This document shows positions 1 to 64,000 of a DNA stretch of 64,000 bases, one piece after another (the first letter of the stretch is position 1; the number at the start of each line of letters is the position of its first letter). Made by a program: the position numbers and the translations under genes. Below the pieces are notes generated by a model. The model was given only the letters and a program-made list of their open reading frames with translations. It searched no databases and was not told the DNA's origin. This DNA comes from a virus. The DNA lies in the IMG/VR virus record IMGVR_UViG_3300028044_000003, positions 32,001 to 96,000 of that record; one strand, written 5' to 3'.

Positions 1-77
1 GCGAATTAGTTCTCTTGTTATCACAATTGTGTAACAAGAAAGGTTGGAATCTTACTGTTAAGTAAGCCTTGACCAAG

Positions 78-108
78 ATAGTAGACTTAGCGTCTACTAT
101 TATTTTTT
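78..108 (+). terminator. intrinsic terminator directly upstream of promoter-like repeat 1
   Basis: ATAGTAGAC-TTAGC-GTCTACTAT hairpin followed by TATTTTTT. Confidence 0.65.
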
Positions 109-109
109 C

Positions 110-130
110 ATATCAACCTACTTTTTCGAG
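110..130 (+). promoter_or_regulatory. repeated early promoter-like motif, copy 1
   Basis: ATATCAACCTAC-N6-GAG, 32 nt before ATG at 154. Confidence 0.65.
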
Positions 131-153
131 TTATTGTATCAAAATCTTACTAT

Positions 154-366
154 ATGTTACACACGTATTCGGTGATTAAGAGGAACAACTGTGTTTTTAA
201 TCACCTCGAATGGGAGGCTGCTAAAGCTATAGCAGAAGAAGGAGACTTATTACTCACCATTAAAGACAATCACATTTCTAACATCCGTGAGTTAGAACGT
301 GTAGATTGCTATTATGGTAAACAGTTTGAGTCTACAAATGGTGTGATTACACCGTTCTATCAATAA
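154..366 (+). CDS. small early hypothetical protein
   Basis: 70-aa ORF downstream of the repeated motif. Confidence 0.7.
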   Translation: MLHTYSVIKRNNCVFNHLEWEAAKAIAEEGDLLLTIKDNHISNIRELERVDCYYGKQFESTNGVITPFYQ

Positions 367-456
367 TAAACAAGGTGCTATAAAGTGCTATTTATATATG
401 AACAAGCAATGTATTGTCATATTTTAAGGATTAGCAGCCTTGTTTATTATTTTTTT

Positions 457-477
457 ATATCAACCTACATTATTGAA
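457..477 (+). promoter_or_regulatory. repeated early promoter-like motif, copy 2
   Basis: ATATCAACCTAC-N6-GAA, 24 nt before ATG at 493. Confidence 0.65.
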
Positions 478-492
478 CACTAAATTTATACT

Positions 493-672
493 ATGAACAA
501 AAATGACCGTTTTGTAATGTCGGCTATAGTAGCCGGTGTTATTATTATGTTGTACGTATGTGTATCATCTATGATGTACATCAAGTGTATAACTAAAAGT
601 AAAACCGAGATTGACATGTGTGAGTGTCAACAGAAGTTTCGTCCTTGGAAATCAAACCCTGATTGTTTATGA
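493..672 (+). CDS. small Cys-rich single-pass membrane protein (not in ORF track)
   Basis: 59 aa, MNKNDRFVMSAIVAGVIIMLYVCVSSMMYIKC...MCEC...DCL; resembles 3865..4053. Confidence 0.7.
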   Translation: MNKNDRFVMSAIVAGVIIMLYVCVSSMMYIKCITKSKTEIDMCECQQKFRPWKSNPDCL

Positions 673-836
673 CAGTCGGGGCTGAAGTCCTTGTCTATGG
701 TCAAAGGACCAGGATAAAGGAAGTATCGCCAGGCGGATCGGTAAGTTTCACGACCAAGATCAGATTACCTTGTGGTAGCTGGACCTATTACCTCGGAATA
801 TTTGAGGTGAGCGCTATTAAGCCCGTTAACGTATAA
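669..836 (+). CDS. small hypothetical protein (not in ORF track)
   Basis: 55 aa MTVGAEVLVYGQRTRIKEV...; ATGA overlap with the upstream stop. Confidence 0.6.
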   Translation: MTVGAEVLVYGQRTRIKEVSPGGSVSFTTKIRLPCGSWTYYLGIFEVSAIKPVNV

Positions 837-896
837 AGTTAGCGGGTTATTCTTTTTAGGGTAAAAATACAGGTTGGTATAAAACTCAAAAGTTTA

Positions 897-917
897 ATAT
901 CAACCTACTTAATAGAA
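897..917 (+). promoter_or_regulatory. repeated early promoter-like motif, copy 3
   Basis: ATATCAACCTACTTAATAGAA, 34 nt before ATG at 943. Confidence 0.65.
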
Positions 918-942
918 CCTTTGTACCAAAAAATATACACTT

Positions 943-1269
943 ATGATAGAATCATTTATTGACTTCAGGAAAGGAAATACTAATCCTGAAGAATTACCTG
1001 TTGTGTTAAACAAAAGACAGTTCGAGACTTTATTAGGTCTTATCCCTGTAGCAAGTAATGGGGGTTATCTAAAAAGTATTTCGTTTGAACTAATCGAAGA
1101 CTTGAATGATTTAGAAGTATCAGACAAAGATTACGTTGAAAGGGTTGAAGAATATGTTAACAATTACTTGAATAGAAAGTCTATTCAGGATATGGTTAGC
1201 TTTCGCCACCACACACCGACTCTTTACAACGAGATAGGAGTTATTACAGCACCTGTGGAGTGTTACTGA
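943..1269 (+). CDS. early hypothetical protein
   Basis: 108-aa ORF between the motif and a terminator. Confidence 0.75.
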   Translation: MIESFIDFRKGNTNPEELPVVLNKRQFETLLGLIPVASNGGYLKSISFELIEDLNDLEVSDKDYVERVEEYVNNYLNRKSIQDMVSFRHHTPTLYNEIGVITAPVECY

Positions 1270-1303
1270 GATGTAGTCGAAGTTTCCCCAATCATTGACT
1301 GTT

Positions 1304-1336
1304 AAAAGGTAATCCATTAGGATTATCTTTTTTTTT
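1304..1336 (+). terminator. intrinsic terminator
   Basis: AAAAGGTAATCC-ATTA-GGATTATCTTTT plus T run. Confidence 0.65.
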
Positions 1337-1337
1337 C

Positions 1338-1358
1338 ATATCAACCTACCTATTAGAA
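1338..1358 (+). promoter_or_regulatory. repeated early promoter-like motif, copy 4
   Basis: ATATCAACCTACCTATTAGAA; no ORF follows. Confidence 0.6.
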
Positions 1359-1471
1359 TACAAAAACGGATACAATCCTAGCAGTGACACGGCGTTGGGC
1401 TATATGTAAGTAGTTACCGTTTTTTTTCAAAAGTACTCCTGATTAAATTGGTATGATTACTCTAATTTTTC

Positions 1472-1492
1472 ATATCAACCTACTTAATAGAA
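1472..1492 (+). promoter_or_regulatory. repeated early promoter-like motif, copy 5
   Basis: ATATCAACCTACTTAATAGAA, 34 nt before ATG at 1518. Confidence 0.65.
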
Positions 1493-1517
1493 CCATAGTA
1501 CCAAAAAACAAAGTACT

Positions 1518-1943
1518 ATGAAAAATTCGTTAAAAGCTATCTACATTGATAGCAACCCACAGACAGGCGTTAATTTCTTCGCCATTGATAGCGACAACCA
1601 AGCCCTTTTGGATAAGTTCCAAAAAGCCCGTGGTAAGTACGCTAGTACCATTACCGATGAATTTTCGGATTATTTCGGTATGCCGAAGTACAGTACGAAA
1701 TTCAAAGCCGCGGATTTTAACATCGGTTTTTCGGAAAGTGGTAAAATAATCCACTTAGAAGACGAAACCGATAAGTTAGTCAAACTAGTGGGTACCTATC
1801 AGGGTGCGGTGGCTGATAAACTTGCGGATAGGGTTGCTGACCTAATCTTCAAGCAACACACCAAGAAGGCTACTGTAGCACCACCTACACTAGAACAGCC
1901 TGAGTTCGTTCCAAGCGAAAATGATGCCGACTTTGAAGATTAG
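1518..1943 (+). CDS. early protein with acidic tail, paralog of 2388..2882
   Basis: 141-aa ORF ending ENDADFED. Confidence 0.8.
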   Translation: MKNSLKAIYIDSNPQTGVNFFAIDSDNQALLDKFQKARGKYASTITDEFSDYFGMPKYSTKFKAADFNIGFSESGKIIHLEDETDKLVKLVGTYQGAVADKLADRVADLIFKQHTKKATVAPPTLEQPEFVPSENDADFED

Positions 1944-1949
1944 TCATTG

Positions 1950-1985
1950 GGTAGCACGTCAATACGACGTGTTACCTTTTTTTTT
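1950..1985 (+). terminator. intrinsic terminator
   Basis: GGTAGCACGTC-AATAC-GACGTGTTACC plus T9. Confidence 0.7.
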
Positions 1986-1986
1986 C

Positions 1987-2007
1987 ATATCAACCTACCT
2001 ATTAGAA
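1987..2007 (+). promoter_or_regulatory. repeated early promoter-like motif, copy 6
   Basis: ATATCAACCTACCTATTAGAA. Confidence 0.6.
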
Positions 2008-2042
2008 TACAACACAGCCACGTCTCCGACCAAGAACATGAT

Positions 2043-2325
2043 CTTGTTCTAGGTCTTGTATCAAGATCTGAGCCCTCCTCCAGAACTAGTTCAAGATTAA
2101 CGATTAGAATCCTCTATTCCATGTCTTGGAGAGGTTTTTGTTCTTGTAGACTAGTCTCACGTTTTAGATCTCTAGGAGAGTCTAGATCAAGTTACTTGAG
2201 TCCTCTGTCTAGATTCCTAGATTCCAAGATTTTTTTCATATATACCCTACTTTTTAGAATCCAAGGGCTTATGTCCTAGAACCTAGATACAAGAGCCTCG
2301 TACCTCGATCTAGACCTAGAACAAG
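2043..2325. repeat. CTAG/CWWG-rich segment bounded by a 14-bp inverted repeat
   Basis: 11 CTAG in about 270 bp; CTTGTTCTAGGTCT (2043-2056) and AGACCTAGAACAAG (2312-2325). Confidence 0.7.
2238..2259 (+). promoter_or_regulatory. variant promoter-like motif, copy 7
   Basis: ATATATACCCTAC-TTTTTA-GAA after a T run. Confidence 0.5.
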
Positions 2326-2387
2326 TTCCCGAGTCATTTACACGTTTCATTTTTCATTCACAAATCCTAAAAAACAAGGAGGACACC

Positions 2388-2882
2388 ATGAGCAATTTAA
2401 TTGCTAAGTATCACGACTCTTATAAGAGCGTACAAAAAGACCCTAAAACCGGTAAAGAGATACTGGACGAAAACGGGCGCAAGATCTTGACTGCAAAATT
2501 CATCTACACCGTTGACGGTGAAGAAGAAGATGTTCAAAGATACTTGGACATCAAAGCGGACGAAGGTTACGACATGTTCGACCAGGCCTTGGGTAAAGTT
2601 CTGTTCTTTACACCACAGTTCCACGGTAACGACATCGAGTTAAAGATCACTACGAACGACAACATCGTTGTTGATACTAGTGAAATGGATCGCGTTAAGT
2701 CGTTCGTAAAAGCGAACGGTGGCGATTGGGGCCAGGTCGTAACCCAGAAAGCGTTGGCCGAACTAAACTTCGGTAACATCTTCGCTGCTCCGGCCAAGAA
2801 ATCTGTTACTAAACCTCAACCAAAGGTAGAGGAAAAAGTTACAGGTGAGGATAACGGGCCAGAAGCGGATTTAGAAAACTAG
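2388..2882 (+). CDS. early protein with acidic tail, paralog of 1518..1943
   Basis: 164 aa; AGGAGG upstream; ends EADLEN. Confidence 0.85.
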   Translation: MSNLIAKYHDSYKSVQKDPKTGKEILDENGRKILTAKFIYTVDGEEEDVQRYLDIKADEGYDMFDQALGKVLFFTPQFHGNDIELKITTNDNIVVDTSEMDRVKSFVKANGGDWGQVVTQKALAELNFGNIFAAPAKKSVTKPQPKVEEKVTGEDNGPEADLEN

Positions 2883-3238
2883 TTATATGAATTAGTTGTG
2901 GTTCATAAGTGATTGATAGTGAGAGAGTTGGAGAGGTATTGTTACCTCACCCTCTTTCATTGTCCACTTAATTGTACGAGAATCAGAACTGGGCGCCCGG
3001 CGCACCTCATAGCTAGTCTCTAAGAGAGTAGATACACTTATACTTGAAACACTATACTCGTTATAGTGTTTCTCGTATACTTGTTTCGTATACTCACTTA
3101 CTTGTTTTATCATTTACTTGGTTCTTGTATCTGGTAACCGAGGGTTTGATTCCTCTTTCTTTTATTTTAGTATCCAGGTGATTAAGGCGTGAAAATCGTG
3201 CGTTGATTATTAATCAGGTTCACCAAATCCTTCTATAT

Positions 3239-3622
3239 ATGATTTCACCTATCATTACTCTTTCTAACGATAAGAAAGTTATAAACTTTTCGTCTCCTCA
3301 TGATTTTCATTTTGTTGATGGTACTATTTTACCCAGGATATCTGACGAAGATGCCGAGCGTTTAAAAGTAACATTCATCGAAAATGTACATGATAATGGC
3401 GATGTTGAGTTATCCTTTACCCTGGGTCCAGAAGTACATACCAGGATGATGGAATGTAAAACGTTATGGGATAATGATCTAGTAGACGTTGTTTACTGTC
3501 CGTTACCTATGATTACCGCTCTCAAAGAATCCGGGTATGATCTCAAAAACTCTCCGTTTCGAGCAATTCGTGTTGAAGACCGTATCAAAAAACTTGTCTC
3601 TATCGACAAACAATGTATTTAA
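3239..3622 (+). CDS. hypothetical protein
   Basis: track ORF 3203..3622; ATG at 3239 preferred. Confidence 0.75.
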   Translation: MISPIITLSNDKKVINFSSPHDFHFVDGTILPRISDEDAERLKVTFIENVHDNGDVELSFTLGPEVHTRMMECKTLWDNDLVDVVYCPLPMITALKESGYDLKNSPFRAIRVEDRIKKLVSIDKQCI

Positions 3623-3637
3623 GAAATAACAAACCAA

Positions 3638-3694
3638 AGAATAGTTCAGCACATTTCAAACATCAATCTGCTAAATTGAATTGTATCTATTCTG
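3638..3694 (+). ncRNA. TCAGCA stem RNA copy 1, with a Ser(GCT)-like anticodon arm
   Basis: AGAATAG/CTATTCT-G stem, TTCAGCACATT, internal TCAAT-CTGCTAA-ATTGA. Confidence 0.6.
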
Positions 3695-3704
3695 TATTTG
3701 TTAG

Positions 3705-3732
3705 TAACCCGTCTCTTTTAGGGATGGGTTAC
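3705..3732 (+). terminator. hairpin, possible terminator
   Basis: GTAACCCGTCTC-TTTA-GGGATGGGTTAC; no good U tract. Confidence 0.4.
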
Positions 3733-3864
3733 ACATCTTAAGCGTTTCCAGGAAACAGGTACTGGTGTAAAGTCCCGATGAAACCAATCTCTGACGTGTC
3801 GAGAGTTTGGTGATATATCCGGTAAGCATGGGAAACGTATTTTTTTACTATCTTAATCTCCGAT

Positions 3865-4053
3865 ATGAAAAATAATTTTGCTTTTAGATTAGTCTTACTA
3901 ATCGTAATGATTCTTCTTATATCTGCTCTGTACCTTACTTTTATAAGATTCGGATATATTACTTGTGTTGATAAAGCCGGTTCTAATCAAAAAAAACTTT
4001 GTGCTTGTGAAGTAAAATGGTTAGATAAAGATAATAATTGTGGGTTTGAATAA
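3865..4053 (+). CDS. small Cys-rich membrane protein
   Basis: TM helix followed by YITC...CAC...C. Confidence 0.7.
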   Translation: MKNNFAFRLVLLIVMILLISALYLTFIRFGYITCVDKAGSNQKKLCACEVKWLDKDNNCGFE

Positions 4054-4146
4054 ACGGTAAACATTGATCCGGAAGGTTTCTCTTCAAAATACGCGGTGAA
4101 AATCGCGACGTACATGTCCCCTGGAAAGGACGGTTTTTATAATTGA

Positions 4147-4213
4147 TATTTAACCTGGAAGTGTGCGAATGAGTTCCAAGCTTGACCCTAACGTAAAGTC
4201 GAGGGTGCTAATA
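4147..4213 (+). promoter_or_regulatory. structured leader motif copy A
   Basis: GAGTTC..AGC..TGACCCT...GGGTGCTAATA, shared with 11709-11816; 15 nt to ATG. Confidence 0.5.
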
Positions 4214-4228
4214 CTAAACTTTTATTAC

Positions 4229-4663
4229 ATGAATTTGAAAACACAAATTATTGACAAATTATTCTCAGGAAACGAACATGAATTGGACGCCTCAGAAAGA
4301 GTATTTATTGCTAAGTCTTTAAGTACTACAAGTAAAAACTCTATTTTAGAATCTATTACAAATAAAGGTACGTGTGACAAACATAATAAAAATTGTCAAC
4401 ATGTAGCTTTAGATTTAACTGATGAAGAAATGAATAATCTTCAAAAAAAAGCTTTTGATACGATAATTACATCAGCTTCTTTAGAAGATGTTTTAGTAAC
4501 TTTTATCAGTGGTTTAAAAGATTCTGAAATAGTTTATCTGTTAGATCTAAGTTTTATCAATCTTGCTCGTATAGAAAAAAACGAAAGAATGTCTAAAGAT
4601 TTGAATTTATTAGGAGATAGATTAAGAAAGTTAAAAGATTTTTTAGATAAAAATAATAGTTAA
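4229..4663 (+). CDS. hypothetical protein
   Basis: track ORF 4163..4663; ATG at 4229 preferred. Confidence 0.75.
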   Translation: MNLKTQIIDKLFSGNEHELDASERVFIAKSLSTTSKNSILESITNKGTCDKHNKNCQHVALDLTDEEMNNLQKKAFDTIITSASLEDVLVTFISGLKDSEIVYLLDLSFINLARIEKNERMSKDLNLLGDRLRKLKDFLDKNNS

Positions 4664-4681
4664 CTTTTAAAACCTAACTTT

Positions 4682-4882
4682 ATGACAAAAAGAGATATCA
4701 ACCAGACAATCAAAGATTTGAAAAAAGAGATAATTAAATTATCTTTACAGGAAACTCGTTTAAATCATGAATCTGACGATTATTACGAACAGATTTCTGA
4801 GATTAAATCGATGAAAGAAGAATTTAATGAAGAAATAAGTTTGCTAACTTTAGAGTTAAGTGAGCTTGAAGTTAAGTATTAG
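4682..4882 (+). CDS. small coiled-coil protein
   Basis: 66-aa ORF with heptad pattern. Confidence 0.7.
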   Translation: MTKRDINQTIKDLKKEIIKLSLQETRLNHESDDYYEQISEIKSMKEEFNEEISLLTLELSELEVKY

Positions 4883-4901
4883 ATTTGGTGAATAATACTA
4901 A

Positions 4902-4959
4902 GGGATGTTTCAGCACATTATAAAAGCCAAAATTGAGGATTTTGTTTTATTACATCCCG
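4902..4959 (+). ncRNA. TCAGCA stem RNA copy 2, with a Leu(GAG)-like anticodon arm
   Basis: GGGATGT/ACATCCC-G stem, TTCAGCACATT, internal CAAAA-TTGAGGA-TTTTG. Confidence 0.6.
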
Positions 4960-4990
4960 TTTTTTATTATCTAAATTCTAGTAAAAATTC

Positions 4991-5040
4991 AGCGGAAGTT
5001 AAGTCGGTAACTTCAGTGGTTCGAATCCACTTCCGCTACA
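4991..5040 (+). ncRNA. mini tRNA-like RNA (acceptor stem plus T arm)
   Basis: AGCGGAA/TTCCGCT-ACA; GTGG-TTCGAAT-CCAC; one short internal hairpin. Confidence 0.65.
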
Positions 5041-5134
5041 ATTACCTTAATATCCTATAAAAGATAGGTGGTAACTTTAAAGTATCCATCACGTCAGTAA
5101 TGACGTACCAAGATGGGTCTTTGCCCGGGTTTAA

Positions 5135-5234
5135 AGGTTAGATCAGCAAATTACATCTACAAACATGTATTAGTTTAGTTGTAAAAGGGGGAAGTTCGTA
5201 ATCGTCAATTTGATGAGCGAATTAAACTAACCTG
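5135..5234 (+). ncRNA. TCAGCA stem RNA copy 3
   Basis: AGGTTAG/CTAACCT-G stem, ATCAGCAAATT, internal hairpins. Confidence 0.55.
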
Positions 5235-5314
5235 ATTGCCCAAAAAATTCGCTCTATCGATTTGATAGAGCGGATTTCCCTCTCATTATTTTGTCACCAA
5301 ATCAATTACCAAAT

Positions 5315-6691
5315 ATGAGTTTATTAAATGCTATGAGAACTAAAGATTCTCTAACCAACAATGGTGCTGTTACTAACAGTACAAGTCTTAACTTTTGTTT
5401 AGACATGTTTTTCCTGGCCGGAGCTTCGCGTAATATGTCTGAAGAAGATATAATTCTAGTATTCGAAAGAGCTTTTGGTCAAAACCCTTTGACAACAATT
5501 AGAGTGTTGTTCTGGGCCCGTGATGCGCGTGGAGGTGCTGGTGAGAAAAGATTCTTTCAGATAATCTTATCACATATTCAGAAAACTTATCCGGATGTAT
5601 TTACCAAAATATATCCATTAGTTTATGAATACGGATATTTCAAAGATCTCTTCAAGATGCGTCCTACACAGGAGTTATTAAATTACTTTGCCTGGGCGTT
5701 GAGTCATCATCCTCAAAGAAATCTTCTGGCTAAGTATTTTCCTCGTAAAGGGAAATGGTTTAACTCTTTTCGTATCCACCAGGAAGAAAAGCCTAAGACG
5801 CTTAGAAAGTTTCTCGTAGAGATGACCAAAGTAGTTGAGACACAAATGTGTAACAACGAATGGGATGCTATTGAGTACTCTAAGGTTCCGTCTGTAGCCA
5901 TGAGAACTTACGCTAAGTCTTTTGGTAAACATGATTATCCTAGATTCAGTCAGTACATCCAGGACGTACTTAAAGGTGATAAGAAAATAAACGCTTCGGT
6001 GTTATTTCCTAATCAACTTTACAGAGCGTATTTGATGAATGAATCAGAAGATCAGGTTCAGGCTCAGTGGAACGCGTTACCAGATTACCTTACTAAGTCG
6101 GAAAATCATCGTATTTTACCGATATGTGACGTATCGGGAAGTATGTCAGGTTTACCTATGGAAGTATCTGTTTCCCTGGGGGTATATATTAGTGAAAAGA
6201 ATCGAGGTATCTTCAAGGATGCTTTTGTTACTTTCTCTAAAGACCCTAAAATACAGATACTACAAGGTAATCTTTATCAGAGATTTCGTCAGTTAGATAC
6301 TGCAGAATGGGGTATGAATACAGATTTAAACGCTGTGTTTAGTCTTATTCTAGACTCGGCTGTAAGAGAGAACTTACCAGAAAACGAGATGCCGACATCA
6401 CTTCTTATCATATCCGATATGGAATTTGATAGTTGTGGTAAACTTTCTAATCTTGATTCGTTGCGCGAAATGTATTCTAGAGCCGGTTACAAATTACCTT
6501 CAGTGGTATTTTGGAACGTAAACGGTAGACTGAATAACGTTCCGGCTACAATGAACGATAAGGGAGTGGCTCTTGTAAGTGGGTTTAGCCCTTCAATACT
6601 GACGTCAGTTCTTGATGGTACAGTTACAGATCCGGTATCGATGATGCTGAAGGTGATTAATTCACCGCGGTACGAACAGGTAGAGCTGTAA
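5315..6691 (+). CDS. DUF2828-type TROVE/Ro60-like protein with C-terminal vWA domain
   Basis: RDARGGAGEK, YSKVPSVAM, MIDAS DVSGSM, ISDMEFD, VFWNV, LVSGFSP motifs; ATG 5315 preferred over TTG 5291. Confidence 0.85.
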   Translation: MSLLNAMRTKDSLTNNGAVTNSTSLNFCLDMFFLAGASRNMSEEDIILVFERAFGQNPLTTIRVLFWARDARGGAGEKRFFQIILSHIQKTYPDVFTKIYPLVYEYGYFKDLFKMRPTQELLNYFAWALSHHPQRNLLAKYFPRKGKWFNSFRIHQEEKPKTLRKFLVEMTKVVETQMCNNEWDAIEYSKVPSVAMRTYAKSFGKHDYPRFSQYIQDVLKGDKKINASVLFPNQLYRAYLMNESEDQVQAQWNALPDYLTKSENHRILPICDVSGSMSGLPMEVSVSLGVYISEKNRGIFKDAFVTFSKDPKIQILQGNLYQRFRQLDTAEWGMNTDLNAVFSLILDSAVRENLPENEMPTSLLIISDMEFDSCGKLSNLDSLREMYSRAGYKLPSVVFWNVNGRLNNVPATMNDKGVALVSGFSPSILTSVLDGTVTDPVSMMLKVINSPRYEQVEL

Positions 6692-6696
6692 ATAAT

Positions 6697-6731
6697 AGGT
6701 GTAGATAATAAAAATCTACACCTTTTTTTTT
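6697..6731 (+). terminator. intrinsic terminator
   Basis: AGGTGTAGAT/ATCTACACCT plus T run. Confidence 0.8.
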
Positions 6732-6757
6732 ATTTTTTATTCACCAATTTTAACACC

Positions 6758-7372
6758 ATGTCAAAAATTATAATCTCATGCGCTGATCTTGTTAAAAAGA
6801 GCGCGATGGCCATAACTTACACTCGTTTAAAAAAAATAAAACCTGTAGTAACTCCTCGTATGATTGTAGGAGATAAATCGGCAAAAGATAAATCAAAGTC
6901 TCATCTGATAGAACTTGTAGGTACTTTAAAAGTAAACTCTGATTTTGATTTAAAATACACGTTTGACGAAATTGTAGATAATCATGATCATTTTGTTCTT
7001 ATAGAACACAAATACTTTGATGGTGATGAAATAGCAGATTGGTTTCTTAAGTCCTCGTTATTACAAACAGCTTTTTATGACGCGTTAGTTACTCTTAACA
7101 ATAATAAAACTTACATAACTGCAGATTACGAATTAGCTAAAGATAATCCTCGATATGAAATTATTATCGATAAACCGGTTGTATCTATCTTGGATATTAA
7201 AGACAAGAAGTACTCTATAGAAGTAACCGATGCTCCTAAACTTGTAGGGTTTTATCTTAAAAAAGCCCAGGCTACATTTGATTACACCCAGGCTAGGTTA
7301 CACGATGACTTCTATAAGAGTAAAGAGTACGAAACACTGAGTCCTTTTTTTACTTTTAAACTTTTATCATGA
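6758..7372 (+). CDS. PD-(D/E)XK nuclease-like protein
   Basis: FDEI...LIEHK...QTAFY pattern. Confidence 0.55.
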   Translation: MSKIIISCADLVKKSAMAITYTRLKKIKPVVTPRMIVGDKSAKDKSKSHLIELVGTLKVNSDFDLKYTFDEIVDNHDHFVLIEHKYFDGDEIADWFLKSSLLQTAFYDALVTLNNNKTYITADYELAKDNPRYEIIIDKPVVSILDIKDKKYSIEVTDAPKLVGFYLKKAQATFDYTQARLHDDFYKSKEYETLSPFFTFKLLS

Positions 7373-8688
7373 CACATATAGAAGAAACGTATCACAAAGT
7401 TTTAGAAATTATCAAATCTCTCGATTGTTTTAAGTTAGTTAAAGAGTGTACTGAAGGTGATTTTATTTATCTCTCTTTTCAAAACAAAAATGATCAATTA
7501 AATCCAAAAATAGAAATCATAAAAGATTATGTATCTCAAAATGGTTATAAAAACGCTACGGATTTTGTTACTGAAAAGGGTATGAAATATCATCGAAGTC
7601 GTTATCATACTATTGGCTATGATAAACTTAAAGATAAACTTAGTTACAAAAAATTTTACTCCGGTTATGGTATAAATAAACTCTGTAATATTTATCCTTT
7701 TAGATAAAATTGTCCGATTATAACAATAACTCCTCGTCAGGTATATTCTTTTACAAAAATTCATCGTAACAGGCTTATTAGAGTTTATAATAATTGTTAT
7801 ATTTCTTTTGATAGATCTTCACTTAATTTATTAGATCGATTAGAACGAGTTATTATCAATATCTATGAAGGAAGGGATGTATTTAGCAGAAGGCTTGTGC
7901 CGGTAAGTAGTAAACATTACCAAAACGGTATAAACGACAGTCACGTTATCGATAATCTTTTAGGTTATAAAGTTTCAAAAACACTTTCTCGCTTTAACTT
8001 TTCTATTGACGATTATTATCATTTAGTCAATGTAATCAAACGTATGAAGAATAAAAACGATTTTAGAAGTGTAATAAATACTTTAGCAAAAATTCCTATA
8101 ATTCCTGAGTATATTGATTTTAAACATGTTCTTTTTACTACTATGGGATTTACTAATTATGCAGCGCATATTTATACGTTTTCTGATTGGTTACGTGAGA
8201 TTTATCATCTTAAACTACCGTTTAATATTAAAATTAGATCCTGGAAAAGAATCGAGGAGGAACATCGTAGAAACTCGAGTCTAATAGGTCTTAAAGGTAT
8301 TCCGAAAGAATTAAAACCTGACACTTGTTTTTTAAAGTTATTTGAAAGTTTTAATCTATATCCGGTAGAAATAATTGATACTAAAGAGCGTATTATTGAA
8401 GAATCGTGTATTAATGACCACTGTGTTGGTAGAAATAATTATTACGCTAGGAATATAATTGACGGAAACATAGGTATTTATTCTGTTTTATGTGCTGATC
8501 AAAGGTTTACTCTTACTGTAAATAGATATTTTCAAATCCAATAATTTAAAGGATTCAGAAATTGCGAAGCACCTGTCGGTTTAAAAAGTGTTCTAGAAAA
8601 TTATTTAGAAACCAAGATAAGTCATTTAAAAGTTAAACATCAAATTGTAACTAATGAAACAGAGAATTTCGATAACGTTAGATTCTGA
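7369..8688 (+). pseudogene. PcfJ-like gene interrupted by two in-frame TAA codons
   Basis: single 440-codon frame with stops at 7705-7707 and 8542-8544; C-terminal ES..NDHCVG..Y...RFTL...Q*FKGFRN. Confidence 0.7.
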
Positions 8689-9106
8689 AGCAATTGAGAA
8701 AAAATTGATGGAATGTTTAAAGAAAGGTTTTGATAATCCTAAAATAGCTTTTTCATTTATAACTGAACTTTTAGAAAATACTAGAACTGAAGAAACATTT
8801 ATTAAAATGTTAAGCGGATTTGATATTATTTGCAAATATAAACCAGGAGATAAGGTTTTACTACCTTATTCTTCTGGTCCTAGTTGGAGATATAAATCTA
8901 ATCAAGAAGAACTATTGTTTAAAAATTGTTTTAGAGCTGTGGTTAATAGTGTGTCTATGAGTAAAAACACGGTTAATATTCAATTTAGTTATTTTAATGA
9001 TAAAGGTGAACTTTATACTGATGAATACGAAGTTGCTGAATACGTTTTATCAAAAGATCATACAGATCTTGAAAATGATATTGATGAGTTTTTAAGTAAA
9101 AGTTAG
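8654..9106 (+). CDS. hypothetical protein
   Basis: 150-aa ORF in operon. Confidence 0.75.
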   Translation: MKQRISITLDSEAIEKKLMECLKKGFDNPKIAFSFITELLENTRTEETFIKMLSGFDIICKYKPGDKVLLPYSSGPSWRYKSNQEELLFKNCFRAVVNSVSMSKNTVNIQFSYFNDKGELYTDEYEVAEYVLSKDHTDLENDIDEFLSKS

Positions 9107-9189
9107 CGTTATAGTACAACAGAAATTAGTATATTTAGTACAATTTGTTAGATAACAAGTAAGTTTGTATTAAATGTTTTTGTGTATAA

Positions 9190-9516
9190 ATGTTGTATTC
9201 ATTACCTAACGGTAGAACGATAGAAATATCTCTTGAAGAGTATCTTAGTTTAACAGATCAAGATATACAGGATATCATCGCATCAAATTCAGGATACAAC
9301 GTAGCGTCACCTTTCTTTAATTCCTCTATTTCTCAGAAATCACGTTTAAAAACAGACACTGAAATTGATAAATCTATCGATTATTCAGAAGAACTTGAAG
9401 ATGGCTGCGTATCCCAGGGTATAAATCAAATAATAAATACCTTAGACATATTATCTTCTGATCCGCAAGAAATGCCGGAAATACTAATAGAACCTCCTCA
9501 TCAAGAGGAAGAATAA
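9190..9516 (+). CDS. acidic hypothetical protein
   Basis: 108 aa; TAAGTTTG (Bacteroidota -7-like box) at 9160. Confidence 0.75.
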   Translation: MLYSLPNGRTIEISLEEYLSLTDQDIQDIIASNSGYNVASPFFNSSISQKSRLKTDTEIDKSIDYSEELEDGCVSQGINQIINTLDILSSDPQEMPEILIEPPHQEEE

Positions 9517-9553
9517 AATCGTTTCATTTTTTTAATCACAAAAATCAATTCAA

Positions 9554-10030
9554 ATGGCTGTAAAAGTGTCATCTGATGCAGCGGGTAATGTAATTACTCC
9601 TACATCTAATCCTGAGTATGGTTACATCAGAGTAACCGAAACCCGTAATCTTATTGATGAAAGAGGTTTTTTAAGACCTCAAAAATTAAGTGCCTTGGTA
9701 CTAGGTCTAAAAGACGATCTTAAAAACCTGGGATGGACTGCCGGTAAAGAACTTTCCGGTAAAATCATTATCAAAGAATCTCTCATGCCGTTCAACAAAA
9801 AAGAACCTGAGAATGATTACAAAGTTGCCGGTAACACAAACGTTGTATGTTGTGTCGGTGATCAGCCTATTTATCGTAAAACCTTCTATGTTCAAAATAC
9901 AAACATGGAAGATGTATTAATCGCTCACACTAATAAAGAGCAAATAGTAGCTGCTTACGAAGAGAGTATAACTCTTCTTTCTCAAAACAATCCAGAGTTT
10001 TCTGATAACTTGGATTTAGACGAAATTTAA
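9554..10030 (+). CDS. hypothetical protein, possibly ssDNA-binding
   Basis: beta-rich with acidic tail DNLDLDEI; followed by a terminator. Confidence 0.6.
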   Translation: MAVKVSSDAAGNVITPTSNPEYGYIRVTETRNLIDERGFLRPQKLSALVLGLKDDLKNLGWTAGKELSGKIIIKESLMPFNKKEPENDYKVAGNTNVVCCVGDQPIYRKTFYVQNTNMEDVLIAHTNKEQIVAAYEESITLLSQNNPEFSDNLDLDEI

Positions 10031-10048
10031 TATAATACCTGCAGATAC

Positions 10049-10077
10049 GGTGGAGAGTAATATCTCCACCTTTTATT
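10049..10077 (+). terminator. intrinsic terminator
   Basis: GGTGGAGA/TCTCCACC plus TTTTATT. Confidence 0.75.
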
Positions 10078-10098
10078 CACCACAAATCTTAATCAAAA

Positions 10099-10590
10099 AT
10101 GAAAACAATTGCTAATAATATTAGTGATTTGAAAAAAGTCATAGATAACTATCAGACTTTTAATCACCCTTACAAAACAGAAGTACCTTTTGAATCTTAT
10201 CATTTATCTAAAATTCAGGAAAAGTATTACAAGGAAGCTTTATATGGTATAAATTCTTACCCAGAAAAGGTTTTGAGTAACATGTCAGATTTCGAAAAGA
10301 AAAGAATTTCGAATATCTATCATAAAGCTCAGTTTATTTTAAATCTTTGGAAACAAGAAATCCTTATAGAAAAAACAAACAAAATATTTTCTATATTCAA
10401 ATCTAGCCCATTAGCTGAAAAAATTATGAATCAGGATAAAGCTAACCGAAATTTTATTTGTATGCTTTCTTTCAAAGAATTAGGTATCAAGAAACAAGAT
10501 ATAATCAACAAGTTAATATCAGAGAGAATTTTACCTAGTAATTTTTTAATCCTAAAAGAAAACGTAAAAATATGCACGTTGAATGTATAG
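10099..10590 (+). CDS. hypothetical protein
   Basis: 163-aa ORF. Confidence 0.75.
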   Translation: MKTIANNISDLKKVIDNYQTFNHPYKTEVPFESYHLSKIQEKYYKEALYGINSYPEKVLSNMSDFEKKRISNIYHKAQFILNLWKQEILIEKTNKIFSIFKSSPLAEKIMNQDKANRNFICMLSFKELGIKKQDIINKLISERILPSNFLILKENVKICTLNV

Positions 10591-10793
10591 TTAATAATTT
10601 AGGAACTAGTTTAATATTAGTTCCTCAAACTCCTCTTGAAGAAGAAATTGTTAAAAATCTTTTAAAACAGGAAAACAATATCATTGAGATAAGAGGGCCC
10701 GTTAGTGTTCTTAATCACAGTGTAAAAAACGGTGTTTATATCGGTAAACAATTATCTCCTGAAAAATATGATGAAAAGTCTGAAGGAGTGTGA
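10572..10793 (+). CDS. hypothetical protein
   Basis: 73-aa ORF overlapping its neighbours. Confidence 0.6.
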   Translation: MHVECIVNNLGTSLILVPQTPLEEEIVKNLLKQENNIIEIRGPVSVLNHSVKNGVYIGKQLSPEKYDEKSEGV

Positions 10794-11181
10794 CGGTTGT
10801 AACAAATCAAAAATAATTTGGAAGAATTACGGGGGTAAGAAGTGGTGTAAGCATTGCTGGAGTTGCCATTCTAGTAACGTAAAGCAGAAACCAACTGTGA
10901 AAACTGCTTCTATACGCCCCCGGTCTTCTAAAAAAGAAAAACTAGATAATATTTATTCTCAACAACGAAAACTTTTTCTTACTTACAAACCTATGTGTGA
11001 AGCTCATATACCCGGGATCTGTACCCAGGTATCAACAGACGTTCACCATAAAAAAGGAAGACTCGGAGGTAATTATCTTGATACTACAAGTTGGTTATCA
11101 GTTTGTAGAACTTGTCATAATTATATCGAAACGAATCCTCTGTTTGCTAAAGAAGAAGGGTTTTCACAAAATCGTAAATAA
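10768..11181 (+). CDS. HNH endonuclease-like protein with N-terminal zinc finger
   Basis: CDGC..CKHC; DVHHKKGR...VCRTCHNYIE. Confidence 0.75.
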   Translation: MMKSLKECDGCNKSKIIWKNYGGKKWCKHCWSCHSSNVKQKPTVKTASIRPRSSKKEKLDNIYSQQRKLFLTYKPMCEAHIPGICTQVSTDVHHKKGRLGGNYLDTTSWLSVCRTCHNYIETNPLFAKEEGFSQNRK

Positions 11182-11402
11182 TGGCTAAAAAATTAATGAC
11201 AGTTAATCTAGCTTGTGGTAAAAGTTACCAAGCTAATGAAGAAAAGTTTAAAAAAGTTACTCCTGGTGAAATTCCGGGTTTTGATTTTGGTGGTTTTATT
11301 TATAAAACAAATGATGAAGAACATCATATTTTTAAACCTTTAATTACTAGTATTAGCTATCGCGAAATTTGTAGCGAAAAATATGCTAGAAAGAAAAAGT
11401 AA
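11181..11402 (+). CDS. hypothetical protein
   Basis: 73-aa translationally coupled ORF. Confidence 0.65.
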   Translation: MAKKLMTVNLACGKSYQANEEKFKKVTPGEIPGFDFGGFIYKTNDEEHHIFKPLITSISYREICSEKYARKKK

Positions 11403-11404
11403 TT

Positions 11405-11638
11405 ATGTTTTCTAAAAAAAATCAATGTCTTAGTGTTAAACAACGAATCTTTATTGAAGAACATATTGTTAAAAAACTAAGAATATCAAAATTACTCAAA
11501 GATCTGAAAATAACTAGGGTTCAGTTTAAACGAGCCCGTTTTGGTTTATCTATAACCAATAAACTTTATTTTAAAATCGATCAATATTTAATTGAAAAAG
11601 AAAAACAAATTAATGACGAAACGGATGAAATCGTTTAG
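11405..11638 (+). CDS. small basic protein, possibly HTH
   Basis: 77-aa basic ORF. Confidence 0.6.
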   Translation: MFSKKNQCLSVKQRIFIEEHIVKKLRISKLLKDLKITRVQFKRARFGLSITNKLYFKIDQYLIEKEKQINDETDEIV

Positions 11639-11708
11639 TTATTATTCTAAACCCTGATAGAAACCTATGTGATGAATATAGGAACGGATGTAGCTGTATG
11701 AGATATGC

Positions 11709-11816
11709 TATTATAAACCGTTGGGAGTTCTCAGCAAGTAACTAATTTAGTTATGTGACCCTAGTTAATGACAGATGAAAATCGTTTCCTTCGGGGATAG
11801 TTAACGGGTGCTAATA
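11709..11816 (+). promoter_or_regulatory. structured leader motif copy B
   Basis: same core as 4147-4213 with inserted hairpins; 15 nt to ATG 11832. Confidence 0.5.
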
Positions 11817-11831
11817 TTTAAACAATTTAAT

Positions 11832-12203
11832 ATGATAGAAAAAGAATTTGTGCCACATCAAGAAAGTCTTGAACTCGAAGAAATTGGTTTTAATGAACCT
11901 TGTTTTGGATATTGGAAATCTAAAAACTGGCTAATCCAAGAAAAAACAAGAACTGATGGATATACACATGCTGACCAAGAATGTTTAGCACCAACATACT
12001 CACAAGCATTTAGATTTTTTAGAGAGAAGCATAACATATCAAGTTGGATATACAATAGTGATATGATTAATTTCTTCTACACCATATTACAAGGTGGAAG
12101 AATTGTTAAAGCAAATAATTCTTATGAATCCTACGAAGAAGCAGAACTTGAATGTCTTAAAAAATTAATTGAAATTGTAAAAGATGGTAACAAGAGTAGA
12201 TAG
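11832..12203 (+). CDS. phage hypothetical protein
   Basis: KEFVP..SLEL..IGFNEPC...APTYSQAFRFFREK...YEEAE, a pattern recalled from Bacteroidota phages. Confidence 0.7.
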   Translation: MIEKEFVPHQESLELEEIGFNEPCFGYWKSKNWLIQEKTRTDGYTHADQECLAPTYSQAFRFFREKHNISSWIYNSDMINFFYTILQGGRIVKANNSYESYEEAELECLKKLIEIVKDGNKSR

Positions 12204-12709
12204 AAAGTCTATGGTTATAAGACCGTCAGGAAGAAGTACTGATTTTCTTACTCCCACAATAATTATGGGGTGTGGTTATCAGTGCTCTTACTGTTATTGT
12301 AAAAGATATAAAACAGAAGGTGTAGATATTGCTACTAATTTAGGAGATATACTTACTACAGTAGATCATCACGCTTGGTTTGCCGATGTAGAAAAACCTA
12401 ATCAAACTCATCCGAAATTTATAACTTACGATATAGGTTGTAATTCTGATATGGCTTTACACGCTAAACACTATGACTGGAAATACTTGTTTGATTTCTT
12501 CAAGAACCATCCTCGGGCTATGGGTTCATTTGCTACTAAATATGTGAATGAGAAACTGCTTGAATATAATCCGGATGGTAAGATTAGAATCAGATTTAGT
12601 CTGATGCCTCAATCTTATTGTGATTATTTAGAACCTAAAACTAGTTCTATAGAAGAAAGAATAAAAGCTATCGATAGGTTTATAGAAGCTGGTTATGATG
12701 TACACATAA

Positions 12710-13305
12710 ATTTTTCTCCTGTTTGTTTGAGCAAATGTTGGATTAATTACTTGTGAAAAATATGTTTCTGTAGTTCCAGTGATACTTCTAATATCAGTTA
12801 AACCTTGTTTTTCTAATTCTTCTATATGTTCAATTAATGATTCACCTAACTTTGTTTTATTTTCAATATTATCTTCATTTTCAATTCTTTCTTTAATGGA
12901 TTCAATAATTTTTTTCTCTTCGTTAATGTTTAATATATCATACTTTTTAGAATACTCACTTTGAGTTGAAATTATTCCTGTCGATAAGTATTGAATATCA
13001 TTTAAATTTATTGAGTCATTACTGCTTATTCTTTGTTTCCACCTTTCCAATGTTAAATGAATTTCACTTACTCTTCTTAAAATTTTTATTGTGTCAAAAT
13101 GTCCATTAAATTCTTGTAATATTTGACTAATTGCAAATCCTATAAATAATTTAGATAACAATTCTAAAATCATATTACTGTCACCAAAAAAATGTATTAA
13201 AATTGAAGATAAAATTGGTATCCAAACCAATGGTTTAGCTAAAATCTAAGGATAATATTTGTACTGTTTACAAACCCTTTCTTTAATTTCTTCTAATCGT
13301 CTCAC
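12710..13305 (-). pseudogene. cassette-borne membrane/coiled-coil protein, 5' part
   Basis: GTG at 13305, TAG at codon 20 (13246-13248), hydrophobic N-terminus; its 3' end lies at 13532-13496. Confidence 0.65.
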
Positions 13306-13345
13306 AATCTTTTTTATTTTATTCGTTAATTTCTGTTGTCCTTTA

Positions 13346-13494
13346 AACTGACCGCCAACGGTTCTTGTGTATGTGTCAGGTGGGGATTAGAAAGCACAAA
13401 ACTTTCAACACTCACCAAAGTTTATTAACATCCACAACCGTTCAATTTACCACCAAACCCCCACTTGCACATACACAATGTTGGCGGTTCGGTT
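13346..13494. repeat. attC-like long imperfect palindrome
   Basis: ACCGCCAACG-gttc-TTGTGTATGTG-t-CAGGTGGGG ... CCCCACTTG-CACATACACAA-TGTTGGCGGT. Confidence 0.75.
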
Positions 13495-13870
13495 TTTATT
13501 TCTTCTTTTTATTCTGTCTTTCATTTTCTCTCATTTTTCTCCTGTTATCGTAACATACGGTTGGATTAAAAAATATGAAGAACTTTTTAACCAAGTTTCT
13601 GATATAGTAGGAAATAAAGATAAGATCAAAGCTGAAGTAATCTTCTTGACTCACAATGAAGGTAAACATGAATATAATCTTAGACATTCTTTACCGGGAG
13701 AACATCTTTTATGGAGACCGGAACTCCAGGAAGATAAAATATCACAGTACGGTGGTAAAAATATAAGGTATAAACACGACCTAAAAGCTCAGTATATCAA
13801 AGAGTGGACTGAATTACATGATAAGATTATACCCTGGAATACTATAAGATATATTTTTTAAAAAACTATT

Positions 13871-14191
13871 ATGAGCGAACATCTTGAGAAATTTTTTAAA
13901 GAATTAGGTTTTGAAGGAGTGAAATATATTCAAGGAAAAGGTTATTGTGGTGTACAAAAATACGCTTTCACTTACGGTCTTGTTTATAATATTGATTTTA
14001 CCGGTTATCAAGGTCGATACTGTTACCCTAATAAATTTAATGCTTTGGCGGCCTTACAAATATGGGACGGTCAGGGAGATCCTCCTGGTTTATGGATTAA
14101 ACACAAAAGAGACGGAATTGATAAAACTAATCCTTTACTAAAAGATGAATATGAAATCGAAAATAATTCAAGGAACGTTACTAGAAGATAA
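13871..14191 (+). CDS. hypothetical protein
   Basis: 106-aa ORF. Confidence 0.75.
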   Translation: MSEHLEKFFKELGFEGVKYIQGKGYCGVQKYAFTYGLVYNIDFTGYQGRYCYPNKFNALAALQIWDGQGDPPGLWIKHKRDGIDKTNPLLKDEYEIENNSRNVTRR

Positions 14192-14456
14192 TGATTCCTG
14201 GGTAATAGAGTGCGGAGCTGAAAAAGCCGGAAATAATACATGGTTTAATAAACTACCGTTACATCCGGATGATTTTACTTTTACTCTAAGTCACGGTAAA
14301 CAAGTTAAATTTTTAATAGTAAATGAACCCGCTCTTGAAGAGTGTGGTAAAGGCGAGACTAATTATAATATTCAGTACGCAAAGATCATTGATAATGCTC
14401 ATCTTGTACAAGGTGAAGGAGAAGAATCTATTGAAGAACTCAATTCTAAATTATGA
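14151..14456 (+). CDS. hypothetical protein
   Basis: about 101 aa; coupled to the ligase start. Confidence 0.65.
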   Translation: MKSKIIQGTLLEDNDSWVIECGAEKAGNNTWFNKLPLHPDDFTFTLSHGKQVKFLIVNEPALEECGKGETNYNIQYAKIIDNAHLVQGEGEESIEELNSKL

Positions 14457-15505
14457 AAGAAGAAAGTATAAATCTGTTTTATCGCGAAGGAAGTAGCGAT
14501 AAAGTTTACAACGCTTATTTAAAAGAAGATGGCTCTGGTTACAGAGTTACTTTTGCTTATGGTAGACGAGGTACCAGTCTAACTTCAGGTGCTAAAACAA
14601 CTCTTCCTGTAGCTTATGATAAAGCTAAAGCTATATACGATAAGTTGGTTTCTGAAAAAAAAGGTAAAGGTTATGTAGAAGATTCTTCTGGTAAACCTAT
14701 TATCCAACATGTAGATAAAACTGATTCGGGTCATAGACCACAGTTATTAAATCCGATCGATGAGTCTGAGTTAATAAAATATCTTGAAGACGATAATTTT
14801 ATAGCCCAGGAAAAATACGATGGTCGAAGAAAAATACTTGATGTAAATTTTGACGGTAGAGTCGATGCTATTAATCGCAAAGGATTAGTTGTTGGTATTT
14901 CTGATATAATTACACAAGCTTGTTCTAAAATTGGTACTGATGTTATTTTAGACGGTGAAGAAATTGGTGATATTGTACATATTTTTGACACATTGTCTTT
15001 ACCTAAAAAATATACTGATCGATATATATTTTTAAAGAATCTTGAAAATAGATTAGATAAAAATGTATTGAAGATTGTACCAACAGCTTTTACTACGGAT
15101 GAAAAGTATAAACTATACCAAAAACTTGTACAAGACAACGCTGAAGGTATTGTATTTAAAAAAGCATCCTCGATGTATTCTCCAGGTAGACCAAATTCTT
15201 ATGGCGATCAGTTAAAATTCAAGTTTTACAGTACAGCTTCGTGTGTAGTTATAGGTAAACACGATAGTAAAAGTTCTATAGAAGTAGGTGTATTTTCTAA
15301 CGGTATTACAGTACCTGTAGGTAATGTTACGGTATACCCTAATCAAACAATGCCAGAAATTGGTTCTGTAGTTGAAGTAAGATATCTATATTACTTTACT
15401 AAAGGTTCATTATTTCAACCAGTACTACTTGGAGTTCGCGATGATATCGATCAACACGAATGTATTCTTACTAAACTTAAAATAAAACAAATAATCGAAG
15501 ATTAA
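14453..15505 (+). CDS. WGR-domain ATP-dependent DNA ligase
   Basis: SDKVY...AYGRRG (WGR-like); EKYDG (KxDG), LDGE, EGIVFK, KFK; C-terminal OB fold. Confidence 0.85.
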   Translation: MKEESINLFYREGSSDKVYNAYLKEDGSGYRVTFAYGRRGTSLTSGAKTTLPVAYDKAKAIYDKLVSEKKGKGYVEDSSGKPIIQHVDKTDSGHRPQLLNPIDESELIKYLEDDNFIAQEKYDGRRKILDVNFDGRVDAINRKGLVVGISDIITQACSKIGTDVILDGEEIGDIVHIFDTLSLPKKYTDRYIFLKNLENRLDKNVLKIVPTAFTTDEKYKLYQKLVQDNAEGIVFKKASSMYSPGRPNSYGDQLKFKFYSTASCVVIGKHDSKSSIEVGVFSNGITVPVGNVTVYPNQTMPEIGSVVEVRYLYYFTKGSLFQPVLLGVRDDIDQHECILTKLKIKQIIED

Positions 15506-15506
15506 T

Positions 15507-15764
15507 ATGACTAAGAAAAAAAATAAGGAAAATATATTTCCTTTAAGTACTAAAGTTTATTGTATACATAATAGTTTTTTTACTAGAGAGAGTACTAAAA
15601 ATACGACTATTAAAATAGGTCGTGTTTATAGTTATAAAAGATTTCATAACGACATCTTACCTGTAATTAAAGAGGTTGGTATTAAAAATGAGCTCGATGC
15701 TAAGTCTTATAAGATTACCAACGATTTTAAAGAAGCTTATAATTGGTTGAAAGATAGCTTCTAA
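15507..15764 (+). CDS. hypothetical protein
   Basis: 85-aa ORF. Confidence 0.65.
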   Translation: MTKKKNKENIFPLSTKVYCIHNSFFTRESTKNTTIKIGRVYSYKRFHNDILPVIKEVGIKNELDAKSYKITNDFKEAYNWLKDSF

Positions 15765-15792
15765 AAAAAAGACCTGGAAAATTGGTGAGTAT

Positions 15793-16032
15793 ATGGCCGG
15801 TGGAGTACTTACTGTAGAAATTAAAAACAATACTGTAACTATTATTCAAAAGGAATGGGATTATTCAAAAGGTTCTCGTAGAAGTTCTGATCAGAGTTCT
15901 GCTAAAGAATTAGATCGTAAATCTTTTGGAATTAATAATTACAACGCGAGAAACGATATGTATATGTATCTTTCCAGTATGACAACGTCTTATTATTCAG
16001 AAGAAGTTTTGGATTGGATTTTTAAAAAGTAA
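15793..16032 (+). CDS. hypothetical protein
   Basis: 79-aa ORF. Confidence 0.65.
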   Translation: MAGGVLTVEIKNNTVTIIQKEWDYSKGSRRSSDQSSAKELDRKSFGINNYNARNDMYMYLSSMTTSYYSEEVLDWIFKK

Positions 16033-16034
16033 CT

Positions 16035-16343
16035 ATGAAAAAATATGAATCTGTACCTGACAGTTCTAAAGAATTAAGAATTGAGGTAAAATATGATATT
16101 GGAGGTATGAATTACTTTACAGGTAGACCGCAGGAAAGAGGGTATTATTTACACGTATCTCCTGTTAATAGAAGTCATAGTAACGGAATCACTGTGGAAA
16201 GTTATGAAGGATTTTCAGGTGTTAAAAAACTTATTTTACCTGTTAAAAGACAAAGTAATACTCAGTATACTCAAGCCGTTAAACTTTCTGAAAATTCTCT
16301 TCAAGAACTTAAGGATCACGTTTTAAATACTATGAAAAAATGA
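16035..16343 (+). CDS. hypothetical protein
   Basis: 102-aa coupled ORF. Confidence 0.7.
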   Translation: MKKYESVPDSSKELRIEVKYDIGGMNYFTGRPQERGYYLHVSPVNRSHSNGITVESYEGFSGVKKLILPVKRQSNTQYTQAVKLSENSLQELKDHVLNTMKK

Positions 16344-17425
16344 TAAATCAATTAAAAGGGGGAATACAAGATGAAGCATTATTTATAATAGGTAATAAAT
16401 TTCGTTGCGGTATAGCTATATCTATGGGTGTTGGTAAAACTTATATTGCTTTACAACACATGGTCAGAAACTATACCGACTATTCTCGGTTTTTAGTTGT
16501 GGCTCCAAAAGTAGATATTTTTCAAACGTATCTTGAAGAGATGGATAAGTTTAATTTGTCTTTTCTAAAAGAGAATGTTGAATTTTCTACTTACCGTTCT
16601 TTACCAAATCAAGATCTTAATTATGATATAGTTTATCTAGACGAATGTCATTCTTTATTATCTAGTCATTCAAAATGGTTAAAATCTTATTCTGGTAAAA
16701 TTTTAGGTTTAACAGGTACACCTCCCAGGTTTAAAAAATCTGAGAAAGGTATTTTAGTAGATACTTATTGTCCTATAGTTTATGAATATATGGTAGACGA
16801 AGCTGTAAACGATCGTATTTTAAACGATTATCGTATTATAATTCATAGTCTATCGTTAGATTCTGATAGAAACATAAAAATGACAAATAAGTCTGGTAAA
16901 ACATGGTATACCAGTGAGGTAAATAGTTATAATTTTTGGACTAATTTAACAGGTACTGAATCTGGTAATAAGTTACTCAAAGCTCGTTTAATGCGTATGA
17001 AAGCGTTGATGGGGTTTAACTCAAAAATTATATACGCTAAACAATTATTTGAATCGTTTACAGATAAGTCAATAGTTTTTACTAATACAAAAGAGCAGGC
17101 AGATCTTCTTTGTAATAAAAGTTATTATTCAGGTCATCCGGAAGGAGACGAAAATTTAAAGAATTTTAAATCTGGTGTAATAACTAAACTTAGTTGCGTA
17201 GTAAAACTTAATGAAGGTATAAATATTCCTGGTTTAAAATCGGGGGTAATCCTTCATGCTTACGGTAACGAAAAAAAGGCCAGTCAAAGAATAGGTCGAT
17301 TATTAAGACTCAACCCAGATGACTGTTCTAACATACACGTTCTTTGTTACAAAAATACAATAGACGAAGAATGGGTAAAATCTGCTTTACAAGATTTTGA
17401 TCAAACAAAAATTACTTACAAATGA
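16340..17425 (+). CDS. superfamily 2 (DExH) helicase
   Basis: MGVGKT, DECH, LTGT, EGINIP, QRIGRLLR. Confidence 0.9.
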   Translation: MINQLKGGIQDEALFIIGNKFRCGIAISMGVGKTYIALQHMVRNYTDYSRFLVVAPKVDIFQTYLEEMDKFNLSFLKENVEFSTYRSLPNQDLNYDIVYLDECHSLLSSHSKWLKSYSGKILGLTGTPPRFKKSEKGILVDTYCPIVYEYMVDEAVNDRILNDYRIIIHSLSLDSDRNIKMTNKSGKTWYTSEVNSYNFWTNLTGTESGNKLLKARLMRMKALMGFNSKIIYAKQLFESFTDKSIVFTNTKEQADLLCNKSYYSGHPEGDENLKNFKSGVITKLSCVVKLNEGINIPGLKSGVILHAYGNEKKASQRIGRLLRLNPDDCSNIHVLCYKNTIDEEWVKSALQDFDQTKITYK

Positions 17426-17742
17426 GCAAATCAAATTATGTTTTTGAAAAAGGGATTGTATATACCAAAGTTGGTAGAAGCAGTAACGAATCACTTAATG
17501 AATTTATTGATAATATTTTTAAATTAGAAGTTGTGGATGATCATTCACTATTTTTACCTGTTACGAATTTTAATGAAAAATTTGCTAGAAATTTAATAAG
17601 CAGTGCTCGTAGACGTTATTCTAGAAATGTAAAGAATACCGATTCAAAAAAAGAAAAATTACCCGAATTGGTTTTTGTTTACTCTAAAGTTTATGATAAT
17701 AAAAAGAAATATTTAGGTACAAGAATTTGGAGAAAAGTTTAA
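17422..17742 (+). CDS. small basic protein
   Basis: 106-aa ORF ending GTRIWRKV. Confidence 0.7.
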   Translation: MSKSNYVFEKGIVYTKVGRSSNESLNEFIDNIFKLEVVDDHSLFLPVTNFNEKFARNLISSARRRYSRNVKNTDSKKEKLPELVFVYSKVYDNKKKYLGTRIWRKV

Positions 17743-17758
17743 ATTTGTAAAAAAATTT

Positions 17759-18043
17759 ATGGCAACTACGTCATTATCTATTAAAAAAAACGAGGTTAAA
17801 ACTAACCTTATGATTTCTACTATTCAAAGTGCTTCTGATGATTTACACATCGATATTATTTTATGCGATGAAGAGTTTTCTCCTAAAAAAGTAATACTAA
17901 CTTTAGCTAAAAACGCTGAAGAACAGGAGTATCATAAAACTCTTAGAGAAGAGTCTTTAGAAAAAGGTCACTTTGTTAAAGAATTTTCTACATTATTAGA
18001 TCATGAGCCGGAACCTTTAGAAAATGTCGAGGAAAATAATTAG
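17759..18043 (+). CDS. hypothetical protein
   Basis: 94 aa; TAAATTTG at 17740. Confidence 0.7.
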   Translation: MATTSLSIKKNEVKTNLMISTIQSASDDLHIDIILCDEEFSPKKVILTLAKNAEEQEYHKTLREESLEKGHFVKEFSTLLDHEPEPLENVEENN

Positions 18044-18344
18044 ACTTATCGTTCCTTTCCAGGTGATATGTATCAATGATAAAGACAAACCTGAAACAAT
18101 ACCTAATAGTAAATGGGTTAAAGAAGGTGAGTTATATACTGTTGTACATGTTAGTAATTTAAAGTTTCATGACGGTCTTGCAGTAAAACTTAAAGAGAAA
18201 GATCTTTCTGATTGTGTTCCTTATACGTTCTTTGATTTATCTAGGTTTATGGTTTTAGTAGATGAAGACTTTGGAGATGATTCCGAAGAAGTAAATGACA
18301 TTATAATTGATGAAAACGATACTACTCCAATAGACGATTTGTAG
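18024..18344 (+). CDS. hypothetical protein with acidic tail
   Basis: 106-aa ORF. Confidence 0.7.
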   Translation: MSRKIIRLIVPFQVICINDKDKPETIPNSKWVKEGELYTVVHVSNLKFHDGLAVKLKEKDLSDCVPYTFFDLSRFMVLVDEDFGDDSEEVNDIIIDENDTTPIDDL

Positions 18345-18471
18345 TGTTAAAGATACCTCTTGATAAAACCGCTGAGGGATGAGTTGAGGCTACACATGTG
18401 AGACCGATGAGACTCTCGAAAGTATAGCGATGCTGATACAACGGAACCGGAAACATTACATTATTAAAACG

Positions 18472-18573
18472 GTTAGCTACTATCCGGGGAAAACCTTCTT
18501 AAAGAAATTATTGGTAAAAGCGCCTCCCTAGTCGTGACCTGCAGCCGCGCAAAAGAGGAGGGTAGTAGTTAAC
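18472..18573 (+). ncRNA. putative structured RNA
   Basis: 14-bp closing stem GTTAGCTACTATCC/GGGTAGTAGTTAAC with two G-U pairs. Confidence 0.45.
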
Positions 18574-18580
18574 TTATTAT

Positions 18581-18660
18581 AGTCAGGTGGCGGAATTGGG
18601 TCAAGCTATGGTACTTCTTAGCAATACTTAAGCATACAGGTTCGAATCCTGGACTGACTA
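18581..18660 (+). tRNA. tRNA-like RNA or pseudo-tRNA, anticodon undetermined
   Basis: AGTCAG/CTGACT acceptor, TGGCGGAATTGG D region, CAGG-TTCGAAT-CCTG T arm; no canonical anticodon arm. Confidence 0.6.
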
Positions 18661-18800
18661 CGCACAAGGATCTGACTAGAGTCCTTTAGTTACTTTAAGC
18701 AGAATAGAAGTAACTCCTAAACCATACGGGTTGAACGCGTTAACCAAATAACAGGAGATGGTACAATACGGGCGTATAGCGTGCTGATACGACAGCGGAA

Positions 18801-18857
18801 GGTGTAACAAGGAGAGTTTGTCTTAGACATTCGTAGTTCGATTCTACTTACACCACA
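18801..18857 (+). ncRNA. mini tRNA-like RNA (acceptor stem plus T arm)
   Basis: GGTGTAA/TTACACC-ACA; GTAG-TTCGATT-CTAC. Confidence 0.6.
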
Positions 18858-18871
18858 AAAAACAAATAACT

Positions 18872-19135
18872 ATGGGTAAATTTAAACCACAAGCTAGTTA
18901 TACTTCAGACGAAAGTATTAGAAATTATCGTAACGGTCAATCTAAAAGTTCTAGTGTTACTGAAGTATTTAAAGACTACGCGACTTTAAAAAAAGAACTT
19001 AATAGAATGGTAAGTTTAAGTGTAGACAACTGCGTATTCGTTTCGAGAAGTAGAAGAGGTGAATGGGGAGAATGGTTCGAAAGATGGCAAAGAGTAAATG
19101 ATAAAATTAAAATAACAAAAGAAACCTGGATGTAA
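18872..19135 (+). CDS. hypothetical protein
   Basis: 87-aa ORF. Confidence 0.7.
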   Translation: MGKFKPQASYTSDESIRNYRNGQSKSSSVTEVFKDYATLKKELNRMVSLSVDNCVFVSRSRRGEWGEWFERWQRVNDKIKITKETWM

Positions 19136-19137
19136 GT

Positions 19138-19536
19138 ATGAGTAGCCAATTATTACAAACAAAACTTGTTAAAAAAAATGGTAAAATGGTTCATATTTCT
19201 GATGTAAAAAATGAGATTTATGAAAAATTTATTGATAAGTTAGAGGAAGGTCAAGAGATATCTGTAATGTTTGACGCTAGTCCGGACAACGGAACTTTAG
19301 CTCAATTATCAAAAATACATGCTTGTATAAGAGAATTATCAATAGAAACTGGTCAGTCGGTAGAAGATTTAAAACTTGAGATAAAGAAAAAAGTTGGATT
19401 ATGTTTTGTAAAAACAGTTGATAACGAAAGATTTATGTTTTGTAAATCTCTTGGTGATGCTTCTAAAGACGAACTTAATTTAGTAATTCAACAAATAATT
19501 GAAATAGGTGATTTTGTAAACTTAAACTTAAGATAA
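19138..19536 (+). CDS. NinB/Orf-like recombination accessory protein
   Basis: Q..KIHA.IRELS.ETG....LK...S...SK.EL...I pattern. Confidence 0.5.
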   Translation: MSSQLLQTKLVKKNGKMVHISDVKNEIYEKFIDKLEEGQEISVMFDASPDNGTLAQLSKIHACIRELSIETGQSVEDLKLEIKKKVGLCFVKTVDNERFMFCKSLGDASKDELNLVIQQIIEIGDFVNLNLR

Positions 19537-19841
19537 TGGAAAATGTATCGACAAAACTTATTAACGGATTTATATCCGAACTTTCTGATTTAGATTTTAG
19601 ATATCTATGTGCTCAATCTCAAATAATAGCTAGTATCAAAGATTTACATTCTAATTATAAAATAGATAAGAAAGACTTTTGTGAGAATATAGGTATCAAA
19701 CCTTCCGAGTACAAAAAATTTATTAGTGGTAATTATATGTACAAGTTATCTCATTTAGTTGGTATTAAACACTACGGTATTAAACTCCATAGCTTACAAC
19801 AACAATCTAAAGATATAATTACTTTTGAGTATAAAAAGTAA
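19536..19841 (+). CDS. XRE-like HTH protein
   Basis: IDKKDFCENIGIKPSEYKKFISG. Confidence 0.55.
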   Translation: MENVSTKLINGFISELSDLDFRYLCAQSQIIASIKDLHSNYKIDKKDFCENIGIKPSEYKKFISGNYMYKLSHLVGIKHYGIKLHSLQQQSKDIITFEYKK

Positions 19842-20147
19842 CTATTCTTTTTGATCCTCGGGAATCATTCCTGGGTCAAATTCTTGTACAGTTATTTTAC
19901 CTTGTTCTTTCGCGCTAGTTTCTATAGCGTAGATTAAGGGTAACAAAGCGTGTATACAGGCTTCTGAAGCATCTCTTGGAGAAATATTTTCTTTTATTTT
20001 TTCAAGAGATTCTTTAAAATCATCAGGTGTTTTAGTCTCCGAAATCATTAATAATGCTTCGGTTAGTCTTTTATAAAATCCTCCTGAGATTTTTACTTCT
20101 ATAATAGCTTCAGGTAATATTGTATCGTATTTAATTTTCTCACTCAT
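19842..20147 (-). CDS. hypothetical protein on the opposite strand
   Basis: 101-aa ORF that fills the gap exactly. Confidence 0.75.
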   Translation of the reverse strand: MSEKIKYDTILPEAIIEVKISGGFYKRLTEALLMISETKTPDDFKESLEKIKENISPRDASEACIHALLPLIYAIETSAKEQGKITVQEFDPGMIPEDQKE

Positions 20148-20168
20148 ATTGTAAAGTTATAAAAACCT

Positions 20169-20879
20169 ATGAAAACAATTGATATTAACGATGTAAAAAG
20201 TAAACTTAACGAACGACTAAAATCTTCCGGTTGGAGTAATAAGTTAAAATCTTTTATTTTGAGTTCTGATTTTGATAGAATATTAGAATTTTTAGTAAAA
20301 GAAGTAAATGATAGTAAAAGATTTACTCCAAAATTAAAACAAGTATTTAGAGCCTTTGAAGAGTGTCCTTATGATGATGTTAAAGTTGTTTGTATAGGTC
20401 AAGACCCATACCCAACTCCGTCTGTAGCCGATGGTATAGCTTTTTCTTGTAGTAATACAATGAAAGAACAACCTTCTCTTACGTATATGTTTGACGAAAT
20501 CGAACGTACTGTATATCCTGGAGAAAGTTATACGCGGGACGTTGATCTATCGCGTTGGTCTCACCAAGGAATATTACTTATTAACTCTGCGTTTACAACC
20601 ACAATCAATAGGTCTGGAAGCCACTTTGATATTTGGAGACCGTTTATTACTTTTTTGCTTGATACTATCGGTAACGATCGCCGTGATATAGTTTATATGT
20701 TTCTTGGTAAACAGTCTGTTAGATATCATGAGTTAATTCCTGAAGATTCAATTAATTTTTACGCTCCTCATCCGGCATCCGCTGCTCATAATAATTTAAA
20801 AAACTGGGAGTCAAACGAGTTATTTATTAAGGTAAATGAGGCCCTTATCGGACTTAACAAATTACCTATTATTTGGTAA
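20169..20879 (+). CDS. ung: uracil-DNA glycosylase, family 1
   Basis: GQDPY, ADGIAFS, QGILLIN, HPAS. Confidence 0.95.
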   Translation: MKTIDINDVKSKLNERLKSSGWSNKLKSFILSSDFDRILEFLVKEVNDSKRFTPKLKQVFRAFEECPYDDVKVVCIGQDPYPTPSVADGIAFSCSNTMKEQPSLTYMFDEIERTVYPGESYTRDVDLSRWSHQGILLINSAFTTTINRSGSHFDIWRPFITFLLDTIGNDRRDIVYMFLGKQSVRYHELIPEDSINFYAPHPASAAHNNLKNWESNELFIKVNEALIGLNKLPIIW

Positions 20880-21276
20880 CAAATACTCCAACAGCTCCTC
20901 CTACTAAAATTAATAGTCCAGAGGCCCATAAAGAGTTTGACAATTTAGTTTTTATTTTTTGTTTTTTGAGAGCTTTTTGAAATTCTATCTCGTTTTCTTT
21001 AAACTTAGTAATAAGTTTTTGTTGCTCATCGGATAAAGATGTTTTAAAAATAATTATAGAATCTTGAGTCTCAATGAGTTTATTTTTATAAACATTTGAT
21101 TGCTCAGAAACTTGTAAAAGTTGACAACATTCTTTACCTTCGATTAGCTTAAAAGCTATCTGTCTCAGCTCTGATTTAGTATAAGTTTTACTTGAATCCA
21201 ATTCCGGATTCTGAGCGAATGATACTATCGAGAATAGCAACAGAACCATCAGCAATAATGATTTTAGTTTTTCCAT
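20869..21276 (-). CDS. secreted coiled-coil protein with C-terminal TM (spanin-like?)
   Basis: signal peptide, coiled coil, C-terminal hydrophobic helix. Confidence 0.55.
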   Translation of the reverse strand: MEKLKSLLLMVLLLFSIVSFAQNPELDSSKTYTKSELRQIAFKLIEGKECCQLLQVSEQSNVYKNKLIETQDSIIIFKTSLSDEQQKLITKFKENEIEFQKALKKQKIKTKLSNSLWASGLLILVGGAVGVFVTK

Positions 21277-21502
21277 TTATGTATTTAATTTTTTCTGGTA
21301 AAGATTCTAAACTATCTATCTTATGACGATAAAACAGACTTTCTTCGAATTTTACAACATATAAAGAATCATATTTTTTGCGAAGCTTATCATATTTAGT
21401 AGTATCAGTGATGGACGGGGTTATATTGGTTTTTTTAAATAGTATAACTCCTATTAGAATTAATGTAATGATAATTAAAATGTAAATTATGTCTTTGTTC
21501 AT
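21188..21502 (-). CDS. N-anchored membrane coiled-coil protein (i-spanin-like?)
   Basis: start 21502, MNKDIIYILIIITLILIGVILF; overlaps the next gene. Confidence 0.55.
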   Translation of the reverse strand: MNKDIIYILIIITLILIGVILFKKTNITPSITDTTKYDKLRKKYDSLYVVKFEESLFYRHKIDSLESLPEKIKYINGKTKIIIADGSVAILDSIIRSESGIGFK

Positions 21503-21520
21503 GTTGTAAATATAAAAAAA

Positions 21521-22123
21521 ATGTCTGTTAATGTAGATGTAAGGGAATTTTTTGATCAAATTACCTCCCAGGGAATAACGCCTAACGAATTTTATCTTTT
21601 ATGTAGTATGAGGGAATCGATAGCTCCGGTTCTTATAAACACTGCTAATGAATTAAACACTCTTAAAGGTAAGAGATGGGTTGGCGATGACAATAAACTT
21701 TCAGATGACGCTGTAAGGTTTATTGAAAAAATGGATAAATATTTTAGAATAAGTAAAAAAAAGACGTCAGCTACATTGTTGGGTAATAATTTTGAAAATA
21801 ATATTGTAAAGTACTTATCGCTGTTTCCTAAAATAAAACTTCCGAACGGTAAGTACGCACGATCTGATAGAAAACAGATAGAAAACGCGTTTAGATGGTT
21901 TTTCGAAACTTATGATTATTCCTGGGATATTATATTAGAAGCTACTGTGGTATATGTAAACGAATACCAAAGAAAAAACTGGCTTTATATGAGAACATCT
22001 CAGTTTTTTATAAGAAAACAAGAATCTGATAAAACGTTTATGTCTGATCTTGCTGTTTATTGTGAAAACTATATGAACGGTACTGATGATAACGAATCGT
22101 TTATTAAAGAGCGTATTGTATGA
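21521..22123 (+). CDS. putative replication initiator or helicase loader
   Basis: immediately upstream of DnaB; function inferred from position. Confidence 0.5.
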   Translation: MSVNVDVREFFDQITSQGITPNEFYLLCSMRESIAPVLINTANELNTLKGKRWVGDDNKLSDDAVRFIEKMDKYFRISKKKTSATLLGNNFENNIVKYLSLFPKIKLPNGKYARSDRKQIENAFRWFFETYDYSWDIILEATVVYVNEYQRKNWLYMRTSQFFIRKQESDKTFMSDLAVYCENYMNGTDDNESFIKERIV

Positions 22124-23082
22124 TATTAAGAGTAAAAAGATGGAAATCTAAAGAAAACGCTTATCAAGAATCTTTAGAATATCTCAGAAGTCGGGCTTTA
22201 GGTAAAACTACAAGTTTTATTACACCTTGGTCTAAGTTTAATGATGCAGGTGTAGACGGTATAGAATGGAACTCTATGGTAGTTATAGGAGGAAGACCGG
22301 GTAGTGGTAAGACTTTATTAAAAGATCAAATCATTAGAGAGTCATTTAACTTAAATCCTAATCAAGATTTTAGAGTCTTAGAATTTCAGTTTGAAATGAT
22401 CGGACGTGTATCAGCTATTAGAGAGTTTTCCGCTTCGTTAGGAAAAACCTATAAAGAGTTGTGTAGCGCCGGTGGTTATAAACTAAATCCTAATGATTTT
22501 GAATTGTGTAAACAATACCGAGATTCTAGATTAAATCTTCCGATCGATATTGTAGATACACCTTGTACAGTACAAGAATTTTCAGAAACTATTTCAAATT
22601 ATTACGAAGAACACAAAACAAAATTTGTAGTTACTTTAGATCACTCAATTCTTTTAAACAAGTCTCATAATCATAAAGATAAATATGAAATGTTATATCA
22701 ACTTGGTGAAGAGCTAACAAGACTTAAAAGAAAACTACCGGTTATATTTATAATTCTTAGTCAGCTAAATAGAAATGTTGATAGCCCTGAAAGAGCTGAA
22801 AATGGTAAGTATGGTAATTTTATTTTGGATTCTGATATATTCGGTGGTGATGCTTTGTTACAACACGCTGATATGTTAATCGGTATTAACCGACCGGCCC
22901 AAAGAAAAATTGAATACTACGGTCCAGAAAGATTTATAATTAAAGACGATACTATTCTTGTAGCCCATTTTCTTAAATGTCGTAACGGAGATACTAGAAT
23001 GAGTTTTTTTAAAGCTGTATTTGAGAATATGAGAATCGAAGAGATGACTACCCCGCCTACACAATCAAAAATTAAATTATGA
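22120..23082 (+). CDS. dnaB: DnaB-like replicative helicase
   Basis: GGRPGSGKT, FEM, LDH, LSQLNR, KCRNG. Confidence 0.92.
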   Translation: MILRVKRWKSKENAYQESLEYLRSRALGKTTSFITPWSKFNDAGVDGIEWNSMVVIGGRPGSGKTLLKDQIIRESFNLNPNQDFRVLEFQFEMIGRVSAIREFSASLGKTYKELCSAGGYKLNPNDFELCKQYRDSRLNLPIDIVDTPCTVQEFSETISNYYEEHKTKFVVTLDHSILLNKSHNHKDKYEMLYQLGEELTRLKRKLPVIFIILSQLNRNVDSPERAENGKYGNFILDSDIFGGDALLQHADMLIGINRPAQRKIEYYGPERFIIKDDTILVAHFLKCRNGDTRMSFFKAVFENMRIEEMTTPPTQSKIKL

Positions 23083-23708
23083 ATTATCCAAAACCCATAA
23101 GCCCGCAAGAAAAAAGGGAAAACGCGGCTGAGATGAGAAAACATCATGAAAAAACATTTGAAAAACTCGGTCTTCCAAACGCTTATTTTTTACCCAAACT
23201 AGCTTTTGTAAAAAAAACTGGTGATGTGTCTAAAGTTATTTCATTTTTTATAAGCGAACTTAGAAGAGCTGAAGATATTTATATCGAATTTGCTTCTAGT
23301 AATAACACTGTAGAAGATCCTGAAAGAAGGTTATGGAAATGGAGGTATAATCCTCATTTTCAAACCGAATATGAAGCTAGACCTTTAGAGCAAACTACTG
23401 GTTTTTATTATCTTATACCTATTACAGAACTTATTGAAATACAAGTTCCTAAAGATGAACCAGTTATAAAACAACTAGAAGTTAAAGAAAAAATTAGTAC
23501 AAAAGATTTTGAAATAGGTTCTGAAAAAAAAGAAAGTATACCTGATCAAAATACAATTAAATCACCTAAATTTACACACGAGGAAACTTGTCGAATTGTA
23601 GATCTGGATGCTCGTGATTTTGCTTGCTTATATTTGAAAGTTCCGGAAAGTTCTTACGAATGGCTTAACGATCTTATTACCAAGCATAGAAAAGAAAATT
23701 TACTTTAA
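23079..23708 (+). CDS. hypothetical protein
   Basis: 209-aa coupled ORF. Confidence 0.75.
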   Translation: MNYPKPISPQEKRENAAEMRKHHEKTFEKLGLPNAYFLPKLAFVKKTGDVSKVISFFISELRRAEDIYIEFASSNNTVEDPERRLWKWRYNPHFQTEYEARPLEQTTGFYYLIPITELIEIQVPKDEPVIKQLEVKEKISTKDFEIGSEKKESIPDQNTIKSPKFTHEETCRIVDLDARDFACLYLKVPESSYEWLNDLITKHRKENLL

Positions 23709-24481
23709 TGAACGAAATTGTATTACCAACAACTAAGATACCGGCTTCTATAAAGAGTCCTCGTAATCTTATTATTCTTTCTAAGCCTAAAACAGGTAAA
23801 ACAACTCTCTTAGCAGAATTAGATAATTGTTTAATTCTTGATCTTGAAAAAGGTACAGACGGTATTGACGCTATGAAAATTCATGCGTCAAGTATTGAAG
23901 AAATTAAACAAATAGGTGAAGCTATTAAGAAAGCTAATAATCCTTATATGTATATCGCAGTCGATACTGTAACGGCTTTGGAAGAAATGTGTATACCTTA
24001 TGCTGAAAAGCTTTACGCTAAGACAAGTATGGGTAAAAACTGGTTTAAGAAAAAACCGGATGGAACCCTGGCTGAAGATAGTGGTAAAGCTACTTATAGT
24101 AGTATACTTAATTTACCCAATGGCGGTGGTTATTTTTATCTTAGAGAAGCTTTTACTAAGGTTGTAGAATTTATCAAAACATGGGCCCCAAGAACTATTC
24201 TTGTAGGACACGTTAAAGATACTTTGCTAGACAAAGCTGGTGTAGAAGTAAGTTCTCTTGATTTAGATTTAACTGGTAAATTAAAAAGAATAAGTACCTC
24301 ACAGTCGGACGCGATAGGTTATCTCTATCGTAAAAACGGAGTTAATAAAATAACTTTTAAAACTACTGATGAAATTGCATGTGGGGCTCGCCCTCCTCAT
24401 TTAAGAAACGAAGAATTTGTTATCTCTGAATTAAAGGATGACAAACTAGTTACTTATTGGGACAAAATTTATATTGATTAA
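23708..24481 (+). CDS. AAA_24/Sak4-like P-loop ATPase (recombinase)
   Basis: KPKTGKTT, LDLEKG, IAVDT, LVGH. Confidence 0.85.
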   Translation: MNEIVLPTTKIPASIKSPRNLIILSKPKTGKTTLLAELDNCLILDLEKGTDGIDAMKIHASSIEEIKQIGEAIKKANNPYMYIAVDTVTALEEMCIPYAEKLYAKTSMGKNWFKKKPDGTLAEDSGKATYSSILNLPNGGGYFYLREAFTKVVEFIKTWAPRTILVGHVKDTLLDKAGVEVSSLDLDLTGKLKRISTSQSDAIGYLYRKNGVNKITFKTTDEIACGARPPHLRNEEFVISELKDDKLVTYWDKIYID

Positions 24482-24500
24482 TTAATAAAAACTATACAAA

Positions 24501-25169
24501 ATGGCTTTAAGTACAAAAAATGTAAACACAGGTTCGTTATCTAAAATATTCGAACCAGGTAATTTGAAGGCTGAGATTTTATCTATAGCCCTGGCACCAT
24601 TCCCTTTTAAAGAAGGTTCTTATCACATCACATTATTTATCCAAGGTTCTGAGATCGAAGGTTTTCAAGGAATCCCTGTAGACAAAGCAAATCCTGAAGG
24701 TGAAAAATACAAAGGTCAAGTGGCTTATGTAAAATCAAACGAATACGCTTATGCTGATGGTACTACTAAAAGTGGTATTAGTGTTTCTAGAGATATGGAT
24801 ATCTTGAAATTCGTTAAAAATGTTTGTGTAGAAAGCGGTTCGGAAGCTATAAAATGGTTTGAAGAGCAAGATAACAAACACGATACTATCGAATCTTTAA
24901 TGGATAATTTTAATACAGTAAAGCCTTTCAAAGGTGTTATGTTTAATCTATGTGTTGGTGGTAGAGAATATACTAACAAACAAGGTTATCCAGCTTTTGA
25001 TTTAAACTTAGTAAGACCGGCTAAAGGTGAAAAGAATTTAGAAAACGTAGGAGCTACTAACTCTAGGTTAGTAATTTTTGACTCTTCTAAACATATTAAA
25101 AAGCAAGCCCAAAAAGAGTTTAGTCAATCTGACTCTGAACCGGCATCTGACGATACATTTTCACTTTAA
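24501..25169 (+). CDS. probable ssDNA-binding protein
   Basis: follows the Sak4-like gene; acidic/aromatic tail SDDTFSL. Confidence 0.6.
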   Translation: MALSTKNVNTGSLSKIFEPGNLKAEILSIALAPFPFKEGSYHITLFIQGSEIEGFQGIPVDKANPEGEKYKGQVAYVKSNEYAYADGTTKSGISVSRDMDILKFVKNVCVESGSEAIKWFEEQDNKHDTIESLMDNFNTVKPFKGVMFNLCVGGREYTNKQGYPAFDLNLVRPAKGEKNLENVGATNSRLVIFDSSKHIKKQAQKEFSQSDSEPASDDTFSL

Positions 25170-25186
25170 TCATGTTTAATTTGGAG

Positions 25187-25218
25187 AGGGGAGAACGAAA
25201 GTTTTCCCCTTATTTTAT
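25187..25218 (+). terminator. intrinsic terminator
   Basis: AGGGGAGAAC-GAAA-GTTTTCCCCT plus TATTTT. Confidence 0.75.
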
Positions 25219-25221
25219 TAA

Positions 25222-26172
25222 ATGCTTAGGACAACACAATTAGATATTCCGTCTCAATGGATTTTTAAGCATTTTTTAAATTTAGATGTTGATTTAGTTG
25301 GTCAAAGTATAACTATCAAATCTCCTTTTAATCTAAATGATAAGAATCCTAGTTTTTATTTAAAATACAATGATAATTTCCAGCAATACTTTTTTATAGA
25401 TTACAATCGTAAAGTAGAAGGTAATGCCGAGACTTTTATAAAATTACTATTTAACGTATCCATTAACGAAGCTAATTCTATTATTAGAGAAGCATATAAT
25501 AAAAGCGATGATACTAAAGTATATAATTGCGAGACTCAAATAGAATCTCGTAAAACCAAAATCATTGATTACAAACTTGGTTATTGGACAAATAAAAATT
25601 ATAATTTTTGGTTAAAGTTTGGTATAAATAAATTTATCCTGGATTATTATAACGTTAAACCTCTTAGTGAATTTATCATTCAAAGTATAAATGGTGTTTT
25701 TACTATAAAAAGAGAAATTTTATATGGTTATTTTGATAAATATGGTATGTTGTATAAGATATATATCCCGGATTCTGATTTTAAATTTTATGCCGTACAA
25801 GATTTTATTAGCGGTACTTGTCAATTAACTTATAAAACAGACTATTTACTCATTATGTCATCATTAAAAGATATGATGTCTTTTAAAAGTCTGAATATAG
25901 GTAATATAGAGTATGTAGCTCCTAACTCTGAGACTAGTTTTATACATCTAGGTCATATAAATGCTTATAAAGTACACTATAAAAAAATTGGTGTTTTGTT
26001 TGATAATGACTCGGCCGGTATAAACGGTAGTAAATCTTATAAAAACTATTATAACATTGACTATTTGAATTTACCTTTGTCAAAAGATGTATCAGATTCT
26101 GTTAAGGATTACGGGATTAAAAAAGTAAAAGAAGTAATTATACCAATCTTAATAAAACATTTTAAATCATGA
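25222..26172 (+). CDS. DnaG-type (TOPRIM) primase
   Basis: SPF..DKNPSF, SSLKD, FDNDSAG, KDVSD. Confidence 0.85.
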   Translation: MLRTTQLDIPSQWIFKHFLNLDVDLVGQSITIKSPFNLNDKNPSFYLKYNDNFQQYFFIDYNRKVEGNAETFIKLLFNVSINEANSIIREAYNKSDDTKVYNCETQIESRKTKIIDYKLGYWTNKNYNFWLKFGINKFILDYYNVKPLSEFIIQSINGVFTIKREILYGYFDKYGMLYKIYIPDSDFKFYAVQDFISGTCQLTYKTDYLLIMSSLKDMMSFKSLNIGNIEYVAPNSETSFIHLGHINAYKVHYKKIGVLFDNDSAGINGSKSYKNYYNIDYLNLPLSKDVSDSVKDYGIKKVKEVIIPILIKHFKS

Positions 26173-26627
26173 ATATAAAAGTTGTCAAATTAGAACCAGA
26201 AAATAAGCTCCCGGTAAAGATGTTTCCTAAAGCTGGTGCTTGGGATGTATGTTGTACAGAAATTATCAGGGAGTCTGATAATTATTATCGTTGTAAGTTA
26301 GGTCTTAAGATGACTCCGCCTCCAGGGTATAGAATTGTATTTGTACCTCGCAGTAGTATTACTAAAACACAATGGATATTACAAAATAGTCCCGCTACTG
26401 GTGATGAAGATTTTACTGGAGAGTACGAGTTAAGATTCAAATGTATTCCGTATACATCTACTGAATCTGCTTACAAAGGTACATCTTACGAAAAGTTTCC
26501 TTTTAAAGTAGGAGATCGTATTGCTCAGATGTATTTAGAAAAAGTTGAAGAATTTGAATTTCAAGAAGTAAATAATTTAGATGAAACAGATAGAGGAAAG
26601 GGAGGTTTTGGATCCACGGGTAACTAA
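26169..26627 (+). CDS. dut: trimeric dUTPase
   Basis: AGAWD, PRSS, DEDFTGE, GDRIAQ, RGKGGFGSTG. Confidence 0.95.
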   Translation: MNIKVVKLEPENKLPVKMFPKAGAWDVCCTEIIRESDNYYRCKLGLKMTPPPGYRIVFVPRSSITKTQWILQNSPATGDEDFTGEYELRFKCIPYTSTESAYKGTSYEKFPFKVGDRIAQMYLEKVEEFEFQEVNNLDETDRGKGGFGSTGN

Positions 26628-26790
26628 TCGTATTGAACATTCTTCTAAAACATTATCAAAACTTTCTAAATTAGGTATGAAGATGTGTTCGAATTGTAAT
26701 AATTTATGTAGTGATCAAGATTTTCGTTGTAAAAAATGTAAACTTCGTTTAAAATATGATAGTGACTTTAAACTGTGTAGTAAAATATGA
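26581..26790 (+). CDS. small zinc-ribbon protein
   Basis: CSNC...CKKC; start uncertain. Confidence 0.45.
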   Translation: MKQIEEREVLDPRVTNRIEHSSKTLSKLSKLGMKMCSNCNNLCSDQDFRCKKCKLRLKYDSDFKLCSKI

Positions 26791-27055
26791 AAACAATTTT
26801 GCGAACGTTTACCATAACGATAATTTGTTAGCTTCTGAAAACCCGGAACATGCTGTTTTAAAAGTACCTCCGTTGTTTAAAAGAATAAACAATTTATCTG
26901 AAGATAAATGTGAGGGATTAGTTATTTATTTTGAGAAGGAGGGAGAAATTGTTACACCGATTATTTTAAATAAGTGTTACATATCTGTCGAAACATATCT
27001 TTTTAAAAATACTTTTGTACATTATAAATCGCAAACGGACGATTATCCGTTATAA
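26756..27055 (+). CDS. hypothetical protein
   Basis: 99-aa ORF. Confidence 0.65.
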   Translation: MIVTLNCVVKYENNFANVYHNDNLLASENPEHAVLKVPPLFKRINNLSEDKCEGLVIYFEKEGEIVTPIILNKCYISVETYLFKNTFVHYKSQTDDYPL

Positions 27056-27058
27056 CTT

Positions 27059-27565
27059 ATGATTTCTATAGGAATTGATATAGGTAAAAAAGGAGGAATC
27101 TTTATTCAAAACGATAAAGGTGATAAAGAATCTTATAAGATGCCAATGGTAAAAGATCAGTTAGATATTTCAGGTATTTACAAAATTCTTTCTGGCTACG
27201 AAGGTATGAGAGGTATTGTAGTTTTTGAAAAACTAGCTCCTATTTTTGGATCTTCTAAAACCACGGCTTTTAGTATGGGATTTCAAGCCGGTATTATTGA
27301 AGCTTTATGTGTAAGCTTGGCTATTCGTTATCATATCGTACCACCTAAAGCTTGGCAAAAACAAATGTTTGAAGGGGTTGATGAAATAATCAAAACCGTT
27401 AAAGGTGTTAAAAAGAGAGATACTAAATCTATGGCTTTAATTGCTGTAAAAAGACGTCATCCTGACGTTGTACTTAAATTTTCAAACAAAGTCACAAAAG
27501 ATCACGATGGTCTTGTTGACGCTATACTTCTAAGCGATTATGGAAAACTCATCTACAAAGATTGA
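27059..27565 (+). CDS. RuvC-like Holliday junction resolvase
   Basis: IGIDIGKKGG, VFEK, PKAWQK, DGLVDAILL. Confidence 0.85.
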   Translation: MISIGIDIGKKGGIFIQNDKGDKESYKMPMVKDQLDISGIYKILSGYEGMRGIVVFEKLAPIFGSSKTTAFSMGFQAGIIEALCVSLAIRYHIVPPKAWQKQMFEGVDEIIKTVKGVKKRDTKSMALIAVKRRHPDVVLKFSNKVTKDHDGLVDAILLSDYGKLIYKD

Positions 27566-27992
27566 GTTTATTTCTATCGAACAGTACTATACTTTATTAA
27601 ACATGCTTAACTCTCCTGACAAAGAAAATGTTACTTTGGCTCTGGGTGTTATTGATAGATTCGATTATGCTAAAAACATGATCCCTATGACTATGTTATT
27701 TAAGTATAGTAAAGTACCAGTTAATGAATGGAAAGTTTTAACTAACGGATTTTATCAGTATGTAGTTGATAAACAATTAATTAGTAGAAATTTTTCTTAT
27801 ACGCTTACTAAAAAACTTTATGATTTAATAGGTATAAAAAATCTAGAACATGAAGAAATTTTAGTTAAAGCTGCATTATCGGGTATTTATTCACTTATTG
27901 ATAGTTTTAAATTCGGTCAGTTAAAAAATATTATTGTCGAATACGAAGACAAATCTATTTTATTAAATAAAGAATTTGACAACAATGGATAA
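27540..27992 (+). CDS. helical protein of the MoxR/vWA locus
   Basis: shares Y..L.NM.NS.D..N..LA motif with 30766..31896. Confidence 0.7.
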   Translation: MENSSTKIEFISIEQYYTLLNMLNSPDKENVTLALGVIDRFDYAKNMIPMTMLFKYSKVPVNEWKVLTNGFYQYVVDKQLISRNFSYTLTKKLYDLIGIKNLEHEEILVKAALSGIYSLIDSFKFGQLKNIIVEYEDKSILLNKEFDNNG

Positions 27993-29184
27993 AAAAACAG
28001 AATCTTTAGCAAAAGTTTGTAAAGAGTTAATGTTAAAAGAACCTTTCTATGGATTGTTTCTTATAATGTTAAATAAATCATGGTCTAAAAAAGTACCTAC
28101 TGCTGCAGTAAGTATTAATGATATAAATTACCGTTTAGAAATAAACGAAGAGTTTTGGGAAAAGTGTAATCCTTTACAAAAAATGGGATTGCTTAAACAC
28201 GAGCTTTTACACATTGGTTTTTTCCATCTTACTAATTTTAACCATCTCTCTGATCAACGTATTCTCAATCTTGCTATGGATTGTGAGATTAACCAATACA
28301 TTGATAGAGATTGGTTACCAGGAAATCCTGTATTACCGGAGTGTTTTCCAGACTTAAATCTCGATCCGAAAGAAGGTACTATTTCTTACTATGAGAAAAT
28401 GATAACCGCTGCTAAGAATAATTCTTGTCCGAATTTAAAAGCTGCGTTAGAAGGTCAAGGTCAAGGTACTATACAAATAACTATGGCTGGTAATGAACCT
28501 GGAGAAATGGATATTCCGGAACACGACTGGGAAAAAGTAGAATTAGACGAGGCTACCCAAAAACTTATTGAAAAACAAACAGGTCATATACTAAACGAGT
28601 TAGCTGATCAGGTTAAAAAGTCTAGAGGTACTATTCCTGGCGAATTTCAAAGTATTTTGGATAAGATTAATTATACCGAACCGCCTAAGTTTGATTGGAA
28701 AGGGTTTCTAAGAAGATTTTCGGGAGCTTCAGTAAAAATTTATACAAAAAAGTCTCGTAGAAAACTTAGTAAACGATACGAAGAAAACCCTGGATTAAAA
28801 ATTAAACAAAAGAAACACGTTCTTGTAGCTGTAGATACTTCAGGTTCTGTAAGTAATGGTGAGTTGATTGAATTTTTTCAAGAAATAAACCATATTCACA
28901 AAACAGGAACTGATATTACTGTAGTACAGGCCGATGCTGATATAAAAGATATTAGTCCTTTTGATCCTAAAAAAGAAATAAAATTATTCGGTAGAGGAGG
29001 TACAAGTTTTGACCCGGTAGTAGAATACTATTCAGAAAACGTTCATAAGTATACGTGTCTGATTTATCTTACTGACGGTGAAGCACCAGCCCCAGAATAC
29101 AGTAGAGGAAGAATGTTATGGGTTCATTCTTCTAATTCATCTATTAATGAATCATTACCCGGAATAAAAATACAATTAAATTAG
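27985..29184 (+). CDS. DUF2201-type metallopeptidase-like plus vWA protein
   Basis: HELLH; DTSGS; GRGGTSF; YLTDG. Confidence 0.85.
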   Translation: MDKKTESLAKVCKELMLKEPFYGLFLIMLNKSWSKKVPTAAVSINDINYRLEINEEFWEKCNPLQKMGLLKHELLHIGFFHLTNFNHLSDQRILNLAMDCEINQYIDRDWLPGNPVLPECFPDLNLDPKEGTISYYEKMITAAKNNSCPNLKAALEGQGQGTIQITMAGNEPGEMDIPEHDWEKVELDEATQKLIEKQTGHILNELADQVKKSRGTIPGEFQSILDKINYTEPPKFDWKGFLRRFSGASVKIYTKKSRRKLSKRYEENPGLKIKQKKHVLVAVDTSGSVSNGELIEFFQEINHIHKTGTDITVVQADADIKDISPFDPKKEIKLFGRGGTSFDPVVEYYSENVHKYTCLIYLTDGEAPAPEYSRGRMLWVHSSNSSINESLPGIKIQLN

Positions 29185-29185
29185 T

Positions 29186-30733
29186 ATGTCTAAAAAACAA
29201 GTACATCTTAACAGTAATGAACTAAAAGGGTTTCTTACTCACATGATTACAAACAACAGATTTCTTGAAGTTAATAACAAGAAAAAAGTAGCCGTAGAAA
29301 TTATGGGCGAATCTGGTTTAGGTAAAACTAGCGTAGCATTACAGCTTGCTAATGAATTAAATTTGAATTTTGTAAAGTTGAACTTATCTCAGATTGAAGA
29401 GTTAGGTGACCTTGTTGGTTTCCCAATAAGACAATTTGAGTTATGTAAGTACGAAGAAACTGTAGATAGAGCTTTACCGGTAACTGAAACGGTAACTAAA
29501 ACTGTACAAATACCTGTTATTAAAACAGTTAAAAAGTTTGTTCCAAAAATAGTTACTAAAACCGGAGAAAGATTAGAATTAGTTACAGAAACAGTGATGG
29601 AATCTAAAACAGTTAAAAAACAGGTTTTAGAGAATGGTCGTATGACAATGAAAGAAGTAACTACACAAGTTCCGGTGACTAAAGAAGTAGAGAAAATGGT
29701 ACCTTACGAGTATACTGAAGAAGAACACGTTGAAATAGAAGTTGAAGAAACTGTAATGATAGATGATGTTGTTACTGAATCGGTAACTCTTGGAACACAG
29801 TTTATACAACCAACTTATTCAGGATGTATTTGGGTTGATGAACAAGCTACGGAAGAGTATCTTAAAAGAGGTTATAATTTTACCGGCAACAAACGTATGT
29901 CTTACTGTCCACCAGAATGGATTGCAAACAAAGAAGGTGGTGGTATATTAATCATTGATGATTATAACAGAGCGGATCTTAGATTCTTACAAGCAATAAT
30001 GGAATTGGTAGACCGTGGTGAGTATATTTCTTGGAAATTACCTTCTGACTGGCATATTATCCTTACAGCTAACCCGGATAACGGTAACTATTTAGTTAAC
30101 GCTATGGATAACGCTCAAACAACTCGTTTTGTAAGCGTTAACTTAAAGTGGGATTCTGATTGTTGGGCTCAGTGGGCTGAGAAAGATGGTGTTGATACAA
30201 GATGTATAAACTTTGTGTTGTTACATCCGGATATGATCCAAGGAGATGTTAACCCAAGAAGTGTTACAAACTTCTTTAACTGTATTAGTTCTTTGGAAGA
30301 TTTCTCTAAGGAATTACCTTTGGTTCAAATGATTGGTGAAGGTTCGGCCGGTTCAGAATTTACTACAATGTTTACGATGTTTATCAATAATAACCTTGAT
30401 AAGATTGTAAATCCTAAAGAAATCTTATTTGACGATAATGAAGGTAATGTGATAAAGAAAATGAGAGATTCTTTTGGTAGAGGTGTAAACTATCGCGCAG
30501 ATATCGCTTCAGTAGTAACTGCTCGTCTTATTAACTACACTCTTTATTACGCTGAGTCTAATTCTATTACGCAACCTCAGATAAATCGTTTGATAAGAGT
30601 TTGTACAGAGAGAGAAGAGTTCTTAAGCGCAGATCTTCAGTATGTAATTGTTAAAAAGTTACTAGCTGGAAACAAGCAAAAATTTCAGAAACTTTTAGTT
30701 AACCCGGAAGTTATTACAATGGCTTCTAAATAA
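29186..30733 (+). CDS. MoxR-like AAA+ ATPase with long beta-rich insertion
   Basis: GESGLGKT, GDLVGFP, IIDDYNRA, TANP, NPRS. Confidence 0.85.
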   Translation: MSKKQVHLNSNELKGFLTHMITNNRFLEVNNKKKVAVEIMGESGLGKTSVALQLANELNLNFVKLNLSQIEELGDLVGFPIRQFELCKYEETVDRALPVTETVTKTVQIPVIKTVKKFVPKIVTKTGERLELVTETVMESKTVKKQVLENGRMTMKEVTTQVPVTKEVEKMVPYEYTEEEHVEIEVEETVMIDDVVTESVTLGTQFIQPTYSGCIWVDEQATEEYLKRGYNFTGNKRMSYCPPEWIANKEGGGILIIDDYNRADLRFLQAIMELVDRGEYISWKLPSDWHIILTANPDNGNYLVNAMDNAQTTRFVSVNLKWDSDCWAQWAEKDGVDTRCINFVLLHPDMIQGDVNPRSVTNFFNCISSLEDFSKELPLVQMIGEGSAGSEFTTMFTMFINNNLDKIVNPKEILFDDNEGNVIKKMRDSFGRGVNYRADIASVVTARLINYTLYYAESNSITQPQINRLIRVCTEREEFLSADLQYVIVKKLLAGNKQKFQKLLVNPEVITMASK

Positions 30734-30739
30734 AATTAA

Positions 30740-30765
30740 GGGAGGGAAACCTCCCGCTTTTATTT
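30740..30765 (+). terminator. intrinsic terminator
   Basis: GGGAGG-GAAA-CCTCCC plus T-rich tail. Confidence 0.7.
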
Positions 30766-31896
30766 ATGATTAAAAAAGAAAAGATTTTTTATATCCTTAA
30801 TAAAAATGATAATACATTTTCTACTAGTACATTGAGTTATATTTCTGACCTGAGTTGCGATATGGTAGATAACTATTCTATTCAAAAAAATGATAGAATA
30901 TTTTTCTTACCTGGCTGCACAGTACCTAGATTTAAAATAAGAAATGTACTTAAAGATAATGATGCGTCAATATCTAGAACTTTAGATGGTTCTAATGTAG
31001 TAATTATGTCTAACGATACTTTTAAAAATCTATTTAAAACTATACTCTTACGTAGAGTATTTAAAGATAATTTTATACAATTTGTTTTAGCTAATCCTCA
31101 AAAGATTCAAAACGGTAATGAAATTATTGATAGACTTAATCAATTTGAATTAGAAAATGGTGATACACGGTATGTTTATTTACATCGTAGTAATTATTAT
31201 TCGTTTGTTAGACAAGGTATTTATAATAAACCTCTTGAAGACGAGTGTCCTAGTTTTAATCAAATAAAAAACTTACACGAAAACGATGATGATTTTGATG
31301 AAAATCAACATCCGGATAATCCATGTGCTAGTGTAGATTTATTGTTTACTCAAGATGATTATGACATTGAAGTTTTAGCTGATAAGCTTTATTCTAATTC
31401 TCATAACTATTCTATAGTAGATCAAGATGATCTTTTAAAAATTATTAATTGTAACAGTACTTTTATTGATGAAGCTAAGTATGAAGAGTTAAGAAACATG
31501 TGTAATAGTTCTGACAACTCAAACATGATTTTAGCTATGGAAATTATGAGTAATTGTGATTACGATGATTCTTATGTTTATTTAATATTACTGTTAGCTG
31601 AATATCATAAATCATTTTATACGGTTAAAGAACGAAATCACGTAAACTTTAAAAGTATGTTAGAGTATCTAGGTTTTAAACCTACGGATTTATCTCAACT
31701 GGGATTTAGTAGTTTTATAGAAGGTATGAAAACTAAAGGTAAGTTTACAAAAACTAATTGTGACTTATTATTAAATCGTTTAATTAAGCATTGTACCTCT
31801 TATAGCGGTAGGGACTATGTAGTCATTTCGAGCGATTATACAGATGTATTAATTTTACCAAAAGAAGAATGTTTAGACCCAGAATCTAATGACTAA
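30766..31896 (+). CDS. hypothetical protein of the MoxR/vWA locus
   Basis: 376-aa ORF. Confidence 0.75.
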   Translation: MIKKEKIFYILNKNDNTFSTSTLSYISDLSCDMVDNYSIQKNDRIFFLPGCTVPRFKIRNVLKDNDASISRTLDGSNVVIMSNDTFKNLFKTILLRRVFKDNFIQFVLANPQKIQNGNEIIDRLNQFELENGDTRYVYLHRSNYYSFVRQGIYNKPLEDECPSFNQIKNLHENDDDFDENQHPDNPCASVDLLFTQDDYDIEVLADKLYSNSHNYSIVDQDDLLKIINCNSTFIDEAKYEELRNMCNSSDNSNMILAMEIMSNCDYDDSYVYLILLLAEYHKSFYTVKERNHVNFKSMLEYLGFKPTDLSQLGFSSFIEGMKTKGKFTKTNCDLLLNRLIKHCTSYSGRDYVVISSDYTDVLILPKEECLDPESND

Positions 31897-32926
31897 TCAA
31901 ATCGATGTTAACGTTCTTGAAAATGAGTTTAAGAACACCCCTTTATTTCTTAGTTATTCTTCTCTTAGCAAACTTCACTATTCTCCTAAACTTTATTACA
32001 AACATTATGTACTAAAAGAAAAAGAAGAAGATGAAGAGCGTTATACGGAAGGAAAGCTCATACACTCATTACTCCTGGATAACGGGAGTTTTGATGAAAA
32101 GTTTTTACTATCTCCGGGCACTTTACCTGGTGATAATAATAAACTGATAATTGATAATATTTATAAAATACACTTGGAAGTTAATGATGGTAGAACTTTG
32201 TTGTCTGATTACTTTAATGAGATTCTTGTTTTACTATTATCAATGAATTTACACCAATCTCTTGTAGACGATAAAAAACCAGTTAACGGTGTATCACGTA
32301 CAGGTGATCAAAAACGACTTGAAAAAATACTTACTACACAGAATGAAGAGTACTTTGAACACTTAAAAGTTAAAAAAGATAGACACATAATTGATGCCGA
32401 AACTTTAGATAGATGCGCTAAAATTGTAGATATACTTAAGACCGAATCAAGAACTAAGGATTTATTAAAGTTGGATAATTATGATGATAATATTCAAGTG
32501 TTTAATGAGAAAGAAATAAAAATATCTCAAGAAGGATTACCATTTGGTTTTAGAGGGTTCTTAGATAATTATACTGTTGATTATGGTAAAAAGATGGTTA
32601 TTGTTAACGATCTCAAAACAACTAGTAAATCAATAGTTTATTTTGTAGAAACGATTGAAATCTATAACTACTGGATTCAGGCCGCGATATATAAAAAGCT
32701 TATTCAACACGAGTTAAAAGATATTCTTACTAAAGAATGGACAATTTCTTTTAATTTTATCGTTGTAGATAAATTCGAACAAGTATATTCTTTTCCTGTT
32801 TCGGACGAAACTATGACTCTCTGGGAGGAGAGATTAGACGATATTATTAAAAAAGCTTCGTGGCACATAGAAAATATGTATTTTAAATTACCATACGACT
32901 ATGCCCATGACCTTGTAATTCTTTAA
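31889..32926 (+). CDS. PD-(D/E)XK exonuclease (RecE/Cas4-like)
   Basis: LSYSSL, GKLIH, FRGFLD...DLKTT, QAAIY. Confidence 0.85.
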   Translation: MTNQIDVNVLENEFKNTPLFLSYSSLSKLHYSPKLYYKHYVLKEKEEDEERYTEGKLIHSLLLDNGSFDEKFLLSPGTLPGDNNKLIIDNIYKIHLEVNDGRTLLSDYFNEILVLLLSMNLHQSLVDDKKPVNGVSRTGDQKRLEKILTTQNEEYFEHLKVKKDRHIIDAETLDRCAKIVDILKTESRTKDLLKLDNYDDNIQVFNEKEIKISQEGLPFGFRGFLDNYTVDYGKKMVIVNDLKTTSKSIVYFVETIEIYNYWIQAAIYKKLIQHELKDILTKEWTISFNFIVVDKFEQVYSFPVSDETMTLWEERLDDIIKKASWHIENMYFKLPYDYAHDLVIL

Positions 32927-32927
32927 C

Positions 32928-33515
32928 ATGAAGAGTAACTTTTCTTTGTATAGAAATTATTCCCAGAAAAGTAGGATATTTTTATATCCTGCTCTGGGGA
33001 TAAAAAGAAGTAGTAGTGTAAAACCTATTCAAACTTATATTACTATTGAAGGAAGATACGGTTTGGAAGATTACTGTTTAACAGCAACTTTTCAAATCAG
33101 AACGGATGACGAATATAAACTATTTATAAAAAATGTTTTGAAAGGTAATAAATATTTTAAGGAAGCTTTTGAAATAACTAACGAAGAAAAGATTATAATT
33201 GTATTTAATTTAATAGATTTTAAAAAAGATTGGGATAGTTTTATATTAGGTAAGTATTCTAAACTTTCGGTTTATCAGAAAAATAATATCTTAAGTTTTT
33301 ATAAAACTAACCCCAATAGTTTAGCTTACATTGAAAGTTATTTGTACCCTTACAAGTATAATCGATTGTACGCAGATGCTTTGAGTTCTTCCGAACAGGA
33401 GGCCGATAAGATGTACATATTGTTGAAACAAGTTGGAGAATTATGCTCTAAACCTGATTTAGAAAAAGAAAATTTAGTGGTAGATGTATCAAAATTAGTT
33501 TTAGTAGAAAAATAA
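32928..33515 (+). CDS. hypothetical protein
   Basis: 195-aa ORF. Confidence 0.75.
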   Translation: MKSNFSLYRNYSQKSRIFLYPALGIKRSSSVKPIQTYITIEGRYGLEDYCLTATFQIRTDDEYKLFIKNVLKGNKYFKEAFEITNEEKIIIVFNLIDFKKDWDSFILGKYSKLSVYQKNNILSFYKTNPNSLAYIESYLYPYKYNRLYADALSSSEQEADKMYILLKQVGELCSKPDLEKENLVVDVSKLVLVEK

Positions 33516-33546
33516 TTCTTAACTTGCGCTTATTAAAACCAACACT

Positions 33547-33969
33547 ATGAGTCAAAACATGTTATTAATCTCATCTGTCTGGGAAAGAACTCCAGAGATG
33601 AAACTTCCAACTTTTAAATTAATCCCTTCATCGCTTGATTGTCCTTATACGGAAGCGATTTTTGATCCTTTTTCCGGATACTTGGTTGTTTTGGATAAAA
33701 ACAAAAAAACCTCTTTCCAAATGGTCCCTCGTTTAGATGAAAACGGTGATCGTATGGTTAACAAAAAAGACAATTCGGTAAAACAAGAAAGACGTCTTGT
33801 AGATATCTTTAATGATCATATTATGTATAACCCTGAAGAAATCGAAAATTTCATCGAAAGATTTGCGGTTAACACTCATAATTTTGATTATAAGAAATAC
33901 TTCAAAATGTCTGAAGATCTTAACAAACAAGCTTTACAAGAAGAAAAAGTAGCTGAAACAGTAGAATAA
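33547..33969 (+). CDS. hypothetical protein
   Basis: 140-aa ORF coupled to the polymerase. Confidence 0.75.
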   Translation: MSQNMLLISSVWERTPEMKLPTFKLIPSSLDCPYTEAIFDPFSGYLVVLDKNKKTSFQMVPRLDENGDRMVNKKDNSVKQERRLVDIFNDHIMYNPEEIENFIERFAVNTHNFDYKKYFKMSEDLNKQALQEEKVAETVE

Positions 33970-35900
33970 TGGATTTCGTTTATGACTACGAAACCCTTTC
34001 AAATTGTTTTGTTGGGGTTTTTATTGATGTCAGATCGGATGAAAAAAAAGTTTTTGTGGTCCACGAACTAAGAAATGATTTTCAAAAGTTCGTGGATTTT
34101 TTATCAGAAGCTGTTAAATCCAAGACTTGGCAAATTTCTTTTAATGGTTTAAATTTTGATGCTCAAATCACTGAGAAGGTCTTGAAAGAAAAAGATATTC
34201 TTTCAAATAAATCTTCTGATGAAATAGCTCGTTATCTCTACGAATACGCACAGTCAATTATTGACCGTTCTAGAAACAAAATGTTTCAAGAGTTTTACGA
34301 AAGTAAAATGAAAATTCGTCAGCTAGATGTATTTAAACTTAACCACTGGGATAACACTAATAAATTTACATCTTTAAAAGAATTACAATTCGCTACTGAT
34401 TGGCATAACTTACAAAGTATGCCTATACACCATACTCAAGAGGTAACTACTCTTGATGAAATTAATACTATAATTGAATATTGTGTTAACGATGTTATTA
34501 CTACAAAAAAAGTATTGTATTTATCAAAACCTTTGTTGGAAGTAAGGAAACAAGTTAAAAGTAAATATGGATTACCTTGTGATAACTATTCAAATACTAA
34601 ACTAGGTAGTGAGTTATTACTTAAACTTTATTGCCAGGCTACTGGTAAAGATTCTTACGAAGTTAGACAGTATCGTACTAATCGTCCTGAAATTCCTATT
34701 AAAGATATTTTGTTTGACTATATCAGTTTTAAAACAGATGACTTAAAGCAATTTCATGAGTCGCTTAAGACGAAAATTATTAGAAATACTAAGAATGATT
34801 TTACTTACAAGAAAACTTTTAAAGATTATGTTTTTCACTATGGTTCTGGGGGTATACACCAGTGTATTGAACCAGGAATATATCGCGCGGATGAAGGTTA
34901 TATCATAAAAGATCTTGATGTAGCTTCTCTATATCCGAGTATCGCGTGTATGAACGAAATGTATCCGGCCCATCTAGGAAAAGAATTTTTTACTGTATAT
35001 AAAGAAGGTATTGTTGACGTGAGACTTGCTGAGAAACGCAAAGGTAAAGACGGAGATAGAGCTATTATCGAGGGCTTTAAGGAAGCAGCCAACGCATCTT
35101 ACGGTAACAGTAACAGTATTTATTCCTGGTTATATGATCCTCAGTATACAATGCAAACTACTATTAACGGTCAGTTGTTAATAACGATGTTAGTAGAAGA
35201 TCTTATTGTAAATATACCGGACTCACAGCTTCTACAAACTAATACAGATGGTGCCACTCTTCGTATTCCAAAAGATAAAGAAGATGTTTATTATTCTGTT
35301 TGTAAAAAGTGGGAAGAAGTAACCAAACTTTCTCTAGAGTTTGCTGATTATAAAGAGATGTTTATATGGGATGTAAATAACTACATTGCTGTATATACAG
35401 ATCCTAGCAAGTCTCCAAAATGTAAAGGTAGGTTTGAGTGGGAAGACCAGGAAAAATATAAGTATACACATCTTCATAAGAACAAGAGTCATTTAATTAT
35501 TCCGAAAACGATTTTTAACTTTCTAATACACAAAACTCCTATTGAAGATTATATTCGTAACTATCGAAATATCTATCATTTTTGTGCTTTTGTAAAGGCG
35601 CCACACGGTTGGGAGTTTAAAAAACTATCAACTATTAACGGTGATTACGTAGAAAAAAACATTCAGAAAGATGTTAGATATTATGTATCCGTTAAAGGGT
35701 CTAAAATACTAAAGTGTAATATAAACGATGGTAGAAAAATCCAGGTAGAAGCTGGTAAGTGGATGCAGACGGAGTTTAATTTATACAAAGAAAAACCGTG
35801 GGAAGAATACAATATTGATTATAAGTATTATATCGAAGCTGTTTATAATGAATTAGAAACATTAATTCCAAAAAGTAATAACCAAATAAGTTTATTTTAA
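33969..35900 (+). CDS. polB: family B DNA polymerase
   Basis: exonuclease DYE, FNGLNFD, YCVND; polymerase DVASLYPS, KEAANASYG, NTDG. Confidence 0.92.
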   Translation: MDFVYDYETLSNCFVGVFIDVRSDEKKVFVVHELRNDFQKFVDFLSEAVKSKTWQISFNGLNFDAQITEKVLKEKDILSNKSSDEIARYLYEYAQSIIDRSRNKMFQEFYESKMKIRQLDVFKLNHWDNTNKFTSLKELQFATDWHNLQSMPIHHTQEVTTLDEINTIIEYCVNDVITTKKVLYLSKPLLEVRKQVKSKYGLPCDNYSNTKLGSELLLKLYCQATGKDSYEVRQYRTNRPEIPIKDILFDYISFKTDDLKQFHESLKTKIIRNTKNDFTYKKTFKDYVFHYGSGGIHQCIEPGIYRADEGYIIKDLDVASLYPSIACMNEMYPAHLGKEFFTVYKEGIVDVRLAEKRKGKDGDRAIIEGFKEAANASYGNSNSIYSWLYDPQYTMQTTINGQLLITMLVEDLIVNIPDSQLLQTNTDGATLRIPKDKEDVYYSVCKKWEEVTKLSLEFADYKEMFIWDVNNYIAVYTDPSKSPKCKGRFEWEDQEKYKYTHLHKNKSHLIIPKTIFNFLIHKTPIEDYIRNYRNIYHFCAFVKAPHGWEFKKLSTINGDYVEKNIQKDVRYYVSVKGSKILKCNINDGRKIQVEAGKWMQTEFNLYKEKPWEEYNIDYKYYIEAVYNELETLIPKSNNQISLF

Positions 35901-36757
35901 TGATAAAAACTAATTTTCCAAGGCCGTTATCAGAGTTGATAGCGGCCCCATTACCTCAACAAACTGAAACATATACTGTGATTTCACACAAGTTTGTAGA
36001 TGACGAGGTTAAAAGAAAGCTCCTAGAGCATAATTTTACTATTGAGAAAACAGAGTATCGTTCTAATCACGATTCTACTGTAGCCTCTGGTATATACTTC
36101 ATCCAATACGGAAACGATCCCGAATTGTCAATGATGGTAAGTTGGGTAAACTCTTATGATAAAAGTACCAGTTTTGGTTTTACCGTAGGAGCTTATAATA
36201 AATTAAATATGGGTGCAATAGTACCTGCAGATGCTAGTTTATGGTCCAGGGTTCACACTGGAGACGCGGTTAATGTGGTAAAAGACTATATTCATGAGCA
36301 AATAGTAAGTGCTGATAAGTTTTATAATCAATTGATTTTGGATAAGAATAAAATGATGGGTATAAAGATCTCTAAGAGAACTTTTTCAGAGTTAATCGGA
36401 AGGTTATTCTTTGAACACAGTCTTCTAACAAACTTTTCTTTAACTACTATAAAAAAGGAGTACAAGAAACCATCGTTTGTTTATTCTAACCCAGGGTCTT
36501 TATGGTTTAATTACTGTCATATAATCTATGCACTGAGACAACACGCGCATCCTTCTGAATGGATAGAAACGATGAAGATGATTCACTTCGCTATTTGTCA
36601 AGATTTTAATTTATTTGATTATGATGAAGAAGTAAAAACTCCTTCTAATCAGATCGATCTTGAAGATATGATTGCTGAAGTTAAAAAAGAACAAGAAGAA
36701 GGTTTAGTAGTATTAGGTTCAGGTTCTGATTTTGATATCGATAAAGAAACATTATGA
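35900..36757 (+). CDS. DUF932-like protein
   Basis: YTVISH, NSYDKS, SLWFNY pattern. Confidence 0.6.
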   Translation: MIKTNFPRPLSELIAAPLPQQTETYTVISHKFVDDEVKRKLLEHNFTIEKTEYRSNHDSTVASGIYFIQYGNDPELSMMVSWVNSYDKSTSFGFTVGAYNKLNMGAIVPADASLWSRVHTGDAVNVVKDYIHEQIVSADKFYNQLILDKNKMMGIKISKRTFSELIGRLFFEHSLLTNFSLTTIKKEYKKPSFVYSNPGSLWFNYCHIIYALRQHAHPSEWIETMKMIHFAICQDFNLFDYDEEVKTPSNQIDLEDMIAEVKKEQEEGLVVLGSGSDFDIDKETL

Positions 36758-37155
36758 TAAAATTATTTCTAGATGATGAAAGAGTTCCGTTAGATTGTTA
36801 CTCTTATATGCAAAAGCGAGATTCTGAATTATATCATCATTATAAAGAAAATGATTGGATTATACTAAGAAATCACGATCAGTTTATTAACTGGATAACT
36901 AAAAACGGATTACCAGATTTAATATCTTTTGATCACGATTTAATTCATGAGCACTATAGTCCGTTGTGTCATATACCGAAGCAGTATAACAAGCTTTATA
37001 TGACTTTCAAACAGAAAACCGGCTTACATTCAGCTCGTTGGTTATTGATATATTGTTCCAAGAATAATCTTAAAATTCCAAGATACATGGTACACACCAT
37101 GAATCCGACCGGTCACGATAATATCCATTTAATGTTAAACAAAGTACTAGATTAA
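36754..37155 (+). CDS. cyclic-phosphate-processing receiver (cREC-type) domain protein
   Basis: LFLDDER, ISFDHDL, TG, HTMNPTG. Confidence 0.75.
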   Translation: MIKLFLDDERVPLDCYSYMQKRDSELYHHYKENDWIILRNHDQFINWITKNGLPDLISFDHDLIHEHYSPLCHIPKQYNKLYMTFKQKTGLHSARWLLIYCSKNNLKIPRYMVHTMNPTGHDNIHLMLNKVLD

Positions 37156-37188
37156 AAAATTAAGGGAACTTCGGTTCCCTTTTTTTTT
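37154..37188. terminator. terminator between the convergent arms, probably bidirectional
   Basis: AAGGGAAC-TTCG-GTTCCCTT with a T run downstream and an A run upstream. Confidence 0.8.
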
Positions 37189-37203
37189 CCTATAGTTACT
37201 CTC

Positions 37204-40200
37204 TTAACCGCCTGCGCTACGATTCTTTATAGAGATTTTTTGTTTGATTTTTTCTATAGGAGAAACGTTAGAACCATCTATACCTATACTTTTAGCTAAT
37301 GTAGTTATAAATTTAGAACCACCTTCTTGCTGCCATTCGTAAGGACCACTATCTCTCTTGTAATAAGCTCTTTCGTTATTCATTAACGTATGATAACCAA
37401 GAGCTCCCATTTTAGAATAAGATTCTATTGTTGGACCAAAAGCTAATGATTGAAAATCTAAAAGTTTAGTATAATCGTCTAATCCAAACCCTGGTAGAGG
37501 TATAAATGTTTCGTTTTCAGATCTAACGTTCATGGCCAGGAGTAAAGCGTGATTCTCAGCCCACCCCATAAGTCTGAAAGGATGTTCAGGATCATCAGCT
37601 ATAAATGGTAAAGGCAAATCACCACTTTTTTCTCTTAGTTTTTCATATTTTTCATCATCATCTTCATCCCAACCAAATAATGGTAATAATAATGATTGTA
37701 TAAATATCAGACCCATTATTTCTAACGGCATTCTTAACATATTAAATCTTTCTTCCTGGTTCATTATACCCCATTGTTCGCTTGTATTTTTTGATAACCT
37801 ATAAAGATTTCTTAGAGTACTGATATAAAATCCCATTTTTAATTCATTAAGACCCGGGTTATATCTTGGTCTTATATTTCCGGATAAAGGATCTCCAGCA
37901 AATGCAAATCTTTCTACAAACATTGTAGTAAAAAACTTCTTTAGGTAAGATATAAATCTAAAGAATAAAAATCCTTGAGCTAACGGTTGGTTCATGTTAG
38001 CGTAATTACCTTCTAAAGATTGCTGAACAATATTAAACTTATTAAGCATGTCTTTAAACTTAGCACCAGTAGCTATAGTAAGTTCAGTACCTGGTTCTAC
38101 ATCATTAAAATTTTCTAAACCTAATCTTTTTTTCAATTCGTCTATAGGAATGTTGTATCTAGTAGAAATAGAATCCATCGTATCACCAGTTACAAATAAA
38201 TGTGTTGTTTTTCTAGGCCCATAATCAGGATCTATACCTTCTTTAATAGTTAAAACGCCATCACGTATTTCCCAGGCATCCATATACGCTATAGGTTTGT
38301 CATATTGATAAACCGTTTGTTTGTACATCATGGCCCCAAATAAAGATGTTTCAGATTGACCCTGTAACCACTCTCTAAAGTTATACAACCATGACATACC
38401 TAATACATCAGATGGTAAAGATCTTGAAGCAGCTCTTGCAAAACTTTCTCTCGGATCTTTCATACTAACCTGGAAAAGTTCTGTTAATTGTACATTTAAA
38501 GTTTTAGCTCCTATTTGATAAATTTGAGGACCCATACCTTCAGAAGCAGAACCAAAACTTTTTTCACTCATTACTTTAAATGCCCATGCTTCACCTTTAG
38601 CTATAGATTTAGGATCTATATATTTACCTCCAGACATTAATAACATCTTCTGATACTTAGAACCCAAGTAATCTTTTAAAGCGGCTGGAATATTTAAAGC
38701 AAACATTGCCATCGAAGCTCTACCAAAAATAAATTTAGAGAATGTTTGTATTGGTTTACTATTTTTACCAAATCCTAATAGTCTTTCATCATAAAACTCT
38801 CGTTTCATTAGAGTTTCGTAAATATTACTTCTAACATTAGAATCTCCTTTAACAAACTCGATAGCGTTATTAAGAAAATTCTTTTTATCAAGTTTTTCTA
38901 ACTCTTTTGGAGTGTTTGTTTTTAATACCTGGTCTAAAGCTTTGGCTATAGGATGTATCTCAATTAACTTTTCTTGTTTAATCAAAGATGATGCGTAAGC
39001 ATACATGCTAGTTATAAAATCGGTAGATACATCATCTATCGGAATATTATAGAGACCTTGAACAGGAATAGTATCTGGTTCAATCCCTTCAGAAGTTACT
39101 CTTACTAAATCATAATCTAAATCAGGATTTAAAGTTTCTAAACCATCATCTTTAGCTTTTTGATAAAACTGTCTAATCCTTCTAATGATGTATTCGAATA
39201 TAGGAAACTTTTTACCTAATGTTTTACTAATACCCCTTTGTCTATCTTCTTTAGAAGTTATAATTTTTTCGTACAAAGAAGATTCAAAACGAGGAAAATC
39301 GTAATATAATCTAGATCTTACCGGTTTACCTTCTTGGTTTTTTAAATGAAACTCTTTTACTTTTTCTAGAAGTTTGAATAACTTACCGTCTCTGGAATCG
39401 GGACTGGCGTTTTTAAGTTCGTAGTATCTTTCATTACGAAACGGAGAATCTGGTAATTCTTTAGGTAACCATTCTTTTGTATTAGTAACAGTTTTTCCTA
39501 CAATCTTTTCAGTTCTAAGTTTAACTACATTACCGTTTTCATCAGTGTATTCTTTCTTAACTACTTTACGAATGTATTTATAATTAGGTATTCTATTAAT
39601 ACTTACTACATCTCCATTACTATAAGTAACTTCTCTTTTTTTATAATACTCATCACCCACAGGAGTTTTAACGGTCCATATATTTAACCTTTTCCAAACT
39701 TCTATTTCATTATCACGATCTTTATCATAATAAACTTCTTGATAGTGGTTTTTTTCAAACCACGCTTTAAACTCAGGACTAGCTTTAAAAAGCTCTTTTA
39801 GTACTTCGTTGTCTAAACCCAAAATATTTTCATAAAGTCTATCAACATTACTTATAGTTATTTCATTAACGTCCTGACCAAAATTTTTTAACATAAAATC
39901 GTCAGGTAATCCTTCAATATTTTTAATCTTGTCGTTTAATATATCAAGATAATATTCAGTTGGTTCTTTAGAACTCATATCTGATATCTCCTGGACTAAC
40001 AGATTATAACGTTCTAAATCTTTATCATTTATACCGGCTTTTCTTTTTCTAGCTTTAGCGGTTGCGTAAAGAGATGATATCAACTGCTGTATTCCAGGTA
40101 TTCCCCGATCTAATGAACGATATAATCCTCTTAATTGAGCACTTTCTTTTTTAGTAAAACCGTTAACGTTTAGTATGTCTTGTCTAAGAGAGTTTATTTG

Positions 40201-43200
40201 TTCTTGTATATCAGCTAAAGTATCAATTTGTTCTTCAGACATTATAGTACCATCAGGAGTATTGTTATCATCCTTACTAATATTAACCATTGATATTTGT
40301 TGCTCAAGTAGTTTTGATATTTTTTCCATAGCCTCTCGTTGTTTATCACCTTGAGGCATTCTATCTTTTATAGCGTTTAACTGTTGAATCTTTTCTCTAA
40401 GAACATTATAATAAATTACTTTACCATCCGCATCTACTTTTAATCTTTGATAAGTATTTTCTTTTAACCACTCATCTTCTCTTCTTCGTATTTCTTCAGC
40501 CTGGGTTACCGGATCTAATAGCTCTACAGTTATCAATCTGTCTTTAAAAGCGTTAAACTCATTCTCAAAAACACCAATTCTCTCCCTTTCTTCATAAAAG
40601 TTTCTAGTAAGCTTTCTATGTTCGATTAATATATCAGTTATTTTTCTATCAAACTCGTTTTTAAAATTACCATTACGATCATAGTAACTATACATTTCTT
40701 TATATCTGATACGAAGCGCTCTTAGGTTTTCTGCTACAAGAGCTTCGTCATCAAGTGCTAAGTCAGGGTCAGTTTGGGCGTTAAGATCATTAAACCAATT
40801 ATCTCTTAATTCTCTGGCAGCAGCACCTTCCGCGGAGTTTTTAAATATATCATCCTTAGCATAAAACACATCAGTATAAGGTTGGTGAAACCACTTTCTT
40901 AAATATTCTAGATACTCTGTCTTTTTTTGATTTAGTTCTTTTTCAATTTCAGAATCACGAGTTCTATCATATTCTTCTTTTAATTGTCTTATTTCTAACT
41001 TTTTTTGAGAAATAGTATAATCAACATCTTTAAACTTATCTATAAAAGCCCATACTTCTTTAGGTTTAATTTCACCATCTTCTTCAAAACCTCTTTTATC
41101 TTTAAAACCAATTTCCCTACCCAACTTACCCTGTTGTCTTTGAGTATATCCAAGAGCATCTAAAAGAGGCTTTAATACTTCAGTTTGATTATAGTAAGTA
41201 TCAAAACTTTTTACATTAACTTCTATAAGGGCATCCTTAAGAAACTTAGCAAAACCTCCAATAACTGGATCACTCTGATACATATATCCTTCCAACCATC
41301 CGTTAAAATAATTTGAATCACCGAGGTTACCTTTTAATGTTTCTAGTATTTTTTCTTTGGTGAGAATAACACCTTCCGTATACATTTTCCTTTTTAAACG
41401 TTCTAACTGAGCTTTATCTTTTATATTTAAACTACGCGCAGAACTTAAACGATCGTAAGTTTCTTTTTCACTAATAGTTAAACCGTAATATTCTTTATGA
41501 TAAGCTTCGATTTGAGATTGAGGAGCTCCGTTTAATTGTAAAGTCCTGATAATTTCTGTATAGTATTTATCATTTCTTTCAGCCATATCTTCCCACTGTT
41601 CCCAAAGAACTTGACCCACACCTTTTAAGTAACCGGTTTCATTATCACCCTGTACTTCTTTACGGGCGTTTTCAAGGTTTTCATCAATATTATTTACAAA
41701 AGAATAAATAGGATCATCTGTTTTTAATTTCAAGTCATTATTAAAAACATTCATAGTATTCTTAGTAAAGTTCGACCAGTAGTTTATGATGTTTTCATAG
41801 TATTTTAACTTTTTAATATAATCTAAATTCTGCTTTTTAGTAAGATCTGATAAGTCTGAGTTTATAACTTTAATATGTTCTCTAAGTTTGGAAACCATGT
41901 TTTCTACACGGTTCAGAGTAACTACAAATCGATTAGCCCTGTCTTTAGTAAGCTCTAAATCTTTTTCCAGTTCTAATTTTAACTTATTAAGATTCTGTGT
42001 AAGATCGTATAAATCACCTCTCTGATACTCATCTTTTAAAGCTTCAATCAACTCTTTGTCTTTCAAAGGATTCATAGCTCTGATAGTACCCCTGGCTTTA
42101 TCGTACATGTCTTTTACTATTTCGAACACCGGTGCCGCGTTATCATTAGTAACATCCATGATACTCTTAATTAACTCAGCATTGTTATTCTGATAAGCAA
42201 CAATATCACCTTGAGTTATTTTTGTAGAATCTAGTTCAAACTGCTCATCATCTAGTAATATTTCGGCCAGGTCATATAGTGTAGAGTTTTCATTAATTCT
42301 ACTTACCGGTTTGTTACCGAAAAGTTTGTTCAAGAAAGTTCTAAGACCTGTGAAAAATCTTTGTATTAGTGTAGGTAGTATGTTATCCGGTTTAATACCC
42401 TGAGCTTTTTTACTAGCTGATAATTGTATTGCTTTTACTAATACTTCTTCTTTTACAATTCCTGAGTTGTCTTGGACTCCTGAATATTCATCCAGGGTTT
42501 GTTGTAGTATCACCTGTCCTTCCGGCGTGGCTATAAACTTCTCGTATAAATCATTCATTAAACGAGGGTTTTCTACCATAAGAGCTCTTACAAAAGGGTG
42601 AGCAAACTCGTGGAACTGTGTTTCAAAGTCAATATTGTTTCCGACAAAGTATACTTTACCTCCCAAGAAGAAAGCTTTTTGACCTTTCCAAGGATTTTTT
42701 GTACCGGTGGTTAGTTCAAAAGCTTTGTCTGAAGTAATTATTTGAAAAGGTACTCTTAACTTATTTGATAATTTTTCAGCGATTTGAAATACGATACTAA
42801 GAGAACGGTCTTCTTCTGACGCATTTGGTTCTATTTCCTGGATCGAATTTTCTCTAATAAATTCTTCTCTTAATTGATCATAAACATCTTCAGAAGTTAT
42901 TGTATCACTATCAACTTTATTATCTATAAATGTATTTTTATTACTAAATGTAAAATGTCTAAACCCTTTAATATTAGCAAAACTACCATCACTTTTTCTA
43001 TTAAATGGAATATAATTAGCAAAGTCTCGAATATCTTTAGCCCTACCCATTTTTATTTTAGATTCGAAAATAGGTTCCCAATCTTGAAACCCTTTTTCGT
43101 TTTTATCTAATTCTAAATCAGATACAAAAAATAAATCAATAAGATATCCATCAATACTCCCAGTTATTGTTACATCGTTTTTTTTTAATCCTTTAAAACT

Positions 43201-46200
43201 ATTTGTTATTTTAAATGAAGGATATTCTTTTTTTATAGAGTTTAATAAAGGATGTTTTTTATAGTTTTTTGCAAGTTCTTTTTGAAATTTTTCCATCAAA
43301 AATATCTTACCTGTTTCTGAAGCCCCTTCAAATTGAGATTTTATGTCTTTATATAACTTGTTAAAATAATCACCTTGTTTATCTAAAGTCACCGTAAAAT
43401 CTAAGTCGTGTAAATCTTCAGTTATTTCTCTATAAAGAGTACCTTGTTTTCTTAAACTCAAACTTCCTGTAAGTAATAAACCTAATTTTTGAAATTTTGA
43501 TATTATTTCTTTGGCTTTTTCATCTTTTTCAATAGTATTGTTATAATTAGTTATTTGTTGTTCTGTATCTAAAATCGTTCCAAACTTATCAAAAGTATTA
43601 TTTAACACATCGTTTGCAATATCAGATAATAAATTTTGTAGTTCGTCATTAGTTAATTTAGTATTTAGAAATAATTTTTCTAAAAACTGTTTTACTTTAG
43701 ATAAATAATATTTAATTTGTTTTTCTAACTTACTATTACCATCTATTCTCCAGTAATCGGCTTTTCGATTTTGATAACTATCTCTAGGATTTTCAAAATT
43801 ATTTTTGATTGCGTCAGCTATAAAATCTATAACTATTAATTCTTTTATAGTATAATCATTTAACTGAGGACTTCTTTTTTTATAATCTTCAAAAATTTGT
43901 TGATAGTTATTAATATTTTCAATACTATAAACTAAATCTGTTCTAATCTTATTTTTTTTACCTAAAAAACTGTAAGCAACATAAGCCGTTTCTTTTAATA
44001 ATCCTTCGTCTTTAAAATTATTTTTTATTCGAATAGTTTTATATAATAGATCTGTTACTGCTAAAGGATTAAATTCGTGTAATAATTCGTTTTTAAATTC
44101 TGTTGTAAAGTTTAAACTATTAAGGAAATCAATTAATTTAGACGATAATAAATCTTCAAAATTTATTTGTTCTTCTACTCCTGGTTTAACGTTAGTAAAA
44201 GATTGAGTAACAAACTCTCTAAATCCTTCTATGTCTTGTTTAGAACCTAATATGTGAATTTGTTCAGGTTCAAATATAAGACCTATATCACCTGGAGTTA
44301 TAATAGAATCATATCCGTTCTGTATAAATTTATCTTTATATTTTTGCTCTAAGGAATCGTACTGTAAGCTATCATCTTCAATATAAGGATTTTTTAAATT
44401 TAACAACAATCTTTTTATTTTATCTCCAAATATACCACTCGACTTATAATAACTAAAATATATACCCGGTGTTTCTATTGCAAAATTTAAATCGAATTTT
44501 TCAAAATCCGCTTTACCTTCATGATAAACAATATCTTTTACTTTGCTATCAGAAAATATAGTGTCTAGATATTGAGAGTATAGTTGCTGAGCTTGTTGCT
44601 TTTGTTGTGGGGTTATTTCTTTAGTGAAATCATAACCTTCATCATTAGTAGTAAACCCTTTTGATTTTAAAAATGTTTTTAAATCATTTAATAATTCATC
44701 TCTTAATTTATCTCTATTTTCTAATGCTTTGTCTCCAATATCTTCTATGGAATGTGTTTCTGTGTAAAATGGTCTTATTAATGTAAATTTAACTGCTCCT
44801 AAAGAAATTGCTTTATTTATTTTAGGTATAAATAAATCTAACAATTCATTTATTTTATCTGCTTCAAAATCATAAATTTCTGGCTTTAAAGCTACTTGAG
44901 CATTTTTAAAATCTTTATCATCATATTCTGGAATTCTTTCATCATTAGTAATGATTGCTTTAGATTTAACTACGGTATTAAAACCTAAAGCTTCATATAC
45001 AGCATTAGCTAATTCAGGATTAGAATCAAATAGTTCTTCTACTCCTGGTTTAATTTGTCCTAATGAATAATATAAATAATTAGGGTTTGAAAAATAATCA
45101 TTAAATGAAGTTTTAAAATCAATAAGGTCTCTAATATCTTTATTTCTACCTATATCCATCTTAGCTTCAAAAGTATCTTGCCATCTCATGTCTCCAAATG
45201 TATTTTTATTAGATGGAGGATTGATATTTATAAAAAAGTCAACAGGCATACCTTTGATTATTAAAGTATGAGTTGTTTTTTCACCTTTACTAAATACTTG
45301 AGCTTGATTTGTTTTTGGATTTATTTTATAGGTTAAATCTGGAAAAGTAGATTTTACTAAATCTAACCAGTTATCTTGTAATTCTTTTGGTACTTGCCAA
45401 TCTAAGTCATGCAAGTTATCATTAGATTCTCTATATACAGTTCCTTCATTTGAAAGAGCTGGAGAACCTGTAAACATAAAACCTAAAGAATTTAATTTAT
45501 GATATATTTTATTTATAGTAGAATTATTTTCTAACACTTCTTTTAAAGATACAACAGTTTCTCCTTTTCTAGCTCTACTAGAATTATTAACTATTTTAGA
45601 TGTATTATTAAATAATATATCATCTACAATTTCATTTATTACAGCATCAAAAGGTCTAATGTTAACTTTATTAACACCTTTAGTTTCAATACCTCTTTGC
45701 TTTAAAAATCTATCAACAGCTTTGTAATAATCTGATTTCCATATTTTATTAAATAAAGCTAGTATACCATTAATAATAGTTTCTAAAGTTGTTAGCTTTT
45801 TATCTTGCTTTGTTTTTTTAGTTCTATCTTTATTTTCTACTATTCTTTCAGCTAAAAGTTTACTAAGTATTTCAACTTTTAATTTTCTTTCATTGTTTTT
45901 ATAGATAGGATCATTTTTATATAAATCATAATACTGTTGGTATTTTTCCCAACTAGCTATATTTTCTAATGCTCTTCTAATTAATGGAGATGCTTCAGCG
46001 TGTTTGCTAGCACCCATAAACTCAATTGCAAAAGTAGCAACCTCTTCAGCATAATCTAAAGTGTTATATTTGTTAGAATCAAGAAATACAGCTTTGTGTA
46101 ATATATCAGATACTGCAACAGCATTACTATTTAATCCTTTTTCTTGTAATCTTTTTTGTAAATTATTTACAACTATAGTATCTACATTAATAGATGTTAA

Positions 46201-46485
46201 AAAATCTTTTAATTTATTTTCAAGGTTGTTAGCTAATTCAGGATTAGAATCAAATAGTTCTTGAACACTCGGTTTTACTCCTGGTTTTATTTCTTGTACT
46301 ACTCGTTCACCAGGTTTATTAAAACCCATATTTCTGTCAGAAATCTTTTTAATAACTTCTTCAGGAGTACGTATAACACCATCGTTCTCTAACCAATCCC
46401 TCATTGCTTCAAACTTACCGATCAAAGGATTATTTTCTAAAGCTTTCCACTCTGGAGAATTAAAATTAGGACAAGAATTTTTCAT
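37204..46485 (-). CDS. giant polyvalent virion protein (two nucleotidyltransferase modules, ART-like, zincin, LysM-like)
   Basis: 3093 aa; TGS..L...HDLD twice; VYH..GIYFS..NLKNP..GYDS; HEFAH; GDTMDSISTRYNI. Confidence 0.75.
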   Translation of the reverse strand: MKNSCPNFNSPEWKALENNPLIGKFEAMRDWLENDGVIRTPEEVIKKISDRNMGFNKPGERVVQEIKPGVKPSVQELFDSNPELANNLENKLKDFLTSINVDTIVVNNLQKRLQEKGLNSNAVAVSDILHKAVFLDSNKYNTLDYAEEVATFAIEFMGASKHAEASPLIRRALENIASWEKYQQYYDLYKNDPIYKNNERKLKVEILSKLLAERIVENKDRTKKTKQDKKLTTLETIINGILALFNKIWKSDYYKAVDRFLKQRGIETKGVNKVNIRPFDAVINEIVDDILFNNTSKIVNNSSRARKGETVVSLKEVLENNSTINKIYHKLNSLGFMFTGSPALSNEGTVYRESNDNLHDLDWQVPKELQDNWLDLVKSTFPDLTYKINPKTNQAQVFSKGEKTTHTLIIKGMPVDFFININPPSNKNTFGDMRWQDTFEAKMDIGRNKDIRDLIDFKTSFNDYFSNPNYLYYSLGQIKPGVEELFDSNPELANAVYEALGFNTVVKSKAIITNDERIPEYDDKDFKNAQVALKPEIYDFEADKINELLDLFIPKINKAISLGAVKFTLIRPFYTETHSIEDIGDKALENRDKLRDELLNDLKTFLKSKGFTTNDEGYDFTKEITPQQKQQAQQLYSQYLDTIFSDSKVKDIVYHEGKADFEKFDLNFAIETPGIYFSYYKSSGIFGDKIKRLLLNLKNPYIEDDSLQYDSLEQKYKDKFIQNGYDSIITPGDIGLIFEPEQIHILGSKQDIEGFREFVTQSFTNVKPGVEEQINFEDLLSSKLIDFLNSLNFTTEFKNELLHEFNPLAVTDLLYKTIRIKNNFKDEGLLKETAYVAYSFLGKKNKIRTDLVYSIENINNYQQIFEDYKKRSPQLNDYTIKELIVIDFIADAIKNNFENPRDSYQNRKADYWRIDGNSKLEKQIKYYLSKVKQFLEKLFLNTKLTNDELQNLLSDIANDVLNNTFDKFGTILDTEQQITNYNNTIEKDEKAKEIISKFQKLGLLLTGSLSLRKQGTLYREITEDLHDLDFTVTLDKQGDYFNKLYKDIKSQFEGASETGKIFLMEKFQKELAKNYKKHPLLNSIKKEYPSFKITNSFKGLKKNDVTITGSIDGYLIDLFFVSDLELDKNEKGFQDWEPIFESKIKMGRAKDIRDFANYIPFNRKSDGSFANIKGFRHFTFSNKNTFIDNKVDSDTITSEDVYDQLREEFIRENSIQEIEPNASEEDRSLSIVFQIAEKLSNKLRVPFQIITSDKAFELTTGTKNPWKGQKAFFLGGKVYFVGNNIDFETQFHEFAHPFVRALMVENPRLMNDLYEKFIATPEGQVILQQTLDEYSGVQDNSGIVKEEVLVKAIQLSASKKAQGIKPDNILPTLIQRFFTGLRTFLNKLFGNKPVSRINENSTLYDLAEILLDDEQFELDSTKITQGDIVAYQNNNAELIKSIMDVTNDNAAPVFEIVKDMYDKARGTIRAMNPLKDKELIEALKDEYQRGDLYDLTQNLNKLKLELEKDLELTKDRANRFVVTLNRVENMVSKLREHIKVINSDLSDLTKKQNLDYIKKLKYYENIINYWSNFTKNTMNVFNNDLKLKTDDPIYSFVNNIDENLENARKEVQGDNETGYLKGVGQVLWEQWEDMAERNDKYYTEIIRTLQLNGAPQSQIEAYHKEYYGLTISEKETYDRLSSARSLNIKDKAQLERLKRKMYTEGVILTKEKILETLKGNLGDSNYFNGWLEGYMYQSDPVIGGFAKFLKDALIEVNVKSFDTYYNQTEVLKPLLDALGYTQRQQGKLGREIGFKDKRGFEEDGEIKPKEVWAFIDKFKDVDYTISQKKLEIRQLKEEYDRTRDSEIEKELNQKKTEYLEYLRKWFHQPYTDVFYAKDDIFKNSAEGAAARELRDNWFNDLNAQTDPDLALDDEALVAENLRALRIRYKEMYSYYDRNGNFKNEFDRKITDILIEHRKLTRNFYEERERIGVFENEFNAFKDRLITVELLDPVTQAEEIRRREDEWLKENTYQRLKVDADGKVIYYNVLREKIQQLNAIKDRMPQGDKQREAMEKISKLLEQQISMVNISKDDNNTPDGTIMSEEQIDTLADIQEQINSLRQDILNVNGFTKKESAQLRGLYRSLDRGIPGIQQLISSLYATAKARKRKAGINDKDLERYNLLVQEISDMSSKEPTEYYLDILNDKIKNIEGLPDDFMLKNFGQDVNEITISNVDRLYENILGLDNEVLKELFKASPEFKAWFEKNHYQEVYYDKDRDNEIEVWKRLNIWTVKTPVGDEYYKKREVTYSNGDVVSINRIPNYKYIRKVVKKEYTDENGNVVKLRTEKIVGKTVTNTKEWLPKELPDSPFRNERYYELKNASPDSRDGKLFKLLEKVKEFHLKNQEGKPVRSRLYYDFPRFESSLYEKIITSKEDRQRGISKTLGKKFPIFEYIIRRIRQFYQKAKDDGLETLNPDLDYDLVRVTSEGIEPDTIPVQGLYNIPIDDVSTDFITSMYAYASSLIKQEKLIEIHPIAKALDQVLKTNTPKELEKLDKKNFLNNAIEFVKGDSNVRSNIYETLMKREFYDERLLGFGKNSKPIQTFSKFIFGRASMAMFALNIPAALKDYLGSKYQKMLLMSGGKYIDPKSIAKGEAWAFKVMSEKSFGSASEGMGPQIYQIGAKTLNVQLTELFQVSMKDPRESFARAASRSLPSDVLGMSWLYNFREWLQGQSETSLFGAMMYKQTVYQYDKPIAYMDAWEIRDGVLTIKEGIDPDYGPRKTTHLFVTGDTMDSISTRYNIPIDELKKRLGLENFNDVEPGTELTIATGAKFKDMLNKFNIVQQSLEGNYANMNQPLAQGFLFFRFISYLKKFFTTMFVERFAFAGDPLSGNIRPRYNPGLNELKMGFYISTLRNLYRLSKNTSEQWGIMNQEERFNMLRMPLEIMGLIFIQSLLLPLFGWDEDDDEKYEKLREKSGDLPLPFIADDPEHPFRLMGWAENHALLLAMNVRSENETFIPLPGFGLDDYTKLLDFQSLAFGPTIESYSKMGALGYHTLMNNERAYYKRDSGPYEWQQEGGSKFITTLAKSIGIDGSNVSPIEKIKQKISIKNRSAGG
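44169..45053. repeat. 21-bp perfect intragenic direct repeat pair
   Basis: GTTCTTCTACTCCTGGTTTAA at 44169-44189 and 45033-45053. Confidence 0.85.
45005..46262. repeat. 34-bp perfect intragenic direct repeat pair
   Basis: TTAGCTAATTCAGGATTAGAATCAAATAGTTCTT at 45005-45038 and 46229-46262. Confidence 0.9.
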
Positions 46486-46494
46486 TGAATTTGA

Positions 46495-49400
46495 TTATTT
46501 AAAACAAGTTACGAAATTACTAATAACATCTTGATCTGATACAGGTTGTTGTGAAGTTACTATGTCTTTAAGTTTTTGAGATGAAGTTTCTATTATAAAA
46601 CCAGGGTTATAATATCCAAAGTTTTTTAATAACTCGTTAGATAAATAAAGAAAACCTCCCCTATAATCATCTTTATTCAAACTTTGACCATAACCACTAG
46701 AACTTAACATTAAGCTTTTATCTTGGATATCTTCTCTAAGCTGTGTAATAAAATTATCTACATCAGTTTTTAGTTTAGGATTAGCAACCAAAATACCTTT
46801 ATCATTTCTAACATCTTTAAGATTTGTTTTTAATATATCAAATTTTATTACGTTTGGTTTATTAGGTATTTTTTCTGTTACACCCACACCGTCTACTAAA
46901 AATAGAGCTCCTGGAAACATTGAGTATACATTTTCCATCGCATTATTATCCCGGTACTCAAATATGTTTTCTTTTAGAGGTTTAACAGTGTCAAAAAAAA
47001 TACTTTGATCAGTACTTACATCAGTTAATAGTTCTTTTAAAGATTGAATTTTACTTATTGGTGAAACATTAACAGGGGTTACTTTTGTAGTTACACTAGG
47101 TTGAGTAAATTGTATAGATTTAAGTTCCCCTCTAACTTCCATAAGAAGTTTGGAAAATCTACCTTTATCTTGTTCTATACCATTATATTTATGTGTAAGT
47201 TCAGCATTTCCTGTAGCTAATAACTTAGCAAGAGCATCTGGATTTTGTTGGAAAGAATCTTTTAATAATGCTTTCATAATTGTTGGAGACATGTTATCCC
47301 AAACTTTCTGATCTAATCCTTTAAACTCTTTTCCTAATTCTCTAAGTCTTTTACCATCTTTAGTATCTTTTATAACACTACCTACAGCTCGATTATTCTC
47401 ATTCTTAGGAGAGAACTCAGTTTTATAATATTGAAACGCTTGTTCTACAGAATCAAAATTTATACCTAAGTGTATAAAAGGTCTAATAGCAAAGTTACTT
47501 AACTCAGCATTCTCTCCTGTACCAGCGTAAATATTAATCTTAATTCCTGCTGCTACTAAAGGATTTGATTCTAGAATCTTGCTTGTCATCTTCATTCCTG
47601 TCTTTAAGTCTACATTACTAATGTAAACCTCACCTGTTTCTTTGTCTACTAAATTATACAAGTCATTATCTTGTAATATCCACTTAGAAGACTGAGGAGC
47701 TTTTTCTCTTTTACCTGTAGATTTATTATAAAACTCTTTAAATCTTGTATTAGTAGTAAAAAATTCTTTAGGCATCTTACCATCAGATTTTTCTACATAT
47801 TGATTGTATGCATCTATATCTGATTGAGAAATAATTTTTACACTTTCACTTTCATCTTCTTCTTGAGGTTTTACTTCAGTACCCCAATCATATTTATTAA
47901 TAAGATAATCTAAAGCTGTAGCGTGAGTAGCATAATTCTTTTCTTCATAATAAAGAATAGGACTTTTTATTATTTTACTTGATTTAATATCGTTAATAAT
48001 AGCTTGTCTATATTCTTTTGTAGCATTAGTATTACCAAAATTATTACCAGTAATCATCCACTCAATAAACTTTTTAGTAGATTTTATACCTTGTTCTTTT
48101 CTTGTACCTGTTTCATCTGCAAAATCAAAAGGATTACCTACAGTGTTTCCATCTTTATAATTTTGTAAAAATGTTTTTTTCTTGTTTCCTCTGTATGCAA
48201 TTAGCATAGGTTTCTTACCAGGAAACTTATAATCAAACATAGATTTTGCTTCTGGAACAATATCATTCCAAAAGTTTTTACCTGTATATTCTGTGTTTTC
48301 TTCTAAATCTTTAGGTAAGATAACATTTTCTGATTGTATTAAATTGTCTTTGTTTATGTCAGAATAAATTTCTTCTGCTGTTAAAATAACTTGCGGTTGA
48401 GTAGTAAGTTTAGCTGGTGTTGCGGGTATACCTGGTTCTAAATCCGCAGCTCTTCTAAATGTAAGGGTAATAGTATAATTAGTAATAACTCTACCATCTG
48501 AAAGTTTAATTGGCGGATAAGGATTCTTCTTTATATTTCCTAATGGCGTTGTGTGAGAGAGAGCAAATCTACCTTTACCATCCATACCAAATGTATAAAT
48601 AGTACCATCTTTAGTAGCAATTTCATTAGTAGGTTTTCTTCCTTGGTAATCTTCTTTATAGGCACCTTGGAAAGTTATCTTACCTTTATTATCATCCCAT
48701 ATACCAAGGCCAGAATTATTACCTATTGTATAAACAACAACAGGATATCCTTTAGCAGACTTAGCTTCTGTAGTATCTCTATGCGGAGCTATACTTTGGT
48801 TATCTAAATATATGTTTCCCAATATAGAATCATAATCAGACATATCTAGACCTAAAGCGTTTTGTATTTTATCAATTAACGGTTGTAAATCTGATATAGG
48901 AGGTAAAGGATTACCGTTTTGATCTAATTCGTGATAGTCATAAATATATTTTGACTTATCTACTGTTAATCCAGCTTTTTTTAGAGCCGCTATTTGTTGT
49001 TTAGTTTTTTCAACACCAGCAAAAGAATTAATTAATAATGGTTTTGCTTTAAGATTTACTCTTGACCACATACGACCAAAAGAAAACTGCCAGTTAGCAT
49101 TAACTCCAACATTTTCTTTATAAGCTTGTCTCTGAATTTGAGGAGCTATAAGATTTATAATTTCTTGAGTATCAACTTTTGTAGGATTTGTATCAACTTT
49201 AACAACACCGTAATCTGGAGAAACTACTTTAATTTCAGAAATAAAATCTGATGTTGCCGATATTTCAGATATTTTTTCTAAACCTTTACCAGCTAAAACT
49301 TTATTGATAGCTTCTAACTCTTTAACTTGATATTTTCTTAACTCTTCAAGAGTTTTAAATCTTTTTAATAATTGTACTTCGTTAGTTATTGTAAAAAATA

Positions 49401-52400
49401 AATCTACTACCGGTAAATGGTGTAAAGAACCTGTTAATACTGTATACCCACGTTTTGCAAATTCTTTTAATCTACCTCTAACTCTTTCCTTAACTTCATC
49501 ATTTTTATAACTATATTTTTTTGAAAAATCTAAAATAATACCTTGAGGAGTTGTTTCGGTAGTTTTAAACTCAGGAACTACTTTATATATTTCTTCTATA
49601 GTAATGTCATCAGCGTCAATAACGCTTAAAGGGTTTTTAGATTTAAAAGTTGTTTTACCAGAGCCAGGAGTAAGGTATATAACCTTACCGCGATATTCGT
49701 CTTTTATAGTAATATATTTATCAATAATTATATCAGTGTTGTTTGATAAAAAGTCTGCTGAATAATTTTTAGTTCTAGAACCAAAAAATCTATTTAATAA
49801 AACGTTATAGTCAGTTAATATATTTTGATTATCAGAAATAGATCTGATATATTTATTAATTACTTTTGGATTAAGTACATCTAAATACCTTTGAGGATTT
49901 ACTAATCTCGTTAAAGTGAATTGGGTACCGGATATAAAACCTGATTGTAATAACGCTACTATCTCAAACTCTTCAAAAAACTCAGATATTGCCCTATTAA
50001 TCTGAACATTTTCTACTTTTTTTACTGTAGGATCTTTTAACTGATTTAACTCATAATTTAGAACTTGTAGTAAATCTTTAGTTAACTGTACGTTTTTTAA
50101 AGTCAAATTTTTATAACCGCGGAACTCGTTTATGTTTAAGATTTCTACCAGCTTATAATCATTAACCAATTTTGGATAACGGTTTTTTATATTATAAAAC
50201 CTCTGAGCATAATTATTACTTTCTGTAACATCTTCGTTTATAACTGTTTGGAATATAGCTCTTGGATTATAAGTTTTTCTAAGAGCTTGATTTTTTAACC
50301 ATTTTTCGTATTTTTCTACTCTTTTTACTTTATCTTCAATGTCTTTGTACTTAGTTTCTATAGGGAACATTACCCTGAATAACTCTCTCTGTACTAAAAA
50401 TTCAGCAAACTGTTTATCATTAGTAAAATAACCCTTATAGCTTTTATCCCTATATGTTTTAATATTTTCATCAGAAATTTTATCTACCGGTTTATTATAC
50501 TGTACGGTTTCTCTGTATAATTTTTTTACAGTAATAGGATCTATATAAATAGTATACTTATCCTCAGTTTTTGTAACAATTACTCCAAATTCAGAATAGT
50601 TAATTTTTTTAGCTTCTGTATCTTTTTTAAACTTGACTTCAACTCCTTTAAAACTATTAGCTTTAGTGTAATCAAACTCTAAAATTTCTTTTTGGAAAAT
50701 GTAAGTAAGTAGGTGATTCTTAAAAGTTTTTACTTTATACTCTTTATCATCTTTATTAAGAGTATTTTTTACTACATCGCTTGCTATAAAATTATTTAAC
50801 TCTAGGTTATTTCTTAGAGGAAATAATTTTGAAATAAACGCTTCAAGATAATCTTTGATAAAAAAAGATTTAAGCATTGTTTCTTTTTCTAACGCTTGTA
50901 TTTTATCAAGAGGTATACTATCGTCTTTTTTAATTTTATTAATTTGTTGTTCTTTTTCAATTAGCTCGTATAACGATGCTGGACGAGTAGTATCTGGATT
51001 AAAGTTTAATTTAATAGCTCTAACCTTATCTGACATTTCTTCTACTTCTAAGTAATGTAAAAAGATAAGCTGTTCGTATAATTTTTTAACTTCTGGTTCT
51101 ATATTTTGCGTCTCATCATCGATTAAGTTTTGTAAAACTTCTTCTAAAACTCTACCATCATCATCTAGATTAATATTATAATCTAGATTTAATCGATCTT
51201 TAATACTACTTATTTTTACATAAGGATTTGAAATATCATTTTGCGAAAGACCTAATTCTTCACCTATTTTAAATTTTACTTCACTAGTATTTGTTTCAGA
51301 TAATAAACTATTTGCAGCAATTTTACTATCGATATATTCAACAATAATCGGCTGACTCATAAAGTTAACTATAGTAGTAAACGGAACACCGGCCTGAACT
51401 AAGAATAATATTTTAGGAGCGGCCTCTTTGTTACCCTGGATATTAAAAATCCAAGGATCTTTTGCTACGTCTACCCATCCGTTAATTAACTGAGATATTA
51501 CATCAGCTATACGGTTAACACCATTCACATCCGTAACATCAGATAAAGAAATAGCTTTTTCATTATCTACTATTAGACTTCTATGTGGTATTAAAAGTCT
51601 TTGAGGAAGCCTTTTAGGAACAGTATTATTTGTTCTTGTAGGATTCATATACATCCCTACAATATTGAATAATGTGTTAAAAGTATTATCTACGGCGCCA
51701 AGCCCTAAAGCTTGTTTACCAACAGAGTTAGAAGTATGACTATGTAAATTATATCCGTATTCAAATATTTTCGTTTCAGCTATTAAAGGTTTTTCTTCTG
51801 TACCTAAAAAACCATCAATCGTTTTGTTTCTAAAAGGATTGTATTTTTTAGATTTAGAAGCCATTCTAGTAGCTTCTGGTTTAGCAATATCAGTATCGTT
51901 TGGTGTAATTAAAGATTTAAAATTACTATCTAATGCTAGTATATCTTTTACTACATTAATAAGATTGTTCTCTAAACCTTTTACAGTATTTTCTGAGGTA
52001 TCATATTTTACAACACCATCTTTAATACTAAGGTTAGGCATAGTTACGTTTAACTTATCAACGTCAAAATCCGAACCTGATTTAACAACAATTTCTATCG
52101 GAGGAATAATAATATTACCTGCTTCTTTTGGTAAAAACTCTGCTACCTCCATAAACTCCATAGAGTTATGGCCTTGTACAGGAATACGTACACCAATCAT
52201 AGTAATCATTTTACGATTACTACCAGTATTTAACCAAGTTTCATTCTTAATTAATTTATTAAGATTTGCTAAAGAAGCTTTATAGTTTAATTCTTTTTTA
52301 GGTTTACCGTTCTCATCTTTTACTTCATCATAAACAGCTACTTCTTTTAGATAAAGTAGTTTTTCAAAATCACCTTGTATGGCAATTTTAACTTGCATAC

Positions 52401-55400
52401 TTACTGTACCGTCTTTACCCTTGTGATAAAACCTTAAACCGTTGGTACCGTATTTAAGTATATCTTTTTGATCGGGTTTTTTAAAACCAGATTGTTGCCA
52501 GCCTACACTAGATACCTGGATTAAACCTTCTCCCTTAACTTTTTGAGTAATTAATTTTCTAACAACAAGAGATGTAATTAATTTTTCAATTTTTTCAGCT
52601 TGAGGGGTTAAAGAAAAATCTACATTGTTTAATTCTGTAGCTGAAAAGTTTAAAAAATCTAATTCATAATCTGCGATCTCTTGACGCGTTAATTCTTTTT
52701 TTACAAACTCTACAAGGTTTATTAATTTACCAGAAGGTTTACCGTTTTTTATCTCCCAGCCTATTTCATTAAGTAGTTCTTTTTTCTTAGCTTCAGTTAA
52801 ATCATTTACTACTCGGTTATAGTCTTGTAATAAACGATATTCTTTAGACTGTAGTTTTATTTCTTTAGGTTCAGAGTTCCATAAAGATATCCTATCTTCT
52901 AAACTTAAACCTTCGTTTATTTTATAATCGGCAGGAACCCCGTTTACCATTAAACTTTCAGCTACAAGTTTTCTTAACTGACTGGCAAATATTACTTTCT
53001 TTTTAAACTTAGGAGCAATGTCTACCTGATTTTTAAGATACTTTAGATGTATTGTGTTTTTAGTATACTCAAAATTGTTATTGTTTGATAATGTGTTACC
53101 AGCTTCGTTTAAATATTTATCTGGATTATCTTTCCTAGAAAGAGTTCCCACCTTAGATCCGGATATAAATGTAACGTAACCTATATTTTCCCTGGTTAAT
53201 TTATCGTGTAATTCTTTAAGTATACTATTTTCACCTATTACTGAAGGGATTAACGGCATTAAAGAATACTTATGAAAAGCGGTTATAGGTAAACCATTAG
53301 TTATTAAAGGCCCGTAATATTGATCTTTCATAACCGGGAAGAACTCAAGAATATCTTCTAAATTAACAGTATCACCGTTAAGTATTTTATTGTAAAGAAC
53401 ATCTTGATCGTTTGACCAAGTACCTTTTAAATAATTTAACTCGCGATATTTATCAAAAGTTATATAACCCTGAGCATTTGTAGATTCTTCTTTTCCAGTA
53501 TATTTAGAAGCTTTTTTAGAACCTAAGATTTCTTCAAAAGCAGCAGCATAGTCCGACTTAACCGTTTCATCTTGTAATACAGCGGTATTCATAGTACCGT
53601 CAAATAACTCGTCATATTCTACGCCAAGTTTTTGAGCATAAGTTGAAAAACGATTATTAGGTTTAACTGTTGTTCTTAGATTATTAATAAAACTTAAAGC
53701 TTTTTTATCAGTTCTATAAATATTACCAGTAGAACCGGCACCTGCTATACGTTTATTAGCTTCTTGTTTTGTATGTTCAAAAGAAGCAACGTTACCGTAA
53801 AAAATAGTGTAAGCTTCTACGTTATTTATAAACGTATTAGCAAACATAAATCTAGAAATAACATCAAACCTTTCATAAATATTTAAGTTTGATAATTTTT
53901 TATCATTTAATAATGACTCACTAAACCCAATACTTAGTTTCTTGTTGGTTATTAAGTCTGTTAACGGATTTAAAATATCTGCTTTGTAACCTTTATTAAA
54001 GTAATTTGTAATATCAGTTTGTATTTTACTTAATAAAACTAGATCTTTACTATTAAGATATTCTTCTAGCTCACTTGTTTTTAAATATTCTTTATTTTCT
54101 AAAAGTGTTAATAATTCTTCTTTAGTATCTTTTCTTAAGATATCTTTAAACATTAAAAAATCAGAACCTCTCTGAGCATATTTCCAATCAAATACAGCGT
54201 TAGTACTTTTGTCTAAATCCCTTAGTATTTTTATACGATCTAATTCAGCGTTTAAATAACCTATAAGGATATTGGTAAAAGTCTGAGTACCGGTATTTTT
54301 ATCTTTTATAAAAGTATCCAAATCAATATAAGCTCTGGAATTACTTCCTAATACTTTGGTTAAAGAATAACTATAAGAAGTAGACTTATCTGAATGACGA
54401 GGTAGTTCAAATATTCCAAGTTTTATAGCTAAAGCTATATCAGATACTCTTTTTGTTGTAGGATCTGCTGAGGCAAGTGCAATACCTTTACTAAACTCTT
54501 CATCATCGTATATAGCTGTACCACTAAGATTTTGTAAGTCTAATTTAACATTAGCTGCGTTTTGAAAATTAGATTCTTTTAATTTGTTACCGAAAGTTTT
54601 TAAACCGTTTTCATCAGTTATTTCTTCAAACAATGATTTTAATACGATAGATCTTTTTGCATCCGGATTTCGTTTAATATCAAAATGACTCATCCAGGGT
54701 AACGTTATAAGCTCCTGGTAAGTGTTTACTTCATTTATCGTATTAGTTATAATCGTTAGTTCGTTATTTAAACTATGTTCAAACTGAGTCTCTCCTTCAG
54801 CGTTTAAAACCATAAACGATAAATTAGTCTCACCGTATGTAGCTTCTAGTTTAGCATAATTTTCAAATAAATAACTTAGATCTACTATATTCTCAGAATC
54901 AGATTCCTTCCAAAACTCGTCTACAGTTAAATTATTATTTTTTAATTTACTGATTTTTGTAAGTATAGTTTTAAGATTGTCTTGTGATAAACCTATTTGA
55001 CTATCACCTAGTTTAATAGAATCTTTGATTAAACTTGTATTACTTACATATACTCCTAGAGAGTGTAAAAAAGATATAGGGTTTTCTTTAACCTTATCAA
55101 GACTATTGAAATTTTTAAATATTTGACTCAAGTTAAGTACCTTGGTCGTATAAGTTTGATCATTTCTTTTTACATCAATAGAATAAATAGACTCTTTAGT
55201 TTTAAAATTATCTCGCCATAAAGATTTTAACTTGCTAGTTTGACCATAAGATTTACCAGCAGTTACTTCCCAACCAGTAACATCTTCTCCTAACTCTGTT
55301 CTTTTTAAATTTACTTGTAGTAATTTAATATAAGACTTGTTAAAAGATTGCCAGAAACGAGTTTGTAATTTGAATCTTTCTACATCAGAACCTATTTCAT

Positions 55401-58400
55401 CAATACCGCCTAATCTTTCAGCTATTTGACCAAATATATTAGTTAAGTCTTTATCACCACGTTTAATTATATTCTGATACATTTTATCAAAATCTAAATT
55501 ATTTTGTGTAGCGGTGATAGCTTTATTCCAGGCTATGTTAAAAGGAATAAACTTTGGAGTACCGTAACGATTTACTTTTAATACTTTTCTGTCTTCTTTA
55601 ATATCATAGTCTATCATAGTACCTAACATAAATTGAATTTCTTCAAAGGCCAATTCCTGGGTAGACTTATCGATACCTGTTCTGTCAGCGTACTCTGAAA
55701 AACCTTGTTCTCGTTTTTCAGCTTCTATAGCATCTTGTTCTTCTTGTGTTAGATTTTCTTTAACTGGTTGTTTAGCAGCTTCTTTACTTTTTTCCTCTAA
55801 TAAATCTTTAGCTTTTAGAGGGATGATATTAGATTTTCTTATATGATAATTTATTAAACCACCTTTACTACTGTTAAGATTATCTAATATATTATCAAGA
55901 TTTCCAAAATTATCAATAGCTAAAGACAATTCTTGAAACTTATTTAATAATAAACTATAAGCATCAGTATTAGTACTAGTATTTTTAAGTTGTAAATTGG
56001 TTAACGATCTTAACAACTCAAGATCTGATTTAACTATCTGGTATGCTTTTTTTAATTTTTCAGGATCGTTTATATATGTTAAAAAATTTCCTTCATAATT
56101 TTGTTTACCAATAACTGGTTCAAGATTTACTATACTATTGTATATTTTATCTTTATAAATTTTTTGTTCGTCTGTATCAGACGGTAAGTTATTATATTTA
56201 TTTATAATTGCTTGAAGCTGGTCTTTAGTAAATGTTTTTGTAGCACTTGAATAATTAATTTCAGTATTATTAACTACTGCAGAAAAATAATAATCCATAC
56301 TAGATAATATTTCTACACTAGAACCACCTAAAAGAATATTTTCTTGTTTTTGATTATCAGTTTGATAAGTCTTTGGTCCTTCGTAAGCTAATGAATCAAA
56401 CCTTTTAAAGTTATTCCAGGAAAAAGGTTGTTCAAACAAAGGCCCTTTACCAGTATTTAGCTGTTCGTACATATTATAGAGATATGGTACCGATGATTGT
56501 CCTTTAGCTAAATCTATAGTAGTTAGATTTTTAAATAACTCAATTAGTAGATCTTTAATTTTTCTGAATATATCTTTCTTAGCAGGGGCTTTTACAAACT
56601 CACCTTTACCTGTTAACATGTATTTTCTAAAATCTTCAGCTAAATACTCTTCTAACTCCAGGTCTGAAGCTTTACTAAATTTTACAAAAGAACCAGTATG
56701 GGTTTTAAATACTCCAGGTAGTTTACGAGCTTCTGAGTAAAGCTTATCTTGTTGTTCTTTTGTTAATAGGGTTTGAGTAAATATATGCCAAGCTTCGTGA
56801 TACAAATCAGTAGAGTCAGAACCCATGTATAAAGTAACGCCGGCTCTATTAAACTCAGCTACTTTTTCCATGTTCATAATACTCCTCATATCGTTCATCT
56901 TCCAAATATCGGAAGCCATTCGTGCTGCTGGATGATTAGCAAACCATTTATTAGCTCTTTCTTCGTATTGTTTTAAATCAGAACCTAACTGATTTTCAAG
57001 AGCTTTCTGAGTATTGTTTTTATCAAGTCCTAATAGTTCACTTAATAAATCTTCATCTTCATCAGGTTTTACCTCTAGTATAGTTTTATTCTCAAAAGTT
57101 ATGTAGGGATTATAGAACTTAACTTTATTATCAATAGAAGTATAAAAAGGTAAAGTAAAATTGTTTTTTATAAAACTACGATAAGAGATTACATTATCTA
57201 TTATTTGATTCTGGTCGTTTATTTCAAAATCATTAATCATGAAATTTCGAACGCTTTCTTTAATATGCAGTTTAGCTTTTTCTATAACATAAAATTTATC
57301 ATTAAACTTAAATACATCATTTACCTTTAGTTGGCTTTCAGAAACTACTTTACCTTGTAATAAAAATTTACCTTCAGAAAAACTGTAAGGTTTATTTTTA
57401 TAATTTTCTATTTGTAAATCACTTAAGTCTTCTTCTTTATCGGTTTTAGGGTTACCGTGTAGACCGTTAAAGTATTTTTGTAAAGCTTCAACAAATTTTT
57501 CTTTATTTATTTTTTCAATTTTGTTACCAATAACTTGTTCAAAAATAAAATCGTTATTATTATTTCTCTTTAATATAAAAGATTGAAAATTAACGGTTAA
57601 TAATAAGTTATTATCTTTAATAGTTAATTGAAAACCAGAACTTGCTTTAATATTAATAAACGTTTCAATTATATCTTTAATTTCTGAATTAACTAAAACC
57701 TTATCCGAACTATCTGTTACTTTTTCAGTTAAAAGTTTTGTTATGTTTTGAGCATATTTAGAATCAAAAGTTAATTCTTTTCTTTCGATAGTAACCGGTA
57801 TATTTAAAGTTGCTGTCTGATGCTGAATAGTTACCTCACCGTTATTATTTATTGTATAATTAAAAGGTATTTCTACATTATTAACTTTAAAATCTATATC
57901 AGATAATAGTGTATAATCATTTTTATCATCTTTTCGTATAACAGTCCCATAACTACCACCCACTATATTAAAAGATTCTTTATAACCAACTTCTTTATTT
58001 TCAAGATATTTGAATGTTTTATAAAGATCTAGTAACTGGGATTTTATTATAGAATCAACTTCTTTTGTTTGTTCGTTTTTAAACGTACCCTTGATATTAT
58101 AAACTTTACTTAATTCAATAACTACTGTACTATATACATTAGTTTTAGAATTATTAAACACTGTATCATCTATTACATCTATACCTAGTTCATCTTGTTT
58201 AACTAAATCAGATAATTTAACTTTAGAGTCAATCCCAAAAGAACTTAAATTAAAAGGATTTGTCTTTTTAGATTGGCCCGTTTTATTACTTATATCAAAC
58301 GTATCTGTGTTAAAAAGAATTTCTGTATCATCTTCAAAAGCAAATGTAGAATAGTAGTTATTTTTTTCTTTAACAATAATTACTTTTACTTTTTTATCAA

Positions 58401-59364
58401 ACATTAACGGAGTACCGGATACATACAAGTTACTTACGACACTTCTAATAGCAGCTTCGTATAAATTATTTAATAGAATATTTGGCCTTTCTACATTTAT
58501 ATTTGTAGTTTCTCTATTAAAACTAGGATTATCAGAAGCTTTTTTTAAAGCTATATTATCATCTGGTATATTAGAAAGTTTTGGATTAGATTCTGTTCCG
58601 GGTAACATATAAGCCATATCGGTAAATATTACCTTACCTTGTTTAATATAATAGTAAGGTTTAAAACCCTCTTCCCACTTAGAACTGTTTGGTAATTTAA
58701 CTAAATAAGGGGCCGTTATATTAACAGTACTTGATATATTAAATATATTATGAGGAATTACTCTGTAATTAGACGCTTTATTTTCTTGACCTAATAAAAT
58801 TTGAACATCGTTTGATGGATCAATAGTTCTATCGTAAAGACTGATATCTCTTTTTAAGTCACTTAACTGAAGAACTATTGTTTGGTTTTTTATATAACTC
58901 TTACTTAGTTCTTCTAAAGCTTTTACTGATTTATTATCTTCATTTTTTTTTATTTCTTCTTGAAGAGCTAATTCTTCATTTACTGAATTAATATTAGCAA
59001 TACTAATTACATCTTGTGATTCGCTAACATAACTAGCAACTTCTGATAATCCATCTACAGAATCAAATTTTAGTTTAAGTTGATTTATTATGTCTAGAGA
59101 TAAACCAGAAGCGTCAAATCTTTTAGTAAACTCTTCATTAGCACCATAAACATTTAGTATACCGGAAGGTATTAACTTAACATAAGCTAGGGCTAATACT
59201 GGCGCTTTACCTTTACTAAGGTAAGCGTTATAAATAAACTTCATAAAATCTTCTAGATCATAATTATCAGAAAGTTCATTTTGTAATAGTCCGATAATAT
59301 TATCTAATGTTTTTTTTTTCTCTTGGTCTGTTAATCTAATTTCCAGACTACAATTATTACTCAT
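46495..59364 (-). CDS. crAss-like virion RNA polymerase with zincin domain and C-terminal accessory domains
   Basis: 4289 aa; GVRIPVQ and SGSDFDVDK (52057-52071); HEAWH; P-loop, AlkB-like and NADAR motifs at the C-terminus. Confidence 0.85.
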   Translation of the reverse strand: MSNNCSLEIRLTDQEKKKTLDNIIGLLQNELSDNYDLEDFMKFIYNAYLSKGKAPVLALAYVKLIPSGILNVYGANEEFTKRFDASGLSLDIINQLKLKFDSVDGLSEVASYVSESQDVISIANINSVNEELALQEEIKKNEDNKSVKALEELSKSYIKNQTIVLQLSDLKRDISLYDRTIDPSNDVQILLGQENKASNYRVIPHNIFNISSTVNITAPYLVKLPNSSKWEEGFKPYYYIKQGKVIFTDMAYMLPGTESNPKLSNIPDDNIALKKASDNPSFNRETTNINVERPNILLNNLYEAAIRSVVSNLYVSGTPLMFDKKVKVIIVKEKNNYYSTFAFEDDTEILFNTDTFDISNKTGQSKKTNPFNLSSFGIDSKVKLSDLVKQDELGIDVIDDTVFNNSKTNVYSTVVIELSKVYNIKGTFKNEQTKEVDSIIKSQLLDLYKTFKYLENKEVGYKESFNIVGGSYGTVIRKDDKNDYTLLSDIDFKVNNVEIPFNYTINNNGEVTIQHQTATLNIPVTIERKELTFDSKYAQNITKLLTEKVTDSSDKVLVNSEIKDIIETFINIKASSGFQLTIKDNNLLLTVNFQSFILKRNNNNDFIFEQVIGNKIEKINKEKFVEALQKYFNGLHGNPKTDKEEDLSDLQIENYKNKPYSFSEGKFLLQGKVVSESQLKVNDVFKFNDKFYVIEKAKLHIKESVRNFMINDFEINDQNQIIDNVISYRSFIKNNFTLPFYTSIDNKVKFYNPYITFENKTILEVKPDEDEDLLSELLGLDKNNTQKALENQLGSDLKQYEERANKWFANHPAARMASDIWKMNDMRSIMNMEKVAEFNRAGVTLYMGSDSTDLYHEAWHIFTQTLLTKEQQDKLYSEARKLPGVFKTHTGSFVKFSKASDLELEEYLAEDFRKYMLTGKGEFVKAPAKKDIFRKIKDLLIELFKNLTTIDLAKGQSSVPYLYNMYEQLNTGKGPLFEQPFSWNNFKRFDSLAYEGPKTYQTDNQKQENILLGGSSVEILSSMDYYFSAVVNNTEINYSSATKTFTKDQLQAIINKYNNLPSDTDEQKIYKDKIYNSIVNLEPVIGKQNYEGNFLTYINDPEKLKKAYQIVKSDLELLRSLTNLQLKNTSTNTDAYSLLLNKFQELSLAIDNFGNLDNILDNLNSSKGGLINYHIRKSNIIPLKAKDLLEEKSKEAAKQPVKENLTQEEQDAIEAEKREQGFSEYADRTGIDKSTQELAFEEIQFMLGTMIDYDIKEDRKVLKVNRYGTPKFIPFNIAWNKAITATQNNLDFDKMYQNIIKRGDKDLTNIFGQIAERLGGIDEIGSDVERFKLQTRFWQSFNKSYIKLLQVNLKRTELGEDVTGWEVTAGKSYGQTSKLKSLWRDNFKTKESIYSIDVKRNDQTYTTKVLNLSQIFKNFNSLDKVKENPISFLHSLGVYVSNTSLIKDSIKLGDSQIGLSQDNLKTILTKISKLKNNNLTVDEFWKESDSENIVDLSYLFENYAKLEATYGETNLSFMVLNAEGETQFEHSLNNELTIITNTINEVNTYQELITLPWMSHFDIKRNPDAKRSIVLKSLFEEITDENGLKTFGNKLKESNFQNAANVKLDLQNLSGTAIYDDEEFSKGIALASADPTTKRVSDIALAIKLGIFELPRHSDKSTSYSYSLTKVLGSNSRAYIDLDTFIKDKNTGTQTFTNILIGYLNAELDRIKILRDLDKSTNAVFDWKYAQRGSDFLMFKDILRKDTKEELLTLLENKEYLKTSELEEYLNSKDLVLLSKIQTDITNYFNKGYKADILNPLTDLITNKKLSIGFSESLLNDKKLSNLNIYERFDVISRFMFANTFINNVEAYTIFYGNVASFEHTKQEANKRIAGAGSTGNIYRTDKKALSFINNLRTTVKPNNRFSTYAQKLGVEYDELFDGTMNTAVLQDETVKSDYAAAFEEILGSKKASKYTGKEESTNAQGYITFDKYRELNYLKGTWSNDQDVLYNKILNGDTVNLEDILEFFPVMKDQYYGPLITNGLPITAFHKYSLMPLIPSVIGENSILKELHDKLTRENIGYVTFISGSKVGTLSRKDNPDKYLNEAGNTLSNNNNFEYTKNTIHLKYLKNQVDIAPKFKKKVIFASQLRKLVAESLMVNGVPADYKINEGLSLEDRISLWNSEPKEIKLQSKEYRLLQDYNRVVNDLTEAKKKELLNEIGWEIKNGKPSGKLINLVEFVKKELTRQEIADYELDFLNFSATELNNVDFSLTPQAEKIEKLITSLVVRKLITQKVKGEGLIQVSSVGWQQSGFKKPDQKDILKYGTNGLRFYHKGKDGTVSMQVKIAIQGDFEKLLYLKEVAVYDEVKDENGKPKKELNYKASLANLNKLIKNETWLNTGSNRKMITMIGVRIPVQGHNSMEFMEVAEFLPKEAGNIIIPPIEIVVKSGSDFDVDKLNVTMPNLSIKDGVVKYDTSENTVKGLENNLINVVKDILALDSNFKSLITPNDTDIAKPEATRMASKSKKYNPFRNKTIDGFLGTEEKPLIAETKIFEYGYNLHSHTSNSVGKQALGLGAVDNTFNTLFNIVGMYMNPTRTNNTVPKRLPQRLLIPHRSLIVDNEKAISLSDVTDVNGVNRIADVISQLINGWVDVAKDPWIFNIQGNKEAAPKILFLVQAGVPFTTIVNFMSQPIIVEYIDSKIAANSLLSETNTSEVKFKIGEELGLSQNDISNPYVKISSIKDRLNLDYNINLDDDGRVLEEVLQNLIDDETQNIEPEVKKLYEQLIFLHYLEVEEMSDKVRAIKLNFNPDTTRPASLYELIEKEQQINKIKKDDSIPLDKIQALEKETMLKSFFIKDYLEAFISKLFPLRNNLELNNFIASDVVKNTLNKDDKEYKVKTFKNHLLTYIFQKEILEFDYTKANSFKGVEVKFKKDTEAKKINYSEFGVIVTKTEDKYTIYIDPITVKKLYRETVQYNKPVDKISDENIKTYRDKSYKGYFTNDKQFAEFLVQRELFRVMFPIETKYKDIEDKVKRVEKYEKWLKNQALRKTYNPRAIFQTVINEDVTESNNYAQRFYNIKNRYPKLVNDYKLVEILNINEFRGYKNLTLKNVQLTKDLLQVLNYELNQLKDPTVKKVENVQINRAISEFFEEFEIVALLQSGFISGTQFTLTRLVNPQRYLDVLNPKVINKYIRSISDNQNILTDYNVLLNRFFGSRTKNYSADFLSNNTDIIIDKYITIKDEYRGKVIYLTPGSGKTTFKSKNPLSVIDADDITIEEIYKVVPEFKTTETTPQGIILDFSKKYSYKNDEVKERVRGRLKEFAKRGYTVLTGSLHHLPVVDLFFTITNEVQLLKRFKTLEELRKYQVKELEAINKVLAGKGLEKISEISATSDFISEIKVVSPDYGVVKVDTNPTKVDTQEIINLIAPQIQRQAYKENVGVNANWQFSFGRMWSRVNLKAKPLLINSFAGVEKTKQQIAALKKAGLTVDKSKYIYDYHELDQNGNPLPPISDLQPLIDKIQNALGLDMSDYDSILGNIYLDNQSIAPHRDTTEAKSAKGYPVVVYTIGNNSGLGIWDDNKGKITFQGAYKEDYQGRKPTNEIATKDGTIYTFGMDGKGRFALSHTTPLGNIKKNPYPPIKLSDGRVITNYTITLTFRRAADLEPGIPATPAKLTTQPQVILTAEEIYSDINKDNLIQSENVILPKDLEENTEYTGKNFWNDIVPEAKSMFDYKFPGKKPMLIAYRGNKKKTFLQNYKDGNTVGNPFDFADETGTRKEQGIKSTKKFIEWMITGNNFGNTNATKEYRQAIINDIKSSKIIKSPILYYEEKNYATHATALDYLINKYDWGTEVKPQEEDESESVKIISQSDIDAYNQYVEKSDGKMPKEFFTTNTRFKEFYNKSTGKREKAPQSSKWILQDNDLYNLVDKETGEVYISNVDLKTGMKMTSKILESNPLVAAGIKINIYAGTGENAELSNFAIRPFIHLGINFDSVEQAFQYYKTEFSPKNENNRAVGSVIKDTKDGKRLRELGKEFKGLDQKVWDNMSPTIMKALLKDSFQQNPDALAKLLATGNAELTHKYNGIEQDKGRFSKLLMEVRGELKSIQFTQPSVTTKVTPVNVSPISKIQSLKELLTDVSTDQSIFFDTVKPLKENIFEYRDNNAMENVYSMFPGALFLVDGVGVTEKIPNKPNVIKFDILKTNLKDVRNDKGILVANPKLKTDVDNFITQLREDIQDKSLMLSSSGYGQSLNKDDYRGGFLYLSNELLKNFGYYNPGFIIETSSQKLKDIVTSQQPVSDQDVISNFVTCFK

Positions 59365-59367
59365 TTA

Positions 59368-62300
59368 TTAACAAGGTTGTATGTTATCTAAAAAAACAGT
59401 TCTATTTGCAATTACTTTATTAGGTTGAACGCTTACTATTCCAGGATCTTGAGCGTTAGTCTCATCTTGTTTAGTAATAGTTATTTCTTCAGGTTTTACT
59501 ATATTTTGTGCTAATTCTAGTTTATTTACTTTCTCAGGAGTTCCTGTAATTTCAGCTATACCGTTTACAATCTTAACCTTTTGTATCATAACATTTACCG
59601 GATTTACTTTTATTATTTGATAAGTTATACCGCCGGTTAAAGTTACATTCTTATTCTTTTCAATCATAGGAGCTACCTCTAATATTTTTACAGCTTGATC
59701 ATATATTTCGTTAACGTAAGTTCTTTGTTCTTCGGTAGCGTTAGTATTATAATTTATATCACTAACTATAGCGTTAGCTTGTTCAAAAAGTTTTTCGTCT
59801 AACTTACTTTGAGCTTCTCTTAAAAGAGTAACTATTTCATCAATTTGTTTTAAAACCTGTTCTTTTAATTTTGCTCTAGCTTCTGATAATGTTTGCTCCT
59901 GTTCTTTTGAAAGCAGTGCACCTTGGTTTTTATTTTGTTCAATATTTACTATTGCATTAGCAACTTGTTCTGGTTTAGTTGCTTCTGATAAACTATTAAA
60001 CCCTTTTGTTAATTGCTTTTGACCAAGTTCAGTTAATTCTTCTTGTCTTCTTCTCTCTATATCAGCTTTAGTAGCTGTACCTGAAGCAGCTAGTTCTGCA
60101 TCAGCTATATGTTTATCTAATTTAGCTTTTTCTGCTACAAAGAATGCATCTGCATCAGCTTTGTTGTTAAAAGTTATAACTTCAATTTTTGGTGCTTTTG
60201 TCTGAACACCATTTTCCATCTCACCATATTCTTTAATTTTACTTATAACTTCATAACCTAATCCATTGTCATCTGCTATTGTTTTATCAAAATTAATCGC
60301 AAGTCTTTCAACAACGCTGATAATTGCTAATATATCATCATATTTATCTCCTATTTTAATTCCTTTAGGTGAATCCTTATGAATAGGAGTACCTTTAGTC
60401 ATTTTTTTATATTGTTCTTTTTGTTTTTCTATATTAGCTTTCTTATCAGAAACAGGAGCTGTAGGAGCTGGTGTAACAACAGAAGCTGGTGTTACAACTT
60501 CTTCTTCAGTTTTTGTTACAGGAGCTTGTTCTTCTACAACTTCTAAAGAAGGTTTAGATATTTTCTGATCGTCTGGTTTATTCTCATTGTATTTATCAAT
60601 CAATTCTTGACCGGCCGGTGAGTAAAGAGCGAAATAATATCTTAAAACATTTGTTGGAGTAGTACCTTTTGGATCTTTACCGTATACTTCTTTTATATAC
60701 TCACCTAATGGTTTATTATAAATAGATTTATATATAGTATCTAGTTCTTTAAATAGTTGTACAAACTCTTGATTTATTTGTTCATCAATACGTTTAAGCT
60801 GTAAAGTTTTTGAAAGCTCATCAAGTTCTTTATCTGAAGCACCAATACGTAATTTTTTTAAAGCGGTTTTTTGGTTTTCATCTAAATCATCAAACTCGAT
60901 TATAGAATAATTATTACGTTGTATTTTTAATAAAACAGACGAATTAATATTCTTTAGTTTTTCTATAATCGATTTAGCTTCTTTTTCAGCAGCTTCTTTT
61001 ACAGCTTGTTCGGCTTTAACTTCTTCTTCTAATATTTCAGCTATTATAGCCTGGGCTTCGTCATATCTTGGTGTACCAGGTTGAACTAAGGTTCTAGTAT
61101 TACTATCGTAAATTTCTGTAGGTATTACGTTATTACGAACGTAGTTATTAATCTGATCAGCTAATAAAAAGAAGTTTTTCTCATCTAACTTAGTGAGTAA
61201 TAGATTATTTACTTTTTCGATTCTCTTAAACTCATCGTAACCTTTATCTATTTGGTTTTTATACTTTTCAGCAGTTCTTAAAGTTAAGAATCTTCTAGAA
61301 TTAACGACATCATAAAACCATTCAGGAGAATCTAAAATGTTAATTTGGTTAGCGAAATCTAAACTATCTTCTGTAAGAACATGGGTATCCATCAAATCAA
61401 TAAAAGACTTTTTAATTTGATCGTTAAATACGGGCTGACCTTTTCTCTTAGCGTTTTGATTTAAGTAATCCTTGTATAAGTTAAATAATAATCTTTCGTT
61501 CTCTTCTAAACCATCTATGTCGTCTTTACTTATTTGTTTTCTTTCAGCTATACCGTTCCAGAATTTATTTAACAAATCTAACTTAGATTCTAATTTTGAA
61601 ACTTCTTTAGTGTCTGGTTTTTCAGCTAGTTTTAAAGATTGTATTTGGTTACCTAAAACAACCATTTCACTAGTTCCTAACATTTCATCGGCCAGGGTAT
61701 TAAAATCAAAGTCCGAAAGATCCTTGAGTTTATTATCCGAGTTTAAATTACGTAGTATAGATTCTTTTCTTTCCAGGGATCTTTGAAAAGCGTTACGATT
61801 AAATAATAACATTTTAACCGCGAAGTCATGATATCTAGAAAGTTTAATACTGTCTTCTATGGCTGGACCCTCACCAGAATCTCGAACATTTAAAATATCA
61901 GGTTTTATCCACTTTTTATTTATGTCTTTATATTGTTGATCTAGATTACTAATCTGATTTAGAGAAGAATCTAATCTTTTACGTAGCGCAGATACATCGG
62001 CCATATCTACTTCAAACGCTTCTGATAACTCTTCATCTTTCATAGTCTTGAAAGAACTTACAGCATCAGTTAATAATTCTGTTCTACCATTTCTTAAAAG
62101 ATTGAACGTATGTTCGAATAATAAATCGTCCTGAGCGTTTTGGAAAGCTCCTTGTCTACCTTCTAAGATAGCTCTGTCCATTGTCTCAGCAGCAGCTTTT
62201 ACTCTAACAGCGTTTTCTAAATTATTCTCAGTAAACCCTAGAATATTTTTTAATAAAACGTTAGCTGAGTTCATATTCTCAACTTCTTTCTGTTCAGCTC

Positions 62301-63999
62301 TTTCTATTGTTTGTTTATACTGTTCAGGTTTTGTGTATTGAAATATCTTTTTAGGGATATAACTTGTTACTAAAGTTTGTGGACCCTGGATCAATCCGCC
62401 CATTAAGAACCCGCTAGCAAAAACTTCTAACCCTTGTTTAGATATTTGTGAGTTTACAGCTTTGGACGCACTTTCTATAAACCCGGCGTAAGCTGGATCA
62501 CTATAAACAGACGTATAATAATCTTCAATACCTGCAGCTAACCCTTCTTGGTATAGTTCTTGAACACCTTCTCCTACATTAGCTTTTACATATCTTAAAG
62601 ACCACGGTGTAACACCTTTTGTAATAACCGATGTAGCTTTATCTCTAAAAGTCTTTACCCCTTGTTGGTAAAAATCTTTACCGAGTTTCCAATCGGCCGC
62701 TTGTTTAAATACATTTTGTGAAGTTTCACCGGCAATAGTTCCTGCGGTTTTAGCAAACGTAGGAAATAGTTTACTAAAGTTTGGTAATACTATTTTATTA
62801 GTGTAAAGTATTATAGGTAAATTATATAAAGTAGTATTGGCTTTAGCTTCGTTTATGTTGTTATAAATTTTATCAGCAGCTTCCCCCTCCGGCATAATAC
62901 CGTTCTTTTCGTAGTAATCTGATATAAACTTATCACCTAGTTCTTTTTTAACCATTCCCCCTTCAAGAGCACCTTCACTATAAGCTACATATATGTTTCT
63001 CATATCTACATAAAACGAACCAACTCCTCGGCCCATTAACGCGTAGTTTTTAGTCAGATCTGTTGTTTTCTTTAAATCACTAAGACCTTTTATAAACTGA
63101 GTAGATTCTTCAAGAGGGTTTAAAAATTTACCTACAGCTACTGTTCCATTTTTAGCCATATTATAAAAATCCCTGGCGTTATCTACTTTATTCAGATTCC
63201 TAACGAAGTTTAAAGATTGAGATGTTAGTTTTAAACCCTGAGCTATTTTACCAAGTCCGTATATATTTCTGGTTACTCCAGTTGTAGCTGCAGCAACGGC
63301 TGCACCTTGACCTCCAGGAATCAAACTTAATCCAAAAGTTGTACCAGCAATCGCTAGGTTTTCAGCAGTTAACGCTGTTACTAAACCTACAGTGTAAGCT
63401 GAGTTTAGTACCAAGTTATTAGCAAAACCAGCTATACCACCTCTTGTAGAAGCTCCTTGATTATTAGCATCTATAAACTCTCTCGCCATTTGGTCTGAAC
63501 CACCATCATAAGCAGCTCCGAATAAAATAGATGATTTAAAAGCTGTACCGAATAAGTTTTTCCAAGCACCAAACGTTCTTCCGAAATCATCCCAGGCTGA
63601 AGAGTTTTCGTTGTAAAAAGTTTCATTATCTCTAAAAGGAGAAAATCCTAAATCTTTATAACGAGGATGGTTATAGAAACGATAGAAGTTTTCATTCATC
63701 TCGTTAGAACCCCACGCAAAAGGTTTAGCTTTTTCGTAAGGGTTAGCTGACCATTTATCGGCTTGACTTACGTAATCTGAAAATATTTCACCAAACGAGT
63801 TAGTATTATCAGAAGTTATTCCTGGATTAGGACCAGACATAACATCGCCCTGAAGATTTAACTTAACAGTTCCTGACCCAGGCTCACCTTCAATATTAGG
63901 TAATATAGGAACAGGCGCATTATCTGTAGGAATAATAGGTGCCGTTTGTTGTGGTATAATACCTTCGTTTTTTAGAACATCTAAAAAATCAGCAGAACC
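59368..63999 (-). CDS. giant virion/ejection protein, 5'-truncated by the window edge
   Basis: frame stays open from 63840 to the window end; Gly/Ala-rich hydrophobic helices, EGALEG, EGVQELYQE. Confidence 0.75.
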   Translation of the reverse strand, partial: GSADFLDVLKNEGIIPQQTAPIIPTDNAPVPILPNIEGEPGSGTVKLNLQGDVMSGPNPGITSDNTNSFGEIFSDYVSQADKWSANPYEKAKPFAWGSNEMNENFYRFYNHPRYKDLGFSPFRDNETFYNENSSAWDDFGRTFGAWKNLFGTAFKSSILFGAAYDGGSDQMAREFIDANNQGASTRGGIAGFANNLVLNSAYTVGLVTALTAENLAIAGTTFGLSLIPGGQGAAVAAATTGVTRNIYGLGKIAQGLKLTSQSLNFVRNLNKVDNARDFYNMAKNGTVAVGKFLNPLEESTQFIKGLSDLKKTTDLTKNYALMGRGVGSFYVDMRNIYVAYSEGALEGGMVKKELGDKFISDYYEKNGIMPEGEAADKIYNNINEAKANTTLYNLPIILYTNKIVLPNFSKLFPTFAKTAGTIAGETSQNVFKQAADWKLGKDFYQQGVKTFRDKATSVITKGVTPWSLRYVKANVGEGVQELYQEGLAAGIEDYYTSVYSDPAYAGFIESASKAVNSQISKQGLEVFASGFLMGGLIQGPQTLVTSYIPKKIFQYTKPEQYKQTIERAEQKEVENMNSANVLLKNILGFTENNLENAVRVKAAAETMDRAILEGRQGAFQNAQDDLLFEHTFNLLRNGRTELLTDAVSSFKTMKDEELSEAFEVDMADVSALRKRLDSSLNQISNLDQQYKDINKKWIKPDILNVRDSGEGPAIEDSIKLSRYHDFAVKMLLFNRNAFQRSLERKESILRNLNSDNKLKDLSDFDFNTLADEMLGTSEMVVLGNQIQSLKLAEKPDTKEVSKLESKLDLLNKFWNGIAERKQISKDDIDGLEENERLLFNLYKDYLNQNAKRKGQPVFNDQIKKSFIDLMDTHVLTEDSLDFANQINILDSPEWFYDVVNSRRFLTLRTAEKYKNQIDKGYDEFKRIEKVNNLLLTKLDEKNFFLLADQINNYVRNNVIPTEIYDSNTRTLVQPGTPRYDEAQAIIAEILEEEVKAEQAVKEAAEKEAKSIIEKLKNINSSVLLKIQRNNYSIIEFDDLDENQKTALKKLRIGASDKELDELSKTLQLKRIDEQINQEFVQLFKELDTIYKSIYNKPLGEYIKEVYGKDPKGTTPTNVLRYYFALYSPAGQELIDKYNENKPDDQKISKPSLEVVEEQAPVTKTEEEVVTPASVVTPAPTAPVSDKKANIEKQKEQYKKMTKGTPIHKDSPKGIKIGDKYDDILAIISVVERLAINFDKTIADDNGLGYEVISKIKEYGEMENGVQTKAPKIEVITFNNKADADAFFVAEKAKLDKHIADAELAASGTATKADIERRRQEELTELGQKQLTKGFNSLSEATKPEQVANAIVNIEQNKNQGALLSKEQEQTLSEARAKLKEQVLKQIDEIVTLLREAQSKLDEKLFEQANAIVSDINYNTNATEEQRTYVNEIYDQAVKILEVAPMIEKNKNVTLTGGITYQIIKVNPVNVMIQKVKIVNGIAEITGTPEKVNKLELAQNIVKPEEITITKQDETNAQDPGIVSVQPNKVIANRTVFLDNIQPC

Positions 64000-64000
64000 G

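What the first reader, a model, noticed from the sequence alone, without database searches (positions are those of the whole stretch)
3663..4944. Anticodon stem-loop mimics inside the TCAGCA RNAs (Ser-GCU and Leu-GAG)
Seen: copy 1 contains TCAAT-CTGCTAA-ATTGA (3663-3679) and copy 2 contains CAAAA-TTGAGGA-TTTTG (4928-4944). Each is a 5-bp stem with a 7-nt loop fitting Y32-U33-NNN-R37-A38. A37 with GCU and G37 with GAG match real tRNA-Ser and tRNA-Leu. Copy 3 has no such loop. Inference: decoys for host anticodon nucleases (PrrC, RloC, VapC or PARIS AriB type) or for tRNA-modifying enzymes, displayed on the TROVE-like scaffold.
Basis: inference. Interest (0 to 1): 0.74.

Follow-up and report, generated by a model that had tools for sequence, protein, structure and literature searches.

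The report
Anticodon-arm mimics on Ro60-partner RNAs
Two small phage RNAs next to the gene for a Ro60-like ring protein each carry a hairpin whose loop copies a tRNA anticodon loop, and the pattern recurs far above chance in related phages, so it is a real feature of an RNA family I could not find in the literature; what the mimicry is for is untested.

Summary
They are not chance. Each sits in a ~56-nt RNA unit (3638-3693, 4902-4958) made of a conserved handle and a variable body. The handle is a 7-bp closing stem, then NN-CAGCA(A/C), with CUGU at the 3' end.

A covariance model built only from other phages finds exactly these two units in the 64-kb window. In 78 related loci the units lie just upstream of the same gene, on the same strand. 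That gene (5315-6691, DUF2828+DUF7788) folds like Ro60.

Among 33 clusters of short units:
- 13 have a 7-nt loop as best hairpin (shuffles give 2.5);
- 11 fit Y-U-NNN-R-N (shuffles give 0.2);
- 8 are identical to real tRNA anticodon loops from the same phages (shuffles give 0.1).

Unit 1's loop equals the E. coli tRNA-Ser(GCU) loop 7/7. Unit 2's matches tRNA-Leu(GAG) 6/7.

So the anticodon-arm mimicry is supported. The decoy-for-nucleases function remains inference. The handle resembles Dictyostelium Class I RNAs (Rfam RF01414) but scores below threshold.

This scan has noted the same family in many other genomes. I found no published description.

The parts
3638..3693 (+). Handle RNA unit 1 (56 nt). 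Closing stem AGAATAG/CTATTCT, then TT-CAGCAC, an 18-nt 5' linker in all, the anticodon-like arm and a 7-nt 3' linker. GT follows the unit.
   Evidence: Model R1, built without the window, matches 3636-3695 at 29.6 bits, E 6e-5.
3663..3679 (+). Anticodon-arm mimic 1: 5-bp stem TCAAT/ATTGA with loop CUGCUAA (anticodon GCU, A37), the tRNA-Ser(GCU) type.
   Evidence: The loop is identical to E. coli serV. The same loop sits on a different stem in the L085 unit 1307-1367.
4902..4958 (+). Handle RNA unit 2 (57 nt). Closing stem GGGATGT/ACATCCC, then TT-CAGCAC, a 19-nt 5' linker in all, the anticodon-like arm and a 7-nt 3' linker. G plus a T run follows the unit.
   Evidence: Model R1 matches 4900-4960 at 31.4 bits, E 2e-5.
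4928..4944 (+). Anticodon-arm mimic 2: 5-bp stem CAAAA/TTTTG with loop UUGAGGA (anticodon GAG, G37), the tRNA-Leu(GAG) type.
   Evidence: It matches the E. coli leuU loop TTGAGGT in 6 of 7 positions. This loop was not seen in the other 80 loci.
5135..5233 (+). Handle RNA unit 3, the long form (99 nt). Closing stem AGGTTAG/CTAACCT, then AT-CAGCAA. It has no anticodon-like arm and sits in the gene-proximal position that long units occupy in most relatives.
5315..6691 (+). Gene for a 458-aa Ro60-like ring protein (DUF2828 + DUF7788/vWA with a DxSxS MIDAS motif), the presumed protein partner of the RNAs.
   Evidence: Pfam. PHROG 850 'RNA-binding protein'. AlphaFold model with the top 13 PDB matches all Ro60/TROVE. 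Invariant D272-S274-S276.

Best explanation
The two hairpins are tRNA anticodon-arm mimics. They form the variable 'cargo' of two small phage RNAs that belong to a modular family.

Each RNA has a conserved handle: start (A)AG, a 7-bp stem joining the two ends, single-stranded NN(N)CAGCA(A/C) after the 5' arm, and a 3' end CUGU. I infer that the handle docks the RNA on the phage's Ro60-like ring protein encoded just downstream, as Y RNA stems dock on Ro60.

The body between the handle arms is exchangeable. In this phage it is a 5-bp/7-nt hairpin displaying the loop of tRNA-Ser(GCU) or tRNA-Leu(GAG). In relatives it displays Lys(UUU), Asn(GUU), Thr, Gln, Phe or Met loops, other tRNA arms or a whole tRNA.

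The most likely working model is inferred, not shown. The particle presents an anticodon loop, at a fixed distance from the ring, to a host protein that reads anticodon loops. That protein would be an anticodon nuclease or a position-37/34 modification enzyme. The RNA would either soak it up or tether it to the ring.

Seryl- and leucyl-tRNA synthetases do not read the anticodon (established knowledge), so sequestering synthetases is unlikely in this phage.
For: Shown:
- The hairpins exist, and shuffles give such a hairpin in about 0.3% of trials per unit.
- The units belong to a family: 139 strict hits on the gene strand against 1 on the other strand in 81 loci.
- A model built without the window finds only these two in 64 kb.
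- The phage genome holds exactly three units, all by the gene.
- Units are present in at least 69 of 78 loci, and 123 of 136 lie within 700 nt upstream of the gene.
- The protein folds like Ro60.
- Loop size peaks at 7 nt, in 27 of 79 units.
- At cluster level, 13, 11 and 8 of 33 clusters meet the three loop tests, against shuffle means of 2.45, 0.21 and 0.10.
- 12 of 86 units have loops identical to real anticodon loops of tRNAs in the same phages, against 0.34 expected.
- The Lys loop CTTTTAA sits on five different stems, Asn CTGTTAA on two and Ser CTGCTAA on two.
- G37 occurs only after G36, as it mostly does in real tRNAs.
- The 5' linker is held at 15-21 nt.
- Some units carry a whole tRNA, for example L065 4670-4777.

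By analogy:
- Ro60 binds the Y RNA stem, bacterial YrlA has a tRNA-like module (PMC4201824), and Thermus phage Ro60 binds phage Y-like RNAs and host PNPase (PMC12135203).
- The commonest loop types here (Lys UUU, Asn GUU, Thr UGU) are the targets of PARIS AriB (PMC12409363).
Against: - No binding, expression or processing data exist.
- Both window stems are AU-rich and marginally stable. Unit 1's arm is not in the MFE fold.
- Only about one third of short-unit clusters carry an anticodon-like arm.
- The Leu(GAG)-type loop was seen only in this window.
- The stems do not copy real tRNA stems, and the units lack the UAAUC|A site that E. coli AriB needs. AriB also reads the D loop, which these RNAs lack.
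- The phage has no recognisable RtcB or Rnl2 RNA ligase. The Rnl1 search was uninformative.
- Neighbouring genes are uninformative.
- The hairpin set used for the covariation count was chosen for being hairpins.
- Related phages share ancestry, so the clusters are not fully independent.
Confidence: 0.5

Rival explanations
1. These are generic Y-RNA-like partner RNAs whose loops are not read. They work only through the handle, gating the Ro60-like ring or tethering it to a host exonuclease such as PNPase. The anticodon-like shape would be inherited from a tRNA ancestor of the cargo and would have no present role.
For: Cargo is very diverse, and two thirds of short-unit clusters lack an anticodon-like arm. 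Some units hold whole tRNAs or T-arm-like parts, which suggests a tRNA origin. Thermus phage Ro60 with its Y-like RNAs binds host PNPase (PMC12135203).
Against: Loops stay identical to real anticodon loops while their stems change by paired substitutions: five stems for CTTTTAA. Neutral relics in roughly 77% A+T sequence (47% A, 30% T) would lose U33/R37 and the 7-nt size. This phage has no tRNA genes to donate the arms.
Confidence: 0.25
2. The two hairpins are chance AU-rich hairpins in the variable part of otherwise real small RNAs.
For: There are only two examples in this genome. The stems are weak. Alternative folds exist. The pattern YU-NNN-R-A was chosen after seeing the sequence. The Leu-type loop does not recur.
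Against: Shuffles give such a hairpin in about 0.3% of trials per unit. The family-wide excess holds at cluster level. Unit 1's loop recurs on another stem in a distant relative, next to a real tRNA-Ser(GCU).
Confidence: 0.07
3. The hairpins are processing or stability elements. The units would be minimal tRNA-like substrates that direct RNase P, RNase Z or other processing of a polycistronic RNA. Alternatively they are armless tRNAs used in translation.
For: In several relatives the units follow directly, by 3 nt, after the last tRNA of a 12-19 tRNA array. They have a 7-bp terminal stem followed by G. Their size of about 56 nt resembles T-arm-less mitochondrial tRNAs (my own knowledge).
Against: ARAGORN and the Rfam tRNA model find nothing. 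There is no D stem, no T arm and no CCA. Bacterial EF-Tu and RNase P need the acceptor/T-arm stack (established knowledge). This reading does not explain the conserved CAGCA motif or the link to the Ro60-like gene.
Confidence: 0.05

Closest known systems
Ro60 (Rsr/TROVE2) with Y RNAs, especially bacterial and phage YrlA (Chen et al. 2014, PMC4201824) and Thermus phage phiLo Ro60 with Yrl1/Yrl2 (PMC12135203)
   Same: A ring protein of HEAT repeats plus a vWA/MIDAS domain (fold match). Small RNA genes lie next to its gene. The RNA is modular: a 5'/3' stem handle plus a second module that imitates tRNA.
   Different: The protein matches Pfam DUF2828/DUF7788, not TROVE, and a profile search of PDB sequences finds nothing. 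No Rfam Y RNA or YrlA hit. The handle is a 7-bp stem plus CAGCA, not the bulged Ro-binding helix or the CGAA motif. YrlA imitates the D, T and acceptor parts and puts the Ro stem where the anticodon arm would be. Here the anticodon arm itself is what is displayed.
Dictyostelium Class I RNAs (Rfam RF01414; Kjellin et al. 2021, PMC7919456)
   Same: RNAs of about 60 nt. A short stem joins the two ends. They start with AAG. A conserved ~11-nt motif sits directly after the 5' arm (Rfam consensus CUUACAGCAAUu). The 3' end is CUGU, with its C pairing to the 5' G. The rest is variable. Phage units score 30.7 and 25.9 bits against RF01414.
   Different: The scores are below the gathering score of 41.5, and the window's own units gave no RF01414 hit at E<=10. 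Class I RNAs are eukaryotic, are reported as unique to dictyostelids, and are known to bind the RRM protein Rnp1A. No Ro60-like partner or anticodon-like body has been described for them.
Phage tRNAs that counter anticodon nucleases (T5 tRNA-Lys/Thr/Asn against PARIS AriB; PMC11464382, PMC12409363)
   Same: Phage-encoded RNAs whose anticodon loops are those of nuclease-targeted tRNAs. Lys(UUU), Asn(GUU) and Thr(UGU) are the most recurrent loop types in this family.
   Different: Those are full, functional, cleavage-resistant tRNAs that replace the host's. These are 56-nt RNAs that cannot work in translation, so any effect would be as bait or competitor, which has not been shown for any system I found.

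Membership tests
tRNA anticodon stem-loop (shape only) | 5-bp stem, 7-nt loop, Y32, U33, purine 37 | tested here: met
   for both hairpins. Real tRNAs in the related phages show U33 in 38 of 38 distinct loops, A or G at 37 in 37 of 38, and C or U at 32 in 36 of 38.
tRNA anticodon stem-loop (shape only) | Loop sequence equal to that of a real tRNA of the same anticodon | tested here: met
   Unit 1 matches E. coli serV 7/7. Unit 2 matches E. coli leuU 6/7. The host's own tRNAs are unknown.
tRNA (gene) | Cloverleaf with D and T arms, detected by ARAGORN or Rfam RF00005 | tested here: not met
   No tRNA in the window or in the whole phage genome.
Handle-RNA family next to DUF2828 genes (defined here) | Match to a covariance model built from other phages' units: 7-bp closing stem, CAGCA motif, CUGU end | tested here: met
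   R1 matches 4900-4960 (31.4 bits, E 2e-5) and 3636-3695 (29.6 bits, E 6e-5). These are the only hits in 64 kb on either strand.
Handle-RNA family next to DUF2828 genes (defined here) | Same strand as, and close to, a DUF2828/DUF7788 gene | tested here: met
   The window units lie 357-1,622 nt upstream of the gene. In relatives, 123 of 136 units lie within 700 nt upstream. The strand ratio is 139:1.
Y RNA / YrlA (Rfam RF00019, RF02553) | Match to the curated Rfam models | tested here: not met
   No hit at gathering score or at E<=10.
Y RNA / YrlA (Rfam RF00019, RF02553) | Binds a Ro60 protein through its terminal stem | not testable with these tools
   Only gene adjacency and the protein's Ro60-like fold are available.
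Dictyostelium Class I RNA (RF01414) | Score at or above the Rfam gathering score (41.5 bits) | tested here: not met
   The best related phage units score 30.7 and 25.9 bits. The window units are not reported at E<=10.
Dictyostelium Class I RNA (RF01414) | AAG start, short terminal stem, conserved motif after the 5' arm, CUGU end, about 60 nt | tested here: met
   The flank logo of 118 units reads AA|AGRATRC NN(N) CAGCA(A/C) ... GYATYCT|GT. In it, the G at stem position 2, its pairing C, and the G that follows the unit in CUGU were selection criteria of the census, so they are fixed by construction. The paper's description is in PMC7919456.
Ro60/TROVE protein | Ring of HEAT-like repeats plus a vWA domain (fold) | tested here: met
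   The top 13 Foldseek PDB hits are all Ro60/TROVE, full length, probability 1.00, TM about 0.5. The model has mean pLDDT 76.7.
Ro60/TROVE protein | Sequence match to Pfam TROVE or to solved Ro60 sequences | tested here: not met
   Pfam gives DUF2828 and DUF7788 only. The profile against PDB sequences gives no hit at E<=1.
Ro60/TROVE protein | MIDAS motif DxSxS in the vWA domain | tested here: met
   D272, S274 and S276 are invariant in 18 homologs.

The most novel reading that the evidence does not exclude
The handle-tagged anticodon arms are RNA baits. Held on the Ro60-like ring, they would capture or compete for host enzymes that attack or mark tRNA anticodon loops, such as anticodon nucleases of the PARIS AriB, PrrC, RloC or VapC kind. 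That would be an RNA-based anti-defence mechanism not described so far. The same handle in Dictyostelium Class I RNAs would then mean that these unexplained eukaryotic RNAs are partners of a Ro60-like (DUF2828) protein too.
Probability: 0.15. Interest if true: 0.9.

Novelty: new variant of a known kind. Interest (0 to 1): 0.66.

Why it matters
Ro60/Y-RNA particles are known from animals, bacteria and a few phages, and bacterial Y RNAs imitate the tRNA elbow. Here a large, uncatalogued phage branch pairs a Ro60-shaped protein with a different handle, and many of its RNAs display the part of tRNA that bacterial immune nucleases cut.

If the display is functional, it would add an RNA-bait or tether layer to the phage-host conflict over tRNA.

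It would also give a testable partner and function for the Dictyostelium Class I RNAs, which have lacked an explanation since 2004 (date from my own knowledge).

For this window it turns a two-example guess into a family-level regularity with a clear bench test.

Tried and rejected
- Rfam at gathering and at E<=10 over the region found nothing relevant.
- ARAGORN found no tRNA in the window or the genome.
- blastn of 3000-7000 against phage GenBank records gave no match.
- A reverse-complement strand control for the loop pattern was uninformative. Y-U-NNN-A-A loops fit the pattern on both strands (33/167 against 40/234), so I replaced it with shuffles and with identity to real tRNA loops.
- My first clustering, at 70% identity, lumped the units too coarsely (17 clusters). 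I redid it at 75% identity with a stricter alignment scoring.
- A relaxed unit scan was too noisy to use for counts (526 against 242).
- A viral-contig scan with a pattern shared by units 1 and 2 returned only chance hits in coding DNA. So I found no closer relative that would show whether these two particular arms are conserved.
The 95%-identical relative's contig (L003/L006) ends at the gene start, so its upstream region could not be read.
- Searches of the phage genome for RtcB and Rnl2 were negative. The Rnl1 search was uninformative because its controls did not ring.
- The Atlas search gave only viral DUF2828 clusters and says nothing about dictyostelids.
- Armless-tRNA reading: rejected for lack of D and T arms and of CCA.
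- Synthetase-sponge reading: rejected because SerRS and LeuRS do not read anticodons.

Full report
**1. What is in the sequence**

The window is part of a 111.5-kb IMG/VR virus record of about 30% G+C. The two hairpins are exactly as described:
- TCAAT|CTGCTAA|ATTGA at 3663-3679;
- CAAAA|TTGAGGA|TTTTG at 4928-4944.

Each sits inside a larger unit of constant build:
- Unit 1, 3638-3693: closing stem AGAATAG/CTATTCT, then TT-CAGCAC; 18 nt in all from stem to arm; the arm; 7 nt; the 3' stem arm; then GT.
- Unit 2, 4902-4958: closing stem GGGATGT/ACATCCC, then TT-CAGCAC; 19 nt; the arm; 7 nt; the 3' stem arm; then G and a T run.
- Unit 3, 5135-5233 (99 nt): the same handle, AGGTTAG-AT-CAGCAA...CTAACCT-G, but no 7-nt-loop arm.

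The whole phage genome holds exactly these three units and no tRNA gene. All three lie upstream of, and on the same strand as, the gene at 5315-6691.

**2. The protein**

- Pfam reports DUF2828 plus DUF7788.
- PHROGs reports family 850, 'RNA-binding protein'.
- A profile search of PDB sequences finds nothing.
- An AlphaFold model built on 18 homologs has mean pLDDT 76.7.
- The model's top 13 Foldseek matches in the PDB are all Ro60/TROVE proteins, aligned full length at probability 1.00. They include Thermus phage phiLo Ro60 (9KOP, 9L5Y), Xenopus Ro60 with RNA (1YVP), Deinococcus Rsr (2NVO) and human Ro60.
- The vWA part keeps an invariant D-x-S-x-S.

So 'TROVE-like' is right at the level of fold, not of sequence family.

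**3. The RNA family**

I fetched 80 viral loci whose protein is 35-95% identical to the window's. I scanned them for four features together:
- a 7-bp closing stem;
- 1-4 nt of spacer;
- C[AC]GCA[AC];
- a stem starting RG, with its G pairing a C, and a G following the unit.

Results:
- The scan hits 139 times on the gene strand and once on the other strand.
- The hits reduce to 118 distinct units: 86 short (48-72 nt) and 32 long (84-130 nt).
- 123 of 136 units end within 700 nt upstream of the gene.
- With a covariance model, at least 69 of 78 loci with enough upstream sequence have a unit.
- The flanks give the consensus AA|AGRATRC-NN(N)-CAGCA(A/C)...GYATYCT|GT.

Model R1 was built from 43 units of other phages only. 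It finds exactly two matches in the 64-kb window on either strand: 4900-4960 (31.4 bits, E 2e-5) and 3636-3695 (29.6 bits, E 6e-5).

In several relatives the units close a 12-19-gene tRNA array, starting 3 nt after the last tRNA. In L065 a unit encloses what ARAGORN calls a tRNA-Gln (4670-4777). L082 2537-2666 and L078 4569-4664 carry tRNA-like or T-arm parts.

**4. Is the anticodon-like arm more than chance?**

Within the window:
- The 64 kb hold 9 (+) and 5 (-) hairpins with five Watson-Crick pairs and a Y-U-NNN-R-A loop. Two of these sit in the two 42-43-nt unit interiors.
- Shuffles of each interior give such a hairpin in 0.25% and 0.32% of trials.

Across the family:
- The most stable simple hairpin of the short units has a 7-nt loop in 27 of 79 cases. 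That is the clear mode.
- I collapsed the 86 interiors to 33 clusters and took one representative of each.

| Test on 33 cluster representatives | Observed | Shuffle mean | Shuffle maximum (of 400) |
|---|---|---|---|
| Best hairpin has a 7-nt loop | 13 | 2.45 | 7 |
| 7-nt loop also fits [CU]U-NNN-R-N | 11 | 0.21 | 2 |
| Loop identical to a real anticodon loop of an ARAGORN-called tRNA in these phages | 8 | 0.10 | 2 |

- At unit level the last figure is 12 of 86, against 0.34 expected.

Loops that recur on different stems:
- CTTTTAA (Lys UUU) on five stems, plus the variant CTTTTAC;
- CTGTTAA (Asn GUU) on two;
- CTGCTAA (Ser GCU) on two: the window, and L085, where a real tRNA-Ser(GCU) follows the unit;
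- TTTTGGT (Gln) on two;
- single cases of Thr UGU, Thr GGU, Phe GAA, Met CAU, Cys GCA and the window's Leu GAG.

Further regularities:
- G37 occurs only after G36 (3 of 4), and A37 occurs in all 15 other cases. The real phage tRNAs show the same tendency.
- The distance from the closing stem to the arm is 15-21 nt.
- Unit 1's loop equals that of E. coli serV 7/7. Unit 2's differs from E. coli leuU only at position 38.

Caveats:
- My first control, the reverse complement, was useless because the pattern is self-complementary in form.
- The pair count on the chosen arms gives 92.6% of cells paired against 46% when shuffled. That count rests on hairpins I selected.
- The clusters share ancestry.
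- The window's stems are weak.
- The Leu-type loop is unique to this window so far.

**5. What the family is like**

The closest known system is Ro60 with Y RNAs. Its RNAs are modular, with a terminal stem that binds the ring and a second module that in bacteria imitates tRNA (PMC4201824). A Thermus phage Ro60 binds two phage Y-like RNAs and host PNPase (PMC12135203).

The differences are real:
- There is no Rfam Y RNA or YrlA match.
- The handle is different.
- YrlA lacks the anticodon arm, whereas here that arm is the cargo.

The handle instead matches the description of Dictyostelium Class I RNAs: about 60 nt, AAG start, a short terminal stem, a conserved motif after the 5' arm and a CUGU end (PMC7919456). 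Rfam RF01414 (consensus GaUcuC-CUUACAGCAAUu...GagAuC-UG) scores two L028 units at 30.7 and 25.9 bits. That is under the gathering score of 41.5. The window units were not reported. It is a resemblance, not a membership. The lead came from earlier notes of this scan, and I tested it here.

**6. How it probably works**

Shown:
- The RNA family exists.
- It is linked to a Ro60-fold gene.
- The cargo is modular.
- There is an excess of anticodon-loop copies.

Inferred:
- The handle binds the ring.
- The arm is offered to a protein that reads anticodon loops.

For Ser and Leu the synthetases do not read the anticodon (established knowledge). That leaves nucleases, modification enzymes (t6A37 for ANN decoders such as Ser GCU, Lys, Asn and Thr; m1G37 for Leu GAG) or the ribosome.

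The most recurrent loops (Lys UUU, Asn GUU, Thr UGU) are the targets of PARIS AriB (PMC12409363). However, the units lack AriB's UAAUC|A site and the D loop it also contacts.

The phage has no RtcB or Rnl2 ligase. A self-contained repair platform is therefore not supported here. I hold the bait or tether reading at roughly one in three and the specific anti-nuclease decoy at about 15%.

**7. Literature and earlier notes**

Searches for DUF2828, for YrlA or Y RNA with phage, and for anticodon-nuclease decoys found no description of these RNAs.

This scan has noted the same protein-handle pairing in many other genomes. One such report was later checked as 'seen 90/100, bold reading 6/100'. I did not use those notes as evidence.

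**8. Verdict**

- The structural interpretation, anticodon-arm mimics on Ro60-partner RNAs, is supported.
- The functional interpretation, decoys, is open.
- I class this as a new variant of a known kind: a Ro60/Y-RNA-type particle with a different handle and different cargo.

Noticed in passing
window 4991-5040: A 50-nt element with a 6-7-bp acceptor-like stem, one internal hairpin, a canonical T arm (GTGG-TTCGAAT-CCAC) and an ACA end. It lies between units 2 and 3 and has no CAGCA handle. It folds well (z -3.3) but ARAGORN does not call it.
   Followed up: partly
window 3700-3848: Right after unit 1 comes a 13-bp hairpin (3704-3732). Then comes a roughly 96-nt structured stretch closed by ACGTTTCC/GGGAAACGT and a T run (z -3.0). 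It has no Rfam match.
   Followed up: no
short units of L007, L010, L012, L013, L027, L028, L029, L034, L065, L073 and others: A second cargo class has loops carrying GG in a D-loop-like context (ATTGGTA, ATTGGTTA, TATAGGAAAT, TAAGGT). GG is in the best-hairpin loop in 17 of 86 units, against 6.8 +/- 2.4 in shuffles. Together with T-loop-like TTCGAAT and TTCAAAT loops in long units, this suggests the cargo can be any arm of a tRNA.
   Followed up: partly
L004 ~3463-3495; L005 ~2778-2810 and ~3390-3430: Hammerhead-like core CTGATGAG...CGAAAC lies upstream of the units. In L005 the element appears split by an inserted GIY-YIG-type ORF. Rfam reported no hammerhead at E<=0.1.
   Followed up: no
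L005 5895-6048: A weak group I intron match (29 bits, E 6e-4) lies downstream of where the DUF2828 match stops, at residue 361. The gene may be interrupted by an intron in that phage.
   Followed up: no
L065 4670-4777; L082 2537-2666; L078 4569-4664: Handle units that enclose a whole tRNA-like body (ARAGORN calls the L065 one tRNA-Gln UUG) or a T arm. They show the same handle used with full-size tRNA cargo.
   Followed up: partly
L085 1307-1479; L027-L031, L044 ~2540: Units sit directly beside real tRNA genes. The L085 Ser(GCU)-type unit lies 21 nt before a real tRNA-Ser(GCU). In the tRNA-array phages the first unit starts 3 nt after tRNA-Arg(UCU).
   Followed up: partly

Follow-up and report, generated by a model that had tools for sequence, protein, structure and literature searches.

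How did a gene cassette come to lie inside a gene of a phage that encodes no recombinase to move it, and why does the cassette's own gene begin on one side of a recombination hairpin and end on the other? The DNA analyzed here (the window, 64,000 nucleotides) corresponds to bases 32001-96000 of a 111.5-kb IMG/VR record with an estimated completeness of 93%. Genes around the insert lie nearly all on the + strand and have replication and repair functions, and its neighbors encode an ATP-dependent ligase, helicases, a DnaB-like protein, a Toprim protein, and UDG. Because no tyrosine or serine recombinase was found in the whole 111.5-kb record, the phage looks lytic. Searches of the phage for RecT, ERF, and RecA homologues gave no match, and the only recombination-type candidate found was an AAA_24 (PF13479) protein at 23708-24481 (66 bits). 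The AAA_24 family includes Sak4-type annealing recombinases, and a Sak4-like annealing activity is predicted for the phage protein. Elsewhere in the window, a DUF2828/DUF7788 protein (Pfam match) is encoded at 5291-6691, and three consecutive giant ORFs of 3093, 4289, and 1490 aa occupy the minus strand at 37204-63840.

The split radical-SAM gene and its insert

The insert and its flanks comprise the following features, where R1 and R2 are the two covariance models described below.

12184-12723, + strand: 5′ part of the radical-SAM gene, codons 1-180, which reads on into the insert to a stop at 12756; match to the spore-photoproduct-lyase (SPL) family PF20903, E=2.4e-16
12710-12723, no strand: left 14-bp repeat copy, the crossover identity (repeat family D3, 100% identical)
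12724-13305, − strand: cassette gene codons 1-194, GTG start at 13305; homologues P0002-P0004
12737-12746, no strand: second in-register identity, GTTGGATTAA, with its partner at 13560-13569 (repeat family D12, spacing 823)
13306-13350, − strand: leader between the hairpin and the gene start, with a conserved TCAGTTTAAA motif beside the hairpin base
13351-13490, + strand: recombination hairpin, ~140 nt; 121.7 bits with R1, whose training set includes this site, and 85.8 bits with R2
13496-13532, − strand: displaced 3′ end of the cassette gene, the last 12 codons plus TAA (...NRRKMRENERQNKKKK* in the ORF list), matching the tails of P0002, P0003, P0004, P0006, and P0007
13533-13546, no strand: right 14-bp repeat copy (repeat family D3)
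13547-13861, + strand: 3′ part of the radical-SAM gene, codons 181-284; C-terminal PF20903 match

The original prediction held that an 823-bp insert splits a radical-SAM gene and that its removal gives a continuous 284 aa, and both points were borne out. The ORF at 12184-12756 (+) represents the N-terminal two thirds of the SPL family, the ORF at 13478-13861 (+) matches its last third, and deletion of 12724-13546 (one repeat copy plus 809 unique bases) yields a 284-aa SPL-like radical-SAM protein. Across residues 1-284, this restored protein is colinear with its counterpart in every related viral locus fetched (80/80), and the insert is present in none of these loci (0/80). The closest relative, with ~91-93% DNA and 95% aa identity, has the empty site with a single base difference.

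Both states of the locus were recovered repeatedly. Exact copies of the truncated 190-aa left-junction product were found on 8 other contigs and of the right-junction 127-aa ORF product on 10 (sources JGI, Logan, and ENA), the broken cassette protein is encoded on 12 contigs of up to 113 kb, and 8 contigs carry intact 284-aa alleles from the same 90% cluster. Since junction products and intact alleles both recur, the occupied and the empty allele are both natural, and the chimeric assembly that had been raised as a concern is excluded at the contig level.

As first noted, a perfect 14-bp direct repeat, ATTTTTCTCCTGTT, flanks the insert at 12710-12723 and 13533-13546 with a spacing of 823. The shared sequence is longer than those 14 bp: a second identity block, of 10 bp, starts 13 bp beyond the first, in register, and together the two form an imperfect repeat (27/37) between the cassette and the phage target. 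By a rough estimate, the chance of the extra 10-bp block in AT-rich sequence is ~1e-4. Although exact 14-bp matches between insert and phage are not unusual in themselves, this repeat is not a chance one: its two copies mark the precise ends of an insert, and taking that insert out restores a conserved gene. Comparison of the re-circularized cassette with the restored phage genome gave six exact matches of at least 14 bp (18, 15, 15, 14, 14, and 14), of which the junction identity is one and not the longest. Homology alone therefore falls short of a full explanation for the choice of site, given the 18-bp and 15-bp matches elsewhere in the genome.

One gene and one ~140-nt hairpin make up the insert, and their order is circularly permuted: tail, hairpin, head. 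The gene's tail, MRENERQNKKKK plus the stop, is encoded at 13532-13496, on the opposite side of the hairpin and adjoining the right repeat. Re-circularization joins the minus-strand frame into NRRK-MRENERQNKKKK*, as had been proposed, with a length equal to that of NRRERREIERQNKKKK in homologue P0002. Whether homologues continue into the displaced tail had been set beforehand as a refuting test, and they do: P0002, P0003, and P0004 have the same K-rich tail at the same spacing, P0002 aligns residue for residue with the rejoined tail, and seven family members end in a K-rich tail. P0002, P0003, and P0004 are 65-84% identical to the cassette protein, start with MRRLEEIK, and are encoded on contigs of 1.7, 4.9, and 21.6 kb; P0006, P0007, P0008/P0010, and P0011 are ~30-40% identical to it. 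Full-length homologues begin at the equivalent M and end in a short basic tail.

The predicted frame of 211 codons from the GTG at 13305 is thus right as to its in-frame joining and wrong as to its being open, since codon 20 is a TAG (13248-13246) where all homologues have W. Recoding of TAG was considered and rejected, because of the W at codon 20 in homologues and because other genes end normally. The cassette gene is a pseudogene twice over, by the TAG and by the split. In agreement with the original prediction, Pfam and further annotation searches of the insert found no recombinase and no transposase, and no Rep is present in it either.

The cassette-protein family is small, with five 50%-identity representatives in 1.84 billion proteins. 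The intact 210-aa protein is predicted to be all-helical (mean pLDDT 74); its N-terminal part is hydrophobic as judged by eye, and a conserved ITGTT-x-x-YF motif lies near the basic tail. Searches for a function in Pfam, PHROGs, PADLOC, ESM Atlas, and Foldseek/PDB gave no match. Relatives were absent from the viral, metagenome, and genome contig collections except for the distant P0011 (Bacteroidota MAG), there was no match in the phage or plasmid collections, and a search of 400 Bacteroidota genomes gave no convincing further match. The upstream read-through of P0002 and of P0008/P0010 translates exactly as site base plus leader, which suggests that these genes also lie behind such a site. 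Based on what such arrays are reported to carry, our guess is that the cargo may be a membrane-anchored accessory, defense, or immunity-type protein.

This distant homologue (~30%) was examined in its own surroundings, at L082:4212-11574 in Bacteroidota MAG JANNBB010000053. It lies within nine co-directional genes that have no Pfam match, a run with a T9SS-type metalloprotease gene at one end and a gene for a Por_Secre_tail protein at the other. Near this homologue, the one whose DNA was examined, no hairpin site was found.

The hairpin family, its arrays, and its closest relatives

The palindrome noticed in the insert is a real structure: it matches R1 at 13351-13490, and its RNA fold has -58 kcal/mol (z = -4.6). 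A search of the DNA against Rfam gave chance-level matches only. R1 is a covariance model built with the window hairpin in its training set; R2 was built from 15 chromosomal Bacteroidota sites only, with the window hairpin left out. R2 matches the phage at 13351-13490 over model positions 1-140 (85.8 bits, E=2e-17), and with either model the window hairpin is the only match in the whole 111.5-kb phage. Specificity was judged by E-values and by 430 kb of related phage DNA, in which the only matches lie in two relatives, L033 and L034.

The hairpin is built of an outer R helix (ACCGCCAAC/GTTGGCGGT), an AACG...TGTT core, an asymmetric spacer of 5 nt on one side and 1 nt on the other (GGTTC vs T in the window), a long inner stem (11 bp in the window), and an A/C-rich loop. 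The core is nearly invariant across the family sites. The window hairpin and five sites of another phage, L086, share a consensus structure with compensatory change in 17 of 27 pairs; in an alignment of 31 sites, pairing holds in 91.5% of cells and 20 of the 27 pairs have changed on both sides, with a covariation score of 0.639 vs 0.165 when shuffled and at most 0.108 when the partners are slid. The window hairpin belongs to a family of ~140-nt cassette sites in Bacteroidota. Three other large phage contigs have the base and leader motif, GTTRGCGGTCAGTTTAAA, at sites of their own. Within the loop, a sub-motif AT(T/A)AGAAAGC...CTTTC, which forms a small internal stem-loop and is followed by an A/C-rich stretch (13385-13412 in the window), is common to the window site, the L086 site at 2034-2171, and chromosomal sites of genomes G044, G045, and G080.

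Cassette arrays of such hairpins beside a tyrosine recombinase had been expected in Bacteroidota, and R1 sites together with PF00589 genes reveal them in Bacteroidota chromosomes. R1 matches are present in 65 of 151 evenly sampled Bacteroidota genomes, many of which have long co-oriented arrays. In G013, G124, G048, and G001, the array directly adjoins a PF00589 recombinase gene, and a broken recombinase copy lies near the array of G080. The G013 array (C12:208066-227853, of which L097 covers 219000-228800) has at least 21 sites and the G124 array (C1:115564-147117) at least 16, and each ends at an Xer/IntI-like recombinase that scores below the curated integron-integrase cut-offs. For the recombinase at L097:8327-9367, these scores are 202.8 with TIGR02249 (cut-off 265), in two stretches, and 128.8 with PRK15417 (cut-off 435). 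The array-adjacent recombinase is a member of the Xer/IntI clade. In the arrays of L097 and L098, most cassette genes are downstream of the recombinase gene and run in its direction; in the G013 and G124 arrays, some of the cassettes at a distance from the recombinase have the opposite gene orientation.

Over 10-17 nt, the outer arm of each array site can pair with the outer arm closing the site before it. Such cassette-wise complementary ends were found in 9 of 9 consecutive pairs in L097 and in most pairs in L086, which implies exchange at the conserved core. In the window hairpin, the two outer arms (ACCGCCAAC and GTTGGCGGT) are complementary to each other. This is the state expected of a cassette closed on itself, and a tandem pair gives the same state. 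The relative orientation of gene and site in the window cassette is the one that predominates beside the recombinase in G013. Arrays are thus a trait of the family, and the window copy is solitary, in a phage without a recombinase.

Site clusters were found with R1 in three phage records without recombinase. L086 (IMGVR_UViG_3300049199_000005), one of the three contigs with the base and leader motif, is a 36-kb record rated 100% complete. At 1695-5203, its small ORFs are separated by co-oriented ~138-nt hairpins, at least seven in number, and no PF00589 recombinase was found in it. Site spacings and site lengths give L086 units of ~360-850 bp, to which the 823 bp of the window insert is comparable. 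The L086 cassette between 4195-4332 and 4554-4695 has nearly the same ends as the window cassette, with different contents and a much shorter length. In L034 (2396-2790) and L033, a full family site lies ~470 nt upstream of an intact radical-SAM gene (72% identical). There, a 96-aa ORF starts inside the site loop and a matching half-site, GCTGGTAAC, ends the cassette; these phage relatives thus carry cassettes inserted through the proper site. The 137-kb phage G403 has two sites in opposite orientation ~100 bp apart, at C1:56470-56609 (−) and 56722-56821 (+) (L085 region; L087), and next to them a short ORF that begins with MKNKIQQ extends through the site base. The opposed pair may represent a nested or docking arrangement. 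The distribution of the site family in Bacteroidota genomes and the family site in L033 and L034 support the predicted Bacteroidota host.

The description of the insert as an integron-like cassette stands. As in integrons, each unit of 0.4-0.9 kb has one ORF and one imperfect-palindrome site, the site has AAC...GTT triplets at its base, an asymmetric unpaired spacer, and a variable loop, its outer arm is complementary to the end of the preceding site, and the array lies beside a tyrosine recombinase of the Xer/IntI clade. This is not a classical integron, however. The recombinase falls below the curated IntI cut-offs, matches the models in two stretches, and is co-directional with the cassettes, whereas classical intI is divergent, with attI and Pc in between. 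Compared with the attC consensus RYYYAAC / GTTRRRY, only the AAC/GTT triplets of the window sequence CGCCAAC / GTTGGCG fit. In addition, the window cassette did not enter through its own site. Circular cassette intermediates of integrons were reportedly described by Collis and Hall in 1992.

The closest published relative of the cassette system is rAID-1 (recombinase-associated acquired interbacterial defense) of Bacteroidales. In rAID-1, an XerD-like tyrosine recombinase is followed by co-directional small genes with repetitive sequences between them, a layout that reminded its authors of integrons (Ross et al. 2019, bioRxiv 10.1101/471110). The rAID-1 definition also asks for a recombinase more than 44% identical to BF9343_RS08045 of B. 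fragilis. Compared by layout, L097 and L098 are alike in having a 5′ XerD-like recombinase, at least two co-directional genes, and repetitive intergenic sequences. The two differ in that the available part of the rAID-1 paper describes no ~140-nt hairpins with cassette-wise complementary ends, no circles, and no phage-borne copies; rAID-1 cargo relates to interbacterial-toxin immunity, whereas the window cargo has no recognizable immunity match by Pfam, PHROG function, PADLOC, or fold.

Classical attC sites with cassettes have also been described from lytic phages without integrase (Qi et al. 2023, PMC9892861). The sites in L086, G403, G404, and L034 resemble these in being cassette sites in phages without integrase. 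Those of Qi et al. are classical attC, inserted or arranged via the site, whereas the window cassette is permuted and bounded by short homology outside its site.

Entry of the cassette into the phage

We consider it probable that a circular cassette was captured by short homology, off its site, into the phage radical-SAM gene. The insert would be a complete mobile cassette, a ~210-codon gene plus a ~140-nt recombination hairpin, derived from a Bacteroidota cassette-array system, and it would have existed as a closed circle in the infected cell. The circle would have recombined once with replicating phage DNA, either in a reciprocal crossover or by copy-choice through one full turn of the circle. 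The homology used for the exchange would have been short and imperfect (14/14 bp, 27/37 overall), matching the final codons of the cassette gene to codons 176-188 of the phage gene. A crossover there, 43 nt outside the hairpin, would linearize the cassette inside its own gene and leave the order tail, hairpin, head, with no need of a site-specific recombinase. Both genes would have been destroyed; the cassette gene would later have gained its W20-to-TAG mutation, and the insertion would have become fixed in one phage lineage as sister phages kept the empty site.

This sequence of events is suggested by a crossover off the hairpin, the 27/37 homology, and a phage without integrase. The exchange point does lie 43 nt beyond the intact hairpin, in line with the proposal that crossover took place outside the recombination site. 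With its 14-bp identity and in-register 10-bp block, the homology at the crossover goes far beyond what an unrelated site-specific event would show, and we infer that the mechanism was driven by homology. In Campbell-type integration of small circles by short or imperfect homology, a kind of illegitimate or relaxed homologous recombination in phages, one exchange with a linear or replicating genome leaves the shared sequence duplicated on both sides of the insert, as it is in the window. Here, in contrast, the circle would be not a plasmid or a piece of prophage but a gene cassette that depends on a recombinase.

Some details of the junction recall the sites themselves. Both partners end their identity in ...CCTGTT, and T-GTT is invariant across the family sites where exchange is predicted to occur; in the phage target, GTTA-TCG-TAAC is similar to the conserved site core, and the second identity block starts with GTTGG, like the R' box of the cassette itself. 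These details would fit a host array recombinase acting in trans to join pseudo-sites in the cassette coding region and the phage gene, by analogy with the secondary-site (GWT / attG) integration of integron integrases. We regard such an event as unlikely. Known secondary-site events use the folded site of the cassette as one partner and would linearize the cassette at its hairpin, but here the hairpin is intact and 43 nt away. Tyrosine recombinases need identity only in the 6-8 bp overlap, and an exchange between pseudo-sites leaves 14 contiguous bp and a further 10 bp of identity unexplained. The resemblance of the motifs was also noticed after the fact.

The donor may instead have been a head-to-tail repeat, that is, adjacent cassette copies or a concatemer, that entered by double crossover or template switching. 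Its product would be topologically identical to that of circle integration, but two exchanges at the same short sequence would be needed instead of one, and the arrays inspected (L086, L097, and L098) contain no adjacent identical cassettes; we judge this quite unlikely. Very improbable is an origin as an assembly chimera or as an intron, homing element, MITE/IS with target-site duplication, or autonomous mini-replicon, for which the bare flanking repeat is the only point in favor, against exact junctions on 8-10 contigs of up to 113 kb from several sources, chance-level Rfam matches, insert ends that on reading have no terminal inverted repeats, an insert without transposase or Rep, and a gene split across the two ends, which an element with a target-site duplication would not have.

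Among specific candidates, a group I/II intron or homing element, a MITE or IS with a 14-bp target duplication, and an Obelisk-like or satellite replicon were each considered and dropped. An IS110-type bridge-RNA element was rejected as well, as there is no recombinase and no complementarity between hairpin and target by eye.

Implications for cassette movement

A permuted gene order is the product of a circular or tandemly repeated donor and cannot arise from a single-copy linear stretch. The permuted copy therefore provides evidence, at the level of sequence, for an excised-circle intermediate. The new element appears to be the off-site capture in permuted order, for which such an intermediate is the best explanation. 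A literature search of incomplete coverage turned up no account of the hairpin family or its circles, nor, to our knowledge, is there a published demonstration of how the cassettes of these arrays move. Bacteroidota are reported as almost empty in integron surveys (IntegronFinder 2.0 surveys found almost no integrons in Bacteroidetes), yet 65 of the 151 genomes sampled here carry the hairpin family.

Altogether, we lean toward reading this insert as the first natural footprint both of non-IntI Bacteroidota cassettes existing as free closed circles and of recombinase-less lytic phages capturing circles anywhere by short homology. With both genes broken, the event leads nowhere in itself, and its value is as evidence of a mechanism. 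If this reading is true, host cassettes would have a recombinase-independent route by which to enter phages and spread. Cassettes could then reach lytic phages without a dedicated site or enzyme, which would bear on how defense, immunity, and accessory genes spread between hosts and phages.

What the first reader, a model, noticed from the sequence alone, without database searches (positions are those of the whole stretch)
47100..49700. Virion RNA polymerase carries a tail of nucleic-acid repair and anti-defence domains
Seen, in order after the polymerase core: a P-loop kinase-like domain (LTPGSGKTT, about 49270-49700); an AlkB-like 2OG-Fe(II) dioxygenase (GNIY..IAPHRD..H..TLTFRR, about 48430-49200); a DUF4326-like domain (GNPF..F.EW..HA..L, about 47880-48330); and a NADAR/YbiA domain (LSNF..SVEQAFQ..W..M..F.QN..LL.TG..L...LMEVR, about 47120-47540). 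Short T/Q/P-rich linkers separate them. Established: crAss-like vRNAPs are packaged and delivered with the genome. Inference: enzymes that remove alkyl or ADP-ribose marks arrive tethered to the first transcribing enzyme, before any phage gene is expressed.
Basis: partly seen in the sequence, partly recalled or inferred. Interest (0 to 1): 0.74.

Follow-up and report, generated by a model that had tools for sequence, protein, structure and literature searches.

The report
Phage RNA polymerase carrying swappable enzymes
An uncultured crAss-like phage has fused a string of five small enzyme modules, borrowed from other phages, onto the end of the RNA polymerase it probably packs into its particle. 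This suggests that phages trade ready-made nucleic-acid repair or anti-defence tools as plug-in parts of an injected protein.

Summary
One 4289-aa ORF (window 46495-59364, minus strand) is a crAss-like virion RNA polymerase homologue: HEAWH zincin motif, DFDVD catalytic motif, match to phi14:2 gp66. About 1085 extra residues follow its conserved part.

Verdicts on the four named domains:
- **NADAR:** confirmed (Pfam 49 bits, cut-off 35.1; phage-type active site).
- **AlkB-like dioxygenase:** supported (Pfam 27.9 bits, below cut-off; hhalign to E. coli AlkB P 1e-5; HxD...H, N, Y and R210 kept, R204 lost).
- **"DUF4326-like":** weak lead only (Pfam model fails; 9 of the top 50 weak viral fold hits carry that name).

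Two parts were missed: an unassigned 103-aa module and a DUF7831-like C-terminal cap.

The new point is that the tail is a mosaic of mobile in-frame cassettes:
- The core is at most 35% identical to any of about 107 relatives, while modules reach 86-92%.
- The AlkB cassette is 83-84% identical in DNA, with sharp ends.
- CpG is depleted.
- Module order differs in every relative.

Delivery with the virion and the anti-defence role remain inference. This is a new variant of polyvalent phage proteins. An overlapping window of this scan noted the same stretch, and cassette exchange was reported for the neighbouring protein.

The parts
46495..59364 (-). Single ORF of 4289 aa (P0001): zincin-like region, crAss-type vRNAP core and accessory tail
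   Evidence: An identical 4289-aa protein is in the public collection (P0002).
56485..57027 (-). Zincin-like region (residues 780-960) with HEAWH at residues 856-860 (nt 56785-56799)
   Evidence: Motif seen in the sequence. The region is conserved in 70 of 120 relatives. No Pfam or PDB sequence match. The zincin assignment rests on the HExxH motif and on the literature for gp65 orthologues.
49753..56487 (-). vRNAP core and conserved C-terminal region (residues about 960-3204), with catalytic DFDVD at residues 2432-2436 (nt 52057-52071)
   Evidence: tblastn matches 'putative RNA polymerase / RNAP catalytic subunit' of crAss001, crAss002, IAS virus and Carjivirus communis, and phi14:2 gp077 (2180 aa, MS-verified structural protein) at E 2e-7 around the motif. 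The DFDxD motif with V at position 4 fits the description.
49234..49752 (-). K module: P-loop kinase-fold domain (residues 3205-3377); Walker A at 3231-3239, IDADD at 3249-3253
48397..49233 (-). A module: AlkB-like 2OG-Fe(II) dioxygenase cassette (residues 3378-3656)
   Evidence: Pfam PF13532 at 27.9 bits, E 3e-6, below the 31.2 cut-off. Homologous modules in P0003 and P0057 pass it. hhalign of 67 modules against E. coli AlkB gives Prob 82%, P 1e-5. H3528/D3530/H3604 correspond to H131/D133/H187, N3517/Y3519 to N120/Y122 and R3637 to R210, all invariant; R204 corresponds to T3631. 83-84% nt identity to four IMG/VR contigs, ending sharply at residues 3378 and 3656-3663. CpG o/e 0.55.
47860..48396 (-). 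D module: GNPF-motif domain, at best a remote DUF4326 relative (residues 3657-3835)
47551..47859 (-). U module: unassigned about 100-aa domain (residues 3836-3938)
   Evidence: Recurs in 19 relatives at up to 69% identity, often directly before A or D. No Pfam, PHROG or Atlas match. Zero CpG in 309 nt.
47095..47550 (-). N module: phage-type NADAR domain (residues 3939-4090)
   Evidence: Pfam PF08719 at 49.1 bits, above the 35.1 cut-off. PHROG 1017 at E 2e-17. Weak matches to YbiA 2b3w and NADAR 8bau. E3974, K3981 and W4022 align with E43, K50 and W89 of the P. nicotianae NADAR, and H4058 sits at the position where phage NADARs carry His. Only copy in the genome. CpG o/e 0.28.
46498..47094 (-). 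T/Q/P-rich linker plus DUF7831-like C-terminal cap (residues 4091-4289)
   Evidence: A local iterated HMM finds the last about 100 aa within 5-50 residues of the C-terminus of some 25 of about 35 matching relatives. These include P0003 and P0057, where the match overlaps Pfam DUF7831 hits. This copy has no direct Pfam hit.

Best explanation
The ORF is a polyvalent form of the crAss-like virion RNA polymerase. A gp65-like zincin region and a gp66-like two-barrel polymerase are fused. Behind the conserved part sits an array of in-frame enzyme cassettes, closed by a conserved DUF7831-like end domain. The cassettes are a P-loop kinase, an AlkB-like Fe(II)/2OG dioxygenase, a GNPF domain (a possible DUF4326 relative), an unknown module and a phage-type NADAR.

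Shown here:
- The domains are real.
- They are fused in frame.
- At least four of them (A, D, U, N) were acquired laterally from a pool shared by many distantly related phages.

Inferred:
- Because the polymerase is packaged and ejected with the DNA, the cassettes enter the cell as protein before any phage gene is expressed.
- There they remove base adducts from phage nucleic acid: NADAR removes ADP-ribose placed on guanine by DarT1-type defences, and the AlkB-like module oxidatively removes alkyl groups.
- They also process nucleic-acid or ADP-ribose-derived ends (the kinase and the GNPF domain).
- They act either tethered to the polymerase, which prefers single-stranded template, or after release by the zincin protease.
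For: - **Polymerase identity and synteny** with three giant virion genes. gp66 is packaged, transcribes early genes and prefers ssDNA.
- **Domain evidence:**
  - NADAR is above the Pfam cut-off with active-site residues kept.
  - AlkB-like.
  - Kinase fold.
  - The D family is large and folds confidently.
- **Mosaicism:**
  - The core is at most 35% identical to any relative, while A, D, U and N reach 86-92%. The median excess is 20-30 points.
  - There are 25 different module arrangements, and none equals this one.
  - The A cassette is 83-84% identical in DNA, with sharp ends.
  - CpG o/e is 0.00-0.55 in A-D-U-N against 0.90-0.95 in the core.
- **Link to polyvalent proteins:** ART-PolyVal is found in the neighbouring giant ORF and in relatives.
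- **Known precedents:** NADARs remove guanine ADP-ribose, and T4 AdfN counters DarTG1. DUF4326 is often fused to NADAR in viruses.
Against: - There is no proteomic or structural evidence that the tail is in the particle. phi14:2 gp66, the only tested enzyme, has no such tail.
- The host is unknown, so no DarT1 or alkylating defence can be tied to it.
- The A module misses the AlkB R204 and D135 equivalents and falls below Pfam's cut-off, and a PDB profile search did not find AlkB.
- D fails the DUF4326 model.
- The kinase's substrate is open; its best fold matches are small-molecule or NMP kinases rather than polynucleotide kinases.
- NADARs may have non-DNA substrates.
Confidence: 0.55

Rival explanations
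1. The cassettes target small molecules rather than damaged nucleic acid. NADAR and the GNPF/DUF4326-like domain would degrade ADP-ribose-derived immune signals or toxic metabolites, and the kinase would act on nucleotides. The effect would be to blunt NAD+-based defences such as TIR or SIR2 systems at the moment of entry.
For: Iyer et al. predict exactly this for viral NADAR, Macro and DUF4326 domains. The K model resembles adenylate, shikimate and dephospho-CoA kinases more than polynucleotide kinases. E. coli YbiA, a NADAR, acts on a small molecule.
Against: Every NADAR tested on it removes guanine-linked ADP-ribose from DNA. An AlkB-like dioxygenase fits nucleic-acid substrates better. Fusion to a polymerase that handles ssDNA suggests a nucleic-acid target.
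Confidence: 0.2
2. The cassettes serve host take-over and self-immunity. The AlkB-like module would strip methyl marks, for example host restriction-modification protection or RNA marks. The NADAR would be the antidote that keeps phage nucleic acid free of ADP-ribose written by the phage's own injected ART in the neighbouring giant protein.
For: The adjacent ORF has an ART-PolyVal match (27.9 bits, E 2.7e-7). Three relatives carry ART-PolyVal and NADAR in one protein (P0073, P0097, P0119). Iyer et al. propose methyl-mark resetting for sporadic phage AlkB-like enzymes.
Against: ART-PolyVal domains are thought to modify host proteins, which NADAR is not known to reverse. NADAR is no more frequent among ART-bearing relatives (3 of 6) than overall (about 45%). 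No target is known.
Confidence: 0.13
3. The tail is not delivered. It would be cut off before packaging, act only late in the producing cell, or consist of passenger cassettes with little function that persist because recombination at this site is tolerated.
For: A zincin motif in the same polypeptide, and the literature's suggestion that such polyproteins are cleaved. phi14:2 vRNAP works without any tail. The module set varies freely between relatives.
Against: Catalytic residues are invariant across 64-67 copies of A and N. Modules sit between the conserved core and a conserved C-terminal cap, so they are part of the mature reading frame in over 100 phages. Late-acting enzymes are normally separate genes.
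Confidence: 0.1
4. The domain calls are chance motif matches or an assembly chimera.
For: Three of the four named domains fall below, or outside, Pfam's curated cut-offs in this copy.
Against: There is independent profile, fold and conservation evidence for each. The same in-frame fusions occur in over 100 independent assemblies.
Confidence: 0.02

Closest known systems
Polyvalent proteins of phages and conjugative elements (Iyer et al. 2017, PMC5512222), whose seed case is the N4 virion RNAP fused to zincin peptidases
   Same: A giant virion-block protein that strings unrelated enzymatic domains onto a packaged RNA polymerase, with an HExxH peptidase motif. ART-PolyVal occurs in the neighbour and in relatives. 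The predicted role is in the first moments of infection.
   Different: The chassis is the crAss-type two-barrel RNAP, not the T7-like N4 enzyme. AlkB, NADAR and DUF4326 are not mentioned in that paper (0 occurrences). Here, recent cassette exchange is shown by identity contrast, DNA identity and CpG.
phi14:2 gp66, the crAss-like virion RNA polymerase (Drobysheva et al., preprint 10.1101/2020.03.07.982082)
   Same: DFD[IV]D motif, local homology (E 2e-7), synteny with two other giant virion genes, and a zincin-bearing partner.
   Different: gp66 is 2180 aa with no accessory tail. This ORF is 4289 aa, with the zincin region fused at the N-terminus and about 1085 aa of cassettes at the C-terminus. 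Only 41% identity over 64 aa was detectable.
T4 AdfN (gp30.3) and DarG1-type NADARs (PMC11825919, PMC11543638)
   Same: NADAR fold family. E and K active-site residues are kept, with His at the position typical of phage NADARs. There is a weak Pfam match to Phage_30_3 (22.5 bits).
   Different: Those are free-standing proteins made after infection. This one is a domain of a probably pre-packaged polymerase, and a subtype that lacks the D..W segment near the C-terminus. Its activity is untested.
E. coli AlkB / Pfam 2OG-FeII_Oxy_2
   Same: HxD...H iron triad, the N120, Y122 and R210 equivalents, and the TFR motif.
   Different: R204 becomes Thr and D135 becomes Thr. There is a 30-aa insertion and an about 130-aa N-terminal extension. 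The score is below the Pfam cut-off, and it is fused to a polymerase.
cr126_1 (MT774391.1) 'DUF1768 domain-containing protein'
   Same: A NADAR fused to a giant protein of the crAss transcription block in a deposited genome.
   Different: There the NADAR is at the N-terminus of a 2402-aa protein next to the RNAP subunit, with none of the K, A, D or U modules.

Membership tests
crAss-like virion RNAP (gp66 type) | DFDxD catalytic motif with I or V at the fourth position | tested here: met
   DFDVD at residues 2432-2436; criterion taken.
crAss-like virion RNAP (gp66 type) | Sequence homology to characterised or annotated crAss RNAPs around the motif | tested here: met
   tblastn to phi14:2 gp077 (2180 aa) at E 2e-7, and to the crAss001, crAss002, IAS and p-crAssphage RNAP genes.
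crAss-like virion RNAP (gp66 type) | Block of three adjacent giant virion genes | tested here: met
   ORFs of 1490, 4289 and 3093 aa lie in tandem on the minus strand, as gp078, gp077 and gp076 do in phi14:2.
crAss-like virion RNAP (gp66 type) | Presence in the virion and transcription of early genes | not testable with these tools
   Needs proteomics and infection experiments.
NADAR (PF08719) | Score above the Pfam gathering cut-off | tested here: met
   49.1 bits against 35.1; 48.1 bits in the six-frame search.
NADAR (PF08719) | Active-site Glu and Lys (E43 and K50 of PnNADAR) and the His/Glu/Asp position | tested here: met
   E3974 and K3981 align. H4058 lies in the conserved LTH.
NADAR (PF08719) | ADP-ribosyl-guanine glycohydrolase activity | not testable with these tools
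   Biochemical assay needed.
AlkB-like 2OG-Fe(II) dioxygenase (PF13532) | Score above the Pfam gathering cut-off | tested here: not met
   27.9 bits against 31.2, covering profile positions 47-136 only. The homologous modules of P0003 (32.6) and P0057 (32.5) pass.
AlkB-like 2OG-Fe(II) dioxygenase (PF13532) | HxD...H iron-binding triad | tested here: met
   H3528, D3530 and H3604 are invariant in 67 of 67 modules and align to H131, D133 and H187.
AlkB-like 2OG-Fe(II) dioxygenase (PF13532) | 2OG-binding RxxxxxR pair (R204 and R210) | tested here: inconclusive
   The R210 equivalent R3637 is invariant. R204 aligns with T3631. An adjacent invariant R3638 or R3599 might substitute.
DUF4326 (PF14216) | Match to the Pfam model | tested here: not met
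   No hit at E 10 or less in the module, the whole genome or four relatives. Distant homologues P0184 and P0192 reach only E 0.03-0.055.
DUF4326 (PF14216) | Shared fold with DUF4326 proteins | tested here: inconclusive
   9 of the top 50 BFVD rows are named DUF4326, but all have E above 1 and TM 0.25-0.45. No solved structure is available to compare.
P-loop NMP/shikimate/polynucleotide kinase fold | Walker A plus a kinase-type fold with an Asp after strand 2 | tested here: met
P-loop NMP/shikimate/polynucleotide kinase fold | Assignment to a specific kinase family or substrate | tested here: inconclusive
   No Pfam family. The PDB profile picks only the P-loop of AAA+ ATPases and weak adenylate kinase matches.
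Polyvalent proteins (Iyer 2017) | Several unrelated enzymatic domains in one polypeptide of a virion or early-delivery block | tested here: met
   Polymerase plus kinase, dioxygenase and NADAR in one ORF, inside the giant virion-gene block.
Polyvalent proteins (Iyer 2017) | Zincin-like metallopeptidase domain | tested here: inconclusive
   HEAWH motif, and the region is conserved in 70 relatives, but there is no profile or PDB match.
DUF7831 (PF25176) | Match to the Pfam model | tested here: inconclusive
   No direct hit. A local HMM from this C-terminus matches P0003 3882-3950 and P0057 4192-4281, which overlap their Pfam DUF7831 hits.

The most novel reading that the evidence does not exclude
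The crAss-type virion polymerase serves as a chassis with a recombination-tolerant slot between its conserved body and a DUF7831-like end cap. Distantly related phages exchange ready-made nucleic-acid de-modification enzymes into this slot. The enzymes would then work co-transcriptionally, clearing ADP-ribosyl and alkyl adducts from the single-stranded template directly at the first transcribing polymerase, before any phage protein can be made.
Probability: 0.2. Interest if true: 0.8.

Novelty: new variant of a known kind. Interest (0 to 1): 0.55.

Why it matters
Defences such as DarTG act on phage DNA within minutes, whereas known phage counter-measures such as T4 AdfN must first be expressed. 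If an eraser arrives as protein, joined to the enzyme that makes the first transcripts, that timing problem is solved.

The cassette pool (over 100 giant proteins, 25 arrangements) is a natural catalogue of candidate counter-defence enzymes. It includes two families with no assigned function (the GNPF domain and U) and an atypical AlkB-like dioxygenase. It also shows that the fast-evolving crAss transcription proteins grow by in-frame module capture.

The concept is not new in kind. Polyvalent proteins, including the N4 vRNAP, are established, and a NADAR fused to a crAss giant protein already sits in GenBank under a DUF name.

Tried and rejected
- **ESM Atlas:** gave nothing usable for D or U.
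- **PDB sequence searches:** single-sequence and 5-sequence profile searches did not find AlkB for A. They found only P-loop matches for K and nothing for the zincin region.
- **Word-based homologue searches:** 7 short fragments for D and none for K.
- **The search for related loci with single modules or alignments:** only close relatives. A degenerate DNA pattern for GK.IY.TPG.GKT rescued six K loci.
- **The look-up of encoding contigs:** MSAs for K and A therefore stayed shallow, at 8 and 5 sequences.
- **Tests of DUF4326 membership:**
  - The DUF4326 Pfam model found nothing in the genome or four relatives.
  - 'relatives' is not available for virus records.
  - P0192 has no match in GenBank phages.
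  - D29 gp61, listed among the fold hits, is a SLOG domain, not DUF4326. I therefore had no bona fide DUF4326 sequence for a profile-profile test.
- **Direct repeats:** no strong repeated DNA joints lie inside this tail.
- **Structure prediction:** the two jobs went to D and K, so A, U, N and the C-terminal domain were not modelled.
- **Chance or assembly artefact:** rejected, see rival 5.


Full report
**What is there.** Window 46495-59364 (minus strand) is one open reading frame of 4289 codons. It lies between two other giant minus-strand ORFs (3093 and 1490 aa), downstream of a plus-strand replication block with DNA polymerase, helicases, ligase and exonuclease. The genome is a 111.5-kb virus record estimated 93% complete.

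I numbered the protein so that residue i begins at nt 59364-3(i-1).

**The carrier protein.** The region around DFDVD (residues 2432-2436) matches genes annotated as putative RNA polymerase or RNAP catalytic subunit in several crAss-like phages: crAss001, crAss002, IAS virus and Carjivirus communis. It also matches a 2180-aa MS-verified structural protein of Cellulophaga phage phi14:2 (E 2e-7).

That phi14:2 protein has the length of gp66. The gp66 paper describes a virion-packaged enzyme with motif 1361-DFDID-1365 that transcribes early genes and strongly prefers single-stranded template. The same paper notes that in some phages the three giant proteins are fused, and that the gp65 orthologue carries a zincin-like protease.

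Here an HEAWH motif lies at residue 856, in a region conserved in 70 of 120 relatives. I could not confirm a zincin fold by profile or PDB sequence search.

By comparison with gp66 (about 820 aa after the motif), the conserved part should end near residue 3200. That is where the accessory modules begin.

**The four named domains.**

- **NADAR (residues 3939-4090).**
  - Pfam 49.1 bits against a cut-off of 35.1, PHROG 1017 at E 2e-17, and weak matches to YbiA and PnNADAR structures.
  - The Glu and Lys shown to matter in NADARs align with E3974 and K3981.
  - A conserved LTH places a His where phage NADARs are reported to carry His.
  - This copy belongs to a subtype, shared with at least four relatives, that lacks the WG.E segment.
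- **AlkB-like (residues 3378-3656).**
  - Pfam PF13532 gives 27.9 bits (E 3e-6), below the 31.2 cut-off. The homologous modules of P0003 and P0057 pass it.
  - A local alignment of 67 such modules compared with E. coli AlkB by hhalign gives probability 82% and P 1e-5 over 138 columns.
  - H131/D133/H187, N120, Y122 and R210 match residues that are invariant in 67 of 67 modules. R204 and D135 match threonines.
  - It is therefore a divergent but probably active Fe(II)/2OG dioxygenase of unknown substrate.
- **P-loop module (residues 3205-3377).**
  - It has no Pfam family, and only eight giant relatives in the first search.
  - A degenerate DNA pattern for its motif retrieved six viral loci, and an alignment-based scan added one.
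  - The eight-row alignment keeps G.IY.TPG.GKT, D.D, K, TG and D invariant; the Lys of the GK.IY motif is kept in seven of the eight rows.
  - The AlphaFold model (pLDDT 74.9) matches adenylate, shikimate and dephospho-CoA kinases by Foldseek (E about 1e-3, prob 0.99).
  - "Kinase-like" is supported, but the substrate is not determined.
- **"DUF4326-like" module (residues 3657-3835).**
  - It folds confidently (pLDDT 83.9) and belongs to a large family: 368 representative clusters at E 1e-3 or less.
  - The Pfam DUF4326 model finds nothing in it, in the genome or in four relatives, even at E 10.
  - Support is indirect. The GNPF...F.xW...H motif pattern is present. Two distant homologues score E 0.03-0.055. 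Nine of the top 50 weak BFVD rows are named DUF4326.
  - PDB comparisons are at noise level.
  - I treat it as a possible remote relative, not a member.

A 103-aa module (U, residues 3836-3938) lies between D and N. It recurs in 19 relatives and has no family.

The last about 100 residues form a domain that lies within 5-50 residues of the C-terminus in some 25 of about 35 matching relatives. In P0003 and P0057 it overlaps Pfam DUF7831 hits.

The accessory modules are therefore inserted between a conserved body and a conserved end cap. In two relatives they lie even further inside, before the conserved segment that corresponds to residues 3000-3204 here.

**The tail is a mosaic of mobile cassettes.** A search with the tail found 146 giant proteins (2.5-6 k aa), and 107 of the 120 listed carry the polymerase core. 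Four lines of evidence point to lateral exchange:

- **Arrangement.** Modules occur in 25 different arrangements, mostly C-terminal of the core but sometimes N-terminal. No relative has this protein's set or order.
- **Identity contrast.** The core (residues 1000-3200) is at most 35% identical to any relative. A, D, U and N reach 86, 92, 69 and 86%. The median excess over the core is 20-30 points and the maximum is 59-67.
- **DNA identity.** The A cassette is 83-84% identical to four IMG/VR contigs, with similarity starting at residue 3378 and stopping at 3656-3663.
- **Composition.**

| Segment | CpG observed/expected |
|---|---|
| Core | 0.90-0.95 |
| K | 1.06 |
| A | 0.55 |
| D | 0.31 |
| U | 0.00 |
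| N | 0.28 |
| C-terminal 199 aa | 0.52 |

By my rough estimate, A to N together hold 18 CpG against about 45 expected.

K and the cap are no more similar to relatives than the core is, so they look like older residents. Earlier notes of this scan reported cassette exchange and CpG depletion in the neighbouring giant ORF. I tested the same signals independently on this ORF and they hold.

**How it probably works.** Shown here: the domains, the fusion, the conservation of catalytic residues and the lateral exchange.

Taken from the literature:
- gp66-type polymerases are packaged and ejected.
- NADARs remove ADP-ribose from guanine in DNA, and T4 AdfN uses this to defeat DarTG1.
- Viral DUF4326 domains are repeatedly fused to NADAR, Macro and SLOG domains.
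- Polyvalent proteins are giant injected multi-enzyme proteins, first recognised from the N4 vRNAP.

Inferred: the tail enters with the polymerase and clears adducts or processes ends on phage nucleic acid before phage gene expression, either tethered or after zincin cleavage. I give this 0.55.

Rivals:
- Small-molecule (ADP-ribose signal) targets: 0.20.
- Host take-over plus self-immunity against the phage's own ART-PolyVal, which I detected in the neighbouring ORF at window 44308-44532 (27.9 bits, E 2.7e-7): 0.13.
- A tail that is not delivered or barely functional: 0.10.
- Artefact: 0.02.

**Comparison with what is known.** In 50,697 GenBank phage records only the NADAR module has matches (5 records). 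One is a 2402-aa "DUF1768 domain-containing protein" directly upstream of the RNAP subunit in crAss-like phage cr126_1. A NADAR fused to a crAss giant protein is therefore already deposited, though I found no discussion of it.

Full-text searches found no paper linking crAss-like RNAPs with AlkB, and none discussing a NADAR fusion to them. The polyvalent-protein paper does not mention AlkB, NADAR or DUF4326. Yutin et al. 2021 call the transcription block "large, multidomain proteins" without naming these domains in the text.

This is a new variant of a known kind: a polyvalent protein built on the crAss-type polymerase, with an unusual enzyme set and clear evidence of cassette traffic.

**Limits.**
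- Only two structure predictions were available, so A, U, N and the cap were not modelled.
- The relatives were found by similarity to this tail, so co-occurrence counts are biased.
- The host is unknown.

Noticed in passing
window 44308-44532 (-), in ORF 37204-46485: The neighbouring 3093-aa giant protein has a sub-threshold Pfam ART-PolyVal match (27.9 bits, E 2.7e-7). An ADP-ribosyl 'writer' therefore sits next to the only NADAR 'eraser' of the genome.
   Followed up: partly
window 44141-44187, 45005-45051, 46229-46275: Three copies of a 47-nt direct repeat (68-89% identity), plus several other repeat pairs, all lie inside the neighbouring giant ORF. No comparable repeat lies inside the vRNAP tail.
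   Followed up: no
window 44052-44076 and 47547-47571: A weak 25-nt match (80%) between the two giant ORFs. Both copies encode a ..NPL.. peptide just ahead of a module (here the NADAR). It may be a shared joint or chance.
   Followed up: no
L010:4143-5189, L013:2152-3174, L015:103-1185: In three IMG/VR relatives the P-loop (K) module sits directly N-terminal of the zincin-like region instead of after the polymerase core.
   Followed up: partly
P0005 (U 3211, A 3327, D 3647, conserved segment 3753-3916) and P0111: Here the accessory modules are inserted before the conserved segment that corresponds to residues 3000-3204 of this protein. The insertion slot is therefore not only at the very end of the conserved part.
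   Followed up: no
L028:8860-16068 (MT774391.1, uncultured phage cr126_1): A deposited crAss-like genome has a NADAR at the N-terminus of a 2402-aa protein annotated only as 'DUF1768 domain-containing protein', immediately upstream of the putative RNAP subunit.
   Followed up: partly
window 47551-47859 (-): The unassigned U module contains no CpG at all in 309 nt, and in relatives it often directly precedes the AlkB-like or GNPF module.
   Followed up: partly
window 5291-6691 (+): A 466-aa protein matches PHROG 850 'RNA-binding protein' end to end (E 8e-125), in the early/replication block.
   Followed up: no
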